A DNA stretch of 64,000 nucleotides from Bugula neritina (taxonomy: Eukaryota > Animalia > Bryozoa), in NCBI GenBank assembly GCA_964035545.1, contig OZ037768.1, positions 13,029,675 through 13,093,674 on the forward strand, written 5' to 3'. Positions 1 to 64,000 of the stretch are shown here, in pieces. The position numbers and the translations under genes are program-made. The notes under the pieces were generated by a model that was not told the DNA's origin, made no database searches, and saw only the letters and a program-made list of their open reading frames with translations. The first letter of the stretch is position 1. Each line of letters begins with the position of its first letter.

Positions 1-675
1 CGTGGTCAAGCTAGTAGATTTGTCTGCTGCTGCCGCTGCAACCTGTACAGCTGTCTTCGCCGGCGACAATGACACGTCGTCTGCCCCGACCTGCTGTATC
101 GTGGCACCAGGTCGACTCGCACTATCGGCTTGGAAATAGGCATTCCCAAGCCTTAGAGCTCTCTCCATAGTCTCAACTTCGGCCACCAGCAGATGCTGTT
201 TACGACCGAGATTGTTAATAGACTGGAGGAATGCATCCAGTGCTAGGCTCTGTCGACTGTCGGCAGGCAAGTCGCTGTAAGCGACTTGTGCCAGTCGTTC
301 GACTGCGGTAGCATGCTCTCGCAGGTTGGTTTTAGGATTTCTCCTAAGACTCTGCAGTTGCACGCGAGCATCTCGAGCGGTTAATCCAAACCGAGCTCGT
401 AGTGCTTCAAATATGTCACCGACATTCTGGCTTATCCCATAGGGTTTAGCCGGCCCTGTCAGACATAACCGCAGCTGGATCAGAGCAACCCTGTTCGGCC
501 ATCCACAGATATCCGCCACATCACTAAACTCAGTGATGAATTGCTCCACATCTTCTTCCCCTGAGAAGATGGGAGCCCGCAAGTGGTACCTGTCCATAGG
601 CAGCGCTAAGCCGCCTATGTGATCCTCCTCTATTGCGGCTGGCTCCTGTCTGGGCGCGTCGACTTCCTCGGCCAT
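1..675 (-). CDS. Gag of element A, N-terminal part (MAEEVDAPRQEP...)
   Basis: ATG at 675. Same sequence as 41873-42229, but CGA where that copy has a TGA stop. Confidence 0.8.
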   Translation of the reverse strand, partial: MAEEVDAPRQEPAAIEEDHIGGLALPMDRYHLRAPIFSGEEDVEQFITEFSDVADICGWPNRVALIQLRLCLTGPAKPYGISQNVGDIFEALRARFGLTARDARVQLQSLRRNPKTNLREHATAVERLAQVAYSDLPADSRQSLALDAFLQSINNLGRKQHLLVAEVETMERALRLGNAYFQADSASRPGATIQQVGADDVSLSPAKTAVQVAAAAADKSTSLTT

Positions 676-710
676 CCTACTCCCTGGCTAGGAGCATTTG
701 TATTAAGTGG

Positions 711-729
711 AATCCCACCGCTGCCACCA
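711..729 (-). promoter_or_regulatory. Primer-binding site complementary to tRNA-Leu 3' end
   Basis: Plus strand AATCCCACCGCTGCCACCA matches the 3' end plus CCA of metazoan tRNA-Leu(AAG/TAG), 1 nt from the LTR. The same 19-mer occurs beside the 5' LTRs at 6017-6035, about 20486-20504 and 42265-42283. Confidence 0.9.
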
Positions 730-1828
730 CTGTAGTGAATTTTGCTCTTAACTATATTATATGTGGGTCAACTTAAACAAAGCCACTACACCAGGTTGTT
801 TACGCTAAGATAACTTCATTATTTACACGAATACAAGAAGGTTATTTACTGCTATTATGAATAGAAAACGATTACATAATTAATGAGCTTTAATACACAA
901 CTACTCTGAATGAAGTCCCAAGCTGCTCTGCCGGCTAGCTACTCAGCGCACTGCAACTACGAGTAGCTAGCTCCACCTGCTATCAATTAGTGTGTCTGTC
1001 CTGATTGATGGTTACTAGTGGTGCCACTGCTGTCCATAGCTACATGCCGATGTAGTCGAACTCACAATATAATAAACAGTATAGAGTGAACCTTTTCGAT
1101 TAATACCAATAATGATTGCACCACTAAAATCTATCACAGTATATAGTTTTACAGTAAGTGATTCCAATAGACAATGGACACCATCTTAGGATAGCTAAGG
1201 TTGGCTATTGTTGTGAGTTTTAGCACAATTATCAAGCGTGGATTGCCTGCGTATTTAGTTTCAATTTAACTAGCAACTACTAACAGAGCTTGCGTACGAT
1301 AACCTTTATTTAATTCGATAAACATAATTATAACAGTATGTCAAAACCACAATACATCAATCAATTATAACACGTCTTACTACTACGAGCCCCTGCTCTC
1401 AACACACATGGTTTCTGCTAGCTAACCCGCGAACAGTCACTTGACCGGAACCTTGCCTTCCGGTCCTTCTGATTGGATAGTAAAACATAGTTATAAGTAT
1501 TCCCATACAGGAGGGGACGAATCCATTATTATGCTACGTAATCCCATTACACCGCCCCCACCAGCAGAAAGACCTACTTTCTGATAAAAACAAAAATAGT
1601 ATAATAATGCAAAAATAACATAAGTCAAGAAAATCCACAAAGAGAAAGAAAAGAAATATCAAACGTACGACATATGTGATATACAAGTAAGATAACGAAT
1701 GGCCAGCGTACAACTGGCCAGCTATAAAGAGAGAGTCCTGGATCGTAGGTCATTAGTAGTCGAGCATTTACACGATCACAACAAAGTATCCTGGGAACAT
1801 GCGGGGTGGAATTGGCAACTGCCAGCTC

Positions 1829-2568
1829 CTATTTTTGCGGGGACTGGATCCGGTGTCGTGCCTGCCGTGCACGTAGCCTACGCTTTAGGCGTCCTACTGA
1901 GCCCTTCAATTCACTAAGACCCATTGTAGTACTGAGTAAGTCGGGTGCCAACTGGGTGAATTCATCCTGCAGCCGCAGGAGTTTTTCTTCGACGGTTGCT
2001 AGTCGGGTAGGCCTGGTTGGGGTTGGCGTCGCTTCTTCTGGAGAGTCTGATGCTTCCATGGCGGTATTGTCTAGCCGCGGTATGATCGCAGCGACCGTTT
2101 TCACCATAGGGGACTTCTGACGGGCGGCTGTTAGCAATGTATAAAATCTGGAGGATAATGCGGCCCAGGTTAAAGCCTTCTTAACCACTGGTTTGACCGC
2201 TTCTAGGTATTGGTCGTAGTTGTCCGCGTCTACTACATAGCCCTCACCCGCAAAACAGTCCATCATGTGAGCCAGGACAGGGTATGGGTACACGTCGTGA
2301 AATCTACACGGACAGAACCGTAGCAGGAAGTGTGCATTCACATGCAGCCGTAGTCCTTGGTGTGAGGGAAGCTCTTCGTAACACACATGGCAGGTATGTT
2401 GTGACCTACTCGGTCCCAAGGCTTCTTCAATTTGCGGCTCCGTTCGTCGCGACACCCATCTGTGTCTTCGACGCAGCACCGCGGGCAGTCCGTTGTCTGT
2501 TTCCAGTCCGTTATCCAAGGAGGAGAGAGAGTGTAGATTCTGTGACCTGTTGGTCGATCGAGTGTGAT
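1829..2568 (-). CDS. Accessory ORF of element B (two zinc fingers plus C-terminal coiled coil), probably exon 2 of a spliced transcript
   Basis: CHVC-x12-H-x3-H and CPC-x12-H-x3-C motifs. Heptad-like RLATVEEKLLRLQDEF...LSELKGSVGRLKRRL. Acceptor ...ctcttgcag at 2569. Frame open in B1 and B2. Confidence 0.75.
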
Positions 2569-2874
2569 CTGCAAGAGTATAACAGTGTAAGAGGGTACAC
2601 TGAGTACAACCGGCGTATACAGCCTGGTGGGTACTTAACTCAATTAAACACTCGTGAGACTCAGTTAATGAATAGTTGATGGAAAACACACACTGCTGTA
2701 ACGGACTGTTCAGTCTTAGAGTCAATGTGAATTCTCACCACTAAAAATCATTACCGAGTCTCCAGCTTACTCTATTATAGTTAAGCTGATTATTACAGTT
2801 TAGCCCTCGTACCAAAAACATAACTAACTCACCTCTCGATTCTTGGCAAGCCATTGTGAATGAGAGTGGTATGT

Positions 2875-4966
2875 TTATGATTTCAACGTGCGTCTACTCA
2901 AAGCTGTATTAATGTGATGAAAGAGCGAGCAGCGTGGTTGTGAAACGTGACTATGACTTATTACCTCCGGCGTATGAATCTTATTTGAATTTCTGCCGAG
3001 GCAAAAGTTGATATTTTCGTGGTGCTCACAACTCCCACGCTTTGCTCTCTTCCCCTCACGGCGTCTCGTAGGACGTTTGACCGCGCCCTGAACGGAACGT
3101 GGTAAGTCCTTGCGATACGCGGGGCCTGGCTTAGGACACCGTTTCCGAGGTGTCGTCACTAACCAAGGCGGTTTACGCACCCGTGGACGGTCACGTCTCA
3201 CAGGTGGTGCTTCCAGCCAATTTGTGACAAATGGAGCTTTCCCAGTACCTCCGCACGGAGCCCCTCCCTTAGGGGGTTTTTGCACTTCCAGGTCGGTTCC
3301 TGACCTGGGAAGTGGCGGTGGCGGCTTGCACGCTGACGGCGGTGAGCGCACTTCCCTGAACGGGTGTGGCTTTTCCTGCCTCGCCACTGCTTTGGGTTGC
3401 ATCCTAGGCGGTTTGTCGACCAGGTCAGCAGTCTCCGTCTGCCCGGGTCTTTCTGCACTTTGCCTTCGCCGCCCTACTTCGTCTGTAGGGGGGCCGTGCT
3501 TACTGACCCGGCAGACTCCGCACTGCCTAACTCTGCGTCGTACATCACGCTCCATGTGAGGCCAATACCACCAGAGTTGTAGTTCGGTGAACACCTGTTG
3601 GGCTCCCCCGTCAGCCTGCTGGTGTACCTCTTCTATCAACTCTCAGCGGATGGCGGCAGGACAGAGCATCCTCTCCTGGTCTGGCTGGTGGTGGTTATCG
3701 GCCAAAGATATGGTCAGTAGACCATCCGGCCCGATCCGCAGTGCGTTCCAGCGTCGGCAGTACAGCTGCCACTCGGCGCAGCCCTGCTTCCGTTGTCTGT
3801 CACTGGGTCGTCGCCCTTCCCGTTTCATTCGATAGACGTCGGCTACCACCCCCGGATTATGTTCCTGGACGTGTCCTAGCTCCTTGACGCCATCGGTGGA
3901 GACGGGTTCGGCGTGGGGGTCTTGTGCCACCTCTGGGGGCATGTCAGGGTCCCCAAGGTGAGGTGTAGCCTTGATTTTGTGTAGTGACGTGACCGTCTCT
4001 GGGCGCTGTTCGTCCATCTACGCAACCGTCTGATGTTCTCCCACGGGTCCCCTGGCTGTGGGGTGAGGCAGTCCTTCGCCCGGAGGGCGGGTTCTCTAGA
4101 GGACTTTTCATCGCGGTTTCCCGCGATGGCCTGCTGTTATCTTCTTGAACAGAAGGAGTACAGCTTGGTGGAGAGGTGGGTGGTAGGCTCACTGTCTCCG
4201 AGGGGGAGTGGAGGCATGGCACCGAGGTCTTTCCTTTCCGTGTCAGCTGTTTAGAGTTGTGGACAGGTGGGACCTTCGGGTGCGCGCTCTCTACAGCTCC
4301 CGGCTTGGAGGTACGGCCACTGTCTACCTGGTGGTGGACGGTGTCTCGGGAGTGGCCGGACATAGTACAGGCACGTACTATCGGCTCTTCTCCCGTTAGG
4401 GGATGGCCAAACTTATCGACACAGGCGAGCTCCCTGCCGCCCATAATCATCGCAGATTTACCAAAATCAATGCGACATCCGTGTCGTAAGAATGGCATCC
4501 CAAGGATGGCGTCCTCCTGGAGTTGTCCTACTATAAACCTCTCCTGGATGGTCTGGTCACAGACGCTCCCAGGGAGTTCAATGATACCGTAGAAGGGGAT
4601 GCACGACCCGTCTGCCAGGGTGCCATGATCGCCTTCATACCGTTCCAACCTGCTTCGGATCTGAGCACTGAGTGTGTCGAAGAATCGACGACCCAGGAGG
4701 TTGGTGGTACAGCCTGTGTCCAACAGATATCTGGCAGGTTTGCCGGCTATCTGTCCTGGTAGAAACAGGCTGCTCTCGTGGGGATGTAGTGGTATCTTGG
4801 GTGATCTCATCTCCCTCGCCTTGGCGGAGGGGTTAGGTTCTTGACGACGACTCGGGACCAGCTGCCGAGGGAGTGGCGCCGCGCCCTGCAGCGTTTGGGC
4901 ACCTTTCCTCGCAGACTCTGCGGTCCGTCGTTTGTCAAACCTGTTGCGGGGTGGCATTGAGAACAC
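2875..4966 (-). pseudogene. Reduced pol of B1: aspartic protease, RH-IN linker and integrase zinc-binding region, with frameshift and stop
   Basis: YLLDTGCTTNLLG protease motif. VVADVYRMKREGRRPS...WYWPHMERDVRRRVRQCGVC aligns with element A pol. RT, RNase H and IN core absent. Confidence 0.85.
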
Positions 4967-5072
4967 CGGCGGCGAGCGGCTTGTACAGCCTGCTTGCCGT
5001 CTTGGTGGCCGTTCCGCGAGGTCCCGGACGGGTGTCCGGCGTGGCGAACGCCACTGTGTCCTCCCTTGGGGT

Positions 5073-6002
5073 TTAACGGCGGCCCGCCGGATGTGGGAGC
5101 ATCTGCGGGCCGTTGTACTTTAACCCTGGTCGAAGTCGGGGACAGTGTTTCTGGAAGTGTCCTGGTCTTCCGCACCCCCAGCAGGAGGGGTGTCCTCTAC
5201 CAGGCAACTGCACCGGTGGCCCGTCAAGCTCACGGGTGGTGCCTAGCTGGCTTTCCAAGGCGGAGACCAGTTCAGCTAGCATGTCGGTCATTTGTGCGAC
5301 CTGTGATGCCACCGTCATCTGCGTCACCTTGGCCATCGCTGGAGTTTCCGCGTGAGAAGCGGTAGGAGCAGCAGAGGGCTCCATGTCCACCTGACGAGAA
5401 GTCACACGGCTCCGGTGCAGCTGGCTGGCCAGAAGGTAAGCCTCCCCTTCTGCCAGCGCACCTTCGACCGTGGTGACTCCCCTCGCCAAGAATTGGTGAT
5501 GGAGTCCCAAGTCGTTGATGGACTGCACGAAGGCATCATAGGTATACCTCTCACGGTTTACTTACGGCAGATCGCGAAACGCAATCTGCGCCAGTCTCAT
5601 AACCGTGGTAGCGTGCTATTGTAGCGGCGTGTGAGGATCACGCCGTAGTCTTTGAAGACGGGCCCGCGCATCCACAGCGGAGATACCAAAATGGGCCCGC
5701 AAGGAAGCAAAGATGCCGTCAATGTCTGGTCCCACTCCGTACGGCTTGGCTTTGTCTGACAGCGCCATCCTGAGCTTGAGCAATGCTATTCTAGGTGGCC
5801 ATTGTGCAACCTCCATTACATCTTTGAATTCCTGAACGAATTGCTCCACCGGCTCTTCACCTGAGAAGGTGGGTACCCTCAGCCGGTACTTCTCTTCGTA
5901 ACATTCCCTATGTACTCGCACTTCTGGTTCTATAGGTAAAGCAATGTTATCTTCCTCACCTTCATTCCTCCGAAGGGGTAGCTCTGTGCCTCTTTCTGTC
6001 AT
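5073..6002 (-). pseudogene. Gag of B1 with CCHC zinc knuckle, interrupted by a stop at 5616 and a frameshift
   Basis: PTFSGEEPVEQF and CWGCGRPGHFQKHC. Intact 306-aa version at 19551-20471. Confidence 0.85.
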
Positions 6003-7172
6003 CTTGAAATACGCGAAATCCCACCGCTGCCACCACTGTTGTGAGTTTTAGCACAATTATCAAGCGTGGATTGCCTGCGTATTTAGTTTCAATTTAACTA
6101 GCAACTACTAACAGAGCTTGCCTACAATAACCTTTATTTGATTCGATAAACATAATTATAACAGTATGTCAAAACCACAATACATCAATCAATTATAACA
6201 CGTCTTACTACTACGAGCCCCTGCTCTCAACACACATGGTTTCTGCTAGCTAACCCTCGAACAGTCACTTGACCGGAACCTTGCCTTCCGGTCCTTCTGA
6301 TTGGATAGTAAAACATAGTTATAAGTATTCCCATACAGGAGGGGACGAATCCATTATTATGCTACGTAAACCATTACACTATTTATTGTATCTTTATAAA
6401 CAGAAATAAAATTATTGTTGTTTGCTGAAGCACTGCTGAGTAAATTGCCTCACAACATTAAATCACTAGTATTTCTACAAGGTCAAATGTGCTTCCTATA
6501 TTAATGAAAAACGAAAAATGAGAGAAGTTGAACTTGGACAACTCAAACGTAGACATGCAAAATTTGTCAATCAATCCAAAGTTTCAAGTCAAAATAATGA
6601 TTCTAGCAAACCACCCAGTAAATAAAAATATTATACACCTCAAGGTATATGAGTAGAGTATTTTATTCATTTAGGCTAGATATACAAAAGGATGTTTGTA
6701 CTAAAAAAAAGACGCTGATAGACATAAGGGTCAAGTCAATACAATGGAATTTCTTCCCAAACATAAAGCAGAAGTAAGCTTAATTCTTGCATTATCTGTC
6801 ATAAAATCATCTACAGTCTTTTATTATCATCAAAATATTGCACTCTTCTAAGAGAATAAAGTTGGTGTAGCAGTGAATCTCAGTAAGTAAGATGAAAGTG
6901 TTGACTCAACTGCCAGAGCCTGTTGCACCCACAAGACTGCCAAAGCTGGTTTATAGTCTACTTTTATGTCACCAGCCAAAGGTGCATCATTGTTTGATAG
7001 CTTTGATAGAGATGACTTCCATATACAGGTTACTTCTGCTTATAATCAATTATAGTAATTTATTGAGTTAGCTATATAACTCATAAATAGCATTATTGTA
7101 GCTTCTAGATACAGTTTGAGATTGTATAGAGTTGTAATAGATTCAACATAATTTACTAGTTACTATAGTTTT

Positions 7173-12854
<5,682 letters not shown>

Positions 12855-13550
12855 TTTCGCAGTATAAGCATATTAACACTCAACATAATATTAAGACAAT
12901 AATGTTTTCAATAGAAATGTAGACTAATAATTATGATGTAAACAGTTTTTGTTGTGGGTAGTATTATGATTGTGATGTCATACAACAATGGTATTCCAAT
13001 TTAAATGTACCAAATATTTAAATTTACTATTACATCAACTTCAATATCTTATTATTAGGACTTATAAGCAACAATTGCGGGTTGTCCATATATACTATAT
13101 ATTTATAAGAACAATTGAGTACTATTTATACTCTATTTTCAGCATGTTTTTTATTTACTTATATATGGTTGTGCATGCAGTTCACCATTATACATCTTGA
13201 GTAAATTAGAATAGTTATAATTGTTTATTAGTAACTGTAATTATGAACGTCCCATTATTATTGGTCTCATAAAAAAATTCAATTATTTCGATACAACGTG
13301 CATGTACATAATACAGGAAAATTAATCAGTTTGTGAATAGAAGGGGTAAGGGGGGGGAGGAGGGGGGCATAACGGGGTGAAATTTGAGTTTTTCCTCTCA
13401 TTCGTCTGTTTTTCATGTTACTAGTTCAATAATCTCTAATCTAAATGCTACATCAGTTGTCTATTATTGGTATCAGTTGGTTGGTTGCTTCTATTTCTTT
13501 CACAACTAGTGAAATGCTCATGACGAAAAAATGGCCCATTGTACCCTGAT

Positions 13551-14510
13551 ACGGGGTACAATGGGCTACTGGGTGGGACCAGGAAAAGTCATGTTTTATC
13601 TGTACAGTTTGTGCCACCACAGATAGCAGGGGAGGCAAAATCAAACGCACATAACTCATTACTGTTTAAAACTAAAATTGTTTTTTTTTCTATTTCCACT
13701 TCACAGGAACTTTCATCGGAAAAAACCTTCACTAACATGTACTAAAAAGTTCCGAGCAGATTTTTTTTGTGAACTGTAGCTAAGGTGTATGGCTGAGGTT
13801 TGTGACTGGCGTGCAGAAGAAGGAGGGTGGGGGGAAATGAGCAAATCACAATTTATTTTAGTCAATTACATGTATATTTCCTCAATGATTTAATGTATAG
13901 TGAATACCATAACTATCCATTAGTAGCAAAAGCAGAGTGCTTGGTATGATGTATAAAATGGCAAATTGCTATAACCTCACCAGATGTATGTTAGGGGAGC
14001 TTTACCTTGCAGTTTGGTAGTCTTACTATGATGTCTTTGATATTTTACAAAAATGTCAGAAATGGCTATATCTATAGATTTTAATATTTGAACTATTTTT
14101 TTGGGCAAACAAACTAATAACAGTGATCATGGTGCAATAATCAGGTGGCCAATTGTGGCCCAATCAGCATGGCCAAGTGGCCAAGTTGAAAATAAATGTG
14201 GCTCAAGGAAAATTTATTTTAGAGTTTGCTATCATACTGGTTAAGCAATGTAGAGACAAGCAATGGTAACAATATCAGTAAAATCTAGGCTCGTTACTTT
14301 TGAGTGCAAAAATTTACCAAGGTTTAGCGACATCTTAAAAAATTTTATGTAAAAACAGTTTTTGACTTGCCTCTTCAACATGTATGCTCCACGAGTGTTG
14401 AAACTGCAATGGCTGAATAATTATGTCAATACCACTTTTTTTATTAAAAAAAATCACAATTCTAATAAGTCAATAAGTTCTCACAATTTGATCGGCTTTT
14501 TGTACCCCTA
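13551..14510. mobile_element. Degenerate DNA transposon remnant (possibly pogo/Tigger-like) upstream of each ankyrin gene
   Basis: Ends GGGGTACAA..TTGTACCCC near TA dinucleotides. Weak MPKK.. ORF in the other copies (32972-33166, 53070-53267). Confidence 0.3.
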
Positions 14511-15430
14511 CGACTGTTGTACTCCCCTCTCCCTACTATTAAATTTTAATAACCCGTGAGAGAGAGTTATTTTCTCTCTACTATATTGACTGCTCTTACG
14601 AATCTGAAATTAAATTAAATTCTGTAAACCAACTTCAAACTTATGTCAGACTGCACTGGCTAGTCAGAAAGATACTTTATAATATTTCAGTTGCCTTATT
14701 AGAATTGGAAGCCATTAATGTACCCCATGTAGTGCGGAGTAACTGTTACTCCTTGCTTTACTATTTTTAAATGAAAACCTGAAATATCGCTTTTCTTCCT
14801 TCTTTATATTAATCTTCGAATCTCAGTTCTGATATAAATAAATTTTTCCGTTGCTGGTGCAAGCAGTTAACTGGTCAGATTGGTTGTTGGCAAATATTGA
14901 GAAACGAGGCTTTTGAAAATATATTAAAATATATTTGTTTATTTTTTCCAACTGTCTCGGAATTAGTGCCACACTACTGAATTATTGATTAATACAAAAT
15001 AAAAACATTTCCTAATCAATTTGCTTTAAAAATGATGGCTTAACATAAGCTACAACCTCTACATTTCAATTTTGAATCATTGAAATAAAACACGTTTTAA
15101 CGTGTTAAGTTAAAATGAGGATCAACGTTGTGCAAAATAAAAGGACATAACACCCATTTACCACATAAAATATATCCCAAGATGCATTGGCAGGACAGAC
15201 AGTCCAAGATAAAAGTGCACTACATTAAAACATTATATAACATGCTGAGTAAGAGGTAGAAACAGATAACAGACACTTTTAGTTAGTTACCTAACATCAA
15301 TATTCTAGATTATCATAACACAAAGTAAACTAACTATTAAGACAGTACATATAAACAGTAATTGTCAGATTAGTATATACTTATGTAAACTAGAGTCTAA
15401 CTAGAATATTTAATGAACCGTATCAGGGAG

Positions 15431-15581
15431 TTACGTCTCCTTTGCTTTAGACATGTCCAGTCTGTACTGGTTTCTGCTGAAAAAATCCTTGAAACTTGAT
15501 GCGTATCGATTCTTCACAACAGCCAAAGTTGTCAACAGATTACCAGAACCAAGTTAAAGAAATGCCACTCAAAAATGGTAC
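15431..15581 (-). pseudogene. Duplicated TMEM120 last exon, frameshifted (151 vs 153 bp)
   Basis: Copy of 54580-54732 with two single-base deletions. Confidence 0.85.
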
Positions 15582-15739
15582 CTGAAGTATACAATATACA
15601 CGAATTTTACAAATGATCAAATGCTCTGCATTGCATACAACTAGGTTGCAAGATATTTGTCTTTGTTTATCGCATAATAGTCGATAAACATCTAATAAGA
15701 AATATTAGAGAAAAAGCTCTAGGTTACAATAAGATTGGT

Positions 15740-15790
15740 GTCTGTCCTGATTGGTGGTTACTAGTGGTGCCACTGCTGTCCATAGCTACA
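15740..15790 (-). mobile_element. 51-bp remnant of element A LTR at a deletion junction
   Basis: Matches 42548-42598 and is fused directly to host sequence equivalent to 34794. Confidence 0.85.
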
Positions 15791-16572
15791 TGCCGATGTA
15801 GTCGAACTCACAATATAATAAACAGTATAGAATGAACCTTTTCGATTAATACCAATGATGATTGCACCACTAAAATCTATCACAGTATATAGTTTTACAG
15901 TAAGTGATTCCAATAGACAATGGACACCGTCTTAGGATAGCTAAGGTTGGCTATTGTTGTGAGTTTTAGCACAATCATCAAGCGTGGATTGCCGGTATTT
16001 AGTTTCAATTTAACTAGCAACTACTAACAGAGCTTGTGTACGATAACCTTTATTTAATTCGATAAACATAATTATAACAGTATGTCAAAACCACAATACA
16101 TCAATCAATTATAACACGTCTTACTACTACGAGCCCCTGCTCTCAACACACATGGTTTCTGCTAGCTAACCCGCGAACAGTCACTTGACCGGAACCTTGC
16201 CTTCCGGTCCTTCTGATTGGATAGTAAAACATAGTTATAAGTATTCCCATACAGGAGGGGACGAATCCATTATTATACTACGTAATCCCATTACACCGCC
16301 CCCACCAGCAGAAAGACCTACTTTCTGATGAAAACAAAAATAGTATAATAATGCAAAAATAACATAAGTCAAGAAAATCCACAAAGAGAAAGAAAAGAAA
16401 TATCAAACATACGACATATGTGATATACAAGTAAGATAACGAATGGCCAGCGTACAACTGGCCAGCTATAAAGAGAGAGTCCTGGATCGTAGGTCATTAG
16501 TAGTCGAGCATTTACACGATCACAACAAAGTATCCCGGGAACATGCGGGGTGGAATTGCCAACTGCCAGCTC

Positions 16573-17312
16573 CTATTTTTGCGGGGACTGGATCCGGTGT
16601 CGTGCCTGCCGTGCATGTAGCCTACGCTTTAGGCGTCCTACTGAGCCCTTCAATTCACTAAGACCCATTGTAGTACTGAGTAAGTCGGGGGCCAACTGGA
16701 TGAATTCATCCTGCAGCCGCAGGAGTTTTTCTTCGACGGTTGCTAGTCGGGTAGGCCTGGTTGGGGTTGGCGTCGCTTCTTCTGGAGATTCTGATGCTTC
16801 CATGGGGGTATTGTCTGGCCGCGGTATGATTGCAGCGACCGTTTTCACCATAGGGGACTTCTGACGGGTGGCTGTTAGCAATGTATAAAATCCGGAGGAT
16901 AATGCGGCCCAGGTTAAAGCCTTCTTAACCACTGGTTTGACCGCTTCTAGGTATTGGTCGTAGTTGTCCGCGTCTACTACATAGCCCTCGCCCGCGAAAC
17001 AGTCCATCATGTGAGCCAGGACAGGGTGTGGGTACACGTCGTGAAATCTACACGGACAGAACCGTAGCAGAAAGTGTGCATTCACATGCAGCCGTAGTCC
17101 TTGGTGTGAGGGAAGCTCTTCGTAACACACATGGCAGGTATGTTGTGACCTACTCGGTCCCAAGGCTTCTTCAATTTGCGGCTCCGTTCGTCGCGACACC
17201 CATCTGTGTCTTCGACGCAGCACCGCGGGCGGTCCGTTGTCCGTTTCCGGTCCGTTATCCAAGGAGGAGAGAGAGTGTAGATCCTGTGACCTGTTGGTCG
17301 ATCGAGTATGAT
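16573..17312 (-). CDS. Accessory zinc-finger/coiled-coil ORF of B2
   Basis: Same length and frame as in B1. Acceptor conserved at 17313. Confidence 0.75.
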
Positions 17313-17617
17313 CTGCAAGAGTATAACAGTGTAAGAGGGTACACTGAGTACAACCGGCGTATACAGCCTGGTGGGTACTTAACTCAATTAGACACTCGTG
17401 AGACTCAGTTAATGAATAGTTGATGGAAAACACACACTGCTGTAACGGACTGTTCAGTCTTAGAGTCAATGTGAATTCTCACCACTAAAAATTATTACCG
17501 AGTCCCAGCTTACTCTATTATAGTTAAGCTGATTAATACAGTTTAGCCCTCGTACCAAAAACATAACTAACTCACCTCTCAATTCTTGGCAAGCCATTGT
17601 GAATGAGAGTGGTATGC

Positions 17618-19653
17618 TTATGATTTCCACGTACGTTTACTCAAAGCTGTATTAATGTGATGAAAGAGCGAGCAGCGTGGTTGTGAAACGTGACTATGAC
17701 TTATTACCTCCGACGTATAAATCTTATTTGAATTTCCGCCGAGGCAAAAGTTGATATTTTCGTGGTGCTCACAACTCCCACGCTCTGCTCTCTTCCCCTC
17801 ACGACGCCTCGTAGGGCGTTTGACCGCGCCCTGAACGGAACGTGGTAAGTCCTTGCGATACGCGGGGCCTGGCTTAGGACACCGTTTCCGAGGTGTCGTC
17901 ACTAACCAAGGCGGTTTACGCACCCGTGGACGGTCACGTCTCACAGGTGGTGCTTCCAGCCAATTTGTGACAAATGGAGCTTTCCCAGTACCTCCGCACG
18001 GAGCCCCTCCCTTGGGGGGTTTTTGCACTTCCAGGTCGGTTCCTGACCTAGGAAGTGGCGGTGGCGGCTTGCACGCTGACGGCGGTGAGCGCACTTCCCA
18101 GAACGGGTGTGGCTTTTTCTGCCTCGCCACTGCTTTGGGTTGCATCCTAGGCGGTTTGTCGACCAGGTCAGCAGTCTCCGTCTGCCCGAGTCTTTCTGCA
18201 CTTTGCCTTCGCCACCCTACTTCGTCAGTATGGGGGCCGTGCTTACTGACCCGGCAGACTCCGCACTGCCCAACTCTGCGTCGTACATCACGCTCCATGT
18301 GAGGCCAATACCACCAGAGTTGTAGTTCGGTGAACACCTGTTGGGCTCCCCCGTCAGCCTGCTGGTGTACCTCTTCTATCAACTCTCGGCAGATGGCGGC
18401 AGGACAGAGGGTCCTCTCCTGGTCTGGCTGGTGGTGGTTATCGGCCAAAAATATGGTCAGTAGACCATCCGGCCCGATCCGCAGTGCGTTCCAACGTCGG
18501 CAGTACAGCTGCCACTCGGCGCAGCCCTGCTTCCGTTGTCTGTCACTGGGTTGTCACCCTTCCCGTTTCATTTAATAGACGTCGGCTACACCCCCGGAAT
18601 ATGTTCCTGGAGGTATCCTAGCTCCTTAACGCCATCGGTTGAGACGGGTTCGGCGTGGGGGTCCTGTGCCACCTCTGGGGGCATGTCAGGGTCCCCAAGG
18701 TGAGGTGTAGCCTCAGTTTTGTGTAGTGACGTGACCGTCTCTGGGCGCTGTTCGTCATCTACGCAACCGTCTGATGTTCTATCTTGGGTCCCCTAGCTGT
18801 GGGGTGAGGCAGTCCTTCGCCCGGAGGGCGGGTTCTCTAGAGGACTTTTCATCGCGGTTTCCCGTGATGGCCTGCTGTTATCTTCTTGAACAGAAGGAGT
18901 ACAGCTTGGTGGAGAGGTGGGTGGTAGGCTCACTGTCTCCGAGGGGGAGTGGAGGCATGGCACCGAGGTCTTTCCTTTCCGTGTCAGCTGGTTAGAACTG
19001 CAGACAGGTGGGACCTTCGGGTGCGCGCTCTCTACAGCTCCCGGCTTGGAGGTACGGCCACCGTCTACCTGGTGGTGGACGGTGTCCCGGGAGTGGCCGG
19101 GCATAGTACAGGCACGTACTATCGGCTCTTCTCCCGTTAGAGGATGGCCAAACTTATCGACACAGGCGAGCTCCCTGCCGCCCATAATCATCGCAGATTT
19201 ACCAAAATCAATGCGCCATCCGTGTCGTTGTAAGAATGGCATCCCAAGGATGGGGTCCTCCTGGAGTTGTCCTACTATGAACCTCTCCTGGATGGTCTGG
19301 TCACAGACGCTCCCAGGGAGTTCAATGATACCATAGAAGGGGATGCACGACCCGTCTGCCAGGGTGCCATGATCGCCTTCATACCGTTCCAACTCTGCGG
19401 TCCGTCGTTTGTCAAACCTGTTGCGGGGTGGCATTGAGAACACCGGCGGCGAGCGGCTTGTACAGCCTGCTTGCCATCCTGGTGGTCGTTCCGCGAGGTC
19501 TCGGACGGGTGTCCGGCGTGGTAGACGCCACTGTGTCCTCCCTTGAGGTTTTAACGGCGGCCCGCCGGATGTGGGAGCATCTGCAGGCCGTCGTACTTTA
19601 GCCCTGGTTGAAGTCGGGGACAGTGTTTCTGGAAGTGTCCTGGTCTTCCGCAC
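17618..19653 (-). pseudogene. Reduced pol of B2 (protease remnant, linker, integrase zinc-binding region)
   Basis: ORFs 18793-19653 and 17618-18448, homologous to B1 and element A pol. Confidence 0.8.
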
Positions 19654-20471
19654 CCCCAGCAGGAGGGGTGTCCTCTACCAGGCGACCGCACCGGTGGCCC
19701 GTCAAGCTCACGGGTGGTGCCTAGCTGGCTTTCCAAGGCGGAGACCAGTTCGGCTAGCATGTCAGTCATTTGTGCGACCTGTGATGCCACCGTCATCTGC
19801 GTCACCTTGGCCACCGCTGGAATTTCCGCGTGAGAAGCGGTAAGAGCAGCAGAGGGCTCCATGTCCACCTGGCGAGAAGTCACACGGCTCCGCTGCAGCT
19901 GGCTGGCCAGAAGGTAAGCCTCCCCTTCTGCCAGCGCACCTTCGACCGCGGTGACTCCCCTCGCCAAGAGTTGGTGATGGAGTCCCAAGTCGTTGATGGA
20001 CTGCACGAAGGCATCATAGGCATACCTCTCACGGTTTACTTGCGGCAGATCGCGGAACGCAATCTGCGCCAGTCTCATAACCGTGGTAGCGTGCTCTTGT
20101 AGCGGCGTGTGAGGATCACGCCGTAGTCTTTGAAGACGGGCCCGCGCATCCACAGCGGAGATACCAAAACGGGCCCGCAAGGAAGCAAAGATGCCGTCAA
20201 TGTCTGGTCCCACTCCGTACGGTTTGGCTTTGTCTGACAGCGCCATCCTGAGCTTGAGCAATGCTATTCTAGGTGGCCATTGTGCAACCTCCATTACATC
20301 TTTGAATTCCTGAACGAATTGCTCCACCGGCTCTTCACCTGAGAAGGTGGGTACCCTCAGCCGGTACTTCTCTTTGTAACATTCCCTATGTACTCGCACT
20401 TCTGGTTCTATAGGTATATCTTCCTCACCTTCATTCCTCTGAAGGGGTAGCTCTGTGCCTCTTTCTGTCAT
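19551..20471 (-). CDS. Intact Gag of B2 (306 aa, CCHC knuckle)
   Basis: Uninterrupted ORF starting just after the PBS. CWGCGRPGHFQKHC. Confidence 0.9.
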   Translation of the reverse strand: MTERGTELPLQRNEGEEDIPIEPEVRVHRECYKEKYRLRVPTFSGEEPVEQFVQEFKDVMEVAQWPPRIALLKLRMALSDKAKPYGVGPDIDGIFASLRARFGISAVDARARLQRLRRDPHTPLQEHATTVMRLAQIAFRDLPQVNRERYAYDAFVQSINDLGLHHQLLARGVTAVEGALAEGEAYLLASQLQRSRVTSRQVDMEPSAALTASHAEIPAVAKVTQMTVASQVAQMTDMLAELVSALESQLGTTRELDGPPVRSPGRGHPSCWGCGRPGHFQKHCPRLQPGLKYDGLQMLPHPAGRR

Positions 20472-21179
20472 CTTGAAATACGCGAAATCCCACCGCTGCC
20501 ACCACTGTTGTGAGTTTTAGCACAATTATTCAGCGTGGATTGCCTGCGTATTTAGTTTCAATTTAACTAGCAACTACTAACAGAGCTTGCTTACGATAAC
20601 CTTTATTTAATTCGATAAACATAATTATAACAGTATGTCAAAACCACAATACATCAATTAATTATAACACATCTTACTACTACGAGCCCCTGTTCTCAAC
20701 ACACATGGTTTTGCTAGCTAACCCGCGAACAGTCACTTGACCAGAACCTTGCCTTCCGGTCCTTCTGATTGGATAGTAAAACATAGTTATAAGTATTTCC
20801 ATACAGGAGGGGACGAATCCATTATTATACTACGTAATCCCTTTACACTATTTATTGTATCTTTATAAACAGAAATAAAATTATTGTTGTTTGCTGAAGC
20901 ACTGCTGAGTAAATTGCCTCACAACATTAATTCACTAGTATTTCTACAAGGTCAAATGTGCTTCCTATATTAATGAAAAACGAAAAATGAGAGAAGTTGA
21001 ACTTGGACAACTCAAACGTAGACATGCAAAATTTGTCAATCAATCCAAAGTTTCCAGTCAAAATAATGATTCTAGCAAACCACCCAGTAAATAAAAATAT
21101 TATACACCTCAAGGTATATGAGTAGAGTATTTTATTCATTTAGGCTAGATATACAAAAGGATGTTTGTACTAAAAAGAA

Positions 21180-22480
21180 GACGCTGATAGACATAAGGGT
21201 CAAGTCAATACAATGGAATTTTTTCCCAAACATAAAGCAGAAGTAAGCTTAATTCTTGCATTATCTGTCATAAAATCATCTACAGTCTTTTATTATCATC
21301 AAAATATTGCACTCTTCTAAGAGAATAAAGTTGGTGTAGCAGTGAATCTCAGTAAGTAAGATGAAAGTGTTGACTCAACTGCCAGAGCTGGTTGCACCCA
21401 CAAGACTGCCAGGGCTGGTTGCACCCACAAGACTGCCAAAGCTGGTTTATAGTCTACTTTTATGTCACCAGCCAAAAGTGAATCATTGTTTGATAACTTT
21501 GATAGAGATGACTTCCATATACAGGTTACTTCTGCTTATAATCAATTATAGCAATTTATTGAGTTAGCTATATAACTCATAAATAGCATTATTGTAGCTT
21601 CTAGATACAGTTTGAGATTGTATAGAGTTGTAATAGATTCAACATAATTTACTAGTTACTATAGTCGCTGATTCTTTACCTTGCTTAATAAATAGGTCAC
21701 AGTAATATGAGAGAAGAACTTTTGTAACTGAGCACATATTGAGGTTTCAATACATGATCAAAACATATTATACTTGCTGTGATTGTACAATAAGGTTGAA
21801 ATAATTTTCTTTTAGGTGAATGGCATGCAAGATAATGATTGTGAGGCTGTAAAAAATTTGCCATTGGTTCATACTAACAATCTGAAGGCGACACCTCATA
21901 CAGGGAAAGTCAGGTGGAATTTAAGCTGTATCATCTATGTTGGTAATAACTATACTGGAAGTTCCAGCTACAAGCCGGGGTAATATAGAGCTTTAAGACA
22001 GTCAAAATAATTTACTAGAACTTTTCAAGTTCATTTTAGCATGAAGTGTCTATCCACGAGAACTTATACCCAGTGTGATTTTACAATAGCAATGCAATAA
22101 TTTCCTTTTAGGTGTATTATGTGCAAGATAATGATTGTGAGACTGTTGAAGGTTTGCCATTGGTTCATACTAACAATCTAGCTGCAGCAGACGACACCTC
22201 ATACAGGGAAAGTGAGGCGGGCTTCAAGCTGTATCACCTATGTTGGCAATAATCATACTGAAAGTCCCAGCTACAGGTCGAGATGATATAGAACCTTAAG
22301 TTGTATTCAAAATAATTTACTAGATTTTTTCAAGTTTTTTTAGCATAAAGATATATACAAAATTGGTAAATTTTTTCATGCTCCCACAACTTTGATGCAA
22401 TGAGATATAGAGCATGTTTCTTGCGATAATATTGAGTATGGATATAGTACTATCACTAATTATAGGAATTACAAGAGTTT
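21180..22480 (+). pseudogene. Remnant of a diverged plus-strand paralog of the ankyrin gene (partial copy near 6710-7167)
   Basis: DADRHKGQVNTMEF..KHKAE plus flank resembles the reverse complement of 10200-10300. 22071-22125 resembles the reverse complement of 9415-9470 (acceptor of exon 7). Confidence 0.5.
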
Positions 22481-22769
22481 CTCTTTAGCAATATTCCAAA
22501 ACATCCCATCTAGCTGGCTGGTGATATTCAAGCTGATACTTTAAGTATATGACAGAGATTTGTAACACTCAGCTCTCTGATGACTCTATTCCTCCAGAAA
22601 AGGTTTGCTACTTCCAGACATCTCTTTATGTATATCTACTTTGTTGAACTTATGTTCACATTGATGTTGGAAACTTCTATTTGCATTTGTTGTTCTGTTT
22701 TCTTCAGTGAAAGTTCCCAAGACAAGAGGAGCAGCAAATCGTCATGCACACAAAAAAGTCGACATAACA

Positions 22770-23400
22770 GGTTATGACGAAGCCAAGACTTGTGAACATG
22801 TTGGCACATTCTTCTTAAATCATGTGACCAGTAAGAACGTCCCAGCTCCGGTTCCCACCAAAACTAAGACTCAGGAGTTTTGAGAGCTACACCTAAAACT
22901 ATTGAAGCTACAGAGAAAGACATACACAACATTTTTAAACAGCATGGTTTAAGAATCGCAATTAAGGCAAATAAAAGAGCAGTAACTTCTTGTAGATATT
23001 TACCTCAATCTCACAAACCAAATATACAAACCATACAACAAACCAAACAACATTCTCACATACCTGTATGCAAAAGCAAATCATTCACTATAGATTCTCC
23101 AAAACGAACCAGAATCTATAAACAGACGACTCTCATCCATCTCGTTTAATTCTGCTGCATTCAGCAACAATGCAATCACCTATCAAGAATCACTCTTCAA
23201 AAGCGGACACAATCACGTGCTAGAATTTTATAAACCTAGAGCAAGCCCCAAGGAGCCGAATTGTTATTATAAGAGGAAAGTAACATGTTTCAACCCCCCC
23301 CCCCACGTTTCCCCCTCCCCCCTTTCTTTCAGTAGAAACATAGTGAACAACATGAGCAATGAGCTCTTCAAGATTGTTTGTGATAAGTTCCCTGCATAAT
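22770..23400 (+). mobile_element. Penelope-like retroelement RT fragment (degenerate)
   Basis: YDEAKTCEHVGTFFL, FKQHGLRIAIKANK, YKPYNKPNN, ESINRRLSSIS and RKVTCFNPP match the C-terminal motifs of Penelope-like RTs. Frameshifted. Confidence 0.8.
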
Positions 23401-25437
23401 GCTGCATAAAAACCATAATCTATCAAACAAAGGTCAACAATAATAGCAATGCAGCAACGGAAACATATCTGGATCATTTTACTTAATTTAGTACACACTG
23501 GAAATCTCCAGTTTTTAGCTATTTTTACAATTTAGCTGCTAATGAACATGGGTTTTTGCCCAAAACTAGTAAAATATAAATGAATGCACACCTAGATAAT
23601 TAAGGTTCTTCTTAATTTTGCTTGATTTCCTTAATTTTTTTTTTTAATCATTCAGCTCCTTTTGATTTTGGAGAGTTTTTTTTTCCTAACACTCTGCAAA
23701 AAATCTTTCTATATCAAGACTTTGTGCTGCTTCTGAATTTGCAAACTCTAAAATTGTAGATCTACTCATGCTAGAGTTATTGAGTAAAACAAGTATAAAT
23801 TATGAGCACATAATATTGTAGCCTACAATATACGTAGCATCAATTATTAACTATAGCTGTCTATAAACAATAATATTTTGTCAGATATGAAAGTAGGTTG
23901 CTTCGTTTTTAAATTCTACACGGAATATAAATTTATAGATTGCAAAACACTATATTTTTCTTATTCAAAATGAAGTTTTCAATAGAAACGCATGTCCGCT
24001 ATATAATATAATCATGACACATAATAACACTTGACAGAAGCATACGTAATAATTACATAAAAGAAGCTAGTTATGTAAGATAGAAAGTATTTTATGTGAA
24101 CGAGTCAAAGAATTAAATATTTAAAAGCAATATCATGGATGCATACATGTTGAAATCTTTTTAGCATCTTTTAACTCAGTCTTCTGTTGATTTGACAGTA
24201 ATCTTTAAATGTAATATCTGCAATTAAGGAAGGAGATAATAGCAAAGCTTAGAGTTTTTCTTTTGAAAAAATTATAGCTGAGCCAAACAAATTTTAACTT
24301 CCAAGTGATTATTAAAATAAATAGTACAAATAGTATGCATTTTAACCAAGAACATTGTTTCAGAAATATCGTTTATATAATATATTGTTAAATTTAAGTC
24401 TGTTGGTAAATGTTAACGGACACATAACAAAACTAGCCACTAGGATTACTTGTTTTATTGGTTTAGTTTGACAAATACTGTATTTTGCCGTTATGTTTTT
24501 GGATAGAATTTCACTAAATAGATTGACATTATATGCTATACACAAATAATATTATACAACTACTTTCTTTGAGGAAGCAACTCCCAAGTTTCCTTACAAA
24601 TTCTTATATGCTGGTTACTACCAACACACTTAGAGGATCCTATATTATGTATCAAGTCAAGATGTGTCAAGCAGAGAGTTTTTAATAATTCAAATGACTT
24701 TTGTCAAAGTAACAAAGTAATTAACGTTTGACAACTTAAACAACACAGACAAATTAATTCTAATAACTTCTCGTTAGAAAAAGTATGCTAATAGTTTTTA
24801 AAACTTTCTGTCACTAATGGCTGTTTGGCAAGTTTCTATAATAATCATATTTATTCATAACTGGTTTGTGGTAAAATGTATAATCAGTGTGGTTGACTAT
24901 GCTTATCAACATTACATGCACCAGGGATTTATGTGGAATACTTAATCAACAACAAAGTATGTTTTGGTGTACACTTTACATGTGTGTATTGAACGAGAAA
25001 AATAACTTTACCCCCAAATATATTGGCATAGAATATTGCACACTAAATTGCTGCTCTATAACATACAAGTGTAATTACACAAAATCGCTTGCGATAGACA
25101 AATATAGGTTGTATGTTGGAGCAAGCAGTATACACTCAACAAGTATTTAGAAATAAACATTAGGTAGGCACGTGAAAATAATTTAAAATTAGGATGTTTT
25201 AGTAATTTTACGCTAGTCTAATATAGTTTTAAAGCTCCTGATGTTGAAGAATAAAAATCAAATTAACAACATGATGGCTGGAAAAAGCATTGAGGTCTAA
25301 AGCATTGAATAAAGCACACTTCATTTCAAATAACAAAAGCTAGTTCGAGAGCTAAGGACTTATTCTTCCAATACAACATAATAATAATGATAATAATAAT
25401 TTTATATAGTCTTCTGTAGTTTTTATACAATAGTTTT

Positions 25438-26872
25438 TCAAATTTCAGAAGGCAGAAGTATTTTCCCTTTCGCTTTTGAGATCAAAGCAAAGTGTTTATA
25501 CACCTTTGATGTTACAATTCTTGTGAATTTCATTTCTTCTATTCTGTCCAAAGTCTCAAAGCCTAAAAAACACATAATACATAGGCCTATTACATTTATT
25601 TTGCATAAATTTTTTTTTGTGATGCTTTCATAAAATTCAACAACTTAGTATTTCGATCTAAGTAAAATTAAAATAAAATAAAAAACAAAACTATAAAACA
25701 GAAATTTTTTTACAGGATAACAGTAACTCAAAATTAGCAAAATCATAGATTAAGGACCAAGGTTACTTGCCATAGAGGCTCTCATTTCCTGTTTGTAGCA
25801 CATCATTGGTCAACTGCTTATGTTCCTGCCATGTTACACCATCGTTACTTCTGAGAACAATGGTTTCCTGTTCATCTTGACTAGCAGCAACATCTATTAT
25901 GACAGGGCTGAAAAGAAAAAGCACAGGTGCCATTTTTAAAAGCGATCACATTTTTGGTATGCACTGTGTTTGAATAAAAATGTAATAAATTTAATGAAAA
26001 CATGAAAAAGTAATAAAAATGGAAGAAAAAATTGTTTTCTTTCCTACAAAACTAAATGAATGAAAGCTTACCCAATAAAGGTGGCACAAGCAGGTTCTAG
26101 AGAGAGAATAGGGAAGACGAGTGTTTCGCCGTTTGGAAGAGAGGGCATCACTCCTTTCTCAAGGAAACGGCACACAATTCTCGTTGGTGCGGTTGCCACA
26201 CCGGCTGGAATAAAAAATCGGACTTTCTCTCTGCATCCCTGGAAATATCCTCCTCTGGCGTCAACCAGAAAACTCATGCGGAATCTAAAGTGAGCAGCAT
26301 ATAATATGTCAACACAGTTAATAATTAAGTAGCTAGTAATTCATTTATGTGTGTGTGCGTGCGTGAGTGCATGTGTGTGTGTGTGTTTTATTGCAGTAGC
26401 AGTTTTCCTACATATAAAAATGCTTCTACTTCAACTATTAAAACAAACCCAATAAAACCGAAGTCATGTTTGGCAACAGTTTTAACTGCAACAATTCTTC
26501 CAAGTTAGTTATCATTACCTTTTCAATTTGAGCTCCTCACTACAAATAAAAAAAAACTGATTTTATATAACAAATTTACAAAATGTCTTCCGTAAGCTGC
26601 TTTTGAACTACATACAGCCAAAGAATGAGAAACATGCTCATTGCATTTCTTGTCTATATGATATATAGAAAAAATATGTCAAATTGGTTCATATATAGTT
26701 GGGTACATATACTAAACGTACTCGGTATTTCCAAGGTTTTCATTTTTCAATGAATTGTCAGAGTTTAAATCCTTCTGAGAATGAGGTGCGCTGTGGGCCT
26801 CCTTACAAGTCTTTCTCTTTTTCGGTGTAAAGACACTCTTGCAGTTCAAACCTAGAATGAATAGAATACATC

Positions 26873-26904
<32 letters not shown>

Positions 26905-29900
26905 CTGTGTGCCGTGCGTGCGTGTGTGAGTGTGTGTTTGTGTGTGTGAGTGTGTGTTTGTGTGAGTGTGTGTTTGTGTGAGTGTGTGTTTGTGTGAGTG
27001 TGTGTGTCTGTGTGCCGTGCGTGCGTGTGTGAGTGTGTGTTTGTGTGTGAGTGTGTGTTTGTGTGAGTGTGCGTGTGTCTTTGCTTGCGCGCGCGTGTGT
27101 GTGTGTCTGTGTGCCGTGCGTGCGTGCGTGTGTGTGTCTGTGCTTGCGTGTGTGAGTCTCTGCATGTGCAGGTACGTAAGGAATTGATACTGTATCAATT
27201 ATGAATATTGACTGCTGTATAGATTATATATATTTACATGTTTTGAGGGTAAAGATATTGCTGGTAATTAACTAGGCCTCTAACTATGCGCTCGTGAAAT
27301 AAAATTAGCTGTGGGTTTTACCATTATGCATAGCTATAAATTAATAATAATCAATTCGAAAAATCCCCAACAATTTAATACTGCAAATAATTGCCAGTAT
27401 GAAAAACAGTAATTGGTGAGTTTTTATTACCAGCAGAGGCGACGCTGCGTAAAGCCCGCCTGATTTTCGATGTACGAGGTTTTGTCTTAACGCTCTGCAT
27501 GCCATACACCTACAAGGAAATTATTGCATTGCTATTGTACAATCACACTAAATATACGTTTTCATGGATAGACACTTCAATAGGCGTTTATAATATACAC
27601 AATAATGATATAATGTACTGCAAACACACTAACTCAATTCTCCTAATGTTGTGACCAACTTACCAAGTGAACAGTGCCTAACTACAGAACCAGTAACTAT
27701 AAAAGGTCTTAAATAAACAGAATAATTGAAAAGTTATTATCCTTTTGGCAGTTACATTGATTTACATAAAATTACCGTCTTGTATATCTAAATGCTTAGC
27801 GAAACATGGCCGATTTCTAGTAAATTACTCCAAATATTTTAAAGCTCTATCTAAGTTCAGTTGGTATCTGTAACTTTCATTGATGTTATATTTACCAGGT
27901 AGCTGACTCAATGAATCACTAATTGACCAAAAACAGAACTGACATGCATTGGAAAAACGCTTATATCAAAATGAGTAAAAATGATGCACTTTTAGCTTGT
28001 GACTTAGAAATAGACTGTGATCCAGATAAACACTAGACAGAGCCAGATTGACTACTGATTTCCTCACATGTGCAATCAGCTTGTGAGACAAAGTTTAAAA
28101 ATGGTTTGATCAAATCATTGACTAATGGCCCAGAAGATGCTGTAGCAATGTTTTGCTGACACAAATTTAAATGTCAGACTAAGTCAATGTGAACACAAAA
28201 TTAACACACAATCAAATATGTTTAGTCCAATATAAGTTGCAATATTGAATACTACAATGTTATGATTCTAATATCAAACTGTAGATGATTTATTAACAGA
28301 TAATGTAAGGGCAATGTCTACTTCTGCTTCATGTTTTGACATAGATTTCACAATATTTACCTGACCACTATGTCTCTCAGCTTTAGAAGTTGTAGGGAGA
28401 CTAGCACCATACTTCAAGAGAATCTCTGCTGTGAGAGCATGGTTTTTCTGCCTGCACAGGTGCATTGGGGTTAATCCGTCCTAAAATATACCATAGCAGT
28501 AGCAACTCAATCAAATATTCAATATTCAATACTCAAATAATATTTAAGAAGAAAAGCTTTCAATTTTATGTTTTCCACTTCATGATAAGGGTCATAGTTC
28601 ACGATAATAATCAGTTGGTATAACAGTTGCAGTTGTAACATTAAGGGCACAGTTTGTGTTGTTACATTATTTTGGTAACTTGGAGTTATCTTTTTTTATA
28701 TTTGTAGTTTCTCAACTTATGAGCTGATTTAAAATAAAAGTTAACTTCCTCTTTGACAGATTCAGGACCTTGATTTAAATCATTTATAAATAAAAACTAA
28801 TCAACTATTAATCACTTATAAAATAGATATCTGTTGAATAAAAAAATACCTAATGGAAGTTTGAATAAAGAAACTTAGAACAGCAAATGTTGAGATAGTA
28901 TGCTGCCGCACTGGCAGTTGATCACAAAAAGTAACTGTAACATCGCTAGCTGTTTGGAATTGTAAACTTACTTTGGTATAGCAGTTGGGGCTAGCACCAT
29001 TTTCCAACAGCATCGATACAATATCACTGAGTCCATCCCTGGCAGCAAGGTGTAGGGGGGTGAACCCATTTTCCGACTCTGCGCTTACTCCTGCGCCATA
29101 TTCAATCAGAGCACAGACCGTATCCATGTCACCTTTTCCCACAGCATAATGTAGAGGCGTGTAGCCATTCTGTAAACACAATTACTAGTAGCCATTTAGT
29201 AGACTTTATGATTCATCAGAGATTAGAATAAAGAATATAATTAACAAGATGTAAGCACTTTTACTAACATTATAGTGAGTGTTCTTAGATTTGAGAAAAT
29301 ATGACAATTCCACTTCTAGGTTATGTAGTTCAACAGTAAGCAGAACATAAACATGGCCATTTACAATGTAGGTAATTTTTAACCATTAAAAGTAATATTG
29401 TTATGTTTTCCAGAATTAGGGTTGATATGCAATCCAGAGAGTCTAATTACTTGCTATAGAACTGCACCAGGATAAGTCGAGTGAACGAGTATATATTTTA
29501 AACACAATAATACATTACAAAAACGATACAAATACATCTGACAATTTACACATTTAGACTATTCAGCACTCTAACTTCGACTGACTAACAGCGGGAAAAC
29601 TATTATTGCTGCTAAATATCAAACCCGCTAATTGGCTATCAATTGTTCCGGGTCAATTACGCGACCTTGTATGCTGTGCTGCTGGTAGCTCCACGAGCCA
29701 CCACAATATAATGAAGCTAACGTACATTAATTAAACAGACTCCAAAATGTTCATAATTTTGCTGAGCTATCACAAACTAGGCAGAAAAATTCTCACCTTA
29801 GCCCTGCTGTCAGGGGAGACACCATATTTCTCCAGCAGAAGTAAAACTATTGCAGCTTGACCATGCTGAGCAGCTAGGTGCAGAGCTGTATGTCCATCAT

Positions 29901-31254
29901 CATTTTTGAGTTCAGGCTTTGCGCCTTTTTGGAGTAACATTCGAGTTACTGCCTGTTGATTGTTTCCTATGCTGACATGGAGAGGTGTCATTCCATTCTA
30001 CAAGCATCAGCATGCACTGTGTACATTGTAACTCAAAATACTTTAGGAGAAAATTATACAACTACATCAGAAGTGAATTTCAGAAGAACATTTATTACCA
30101 GTTCTAATCAACATACACAACTATTTGTTTTTCTCAAGTGGAGGCACTGAATACACTAAATTGTTACCTTAGTCACAGAATGGAATAGTTTTGAATGTTT
30201 TGGAAATGAACTTATCACATTTTCATTTCCGTCTTTTGCTGCTACATGCAGCAGGGAATAGTTATCTCTAACCTCAGCATTCACATCAAATTCATGCTGC
30301 AACAGAAGCAGTACACTATCTACACTACTCACCACTTCAACTCTTGTTGTTACATAATAAACAAACACTATTTGTATAGCTATACAGGTTTCTTAAAGCA
30401 AAGCACCATTTCTGAAATAGTCAACCAGGAACTTCAAGTCCAATCAACTTAAAACTAAATGTAATTTAAGTGAAAGTCATTGCAGTGTAGTTCTACAGTT
30501 ACTCCTAACTCTTTAAGTTGAGTGTGTGCTTACTGAAGATGGGTCTTCATTGTCCAGAGAAGAGGGTGTATGTAGTTGACTACTACTGATCTCACTGTGA
30601 TCAATAGATAGTTCCTCACTGTCAACCTCTATTTCAGATTCACTAGCTCGGCAACATACTAGAAGTGGCAAAACTGTCATGTATATAAACTCAGATATAT
30701 TCATTTTACAATCTGATTCAAAGAGGTCCATGGGATTTGAATACCAATATCAAATACACCATTAGCCGATATCTTAACTTTATGCCTAGATTCTAGTTAC
30801 TAATTTTACTGTATCCATTTGCCCAAAACAAAATAGTAGGTCAAAAAAAAATACTGTGATTTTGGTTCATTTTCATCTAATGGGATTATATTCACAAGGT
30901 TGATGGAGATTTTTACTGTGTGCAAACACTTGAAAGAAAATATTTAAACTTCTGCCAGATTGGCTATAATGATGGCAAGATGATATGGTCAATTTTCCAA
31001 ATAGTGATGCAGGCAGCTTTACTTAGCCAAGCTGATAAGGATATGACAAACATTCATATGATGCAGCTACAATAAGAGTGTACATACATGTAACTCATTA
31101 ATATATTTATATTGGTACAAAATCAGCTAAACCCAAGTGACTAAGATATAAAATATTGTAGTTAGACAAGTTTGCAAATTATTTAGCTTTTCATGCAAAA
31201 CTTACCCAAATTGGTGATTGAGGCCCAAAATCTTCTGAATAATTCTAATATCAT
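25438..31254 (-). CDS. Ankyrin plus ZU5 mini-ankyrin gene, copy 2
   Basis: All exons of copy 1 present with splice sites. Exon 6 is 27 bp longer (YGASLPTTSKAERHS). Confidence 0.75.
29399..29705. mobile_element. ~307-bp insertion unique to unit 2 (solo-LTR-like)
   Basis: Absent at the homologous sites near 11222 and 50169. TG..CA ends flanked by ATAT. Confidence 0.65.
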
Positions 31255-31640
31255 TTTCGCAGTATAAGCATATTAACATTCAACATAATATTAAGACAAT
31301 AATGCTTTCAATAGAAATATAGACTAATAATTATGATGTAAGCAGTTTTTGTTGTGGGTAGTATTATGATTGTGATGTCATACAACAATGGTATCCCAAT
31401 ATAAATTTAGCAAATATTTAAATTTATTATTACATTAACTTCAATATCTTATTATTAGGACTTATAAGCAACAATTGCGGTTCTCCATGTTTTACAAAGT
31501 TGTAAATAAATTGTTTTAAAAATATTTCTTAATATATAAGTTAAGTAGCTGCAGGCCAATTGACTCTAAGTGAATGCATTTTGAATAACTTTTTCACTGC
31601 AGGTTTTTAAAGTCTAATATATATATATATAATATATATA

Positions 31641-31811
<171 letters not shown>

Positions 31812-31986
31812 CTTCAAATAAAATGTTAAGATTACATCTTAACATTTTATCTGAAGATTGTGTACATTCAATGCACATGAAACTAGTAGTTATAATAAAG
31901 TGTTTTAAATCAAATTTTATCGTTCATCACTTTTATTTACTCTGCTCTGCACTGCATTGAGCTCTCTTTAGTGGTAAACTATACAC

Positions 31987-32066
<80 letters not shown>

Positions 32067-34483
32067 TTATAAGAACAATTGAGTACTATTTATACTCTAT
32101 TTTCAGCATGTTTTTTTATTTACTTATATATGGTTGTGCATGCAGTTCACCATTATACAACTTGAGTAAATTAGAATAGTTCTAAATGTTTATTAGTAAC
32201 TGTAATTATGATTGTCCCATTATTATTGGTCTCATAAAAAAATTCAATTATTTCGATACAACGTGCATGTACATAATACAGAAAAATTAATCAGTTTGTG
32301 AATACTAGGGGTAAGGGGGGGAGGAGGAGGAGGGGGGCATAATGGGCTGAAATTTGAGTTTTTCCTCTCATTCGTCTGTTTTTCATGTTACTAGTTCAAT
32401 AATCTCTAATCTAAATGCTACATCAGTTGTCTATTATTGGTATCAGTTGATTGGTTGCTTCTATTTTTTTCACAACTAGTGTAATGTTCATGACGAAAAA
32501 AATGGCACATTGTACCCCGGTACGGGGTACAATGGGCTACTGGGTGGGACACAATAAATATATTGAAACTTTGCTAATTTGGTTACATCTGATTTTTTGT
32601 TTAATATTACAAATAAATAAAAAATATTTTTCAGATCTACAGGAAAAGTAATGTTTTATCTGTACAGTTTGTGCCACCACAGATAGCAGGGGAAGGCAAA
32701 ATCAAACGCACATAACTCATTACTGTTTAGAACTAAAATTGTTTTCTTTCTATTTCCACTTTACAGGAACTTTCATCAGAAAAAACCTTCGATAACATGT
32801 ACTAAAAAGTTCCAAGCAGGTTTTTTTGTGAACTGTAGCTAAGGTGCATGGCTGAGGTTTGTGACTGGCGTGCAGAAGGAGGAGGGTGGGAGGAAATGAG
32901 CAAATCACAATTTATTTTAGTCAATTACATGTATATTTCCTCAATGATTTAATGTATAGTGAATATCATAACTATCCATTAGGAGCAAAAGCAGAGTGTT
33001 TGGCATGATGTATGAAATGGCAAATTGCTATAACCTCACCAGATGTATATATTAGGGGAGCTTTACCTTGCAGTTTGGTAGTCTTACCATGTCTTTGATA
33101 TTTTACAAAAATGTCAGAAATGGCTATATCTATAGATTTTAATATTTGAACTAATTTTTTGGGCAAACAAACTAATAACAGTGATCATGGTGCAATGATC
33201 AGGTGGCCAATTGTGGCCCAATCAGCATGGCCCATTGTGCCACGTGTGGCCAAGTTGAAAATAAATGTGGCTCAAGGAAAATTTATTTTAGAGTTTGCTA
33301 TTATACTGGTTAAGCAATGTAGAGACAAACAATGGTAACAATATCAGTAAAATCTAGGCTTGTTACTTTTGAGTGCAAAAATTTACTAAGCTTTAGCCAC
33401 ATTTTAAAAAAAATTAGGTAAAAACAGTTTTTGACTTGCCTCTTCAATATGTATGCTCAAAGAGTGTTGAAACTACAATGGCTGAATAATTATGTCAATA
33501 CCACTTTTTTATTAAAAAAAAATCACAATTCTTATAAGTCAATAAGTTCTCACAATTTGACCGGCTTTTTGTACCCCTACGACTGTTGTACTCCCCTTCT
33601 CCTATTAAATTTTAATAACCTGTGAGAGAGTTATCTTCTCTCTACTATATTGACTGCTCTTATCAACCTCAAATGAAATGAAATTCTATAAACCAAATTC
33701 AAACTTATGTCAGACTGCACTGGCTAGTCAGAAAGATACTTTAAAATATTTCAGTTGCTTTATTAGAATTGGAAGCCATTATTGTACCCCATGTAGTGCG
33801 GAGTAACTGTTACTCCTTGCTTTGCTGTTTTTAAATGAAAACCTGAAATATCGCTTTTCTTCCGTCTTTATATTAATCTTCAAATCTCAGTTCTGATATG
33901 AATAAATTTTTCCGTTGCTGGTGCAAGCAGTTAACTGGTCAGATTGGTTGTTGGAAAATATTGAGAAACGAGGCTTTTGAAAATATATTAAAATATTTTT
34001 GTTTATTTTTTCCATCTATCTCGGAATTAGTGCCACACTACTGAATCATTGATCAATACAAAATAAAAACATTTCCTAATCAATTTGCTTAAAAATGATG
34101 GCTTAACATAAGCTACAACCTCTACACTTCAATTTTGAATCATTGAAATAAAACGTTAAGTTACGATGAGGATCAACGTTGAGCAAAATAAAAGGACATA
34201 ACACCCATTTACCACATAAAATATATCCCAAGATGCATTGGTAGGACAGACAGTCTAAGATAAAAGTGCACTACATTAAAACATTATATAACATGCCAAG
34301 TAAGAGGTAGAAACAGATAACAGACACTTTTAGTTCGTTACCTAACATCAATATTCTAGATTATCATAACACAAAGTCAACTAACTATTAAGACAGTGCA
34401 TATAAACAGTAATTGTCAGATTAGTATATATACTTAGGTAAACTAGAGTCTAACTAGAATATTTAATGAGCCGTATCAGGGAG

Positions 34484-34636
34484 TTACGTCTCCTTTGCTT
34501 TAGACATGTCCAGTCTGTACTGGTTTCTACTGAAAAAATCCTTGAAACTTGATGCGTATCGATTCTTCACAACAGCCAAAGTGGTCAACAGATTACCAGA
34601 ACCAAGTATAAAGAAAATGCCACTCAAAAATGGTAC
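34484..34636 (-). pseudogene. Duplicated TMEM120 last exon, intact reading frame, no upstream exons
   Basis: Encodes the same [23 protein letters not shown]...KET as 54580-54732. Acceptor intact. Confidence 0.85.
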
Positions 34637-35183
34637 CTGAAGTATACAATATACACGTATCTTACAAATGATCAAATGCTCTGCATTGCATACAACTAGG
34701 TTGCAAGATATTTGTCTTTGTTTATCGCATAATAGTCGATAAACATCTAATAAGAAATATTAGAGAAAAAGCTTCAGGTTACAATAAGATTGGTACTGAA
34801 AGACAAGTTGAAAAGTCTTGCCATATGGATCAGATTTCCACAAATATTTTTCACAGTCAGCAAAGTATGGCTGTTTTGTTCTGATGTCAATTGATTGAGT
34901 TCACTTTTTGAGTTGCAGTTTAAACTTTCAAGACAAAAAATTATTATTGACAATAATGACTGAGATTTCAAAATGAAACAATTTTATAGTAAAAGCAGCA
35001 AAGCGATTAGCAAATACAATTAATAGCGCAAGTTTCCTTCCCAATATAATATTGTGTATGACAGGTAAATCCTTCAGTGGGTTTCCACTTCACACGCTTT
35101 CAAATGAAAATTCTGCTCTATACAAAAGGAGCTTTGCTTTGTTGTATACTCAAAAAAATTATAGCCTGAAAACAGAAGCTAGC

Positions 35184-35457
35184 TGTAGTAATTTTGTGCA
35201 ATTACTGTGCGTGAGTTCCTAGCTTGTAATTATAGTCTATTTATCCACATCAATAAAGTATTTAAATAATATTCAACGAGGTTTATTTACTACTAATTAT
35301 AATAAGAGGTATGAAAAGTACGCAGATTAAAAACACTACATCTTTACTCCTTTAGTACGCTCTCTCTACTACTTTCCACATCGCTGGGGGTTATCACATG
35401 ACGCACTCTTATTGGCTAAAGGGGCTTGGGGGACGCGCGTATTACGTACTCACTACA
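35184..35457. mobile_element. Solo LTR (274 bp)
   Basis: TGTAGT..ACTACA termini. TSD TAGC at 35180-35183 and 35458-35461. Empty site GAAGCTAGCTTCTC at about 55271-55284. Confidence 0.9.
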
Positions 35458-35495
35458 TAGCTTCTCATTTGCATTAAAGTTTATTTTTCTCCAAC

Positions 35496-35879
35496 TCAGA
35501 AAGTAGGGCTTTCTGCTGAGGGGGGCGGTGTAGTGAGTCATGCAAAGTATAAATACGGGAATCGCCCTCTCTCCATTCTGGGAATACTAAGGCCCCTATG
35601 TAGTAACCAATCAGCAGCACCGGAAGATATGCTTCCGACTCACGTGACAGTTCCCGGGCAATTGACATTGATCACGTTGTTGTAAGCGAGGGCTTGAAGT
35701 AGAAACATGTGTTAGTGGTTGACTTATGTATAGGATAATTTGATGTAATGTTTGCTTTGTATTATATTGTGGATAATAAACATAATTACTCGACAGCTAC
35801 CCTAGTAATTGCTAGCAGAATAGCCAATTAAGTACACAAGTAGATAACCCACAAACTAGTAATTCCAAGAATTACTACA
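35496..35879 (+). mobile_element. PPT plus 3' LTR of element C, a diverged B-family relative in opposite orientation
   Basis: 35496-35528 nearly identical to the B hairpin/PPT. LTR 35529-35879 with TGTAGT..ACTACA. Shares a CCAATCAG..ACCGGAAG block with the B LTR. Confidence 0.8.
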
Positions 35880-36830
35880 ATACCAACATCCACACTCATC
35901 ACCGTCGAATTCCCAAAAGGAGGAAAGGGAAGACTGCTTCATCTTGACTTTTGTATTTACTTTTTAACTTCATGCAGGAATCTTTAATATTACTTCTTCT
36001 TATCATTTTATACAGTTTTATTATTAGGACGCAGCCACAGGCGAGAAAAGAGAAAAGCTACTCCGCCTGCATCGGTTCGTGGTTGCCAGGAGAGGAGAGG
36101 GAAGAACTACTCTGCTTAACAGTATTCCTCTTAAAAATAATGTTACATTGATACGTTGTCGCTAGGACGAAAAAAGGAAAGAACTCCTCTGTCAGTTGTC
36201 TCTTGCACTTCGCCATAGTGGGGGCACTATCTGCCATGACAATCATCAGCATTGCTGTTATGTCGCTACAGGAATCGAGTCAAGCAGCCAGCATCTAGTC
36301 GACAAGAATGTGATGAATGATGTGACTGCGCTACGGTGGTGCCAGGAGAAAGAATTATGCCCCGCCATTAAAGTCTCATCTGCAACAGAATGCCAGAAAC
36401 TGTTGAAGGGGTTTGCATCTGTCAGTACGACACCTCGACTGAGTCTCGCAATCTACTAACCACTGATTAATAATAAATCATGTGGCCGACCGCCCCACTC
36501 AAGTCATCAGTGAATCACCTGACTTGGGAAACCAACTTTATCGTTATAATAAAGCGAGACTGATTTAAAGCTACCAGCTTGAATTCTACTTAAATAATAG
36601 AATTATACTAGTAGACTTACCATAAGACAGCCCTGACTTTAGTCTGCTGCCCACTTAGGCTACGTAGTACGCCAGCCTGCCAAGTACGTGCGTGCACGTT
36701 GGCAGTTGGATTAGAAAAGAACGCTCTTCGCAGTGAAAGTGATTGTATAATACCCCTTTCACTAGCGAGCTGGCTTCGCTCTTTTCTTACCCCCGGTGGT
36801 GTTTTATATTTACACCACTGGGTAGGCAAC

Positions 36831-39800
36831 TCACAATTGCGTCTCCTTGTATCTCGGAAATGCAACTCTCAATTGCTCGTCCCCCCAGATTTCTTTTATG
36901 ATAGCTGATGGATGTTTTTCCACTGCATCACACAAGAAATCTTTTAAATAAGATGGAGGCGCCCTAGTGCGTTGCCTACGCTCCAACTGCACTGGGGAAT
37001 TTGCTACGACTGGTGACTCTTCCACCACGGGTGGTGTCGCCAGTACGGGGGGGGGTCCATCAGTACGGGTGGTCCTCCCCCAGCTGCCTCTTCCTTATGA
37101 TTTTGAGGAATTTCCATCTCATCCGGGACGATGGGCCTGTCGACCGGCTCCACAGGTGGTGGGACCGGCTCTGACAGGCCTTCAGGTGTGTCGGCCTCCT
37201 CCTCCTGGGGTGGAGGAGGCTGGGGCTGGTCGGCCGAAGCATCAGCCGCCCCGTCCTGGTCTGGCAGTATCTCCTCAATCTCTCGATACGTCATGGCTCG
37301 CCCCCTCATAGGAGGGCGTCTAGCGGGCTCTAAGAGAGGAGGTGCTTGACCTGCTGCATCAGGACTTGCCCAGTGAGGTTTTAGCCGTGCTTCGTTCTGG
37401 ATCGACACTTGTTCAGACCGTTCCACTTTATAGGTGTGAATTGGCAGTACCTCAATTACGCAGTAGGGACCTACGAACTTAGGCTGCAACTTAGCTGCCT
37501 GTCCGCGCCTGCGGCGATGACTGGTCATCCAGACCCAGTCCCCCACCTTGTATAAAGGTGGGTCGTCAGAGTCACCACTTCTGACCTGCCACTGTTGCTC
37601 ACGTAGCACCTCGTGAGCCGTCCCTATGAGTTTTACGAGCTTGTCCACGTAGTCGTGGACATTGCTCTCGGGAGTCGGAACATAATAGGTTACGTGCTCA
37701 GTAACCCTGGTTTCTCTCCCCAGCATGAGAAAATTAGGGGTCTCCAGTGTACTGGAGTGAGGGGTACTACGGTACGCTCGCATGATCTGCGGCAACACCA
37801 AGTCTCACTCTTCCTGGCTCCTACCGATAAGCAGGCTTCTCGGAGAGTCCCCTAGCATTCGGTTGTTCCGCTCCACAACCCCGTTCCCTTGCGGGTGATA
37901 CGGGGTCGTCCGACTCTGGTTTACCCCCCACACTTTACAGAGATCGCTCATAAGTTGCGACTGAAACTGGGCACCTTGGTCAGAGTGTATCTGCTCCGGC
38001 AAGCCGAAATAGCAGAACACCTGCTGGTACAAGGCTCTGGCCACCGAGGGGGCCGACGCATCTGGAATAGCCAGTGCATCAGCCCACCGCGTGAAATGGT
38101 CAGTTAATACCAGTATCCGGTTATTACCTCTCGCTGTTGTGGGCATGGGGCCTACCAAATCGACAGCAACTACCTGCCACGGACGACCGGCATGGAGGCG
38201 ACGCCTCCCTGCGGTCTCAGTGGGGCGGCCATGCTTGCTAGCTTGGCACACCTCGCACTTCCGCACCCGGAGTCGGACATCCCGGGTCATACCGGGCCAA
38301 AACCACTGGAGTTGAAGACACCTAGTCACCCGGCTAGCTCCTGCGTGAGCTTGCTTATGGGTGTCCCAGATCAACTCCCGCCTCAGAGCTGACGGGCAGA
38401 CTACCCTCTCTCGTTCACTGCGATTGGTGCCGGCTGCCAACGTGATCGTTAGCAGCCCATAGCTGTTGAACCTGAGGGAGTCCCAGCGGTCACAGAAGTA
38501 CTTAAACTCAGCACTCTTCACTCGCTGTTCGGCCTCACTCGGCCGCCGTCCCTCCTTCTTGGCCCGGACTAGGTCAGCTACCACTCCTGGTAGCGTAGCC
38601 TGGAGCCGACATAGCTCCCTGACGTTCTTGAGCAACGTGGGGTTTGCGTGAAGGTTGTTCACAGCTTTGTTAGGAGATTCGGACAGGAGTTGCCCTTCTT
38701 CCCGGCTGTACACACCCGCTTTCCCCAACTGCGCTTCAACGTCCGAGCGAGGGGGTCCACCGTCCCTGCGCTCAATATTCTGGCACTGCTTACACCCATC
38801 TGCTTGGTGGCGGCTGAGTCTTTCGGCATTACCGTGTTTCTTACCGGGTCAATGTTCGATCCAATAAGAAAACTTTGCCAGGATCTCTAGCCAGCGCGCT
38901 ACTTGGCTTGATGGTTCTGCCCGTCGACACAGCCATATCAAAGACGCATGATCCGTCCGAAGCCGGAATGTACGCCCATATAGATAGGGTCTAAAGTATT
39001 TGACCGCCTTGACTACTGCCAAGAGTTCCCTCCTGGTTGTACAGTAGTTCTTCTCAGGCGCCGACAGGGCCTTGCTATAGTAAGCCACCACCACCTCGCG
39101 ACCATCTTTGACCTGCGATAGCACAGCCCCCAACATTATGGTTACTGGCATCAGTATCCAAAATGTACTTCTTCGCAGGGTCAGGATACGCCAAGATGGG
39201 TGCTTCCACCAGGCGATCCTTCAGGTGGTCAAATGCCTTCTGCTCGGCCTGCGTCCACTGCCATCGCACCCCCTTTGCTGTCAGCCGATTTAACGGCTGT
39301 GCAATTCCGGCGAAGTCTGGTATGTACTGACGATAGTACCCTACCAGTCTCAGGAATGCCCGCAATTCAGGGAGGTCGACAGGGACGGCCCAGTCCCTCA
39401 CAGCCCGTACCTTCTCGGGGTCGGTGGCGACCCCGTCTCGACCAACTACATGGCCCAGGTACTTAACCTCGCGTGGCAGTAATGCACACTTCGAGGGCTT
39501 GAGCTTCAGGCCCGCAGCTCGAAGTCTGTCGAACACCTCCCTGAGTCGACTGACATGTGTGTCGAAGTCGGGGGAGATGACGATGACATCATCGAGATAG
39601 ATGAGCAAGGTCTTCCAGTGCAGCCCACTCAGGACCTGCTCCATGAGTCGCTGGAAGGTGGCCGGTGCGGACGTAAGTCCGAATGGCAACACCTTCCATT
39701 TCCAGAGCCCATCTCGCGTTAAAAACGCGGCCTTGTCCTGTGCTTCAGGACTCAGGGGCACCTGCCAATACCCGCTTAGCAAGTCCAACGTGCTGAAGAA

Positions 39801-41018
39801 CTTGCTACCAGCTAAGGCATCGAGCGACTTGTCGATCCTCGGGAGAGGGTAAGCGTCCTGGATGGTCACGCTGTTTAGCCTGCGGTAGTCAACGCAAAAC
39901 CTCCAGCTACCATCCTTTTTCCGAACCAGGACGACTGGAGAATTCCAGGCCCCATGGCCTGGCTCAATCAGGTCCCGGTTCAGAAGGTCTTGCACCTGAC
40001 GGCTCACTTCTCTCTCCTTCTCAGGACCTAACCGGCGGGTCGGCTGCCGAATGGGCGCCGTCCCCGCCGCCAAGGGTTTCTCATGACAGACAGTCTTCGT
40101 CAGACCCATGTCATGGTCGCCGCAACTAAACACATCCTTGTACTCAGAGAGTAGCAGCGCCATCACCAGGCATTCTCGCTTGCTCTCACAGCCATCACAG
40201 GCATCCTCGTACAACTCTACTACGTGTTCAGGCACCGGCCCCCTGCCATCTCTAGTGGGTACTCACCGGGCGTCGTCCGCTGTTTTCAGCGCGGGCCCTA
40301 CATCCTCCTCCTGTACGGAGTTGAACTTCCCTACTAGAGACCCAGCCGGTAATTCTAACGGCTCCGTGAAAGGGTTTACGCACTGGACCAGGAACTCCCC
40401 CCGCTCATCCAGCCTATTCAGACTGTTAGCGAGCTGGACGCCCCCCAGTGCACCTTCCACCACTCCAAGCTCCAAGATTTCCCTACAGTTCACTTTGTAG
40501 CAAACTGTATCCCGGGAGCGCCAAGGTACAGTACAGCGCTGTACCACCTGCACTCCCCCCACCAAGGGTCGGCCAAATCGGTTGACACAGGCCAGCTCAC
40601 GCCCGGCCATCACTACTGCCGACTTGCTAAAGTCGATGTAGCACCTGTGTCGCTTCAGAAATGGCATGCCCAAAATGACATCCTCCTTGAGTTGACTGAC
40701 GATGAAGGTCCCACTGATCGTCTGATCACGGACTCTACCAGTCAACTGGATTACCCCATAGAAAGGAATACACGACCCGTCCGCCAACATGCCGTGTTCC
40801 CCTTCATATGGTTCTAGGCTAGCCCTGTCCCTGGCACTGAGAGTGTCGAATAGACGCAGACTCAGTAGATTTGTGGTGCACCCAGTATCCAACAGGAATG
40901 AGACAGCTTTGCCAGCAAGTTTGCCGGGGAGGAAATAGTTGCTTCCATATGGCTGAGCGCTCACTGAGCAGTTCGTCTCTTGACGCGACACCTCATGTGC
41001 ATGGAGTTGGGGATGCAC
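36831..41018 (-). pseudogene. Pol of element A, broken by stops and frameshifts
   Basis: PR FLLDTG. RT LPFGL and IYLDDVIV. RNase H LDTDAS and RRELLAVV. IN HHCC, AVDLVGP, HSDQG, VVER, and KFVGPY. Confidence 0.95.
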
Positions 41019-42229
41019 CTGTGCTTTTCGGTTGCGAGGGGTCGTCGACGTTGCATGGGCAGGCAGGGTACGTTTCGGTCTTGCTCACACACGGGCGGCC
41101 GAGTGAATTCTCGGACTGATGCTACTGTGGGCAACTGAGGAAAATCCCTGTTTTGCTCCCACTCGTCGTTCACTCCCTCATCAAGCAAACTTTCAAAGCG
41201 GTTTTTGAGTGCCCAAGCCGGAGGTTTTGGTGGGCCTTGCGGCCTACTCACTCTTCTTGGGGCTTGCCACTCTGGCGAAAGCGGCCTCATCACCCGGTGG
41301 GGTGTGGGCCTTAGCCTCTGCCTTGGGGGGTTAAACTGGGGCCCACGGTCGGCGGAAGTTGCCGTGGGTCGTCTCTGTTTGACCGCCTCCCACTGCCGGG
41401 TGGGGCAACTTCGTATGAAGTGCCCACCACTACCACAGCCCCAGCATACGGGGCCGCGCCTGTCGTCGACAGCTACCGACGACCTCCTGGGTCTCTCGGC
41501 TGTCGACTGCTGGCGCAGTTGCCTGATCTCAGCTAGCAGTTCACGAATCAAGCTCGTGGTCAAGCTAGTAGATTCGTCTGCTGCTGCTGCTGCAACCTGT
41601 ACAGCTGTCTTCGTCGGCGACGTTGACACGTCGTCTGCCCCGACCTGCTGTATCGTCGCACCAGGTCGACTCGCACTGTCGGCTTGGAAATAGGCATTCC
41701 CAAGCCTTAGAGCTCTCTCCATAGTCTCAACTTCGGCCACCAGCAGATGCTGTTTCAGACCGAGGTTGTTAATAGACTGGAGGAATGCATCCAGTGCTAG
41801 GCTCTGTCGACTGTCGGCAGGCAAGTTGCTGTAAGCGACTTGTGCCAGTCGTTCGACTGCGGTAGCATGCTCTCACAGGTTGGTTTTAGGATTTCTCCTA
41901 AGACTCTGCAGTTGCACGCGAGCATCTCGAGCGGTTAATCCAAACCGAGCTCGTAGTGCTTCAAATATGTCACCGACATTCTGGCTTATCCCATAGGGTT
42001 TAGCCGGCCCTGTCAGACATAACCGCAGCTGGATCAGAGCAACCCTGTTCGGCCATCCACAGATATCCGCCACATCACTAAACTCAGTGATGAATTGCTC
42101 CACATCTTCTTCCCCTGAGAAGATGGGAGCCCGCAAGTGGTACCTGTCCATAGGCAGCGCTGGGCCGCCTATGTGATCCTCCTCTATTGCTGCTGGCTCC
42201 TGTCTGGGCGCGTCGACTTCCTCGGCCAT
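40961..42229 (-). pseudogene. Gag of element A with in-frame stop at 41873
   Basis: PIFSGEEDVEQF and CWGCGSGGHFIRSC knuckle. Confidence 0.9.
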
Positions 42230-42762
42230 TCTACTCCCTGGCTAGGAGCATTTGTATTAAGTGGAATCCCACCGCTGCCACCACTGTAGTGAATTTTGCT
42301 ATTAACTATATTATATGTGGGTCAACTTAAACAAAGCCACTACACCAGGTTGTTTACGCTAAGATAACTTTATTATTTACACGAATACAAGAAGGTTATT
42401 TACTGCTAACATGAATAGAAAACGATTACATAATTAATGAGCTTTAATACACAACTACTCTGAATGAAGTCCCAAGCTGCTCTGCCGGCTAGCTACTCAG
42501 CGCACTGCAACTACGAGTAGCTAGCTCCACCTGCTATCAATTAGTGTGTCTGTCCTGATTGATGGTTACTAGTGGTGCCACTGCTGTCCATAGCTACATG
42601 CCGATGTAGTCGAACTCACAATATAATAAACAGTATAGAGTGAACCTTTTCGATTAATACCAATAATGATTGCACCACTAAAATTTATCACAGTATATAG
42701 TTTTACAGTAAGTGATTCCAATAGACAATGGACACCATCTTAGGATAGCTAAGGTTGGCTAT

Positions 42763-44457
42763 TGTTATGAGTTTTAGCACAATTATCAAGCGTGGATTGC
42801 CTGCGTATTTAGTTTCAATTTAACTAGCAACTACTAACAGAGCTTGCGTACGATAACCTTTATTTAATTCGATAAACATAATTATAACAGTATGTCAAAA
42901 CCACAATACATCAATCAATTATAACACGTCTTACTACTACGAGCCCCTGCTCTCAACACACATGGTTTCTGCTAGCTAACCCGCAAACAGTCACTTGACC
43001 AGAACCTTGCCTTCCGGTCCTTCTGATTGGATAGTAAAACATAGTTATAAGTATTCCCATACAGGAGGGGACGAATCCATTATTATACTACGTAATCCCA
43101 TTACACCGCCCCCACCAGCAGAAAGCCCTACTTTCTGATAAAAACAAAAATAGTATAATAATGCAAAAATAACATAAGTCAAGAAAATCCACAAAGAGAA
43201 AGAAAAGAAATATCAAACGTACGACATATGTGATATACAAGTAAGATAACGAATGGCCAGCGTACAACTAGCCAGCTATAAAGAGAGAGTCCTGGATTGT
43301 AGGTCATTAGTAGTCGAGCATTTACACGATCACAACAAAGTATCCCGGGAACATGCGGGGTGGAATTGCCAACTGCCAGCTCCTATTTTTGCAGGGACTG
43401 GATCCGGTGTCGTGCCTGCCGTGCACGTAGCCTACGCTTTAGGCGTCCTACTGAGCCCTTCAATTCACTAAGACCCATTGTAGTACTGAGTAAGTCGGGG
43501 GCCAACTGGGTGAATTCATCCTGCAGCCGCAGGAGTCTTTCTTCGACGGTTGCAAGTCGGGTAGGCCTGGTTGGGGTTGGCGTCGCTTCTTCTGGAGAGT
43601 CTGATGCTTCCATGGAGGTATTGTCTAGCCGCGGTATGATTGCAGCGACCGTTTTCACCATAGGGGACTTCTGACGGGCGGCTGTTAGCAATGTATAAAA
43701 TCCGGAGGATAATGCGGCCCAGATTAAAGCCTTCTTAACCACTGGTTTGACCGCTTCTAGGTATTGGTCGTAGTTGTCCGCGTCTACTACATAGCCCTCG
43801 CCTGCGAAACAGTCCATCATGTGAGCCAGGACAGGGTATGGGTACACGTCGTGAAATCTACACGGACAGAACCGTAGCAGGAAGTGTGCATTCACATGCA
43901 GCCGTAGTCCTTGGTGTGAGGGAAGCTCTTCGTAACACACATGCATGGCAGGTATGTTGTGACCTACTCGGTCCCAAGGCTTCTTCAATTTGCGGCTCCG
44001 TTCGTCGCGACACCCATCTGTGTCTTCGACGCAGCACCGCGGGCAGTCCGTTGTCCGTTTCCAGTCCGTTATCCAAGGAAGAGAGAGAGTGTAGATCCTG
44101 TGACCTGTTGGTCGATCGAGTGTGATCTGCAAGAGTATAACAGTGTAAGAGGGTACACTGAGTACAACCGGCGTATACAGCCTGGTGGGTACTTAACTCA
44201 ATTAGACACTCGTGAGACTCAGTTAATGAATAGTTGATGGAAAACACACACTGCTGTAACGGACTGTTCAGTCTTAGAGTCAATGTGAATTCTCACCACT
44301 AAAAATCATTACCAAGTCTCCAGGTTACTCTATTATAGTTAAGCTGATTAATACAGTTTAGCCCTCGTACCAAAAACATAACTAACTCAACTCTCGATTC
44401 TTGGCAAGCCATTGTGAATGAGAGTGGTATGTTTATGATTTCTACGTACGTCTACTC
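42763..44457 (-). mobile_element. Element B copy 3, truncated (3' LTR plus accessory ORF only)
   Basis: LTR 42763-43105 after CTAT. Accessory ORF has a 4-bp duplication frameshift near 43941. Ends at a deletion junction. Confidence 0.9.
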
Positions 44458-46252
44458 GACTATTCAGCTCCTTTTGATTTTGGAGAGTTATTTTTTTTAT
44501 AACACTCTGCAAAAAATGTTTCTATATATCAAGACTTTGTGCTGATTCTGAATTTGCAAACTCTAAAATTGTTGATCTACCCATGCTAGAGTTATTGAGT
44601 AAAACAAGTATAAATTATGAGCACATAATATTGTAGCCTACAATATACGTAGCATCAATTATTAACTATAGCTGTCTATAAACAATAATATTTTGTCAGA
44701 TATGAAAGTAGGTTGCTTCGTTTTTAAATTCTACACGGAATATAAATTTATAGATTGCAAAACACTATATTTTTCTTATTCAAAATGAAGTTTTCAATAG
44801 AAACGCATGTCCGCTATATAATATGATCATATGACACATAATAACATTTGACAGCAGCATACGTAATAATTATATAAAAGAAGCTAGTTATGTAAGATAG
44901 AAAGTATTTTATATGAACGAGTCAAAGAATTAAATATTTAAAAGCAATATCATGGATGCATACATGTTAAAATCTTTTCAGCATTTTTTAACTCAGTCTT
45001 CTGTTGATTTGACAGTAATCTTTAAATGTAATATCTGCAATTAAGGAAGGAGATAATAGCAAAGCTTAGAGTTTTTCCTTTGAAAATATTATAGCTGAGC
45101 CAAACAAATTTTAATTCCAAGTGATTATTAAAATAAATAGTACAAAGAGTAGGCATTTTAACCAAGAACACTGTTTCGAAAATACTGTTTATATAATATA
45201 TTGTTCAATTTAAGTCTGTTGGTAAATGTTAACGAACACATAACAAAACTAGCCACTAGGATTACTTGTTTTATTGGTTTAGTTTGACAAATACAACATT
45301 TTGCCGTTACGTTTTTGGATAGAATTTCACTAAATATATTGACATTATATGCTATACACAAATAATATTATACAACTACTTTCTTTGAGGAAGCAACTCC
45401 CAAGTTTCCTTACAAATGCTTATATGCTGGTTACTACCAACACACTTAGAGGATCCTATATTATGTATCAAGTCAAGATGTGTCAAGCAGAGAGTTTTTA
45501 ATAACTCAAATGACTTTTGTCAAAGTAACAAAGTAATTAACGTTTGACAACTTAAACAACACAGACAAATTAATTCTAATAACTTCTCGTTAGAAAAATT
45601 ATGCTAATAGTTTTTAAAACTTTCTGTCACTAATGGCTGTTTGGCAAGTTTCTATAATAATCATATTTATTCATAACTGGTTTGTGGTAAAATGTATAAT
45701 CAGTGTGGTACTGACTATGCTTATCAACATTACATGCACCAGGGATTTATGTGGAATACTTAATCAACAACAAAGTATGTTTTGGTGTACACTTTATATG
45801 TGTGTATTGAACGAGAAAAATAATTTTACCCCCAAATATATTGGCACAGAATATCACACACTAAATTGCTGCTCTATAACATACAAGTGTAATTACACAA
45901 AATCGCTTGCGATAGACAAATATAAGTTGTATGTTGGAGCAAGCAGTATACACTCAACAAGTATTTAGAAATAAACATTAGGTAGGCACGTGAAAATAAT
46001 TTTAAATTTTTTAGTAATTCTACGCTAGTCGGTAGTCTAATATAGTTTTAAATCTCTTGATGTTGAAGAATCAAAATAAAAATAACAACATGATGGCTGG
46101 AAAAAGCATTGAGGTCTAAAGCACACTTCATTTTAAATAACAAAAGCTAGTTCGAGAGCCAAGAACTTATTCTTCCAATACAACATTTTAAAGACCAAAT
46201 AATGATAATAATGGTTTTATATAGTCTTCTGTAGTTTTTATATAATAGTTTT

Positions 46253-47704
46253 TCAAATTTCAGAAGGCAGAAGTATTTTCCCTTTCGCTTTTGAGACCAA
46301 AGCAAAGTGTTTATACACCTTTGATGTTACAATTCTTGTGAATTTCATTTCTTCTATTCTGTCCAAAGTCTCAAAGTCTAAAAAACACATAATACATAGG
46401 CCTATTAGATTTATCCTGCATAATTTTTTTTTGTGATGCTTTGATAAAATTCAACAACTTAGTATTTCGATCTAAGTAAAAAAGAAATAAAATAAAAAAC
46501 AAAACTATAAAACAGAAATTTTTTTACAGGATGTCAGTAACTCAAAATTAGCAAAATCATAGATTAAGGACCAAGGTTACTTGCCATAGAGGCTCTCATT
46601 TCCTGTTTGTAGCACATCATTGGTCAACTGCTTATGTTCCTGCCATGTTACACCATCATCACTTGCAATGACAATGGTTTCCTGTTCATCTTGACTAGCA
46701 GCAACATCTATTATGATAGGGCTGTAAAGGAAAAACACAGGTGCCATTTTTAAAAGCGATCACATTTTTGGTATGCACTGTGTTTGAATAAAAATGTAAT
46801 AAATTTTAATGAAAACATGAAAAAGTAATAAAAATGGAAAAAAAATTGATTTCTTTCCTACAAAACTAAATGAATGAAAGCTTACCCAATAAAGGTGGCA
46901 CAAGCAGGTTCTAGAGAGAGAATGGGGGAGATGACAGATTCACTGTTATGAAGAGAGGGCATCACTCCTTTCTCAAGGAGACGGCACACAATTCTAGTGG
47001 GTTCAGTTGCCACACCGGCTGGAATAAAAAATCGGACTTTCTCTCGGCATCCCTGGAAAAGTCCTCCTCTGGCGTTTACCAGAAAACTGATGCGGAATCT
47101 AAAGTGAGAAGCATATAATATGTCAACACAGTTAATAATTAAGTAGCTAGTAATTCATTTATATGTGCATGTGTGCATGTGTGCATGTGTGCGTGTGTGC
47201 GTGTGGGTGTGTGTTGTTATTGCAGTAGCAGTTTCCCTACATATAAAAATGCTTCTACTTCAACTATTAAAACAAACCCAATAAAACTGAAGTAATGTTT
47301 GGCAACAGTTTTAACTGCAACAATTCTTCCAAGTCAGTTATCATTACCTTTTCAATTTGTGCTTCTCACTACAAATAAAAAAGAAAAAACTGATTTTATA
47401 TAACAAATTTACAAAATGTCTTTCGTAAACCGCTTTTGAACTACATACAGCCAAAGAATGAGAAACATGCTCATTGCATTTCTTATCTACATAATATATA
47501 GAAAAAATATGTCCAATTGGTTCATATATAGTTGGGTACATATACTAAACGTACTCGGTATTTCCAAGGTTTTCATTTTTCAATGAATTGTCAGAGTTTA
47601 AATCCTTCTGAAAATGAGGTGCGCTGTGGGCCTCCTTACAAGTCTTTCTCTTTTTCGGTGTAAAGACACTCTTGCATTTTAAGCCTAAAATGAATAGAAT
47701 ACAT

Positions 47705-47740
<36 letters not shown>

Positions 47741-47984
47741 TGTGTGCGTGCGTGTGTGAGTGTGTGTGTGTCTGTGTGCGTGTGAGTGTGCGTGTGTGTT
47801 TGTGTGAGTGTGCGTGTGTCTGTGCATGTGCAGGTACGTAAGGAATTGATACTGTATCAATTATGAATATTGATTGCTGTATATATATATATATAAATTG
47901 CTGTATATATATGGTGTAGGCCATGGTACTCTGTTCTGTGCTGATGAGGGGACAAACCCCGAAACAGCTGCTGTCCACAGATTG

Positions 47985-48049
<65 letters not shown>

Positions 48050-51000
48050 CACGTTTTGAGGGTAAAGATATTGCTGGTAATTAACTAGGCCTCTAACTAT
48101 GCGCTCGTGAAATAAAATTAGCTGTGGGTTTTACCATTATGCATAGCTATAAATTAATAATAATCAATTCGAAAAATTCCCAACAATTTATTACTGCAAA
48201 TAATTGCCAGTATGAAACACAGTAATTGGTAAGTTTTTATTACCAGCAGAGGCGATGCTACGTAAAGCCCGCCTGATTTTCGATGTACAAGGTTTTGTCT
48301 TAACGCTCTGCATGCCATACACCTACAAGGAAATTATTGCATTGCTATTGTACAATCACACTAAATATACGTTTTCATGGATAGACACTTCAATAGGCGT
48401 TTATAATATACACAATAATGATATAATGTACTGCAAACACACTAACTCAATTCTCCTAATGTTGTGACCAACTTACCAAGTGAACAGTGCCTAACTACAG
48501 AACCAGTAACTATAAAAGGTCTTAAATAAACAGAATAATTGAAAAGTTATTATCCTTTTGGCAGTTACATTGATTTACATAAAAATTACCGTCTTGTATA
48601 TCTCAATGCTTAGCGAAACATGACCGATTTCTAGTAAATTACTCCAAATATTTTAAAGCTCTATCTAATCTCAGTCAGCATCTGTAACTTTCATTGATGT
48701 TATATTTACCAGGTAGCTGACTCAATGAATCAATAATTGACCAAAAACAGAACTGACATGCATTGGAAAAACGCTTATATCAAAATGAGTAAAAATGATG
48801 CACTTTTAGCTCGTGACTTAGCAGTAGACTGTGATTCAGATAAACACTAGACAGAGCCAGATTGGCTACTAATTTCCTCACATGTGCAATCAGCTTGTGA
48901 GACAAAGTTTAGATATGGTTTGATCAACTCATTGACTAATGGCCCAGAAGATGCTGTAGCAATGTTTTGCTGACACAAAATTAAATGTCAGACTAAGTCA
49001 CTGTGAACACAAGCATAACACGCGTAATGAAATATGTTTAGTCCAGGAAAACTTACAACATTGAATACTATAATGTTTCGATGCTAATCTCAAACAGTAG
49101 ATGATTTTATAACAGATACTGTAAAGGCAATGTCTACTTCTGCTTCATGTTTTGACAGAGATTTTACAATATTTACCTGATCACTATGTCTGTCACCATA
49201 CTTCAAGAGAATCTCTGCTGTGAAAGCATGGTTTGTCTGCCTGCACAGGTGCATTGGGGTTAATCCGTCCTAAAATATACCATAGCAGTAGCAACTCAAT
49301 CAAATATTCAATATTCAATACTCAAATAATATTTAATAAGAAAAGCTTTCAATTTTATGTTTTCCACTTCATGATAAGGGTCATAGTTCATGATAATAAT
49401 CAGTTGGTATAACAGTTGCAGTTGTAACATTAAGGGCACAGTTTGTGTTGTCACATTATTTTGGCAGCTTGGAGTTATCTTTTTTTATATTTGTAGTTTC
49501 TCAACTTATGAGCTGATTTAAAATAAAAGTTAACTTCCTCTTTGACAGATTCAGGACCTTGATTTAAATCATTTATAAATAAAAACTAATCAACTATTAA
49601 TCACTTATAAAATAGATATATGCTGAATAAAAAAGTAATGAAAGTTTGAATGAAGAAACTTAGAACAGCAAATGTTGAGATAGTATGCTGCCGCACTGGC
49701 AGTTGATCACAAAAAGTAACTGTAACATCGCTAGCTGTTCGGAATTGTAAACTTACTTTGGTATAGCAGTTGGGACTAGCACCATTTTCCAACAGCATCG
49801 ATACAATATCACTGAGTCCATCCTTAGCCGCAATATGTAGCGGGGTGTACCCATCTTCCGACTCTGCGCTCACTCTTGCGCCATACTCAATCAGAGCACA
49901 GACCGTATCCATGTCATCATGTTCCACAGCATAATGTAGAGGCGTGTAGCCATTCTGTAAACACAATTACTAGTAACCGTTTATGAGTCATCAGAGATTA
50001 GAATAAAGAATATAATTAACAAGATGTAAGCACTCTTACTAACATTATGATGAGGGTTTCTAGATTCGAGAAAATATAACAATTCTTTTTATAGGTTATG
50101 TAGTTCAACAGTAAGCAGAACATTAACATGGCCATTTACAATGTAGGTAATTTTTAATCATAAAAAGTAATGAAGCTAACATACATTGATCAAACAGACT
50201 CCAAAATGTTCATAATTTTGCTGAGCTATCTCAAGTTTAGCAGAATAACTCTCACCTTAGCCCTGCTGTCAGGGGAGACACCATATTTCTCCAGCAGAAG
50301 TAAAACTATTGCAGCTTGACCATGCTGAGCAGCTAGGTGCAGAGCTGTATGTCCATCATCATTTTTGAGTTCAGGCTTTGCGCCTTTTTTTAGTAACGTC
50401 CTAGTTACTGCCTGTTGATTGTTTTCAATGCTGACATGGAGAGGTGTCAATCCATTCTACAAGCACCAGCATGCACTGTGTACATTGTAACTCAAAATAC
50501 TTCAGGAGAAAATTATACATCAGAAGTGAATTTCAGAAGAACATTTATTACCAGTCCTAATCAACATACACAACTATTTGTTTTTCTCAAGTGGAGGCAC
50601 TGAATACACTAAACTGTTACCTCAGTCACAGAATGGAATAGTTTTGAATGTTTTGGAAATGAACTTATCACATTTTCATTTCCGTCTTTTGCTGCTACAT
50701 GCAGCAGGGAATAGTTATCTCTAGCCTCAGCATTCACATCAAATTCATGCTGCAACAGAAGCAGTACACTATCTACACTACTCACCACTTCAACTCTTGT
50801 TGTTACATAATAAACAAACACTATTTGTATAGCTATACAGGTTTCTTAAAGCAAAGCACCATTTCTGAAATAGTCAACCAGGAACTAAGTCCAATCAACT
50901 TAAAACTAAATGTAATTTAAGTGAAAGTCATTGCAGTGTAGTTCTACAGTTACTCCTAACTCTTTAAGTTGAGTGTGTGCTTACTGAAGATGGGTCTTCA

Positions 51001-51710
51001 TTGTCTAGAAAAGAGGGTGTATGTAGTTGACTACTACTGATCTCACTGTGATCAATAGATAGTTCCTCACTGTCAACCTCTATTTCAGATTCACTAGCTC
51101 GGCAACATACTAAAAGTGGCAAAACTGTCATGTATAAACTCAGATATATTCATTTTACAATCTGATTCAAAGAGGTCCATGGGATTTGAGTACCAGTTTA
51201 AAATATCAAATACACCATTAGCCGATATCTTAACTTTATGCCTAGATTCTAGTTACTAATTTTACTGTATCCATTTGCCCAAAACAAAATAGTAGTTCAA
51301 AAAATAATACTGTGATTTTGGTTCATTTTCATCTAATGGGATTATATTCACAAGATTGATGAGGATTTTTACTGTGTGCAAACACTTGAAAGAAAATATT
51401 TAAACTTCTGCCAGATTGGCTATAATGATGGCAAGATGATATGGTCAATTTTCCAAATAGTGATGCAGGCAGCTTTAATTAGCCAAGCTGATAAGGATAT
51501 GACAAACATTCATATGATGCAGCTACGATAAGAGTGTACATACATGTAACTCATTAATATATTTATATTGGTACAAAATCAGCTAAACCCAAGTGACTAA
51601 GATATAAAATATTGTAGTTAGACAAGTTTGCAAATTATTTAGCTTTTCATGCAAAACTTACCCAAATTGGTGATTGAGGCCCGAAAGCTTCTGAATAATT
51701 CTAATATCAT
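46253..51710 (-). CDS. Ankyrin plus ZU5 mini-ankyrin gene, copy 3
   Basis: All exons present. ZU5 exon 46886-47098 reads [24 protein letters not shown]. Confidence 0.75.
47935..47981 (+). ncRNA. Type I hammerhead ribozyme
   Basis: TCTGTG / CTGATGA / GGGG-acaaa-CCCC / GAAA / CAG-ctg-CTG / TC / CACAGA: full core with all three stems. Predicted cleavage after C47975. Confidence 0.85.
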
Positions 51711-52069
51711 TTTCGCAGTATAAGCATATTAACACTCAACATAATATTAATACAATAATGTTTTCAATAGAAATGTAGACTAATAATTATGATGTAAGCA
51801 GTTTTTGTTGTGGGTAGTATTATGATTGTGATGTCATACAACAATGGTATCCCAATTTAAATTTAGCAAATATTTAAATTTACTATTACATTAACTTCAA
51901 TATTTTATTATTAGGACTTATAAGCAACAATTGCAGGTTCTCCATATTTTACAAAGTTGTAAATAAAATGTTTTAAAAATAGTTCTTAATATACAAGTTT
52001 AGTAGCTGCATGCCAATTGGCTCTAAGTGAATGCATTTTGAATAACTTTTTCACTGCAGGTTTTTAAAG

Positions 52070-52137
<68 letters not shown>

Positions 52138-54579
52138 GCATATACTTATAAGAACAATTGAGTACTATTTATATTCTATTTTCAGCATGTTTTTTTATTT
52201 ACTTATATATGGTTGTGCATGCAGTTCACCATTATACAACTTGAGTAAATTAGAATAGTTCTAAATGTTTATTGGTAACTGTAATTATGAACGTCCCATT
52301 ATTATTGGTCTCATAAAAAAATTCAATAATTTCGATACAACATGCATGTACATAATACAGGAAAATTAATCAGTTTGTGAATATTAGGGGTAAGGGTGGG
52401 GGAGGAGGGGGGCATAACGGGGTGAAATTTGAGTTTTTCCTCTCATTCGTCTGTTTTTCATGTTACTAGTTCAATAATCTCTAATCTAAATGCTACATCA
52501 GTTGTCTATTATTGGTATCAGTTGGTTGGTTGCTTTTATTTCTTTCACAACTAGTGAAATTTTCATGACGAAAAAATGGCCCATTGTACCTCGGTACGGG
52601 GTACAATGGGCTACTGGGTGGGACACAACAAATATATTGAAACTTTGCTAATTTGGTTACATCTGATTTTTTTTTTATTTAATATTACAAATAAATAAAA
52701 GATATTCTTTCGGATCTACAGGAAAAGTCATGTTTTATCTGTACAGTTTGTGCCACCACAGATAGCAGGGGAGGCAAAATCAAATGCACAGACTCATTTC
52801 TACGGTGCCATTATCATTACTGTTTAGAACTAAAATTGTTTTCTTTCTATTTCCACTTCACACGAACTTTCATCAGAAAAAACCTTGAATAACATGTACT
52901 AAAAAGTTCCGAGCAGATTTTTTTTGTGAACTGTAGCTAAGGTGTATGGCTGAGGTTTGTGACTGGCGTGCAGAAGGAAGAGGGTGGGAGGAAATGAGCA
53001 AATCACAATTTATTTTAGTCAATTACATGTATATTTCCTCAATGATTTAATGTATAGTGAATATCATAACTATCCATTAGTAGCAAAAGCAGAGTGTTTA
53101 GCATGATGTATGAAATGGCAAATTGCTATAACCTCACCAGATGTATATGTTAGGGGAGCTTTACCTTGCAGTTTGGTAGTCTTACCATGATGTCTTTGAT
53201 ATTTTATAAAAATGTCAGAAATGGCTATATCTATAGATTTTAATATTTGAACTATTTTTTTGGGCAAACAAACTAATAACAGTGATCATGGTGCAATGAT
53301 CAGGTGGCCAATTGTGGCCCGATCAGCATGGCCTATTGTGCCCCGTGTGGCCAAGTTGAAAATAAATGTGGCTCAAGGAAAATTTATTTTAGAGTTTGCT
53401 ATTATACTGGTTAAGCAATGTAGACAAGCAATGGTAACCATATCAGTAAAATCTAGGCTTGTTACTTTTGAGTGCAAAAATTTACCAAGCTTTAGCGACA
53501 TCTTAAAAAAATTAGGTAAAAACAGTTTTTGCTGACTTGCCTCTTCAATATGTATGCTCCACGAGTGTTGAAACTACAATGGCTGAATAATTATGTCAAT
53601 ACCACTTTTTTATTAAAAAAAATCACAATTCTAATAAGTCAATAAGTTCTCACAATTTGACCGGCTTTTTGTACCCCTACGACTGTTGTACTCCCCTTCC
53701 CCTATTAAATTTTAATAACCTGTGAGAGAGTTATCTTCTCTCTACTATATTGACTGCTCTTACGAATCTCTAATGAAATTAAATTTTGTAAACTAACTTC
53801 AAACATGTCAGACTGCACTGGGTAGTCAGAAAGATACTTTATATTTCAGTAGCCTTATCAGACTTGCAGGCCATTAATGTACCCCATGTAGTGCAGAGTA
53901 ACTGTTACCCTTGCTTTGCTGTTTTTTAATGAAAACCTGAAATATCGCTTTTCTTCCGTCTTTATATTAATCTTCAAATCTCAGTTCTGATATGAATAAA
54001 TTTTTCCGTTGCTGGTGCAAGCAGTTAACTGGTCAGATTGGTTGTTGGCAAATATTGAGAAACGAGGCTTTTGAAAATATATTAAAATCTATTTGTTTAT
54101 TTTTTCCAACTGTCTCAGAATTAGTGCCACACTACTGAATTATTGATTAATAATACAAAACGAAAACATTTCCTAATCAATTTGCTTTAAAAATGATGGT
54201 TTAACATAAGCTACAACCTCTACATTTCAATTTTGAATCATTGAAATAAAACGTTAAGTTACGATGAGGATCAACGTTGAGCAAAATAAAAGGACATAAC
54301 ACCCATTTACCACATAAAATATATCCCAAGATGCATTGGTAGGACAGACAGTCTAAGATAAAAGTGCACTACATTACAACATTATATAACATGCCAAGTA
54401 AGAGGTAGAAACAGATAACAGACACTTTTAGTTCGTTACCTAACATCAATATTCTAGATTATCATAACACAAAGTCAACTAACTATTAAGACAGTGCATA
54501 TAAACAGTAATTGTCAGATTAGTATATACTTAGGTAAACTAGAGTCTAACTAGAATATTTAATGAGCCGTATCAGGGAG

Positions 54580-57500
54580 TTACGTCTCCTTTGCTTTAGA
54601 CATGTCCAGTCTGTACTGGTTTCTGCTGAAAAAATCCTTGAAACTTGATGCGTATCGATTCTTCACAACAGCCAAAGTGGTCAACAGATTACCAGAACCA
54701 AGTATAAAGAAAATGCCACTCAAAAATGGTACCTGAAGTATACAATACACACGTATCTTACAAATGATCAAATGCTCTGCATTGCATACAACTAGGTTGC
54801 AAGATATTTGTATTTGTTTATCGCATAATAGTCGATAAACATCTAATAAGCAATATTAGAGAAAAAGCTCTAGGTTACAATAAGATTGGTACTGAAAGAC
54901 ATGTTAAAAAGTCTTGCCATATGGATCAGATTTCCACAAATATTTTGCACAGTCAGCAAAGTATGGCTGTTTTGTTCTGATGTCAATTGATTGAGTTCAC
55001 TTTTTGAGTTGCAGTTTAAATTTTTATGACAAAAAATTATTATTGACAATAGTGACTGAGATTTCAAAATGAAACAATTTTATGGTAAAAGCAGCAAAGC
55101 GATTAGCAAATACAATTAATAGCTCAAGTTTCCTTCCCAACATAATATTGTGTATGACAGGTAAATCCTTCAGTGGGTTTCCACTTCACACCCTTTCAAA
55201 TGCAAAATTCTGCTCTATACAAAAGGAGCTTTGCTTAGTTGTATACTCAAAACTTTATAGCCTGACAACAGAAGCTAGCTTCTCATTCGCATTAAAATTT
55301 ATTTTTCTCCAAATCTAGTAACAGTTTTCTATTCAATAACATACTGAGAGTGCGGTCTTCTTCGGAAGGTAGAGACAAACATAATGTGTAACTATATATT
55401 TTCATTGAACATGCAAGCAGTTAAGGATATCTAATTACTAGTTTACTCACCTGCCATTCTTTCCACTCTGGTGTGAACATCAGCAAATAGAGAGTGTAGG
55501 CATTATAAAACTGGAATGCCTAGATAAAATAGTATAAGGTTGAACTTATAGCAACACAGTCAAGCATATTAGACTCAGAACATACAGAAGGTAATAAATT
55601 AGTAGAAAAGGCACTCTTGGTAATATTGTTGGTTACAGCATTGACTTTTGTAGATTATAGGCAGCTGACATGAAATTTAAATCTCAACTCCAAAGTAGTA
55701 ACAACAATAATTATAATTAGTCTTAAACATCCATAAAGCCATTAAATAACTTTTAGGAACAATGATTAAATATGATAGTTATTGCATTATGCAATTATTT
55801 AAAAATTGCTGGCCATACTTTACTTGCACTCTAACTACAACAATTTTTCATCTCTGAAATGTTCCATATTTATTTGTCATGCAAGATAAGCAACATATGG
55901 GTGACTTACATATCCGATGAAGAGAAAGGGCAGCAAGAAAGAAAACCCCCTGAACATCCAGGAGTGGAAGCCTTCTAAAGTAATAGCCATATCATTCTTC
56001 AGTCCTAAGGCTCTCAACCGATATAGGATACCAGTCTGGTAGTAGAACATGACTACCTGCACAACACCTGTCAATTAAGCAGCAAACTTTTATAGCTTAC
56101 ACAACGTGTGCCACTATTAACATAAACTATTATCAATTATTTCAGCCTTCTCTAGCCAATCACTAATAAGTCAAAACTTTCATTAACGAAAAGTGCAATG
56201 GACTGATAAATATTCTGTTATATTGCAGGAAACTGAAGGTTTCTGCGGTCCCCTGGCTAAATAGTCAAATAAACCAATCGAATAAAATCATAGAAGCCAT
56301 AAAAATCTGTTTCCTACTAAAGGACACAAACTTGCTTCGCGATTAGCTGCAGTGCTATTACACATTAGGCGCTGATATTTTCCTCAGCATTTTTTATTCA
56401 TATGTTCTTTGTGTTAAAATAATTTAAACACCTAATTTTGACTAATTAATAATATTCACAATTGATCCAAATATAACTAATTCAATTAGAAGGGCAACTT
56501 TAAAATAAATATCCTAGTTCTATTATAATGGGCAAATGTATGTCAAACAGCTGCTGCCTTCCGAGGTATGACAACTCTAAAATATATAGCATAGTTCACT
56601 TACTTAGATATGTGCAGAAAACAACAAACTGGTCTCTGAAACTCCAGTAAGTCACACCTTCAGGCCTAAAACAGCAATTTAAGCTAAATCAACAAGAAAA
56701 ATGATTGCCTTGTATATAAACTGTTGCTAAGGCAACCGTTATAATAATACAGCAACATAAAGCAATATGAGAAATACTAGATATGCATCAGTTTTGTTGG
56801 CAATGTTTATGTGTACCAGAAATTTTGAAATTATAGAATCAAACATAAGTGTAGGTTTGCTAAACTAGACAAGCAATCTGCAATCATTAGCCTTTGAACT
56901 TCACAAGTGCTGGCAGACAGATGAGAAGGGGGGCAGAGAAGAAAGATAACTAAAATCCTCAATATCAAGCTACTGAATGAAAAGTTATGTTTTCCATGAA
57001 TTGAATGAATAAATAATGGTGTGTGAGATTTTTTAAAAGTCTGAAACTAACCAGAAAAGAATTGAAATTAGTGTTCATGTGGAACATTTTTAAAAACAAA
57101 TATTTTTTCTCATATTAGTTATGTGATTAAAGAAATCAAATCAGCAGGTTTTTTAAATATTCATCTTATCCATAAAAAATTAAATCTGGAAATGATTTTC
57201 GTAAGCATTGTTGGTATTTTTGTCTGTTAAAATAGGCCATCATTAACTTTAAATTCGTTATTAAAGTTGATTCTATATGTAATTTTCTTCAATGCTTTCG
57301 GGTAGAAAAAGCATTTATAAACAATATTTAAATGATTTTTGACCATCTCGAGAATTATCAAAATTCAATTGGGCTTTTGTATGCTGATTATAAAAAATAC
57401 ATTCCAACCAAAACCTGCCATTCATGGCCAGCAACAGGAACTTCTATTCTAAACTTACCAAACCAGGAATATTCCAGCAGCAAGAGTAGTTATAAAGTGA

Positions 57501-60500
57501 TGCACCATCCACCAGCCTTTAATTCTAAAACAAACACCAGGTGTCTTGACAAGAATGGCAGCAGGCAACAGGTGAGTTCAAATGATACCTCAGCTTTTAT
57601 ACACTTTGAAATCAATAAGAATTTATAGTGCACAAATGAATTAAAAATCAACATTATAGAATAAATTTCATTTCGTAGACTAATTTATGAAATGCAAAGT
57701 TTATTGCGGATTAATAAATAAGCCTTGGCTGATACCTCCTTTCCATCTAGTCATAATATAATTACAAACTAAAAAATCTAGATTTCTACTTAGTAAACAA
57801 CTAAATAAGTGTTAGTCAACAACCCTGCATACATGGTGCGTGTTAGCATACATCTAGGAATAACTAAATTATTGTACAAAATTACGGTGTTTTTGCTTAC
57901 TTTGAGCCATTAACTTTTAAAATATGTTCTCTGATGGTCAGCGTACAGTAATACCATACAAACAGGAAGTGGTATGCGGCATCAACCATCCTACACAGAA
58001 CAGAAAACGCTGACACAAAAATATAAAGGAACAGGGACACTAAACATAATGACAGGTTAAAGTAAATTAATCACAACCCTGCACATTTTGAAAATATCTC
58101 AGCTGTTCAGCTTTTCATACCGCAATAATTGATTAGAGATTCAGGAATTTGCTCTTACAAAATTATCAAAAACAGCCAAGAAGATAACAGATAAAGTGAA
58201 ATATTGCATAACAATGTCAACAAGAGCAAACCACCATTGAATTTTACATTAATAGTAGTCAACACAGCAGGCTTGATATTTAGATACCCATTACCAAAGC
58301 TCAATTCTTTAATGGCTTACCTGAATTTAAAAGGCGTGATCAATAAAATGCAGGACAAGATAAATGTGATTATATTTAGCACCAATTTAAAATTCTCATA
58401 ATTCTGTTTATAGTTGAGTCTGTCATCTTTGCTGAGCAACGACACATTAACTTGGCCAAGAATAATACTCAGATATACGCTACAAATAGAAGGCAACATA
58501 AAGGGAGGAGTTGACACAATCAAAGGGGCACTAGTTGAGAAATTGAGATAGCCTAGGTTCTTTCTTTTTTATTAAATTTTGGCCTGGGGCGCAGTTGAAA
58601 TTCTCTCAAAGGCATAATTTATTTTGTTACATTTCTAATCTAGAACACAGGCTTTTCTCAATTTCTCCATTACTGCACCTATCTCCATCAAGTCCATACA
58701 GTATAAGAAATACTGTATGGACTAAGGAGTATAGACTCTCGTGGCCTGAACTTTGAACTTTCAAGCCAGCTCAGTGATAAAGCTGTGTGTTGCAGCAGCT
58801 AAAAATAGCATGTTGTGAAAGTTAGCAATAATGACTATTACTTTTACAATGCCATGGACTTTGGAGCTGTGAGGAGATATTGGCAACACAGGCACTGAAA
58901 TTTTTATAAAACAAAATCTTTTGAGCATAGAAGCCTCAATCAGTCTTAATATAATATCTAAGACCTAAGACATATATAAATAGTTCAATACTGCATAAAT
59001 GAAATGTCACAAAGTCTTCCAATATTATATCATCAGTAACGAAACTCAACCTTTGATGTACTTCAGTCCACATGAATTTTACAACTTAACCATAGTAAGA
59101 AAGCATATACAACACATTGACGGGGAAGAGAATTAATAGCTAAACTTCTATAGTAAATACCCATTTTTATGGGGAAGAAACTCCTCCATAGATCTGAACT
59201 GTTGCTTTCTAGCACCTATTTGCTCTTTAATATTTCTCTGATTCTTGGCGTCTGCCTCAGACAAATTTCTGCAAACACATCCACAATTGTCAGAAGGAAA
59301 AAATAACCGAATATAATATATTATTATCTTGCAACTATAGGTTTCATAGTGTGTCTAAATTCATGAAGTTAAGCCATACATAGTAAAAGGGCAAAACCAC
59401 AGCCAACCCTGACATAAATAAAAGTTGAATAAAAGCAAATAAAGTATAAAGCTACTAAACTGAGATCCATCACCTCAAGTAACAACTATGGTATATGAAT
59501 TTGAGAAAGTCACAATTTTCTGGTTTTAAGTTTTGGATGATTTTTTTCATCGAATTAGCAGCTCGTTGGTACCATTGATATTTTTAAGAAATTAGGGAAC
59601 AAAATAAGTTTTGTATTAACATGTGCAGCATATTTTACTAGCAACTAGCATTGGCTATTGAAATTTATAAGTAATTTAATAATATTACATAGTAACGAAA
59701 TATAAAGAAATATTTATTTTAAAACTTATCAATTTAATGCAAAATTAGAAACAAATAATGGTTAATAATATATTTACTTTTCTATTTATAGTAATGTTAT
59801 AATCTACTCATAAAGATGAGGTGAGTGAAATGAAAATTTCCAGATCTGGCAAGTTTCATAATGGAATATTCAAGTCTTGAAAAAGTTTTGATAATAAAAA
59901 TCACAATTTAAAACATATTTTGCAGCCATAAGAAGCAAAGCAGTCACTAGTTCATTGCAGTTAATTTGATTTCTGCAAAACTGCATGACATGTGAATTAT
60001 CCCTTCCCCCAGCTCTTTGTTGATTGAAATCAGCAAATCTAATGCAATCACATAGATGATGCTTGCGCTAAAACCTAGTTTTATTAAATTCTATCAAAAA
60101 TTTGGTTGAGTTGTTCACACGACCTGAACGAGTAGCCCCCCCCCCCCCCCCTCCGATCTTACAATTCAAGAGACGCTACTTCCCCAGAAACATTTGTTGT
60201 CTAACTACTACATTAGTCTTAAATAAATTACCATCAACTTAATCTACATTATGCCAACTGGTGCTGCAAACTAGCAATAACCAAGCTGGTTCAAGACACA
60301 ATAACTGGGCACTTGCCGACTTAAGTACCTAAAATTCTTTGACTCACTTGACTTGCTAAATGACCAGCTAATTAACTTGACTTGACCAGTTTAATTCTGG
60401 GTAAAGTGATGCTACTTAAAGACTAACACTGCGTCCCCATGCTTAGCATTATGCCAATGAATTTTTCATTCTATACATGAGGACAGTATTAATCGAATAA

Positions 60501-61260
60501 AACCCCAACTATAGGTTAATGCGATTGCAGATCTATCAATATGAGCATCTCACAGAAATCTATTTGAAGCACGGAACGTAGTGTAACTGATGCTGAGTGC
60601 TAACTGATAATGTAACATATATCCATATAACATCTAAACATTTGATTGAAGTTAAAAATGTTTTGAGTAAAGCCAACTGCTTAGATTGTCAAAATCTTTA
60701 AAACAGAACATCTCAAACCAAACTGTTCAAGTTCGATTACAAAACAAAAGCCATCCATCATAAAAATTTTGTTTGGTGCAACTATTCTTTCTACAGTACA
60801 TAGTTGGCACTAGTTCATTCAACTGCATGTTTATAAAACTTATATAAAACATTTAGGTTTAGGCCAAGAATTGATCTTCTACCTACCAAAAATAAAGCAG
60901 GTTTTAAGGCCAATGTATATCTGATACTCGGTTGTTTTTAAAAAACAAAAGATTAGGAATTCAATATAGACTCACTGGGGATGCTGCAACGAGTCATTGA
61001 TCTTTTTCAGTCTATACCGATGTTTGGAAATCATTCCAGTACATTTATCTTGCAGCTTCTTCACCTCCTTAATTTTATCCAAATACTCTTGGTGGTGTTT
61101 CTAACAATAATAACTTGGGTTATAGTTATAATAATTATATAGACTAAATTCAACTAGCAACCAAATGAGTTGAGCAAACCTGGAGCTCTTGGAACTCTCC
61201 ATCAAGCTCATTCCACTCTTCCATTACCGAATCCATTCTCAACAGCATCGGGTTTGCCAT
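54580..61260 (-). CDS. TMEM120: Transmembrane protein 120 (TMEM120/TACAN family), 10 coding exons, about 356 aa
   Basis: Exons 61260-61180, 61100-60976, 59268-59161, 58479-58321, 57990-57901, 57524-57459, 56665-56604, 56067-55910, 55519-55451, 54732-54580 chain in frame (1071 nt) with GT-AG introns. Family motifs [47 protein letters not shown]. Confidence 0.95.
58537..58682. mobile_element. Short MITE, truncated copy of the 63041 family, in a TMEM120 intron
   Basis: Aligns with 63056-63201. Confidence 0.65.
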
Positions 61261-62483
61261 GTTTTCTCTGAATATCTTTCAGGTAGACTTATTTTTCAAC
61301 CCCAGTGACTATTCCTCAAACATGGCTGAAATTATACATTTAAACATGGTTGCAAATTCTTCTACTGCATATTAGACACTATACTTATATAATAATAAAC
61401 TGCATGGGCAAGTCATACACTTTTATAAACACTTGTTAGTATAATATATGCAATGTTAGAGTCAGTTATGATTGCATAAGAGTTGTTTACATGGTCAGCC
61501 ATCTTTTATTATAATGCATAAATAACACGCCAGTTCCACTTGATCTATGTACAATTAAAATACAATAGAATTTTCTAGAATGATGCATCAAGCTGGTATG
61601 AAAGCAGAAACTTCATTAAGATACTAGAGTTTAATAAGCTTTATACCACATAGATCTATAATAAACAACCAGTATTTACCATAACAAAACATTTAATATT
61701 TAATTCTGATAGAGACAACATATATTTCCAAAAGAACTGCTACATTATTTCAACTCGGTGACAGTATAGCTAATAATATGTATATATATATATATATAAA
61801 ATGTTGCTGCATAAACGCAGGAATAGAGTAAAATACATAGAGTAGCTAAGTTTTCACTCTGTGTTACCAATGAGTCGCATTATGGAAATAAACTTTCTAA
61901 ACTTATTTCAATTATATGTCATTTATTACTTTACTAAGACTAATCAAATAAAATGATAAGTCAAAATAATGTAGTTAGTTAAACTTTATTCAATAACTAT
62001 AAAGTGAAGTGTAATCTTGACAGACATTAGCTGCAGGTGTTATCATGCCGGTCATACTTTGTATAACGATTATTACCTATGCTCAATTTAAATATAATAT
62101 AGCTAAATATTCATCTTCAACTCATTTAAAGAATTTAATAAATTTGAAACAGGAGCTGTGTCAAAAAATTGAACAAAAAGTATTTTTCAAAAGTGATCAC
62201 AATCATTTCAAACAACAACTTGATCAAAACTTTATGATCCGTAAATCAAGTTTAAACCTTGACCTTCAACTTGCAGGCTCGTGCTATTGTCACCAAGGCA
62301 TAAAATATTGATGAGCCAGTAGTCTAAATAACTATCAAAATCAAAGTAAACTCCTTTTGAAATTAGCATTACCTGAAGTTAGTGGTATTACATTGAACAC
62401 TTATTTATATTAGACTTGCCCTTGTTTAATTTTATTACCAATTTAAATTTACTTATTAGTTATACTTATAGTTAAAGTTATTA

Positions 62484-62838
62484 CAGTAAGCCTAGGGCCA
62501 CACTGTACGTATTTTCGCAAGCGAAAATTGAAATCACAAGTAGCAAAGGTGTCCACTGTGCGCGTTGAGAAAACCTTCGCACTTGTCGTTCTGCATTCTC
62601 AACGCAAGTGCGAGTCGTCTCTGTCGTCGTCACCTAATTGGCTGATGGTTATTCAGCGAGCCCAACTTCTTTATTTTAGTGCTACATTCCAGTAAATTGC
62701 GTTTTATTAAAAGCGAGTGCGATTTAAAATGAAAGCTTTATTTATCACGCATCACTGACGCTACAGTGGACACCTTTGCTACTTGTGATTTCAATTTTCG
62801 CATGCGAAAATACGCACCGTGTGGCCCTAGGCTTACTG
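62484..62838. mobile_element. MITE with ~75-80-bp terminal inverted repeats
   Basis: CAGTAAGCCTAGGGCCACAC...GGTGTCCACTGT mirrored by ACAGTGGACACC...GTGTGGCCCTAGGCTTACTG. No ORF. Confidence 0.9.
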
Positions 62839-63040
62839 GTATTGAGTTATAGTTAGTTGTTATTACTATTAATATTACTATTGGTAGTAGTACTACTTAC
62901 ACAAATACTGTGATACTAACTCTGGGTGCAGGTTGTTTCGTACTTACTTTTTTAGGTTATTTCATACACATCAATATAAATTTACTAAAATACATATCAT
63001 TTTGATATTTTTTATATTTATTTATTATTTAGGTTTTATT

Positions 63041-63201
63041 TAAGTGCAGTGGTGGAGAAATTGAGATAGCCTAAGTTCTTTAAATTTTTTTATAAATTTG
63101 GTTTGGGACGCGGGTTGAAATTATTGCAAGAAAATAACATCTTTCACTACATTTGTAATTTAGAACACAGGTTTGTCTCAATTTCTTCATTACTGCACCT
63201 A
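63041..63201. mobile_element. 160-bp MITE with imperfect ~32-bp TIRs
   Basis: TAAGTGCAGTGGTGGAGAAATTGAGA..TCTCAATTTCTTCATTACTGCACCTA. Second copy at 58537. Confidence 0.7.
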
Positions 63202-63314
63202 CCTTTTAGGTTTGGGGTTTGAGGTTAACTTATTATCCATTCTGTGTACAACAGTTTGTGTACGAAACGACTTGTGTGTGAAGCGACAGCAACCCCTAAC
63301 TCTAAGGTCTACTA

Positions 63315-63615
63315 GTAAATGTAATACTATTAGTAATAGTAACACTAATATTAATAACTCTACTAATAAGTAATAGTATTATCAGTAATGCTAATAGTAA
63401 TACTAATGCTAATAGTAACAGTAATAGTCATAGAGATTTTAATTATAATAATCGTAGTAATACTGACATTATGATTAAATTTAATGGTAATACTAATAGT
63501 AACACTCTTAACACTCAGTAACAGTAATTATATGTTATTATATTTACTTCAACGCTAACTTTGTCTAATAAATACAAGTATAATATTAATAGTAATAATA
63601 TTAATAACAATTACT
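63315..63615. repeat. Low-complexity (AGTAAT/ACTAAT)-like repeat
   Basis: Degenerate hexamer periodicity. Confidence 0.7.
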
Positions 63616-63659
63616 GATCCAAATGACCATCATAAATTACAGGAAGATTTTTCTAGATT

Positions 63660-64000
63660 TTTATGGGTGGGCAAAAGAATACAATATGAAGTTTAACTCA
63701 AGGAAAAGGGTTATCACCTTTGATTAAAACAAGAAATAGAGACAATGTCTTTACTTATAAATTAGGAGATGATCCCCTGAATAGAGTTGGAATCGTAAAA
63801 TATCTTGGAATATTGTTATCAGCAGATTTGAAATAGAATCAGCATATCGGAAATGTAATCTCAAAGGCATACAGAGTGTTAGGACTAATCAAGTTCACAC
63901 TAGGAAATGCCCCGGAAAATGTTACAATTCTCGCATATAAAACTCTGTGTAGACCTCTCCTAGAATATGCTGCTGAGTTATGGGACCCGTGCAATAAGAA
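63660..64000 (+). mobile_element. Non-LTR (LINE) reverse transcriptase C-terminal fragment
   Basis: VKYLGILLSADLK*NQHI..KAYRVLGLIK..AYKTLCRPLLEYAAELWDP, typical of the LINE RT C-terminal region, with stops. Confidence 0.85.

Follow-up and report, generated by a model that had tools for sequence, protein, structure and literature searches.

A third open reading frame with a double-zinc-finger domain, predicted to be spliced to the Gag leader, in a non-autonomous Ty3/gypsy element of the bryozoan Bugula neritina

Spliced non-Env third ORFs of LTR retrotransposons are known already, from rotifer elements and from the Ty3/gypsy element Cer1 of C. elegans. The Cer1 protein CERV is described as a 517-residue product of 5 exons within the gag region with candidate C4 finger, H, M and G-protein-like G domains, and it is reported to have no homologues outside nematodes (PMC10309623). 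In bdelloid rotifers, LTR elements carry a non-Env third ORF after pol that is typically made from spliced messages. Its types are env-like, TM, CC, GDSL esterase and DEDDy nuclease, and the non-autonomous family TelKA2n has kept its ORF3; neither zinc finger, Zn finger nor C2H2 is used in the main text (PMC5408684). Errantivirus env-F is described as expressed by a subgenomic splice to a 3' exon, with the donor inside gag in members of the idefix subclade, and the env-bearing elements of bryozoans are reported as gag-env-pol with a gB-type Env (PMC12992720, PMC13524379).

The window analysed here is a stretch of 64,000 nucleotides of the B. neritina contig OZ037768.1. It contains an element, B1, with a third ORF after pol, which we call ORF3. 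Like CERV, ORF3 has a Cys-based finger, a leucine zipper or coiled coil and a candidate nuclear signal, and lacks a signal peptide; if the predicted splice is used, it would also come from a spliced mRNA and share its N-terminus with Gag (PMC10309623). Unlike CERV, its exon follows pol, the fingers are of the C2H2 and C2HC types, the element is without RT, and the modelled product, with 260 residues, is too small to hold a G domain. The likeness to the rotifer ORF3s lies in the position after pol, the non-Env character and the coiled-coil (CC) type (PMC5408684). The sequence-only reading had compared the locus with errantivirus env. The predicted splice layout is indeed alike, whereas the signal peptide, the fusion peptide and the transmembrane anchor of an errantivirus Env are all missing from ORF3, and Cer1 CERV and the rotifer non-env ORF3s are closer precedents. 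What appears to be new is the unnamed domain of ORF3. A zinc-finger ORF3 of this kind was not described in the full-text literature searched, which did not include Repbase, Dfam, GyDB, supplements and most subscription papers.

All features of B1 are on the minus strand. The element is bounded by a 5' LTR (TG...CA, 6037..6378) and a 3' LTR (1209..1551) that are identical in 338 of 345 columns, and it is flanked by the 4-bp target duplication CTAT (6379-6382 and 1205-1208). The primer-binding site at 6018..6035, which we take to be of the tRNA-Leu type, is the same in the neighbouring element A, and a polypurine tract is found at 1552..1562. The gag gene with its CCHC knuckle (5073..6002) has two in-frame stops in B1 and is open in the copy B2. 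An aspartyl protease region (4112..4846) and an integrase remnant with the H2C2 zinc-binding part (3406..3945) are 37-51% identical, as is Gag, to those of element A, where pol has the order PR-RT-RH-IN. When B1 was compared with element A, no match was found for RT, RNase H or the C-terminal part of the integrase. The LTRs, target duplication, primer-binding site, polypurine tract and gag/pol remnants show that element B is non-autonomous, as had been proposed, and a Ty3/gypsy LTR retrotransposon without RT. The nearest possible helper, element A, lacks a homologue of the double-finger domain, and its RT had no relative in the viral contigs searched. With a z of -0.44, the 3' untranslated region of B1 shows no unusual degree of structure.

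Two further copies are present on the same strand of the window. B2 (15955..20848) retains the donor at 20429|20428, the acceptor at 17313|17312 and an open ORF, whereas B3 (42763..44457) is 5'-truncated and its ORF3 carries a frameshift of 4 nt. Since B1 and B2 have both flanks and the CTAT duplication in common and B3 shares the 3' flank, the three copies are one insertion multiplied by segmental duplication. The sites and the frame are intact in B2, as had been noted, but they thus give no independent support for the splice sites or for selection.

The Gag start and a 14-codon leader are encoded at 5960..6002, with the ATG at 6002 and donor 1 at 5960|5959, 43 nt into gag and in phase 1. The accessory exon (1829..2568) starts at the acceptor 2569|2568, ends with the stop at 1829-1831 and, from the junction codon on, comprises 246 codons, so that splicing would give an open frame of 14 + 246 = 260 residues. 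These minus-strand coordinates, phases and the frame agree with the sequence-only reading. The first in-frame ATG 3' of the acceptor follows only 302 nt on, beyond the last but one of the eight zinc ligands. Within the element donor 1 ranks second of 280 GT and the acceptor second of 347 AG, with an approximate scoring matrix. The strongest evidence for a Gag-leader splice comes from a single database protein, P0003, whose sequence is fused exactly at the predicted junction: residues 1-14 correspond to the Gag leader (10/14 identical) and residue 15 onward to the ORF3 exon from the junction codon. Of 216 collected proteins, none but P0003 had a leader match above 7/14, and a search for shorter junction-bearing proteins gave none. 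The contig of P0003 has 5,320 nt, about the size of one element. Should the protein stem from an intron-aware gene caller, it would be a prediction rather than a junction. The short contigs of sequencing run X1, a run of a kind not on record, did not contain the 5960-2568 joint.

The acceptor was also followed through the relatives. The residues at this position are F/L, S/L and then D/G in 25 of the 27 relatives that read through it, and fit a pyrimidine tract followed by YAG, as judged from the protein. In-frame junction motifs were found in 26 of the 45 relatives that extend upstream of the internal Met, mostly 37-38 residues N-terminal to a conserved Trp; one long relative is without the motif. 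Together with P0003, this makes it highly probable that the Gag leader is spliced to the ORF3 exon. An ATG is missing ahead of the fingers in the window, where a TTG is found, as had been claimed. This does not hold for the family, since Met is present at this place in 55/60 relatives, in a region of 33% identity, and in 41/45 of those in which the position is internal. Most members of the family thus do not need the leader to supply a start codon, and the ATG-less start is a trait of the window's subfamily only.

The sequence-only reading overlooked a stronger donor close to ORF3. The predicted alternative exon (2833..2903) has an acceptor at 2903 (rank 3/347), an ATG at 2854 (A at -3, G at +4), and donor 2 at 2833|2832, which is in phase 1 and ranks first of all 280 GT. 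Its seven codons begin 22 nt 5' of donor 2. The candidate intron that follows (2569..2832, 264 nt) is AT-rich, with a GC content of 0.40 vs 0.53 and 0.60 in the adjoining coding parts, and terminates with the pyrimidine tract and the acceptor at 2569|2568. The exon is retained in B2; donor 2 is absent from B3. A comparable pair of donor and acceptor, separated by 240 nt, follows pol in element A. This exon (2854-2833), and the internal Met in most relatives, would give shorter N-termini. ORF3 might then be made mainly from a nearby start, by an internal promoter with this exon or from the internal Met, and the Gag-leader splice would be minor or incidental. The rank, phase and strong ATG context of donor 2, the AT-rich intron, the retained Met and the pair in element A all speak for such a start. 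The sole fused protein found carries the Gag leader, however, and the seven-codon leader occurs in no relative among the N-termini listed, and we consider the nearby start unlikely as the main one. The start of another protein, P0015, adjoins donor 2; it was dropped as ambiguous.

Close relatives of ORF3 number 107 and distant ones about 30, and those that are named are unannotated bryozoan genes. Of 203 collected proteins, 87 keep all eight ligands, at identities as low as about 25%. Among the subfamilies, which are 50-90% identical, conservation is domain-wise: the identity to 55 full-span relatives is 0.62 for the fingers, 0.76 for the coil and 0.32 for the linker. The family of the window is grouped at 100/98 in the tree, where the deeper order gives no direction of capture; the size of its Watersipora group, in which unlabelled rows are not counted, is left out of account. 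No relative was found in the metagenome, viral and genome contigs scanned. P0192, a ZNF555-like protein of Ostrinia, was set aside as a generic multi-finger match.

In the contigs of one sequencing run, where the sites are linked and non-independent, 22 of 35 variants were synonymous in the ORF3 frame vs 11.6 expected (P 0.0003). The two remaining frames had 5 and 9. The 11 near-fixed differences alone were not significant (P 0.12). Taken together with the domain-wise conservation, ORF3 is a real gene under purifying selection, which bears out the accessory ORF proposed earlier. It is very improbable that ORF3 is a functionless piece of a captured host gene carried along by the element, next to splice-like sites that arose by chance. 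Such an origin would fit the host-like homologues in Watersipora and Bugula, the many truncated or frameshifted database copies and the codon differences between B1 and B2 (7 synonymous, 11 non-synonymous), which are not clearly constrained. The decay of dead copies after insertion is expected anyway, however, and the synonymous excess among copies, the conservation by domain across subfamilies and the exact junction in P0003 argue against it.

The predicted ORF3 protein contains both fingers and the heptad-like C-terminus that had been recognised from the nucleotide sequence. A double-zinc-finger domain of about 125 residues (2120..2497) combines a W..T..I motif, a C2H2 finger, a C-x-C-x12-H-x3-C finger, a VD motif and two helices, and its eight zinc ligands are encoded at 2255-2392. 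Across the relatives the second finger reads C-x-C-x12-H-x3-5-C and has a hydrophobic linker. A C-terminal 57-residue helix with a heptad repeat and a basic end is encoded at 1835..2005; the last 25 residues have 10 K/R and no D/E. A simple leucine-rich export-signal pattern matched once, inside finger 1 and not in the tail. No transmembrane stretch was detected in ORF3 (best 19-residue hydropathy 0.76; leader mean -1.46), and the assignment as non-Env stands. AlphaFold, which had been suggested as a check, gave a confident model (mean pLDDT 83, domain blocks 79-98) of a soluble finger domain, in which both fingers form one compact domain, and a helix. An earlier model with alignment A2 was poor (pLDDT 58) and its fold search was blank.

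The window ORF had no match in Pfam and nothing real in NCBIfam, and among 32 relatives a single one passes a zf-C2H2_4 threshold. The TGEKP linkers and Pfam thresholds of a classical Kruppel-type C2H2 array were not found. Foldseek with the full model gave no match at E 0.001 against PDB and BFVD, and in a wide search the matches were taken up by the coil. The ESM Atlas returned unnamed clusters and generic C2H2 rows only, which we do not count as evidence. By these sequence comparisons, the zinc-finger domain is absent from Pfam and NCBIfam and matches none of the named families of the searched libraries.

The same double-finger domain with 8/8 ligands is present in uncharacterised bryozoan proteins that are about 28-32% identical to ORF3, XP_067940964.1 and XP_067944745.1 of Watersipora subatra and KAF6037488.1 of B. 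neritina. XP_067940964.1 has two copies of the domain and, like the Bugula cluster, a C-terminal coil as in ORF3. The Bugula model has an upstream part of 60 residues that does not match the Gag N-terminus of element A. A bryozoan host gene family probably shares this domain or was its source.

These features bear on what the protein may do. It could be a transcription or chromatin factor that acts on the LTR or on the silencing machinery, Tat/Tas-like or anti-silencing, and made from the same spliced gene. The profile of finger 1 matches fingers of SALL3, HIC2 and ZBTB (best E 1e-6), weak Foldseek neighbours include the DNA-binding C2H2 proteins BCL11A and Kaiso (E about 1), and the layout of an acidic or low-complexity N-terminus, a coil and a basic tail is like that of a transcription factor and recurs in apparent bryozoan host genes. 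There are only two fingers, however, the second is atypical, helix position +6 and the inter-finger linker are hydrophobic and the latter is not TGEKP-like, the PDB matches span one finger only, and no fold match reached E 0.001. A hydrophobic +6, a non-TGEKP linker and a compact domain favour an RNA or protein role over the canonical DNA reading. We regard the transcription factor as rather unlikely.

A CERV- or Rev-like role on RNA is our best guess, held tentatively. By default splicing, Gag codons 1-14 would be linked with the 3' exon in a spliced RNA that yields the ORF3 protein, which the coil may hold together and the basic tail may send to the nucleus. There it would bind the intron-containing RNA and favour its unspliced form, acting as a feedback switch in the manner of Cer1 CERV or HIV Rev. 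The exported unspliced RNA could serve Gag synthesis and packaging, and RT and integrase would be borrowed from a helper such as element A. An element that relies on a helper still needs to get its own genome RNA exported, and this would account for the retention of ORF3 alongside the loss of pol. Default splicing, the nuclear coil-held protein and the unspliced-RNA switch are each drawn by analogy and somewhat short of an even chance; the same applies to the whole reading, in which the spliced ORF3 protein acts in the nucleus on the unspliced RNA of the element for its export. No sequence or fold link of ORF3 to CERV or Rev was found in the profile and Foldseek searches. The lone export-signal match outside the tail, the ordinary structure of the 3' untranslated region, the lack of a domain homologue in element A and the DNA-binding C2H2 proteins among the weak structural neighbours also speak against this reading. 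Errantivirus env uses the same layout and the text on it notes no export protein, so the layout does not demand one (PMC12992720). HIV Rev and the additional ORFs of plant elements resemble ORF3 as small spliced or extra accessory genes with an Arg-rich stretch and a nuclear action proposed or shown, and the plant nuclear ORFs discussed are antisense (PMC7264820). Neither shows homology to ORF3. HIV Rev also has no zinc fingers.

The protein could instead be a cytoplasmic adaptor that brings the element RNA to Gag or to the Pol of the helper at assembly, where the RT-less element competes for helper enzymes. Selection holds ORF3 in a family whose copies in the window are without RT, the coil is its most conserved part among close relatives (0.76), and element A has the same primer site and a related Gag, protease and integrase (37-51%). 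The common Gag leader, however, is 14 variable residues N-terminal to the conserved capsid part, apparent host genes occur among the distant relatives and the basic tail suits nuclear import. The adaptor is thus quite unlikely, and the export reading is the one we prefer. Its evolutionary extension is rather unlikely: a bryozoan gypsy lineage would have taken an unnamed host double-finger/coil module, spliced to the Gag start, and would use it to control the export of genome RNA, a Rev-like switch invented independently. Parasites of the lineage that are without RT would have dropped pol and kept the regulator under selection, and the spliced RNA may sometimes be reverse-transcribed into intronless copies, which is one reading of P0003.

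The nuclear exit of the intron-containing genome RNA of LTR elements and the jobs of their non-Env extra ORFs are a mostly open field, and CERV is the one protein-based export case found in the literature searched. ORF3 adds a compact protein of 260 residues that is predicted to fold well, is under selection and defines a zinc-finger domain missing from Pfam and NCBIfam. Because its predicted splice is defined and its apparent host relatives are found in sequenced bryozoans, its origin and function are directly testable. In conclusion, since ORF3 is kept by an RT-less element, it would serve the element's own RNA or expression, whatever its exact job.

The accessory open reading frame of B1 (ORF3, 1829..2568, minus strand), a copy of the Ty3/gypsy LTR element B, is a gene. 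A sequence search returned 107 relatives at 49-92% identity, a profile search 132 (120 of them listed) and a 50%-cluster library 74 matches, about 30 of them at 24-37% identity. The full set of 8 zinc ligands was present in 87 of the 203 proteins collected, many of the rest being fragments. Across the 55 (of 134) close relatives spanning the protein, the coil was the best conserved part (mean identity 0.76), ahead of the finger domain (0.62) and the linker (0.32); the N-terminal 24 residues averaged 0.33 (n=32). Selection was tested with the ORF variants listed in the contigs of one sequencing run (X1), which represent many copies, and the expectation was obtained by placing the same changes randomly. 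In the ORF frame 22 of the 35 variants were synonymous against 11.6 expected (P 0.0003, with linked sites from one run), and the other two frames gave 5 and 9. The 35 variants included no stop codon, and the only indel within the exon was 3 nt long. Synonymous changes made up 16 of the 24 polymorphic variants (7.9 expected) and 6 of the 11 near-fixed ones (3.7 expected, P 0.12). B1 and the second copy, B2, differ in 7 synonymous and 11 non-synonymous codons; the signal among the window copies is less clear, as decay after insertion would lead one to expect. That the ORF has no function at all is highly improbable.

The sequence-only reading had predicted that a 14-codon Gag leader (5960..6002, minus strand) is spliced from the phase 1 donor 5960|5959 to the acceptor 2569|2568, giving a product of 260 aa, and all its coordinates were correct on re-check. 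Splice sites were scored with an approximate matrix, on which the ranks depend. The Gag-leader donor ranked second of 280 GT sites, and no other GT site from 6036 to 5900 exceeded a score of 2; the acceptor ranked second of 347 AG sites. The nearest in-frame ATG 3' of the acceptor lies 302 nt downstream. The top-scoring donor with this matrix, 2833|2832, had been overlooked. It is also in phase 1, and 22 nt before it stands an ATG flanked by A (-3) and G (+4); a 264-nt AT-rich stretch (GC 0.40) separates the donor from the acceptor. This donor is retained in B2 and gone in the third copy, B3. A further acceptor was found at 2903 (minus strand) in the same scan. Were the exon 2903-2833 spliced in after the leader, the reading frame coming from Gag would meet a stop within this exon, before the exon's ATG, so that two alternative first exons are predicted as possible.

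A junction of the kind predicted for the Gag-leader splice was seen at the protein level in one relative, P0003 (261 aa, 75% identical, on a JGI/IMG contig of 5,320 nt). Its residues 1-14 match the leader (10/14) and residue 15 onward is the exon from the junction codon, exactly as predicted; every other one of the 216 proteins collected matched the leader at 7/14 or fewer. The remaining JGI relatives, some of them on longer contigs, either run on across the acceptor or take a nearby Met or Val codon as their start. Since these suggest an intron-blind gene caller, the P0003 junction would be contiguous in the DNA, with a putative origin from cDNA or reverse-transcribed spliced RNA. With a contig about one element long, P0003 may also be an intron-aware gene prediction. 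At the acceptor, F/L, S/L and D/G residues were found in 25 of the 27 proteins caught by the pattern (the other two were P0003 and a mis-capture), which fits a pyrimidine tract followed by YAG. The absence of an ATG before the fingers, also claimed earlier, holds for the window copy, which has TTG, but a Met stands at this residue in 55 of 60 relatives (41/45 where the residue is internal). Most of the family therefore has a start codon before the fingers and does not need the leader as a start. A local start, rather than the Gag leader, as the main expression route is unlikely.

Element B1 extends from 1209 to 6378 (minus strand). Its paired LTRs are identical in 338/345 columns, its target duplication is 4 bp long, and both a primer site and a purine tract are present. 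When it was compared with the pol pieces of the neighbouring gypsy element A (35.9-42.5 kb), gag, protease and the N-terminal part of integrase matched at 37-51%; no match in B1 was found to RT, RNase H and the C-terminal part of integrase. B1 is thus unable to move alone, confirming that it is non-autonomous. B2 has both flanks and the target duplication in common with B1, and B3 the 3' flank, so the three copies are a single duplicated insertion. Two gag stops in B1 are absent from B2, and B3 is truncated with a frameshifted ORF. About 260 nt of the B1 protease region (4654-4914) are missing from B2 (19398-19392 region). The window is animal DNA in which a block of 18-20 kb, carrying ankyrin-repeat exons, occurs three times (7161-15739, 23650-35184 and 44462-55280; 91-98% identity). 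The block has long CA and TA microsatellites, and LTR elements occupy its junctions.

Element A (35880-42545, minus strand; gag-PR-RT-RH-IN) carries stops and frameshifts and has the same primer site as B; it may represent a helper lineage. Another copy (1-990, minus strand) runs past the window start. Past pol, at 36380-36620 (minus strand), a perfect donor is paired with a strong acceptor some 240 nt away, and an AT-rich stretch lies between them. This pair resembles the 2832-2569 pair of B, but it is not followed by a homolog of the finger domain, and none was found elsewhere in element A. An inverted LTR with a purine tract (35496-35880, plus strand), 70% like the B LTR, lies inside the 3' region of element A; it keeps a short hairpin (7-bp arms) immediately upstream of the purine tract and borders on a third LTR of a different kind (about 35184-35455).

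The protein was modelled by AlphaFold with a diverse alignment (mean pLDDT 83) as a compact domain (residues ~21-155) that a loose linker connects to a helix (189-245). The C-terminal 25 residues include 10 K/R and no acidic residue. No hydrophobic segment was found, in line with the earlier view that an obvious signal peptide or TM segment is lacking, and a simple export-signal pattern matched the protein only inside finger 1. No Pfam or NCBIfam family matched, the PDB sequence-profile search returned single C2H2 fingers only, and Foldseek gave no match at E 0.001. The wide structural search was dominated by coiled coils and therefore barely probed the finger domain. Half of the distant relatives compared (12/24) have a heptad-like C-terminal stretch (at least 6/8 core positions hydrophobic, a criterion with an uncalibrated chance rate). 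Among 30 clusters looked up, the named true relatives were only uncharacterised Watersipora subatra and Bugula neritina proteins; as both species are bryozoans, the host is probably one too. The tree grouped the window's family (100/98) and supported neither a host-first nor an element-first order of the domain. Two relatives, P0141/P0201 and P0191, have the finger domain in tandem duplicate before the coil, and P0141 is annotated as a Watersipora gene, on a contig of chromosome scale. In P0076, P0107 and P0148 the finger ORF is fused with fragments of either the region after integrase or the protease region (P0107 by eye only), which suggests that they derive from related elements by internal deletion. 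The fingers have a hydrophobic +6, a linker not of the TGEKP type and a shared single domain; such details suit a module that binds RNA or protein better than an array that reads DNA.

The CERV protein of C. elegans Cer1 is described as made by splicing and needed for genome-RNA export; it has its N-terminus in common with Gag and contains a Cys finger and a leucine zipper (PMC10309623). Its anatomy parallels that of the B protein, but homology was not detectable. In B, the strong donor just past the Gag start and the strong 3' acceptor would lead to splicing by default, and unspliced RNA would nonetheless be required for Gag and packaging. The accessory protein could then export the unspliced genome RNA as CERV does, a task that an RT-less element would still have. 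We tentatively favour this export function, at somewhat less than even chances. Against it stand the absence of the domain from element A, a 3' untranslated region without unusual structure, and the errantiviruses, reported to use the same splice layout for env (PMC12992720). A transcription or anti-silencing factor is a possible though less probable alternative, and a particle adaptor is quite unlikely.

Rotifer elements are reported to have spliced non-env third ORFs, with a coiled-coil type and a non-autonomous family among them (PMC5408684); extra ORFs are described as common in plants (PMC7264820), and the Drosophila MDG1 sORFs as unspliced and upstream of gag (10.1101/2025.03.14.642691). 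The terms 'zinc finger' and 'C2H2' are absent from the main text of a survey of metazoan env-bearing gypsy elements that covers bryozoans (PMC13524379), and bryozoan repeat libraries are called scarce in a bryozoan genome paper (PMC13326412). No description of a zinc-finger ORF of this type turned up in the full-text literature searched. In conclusion, the feature is real: a probable spliced accessory gene, of a kind known from gypsy elements, built on an unnamed double-zinc-finger domain.
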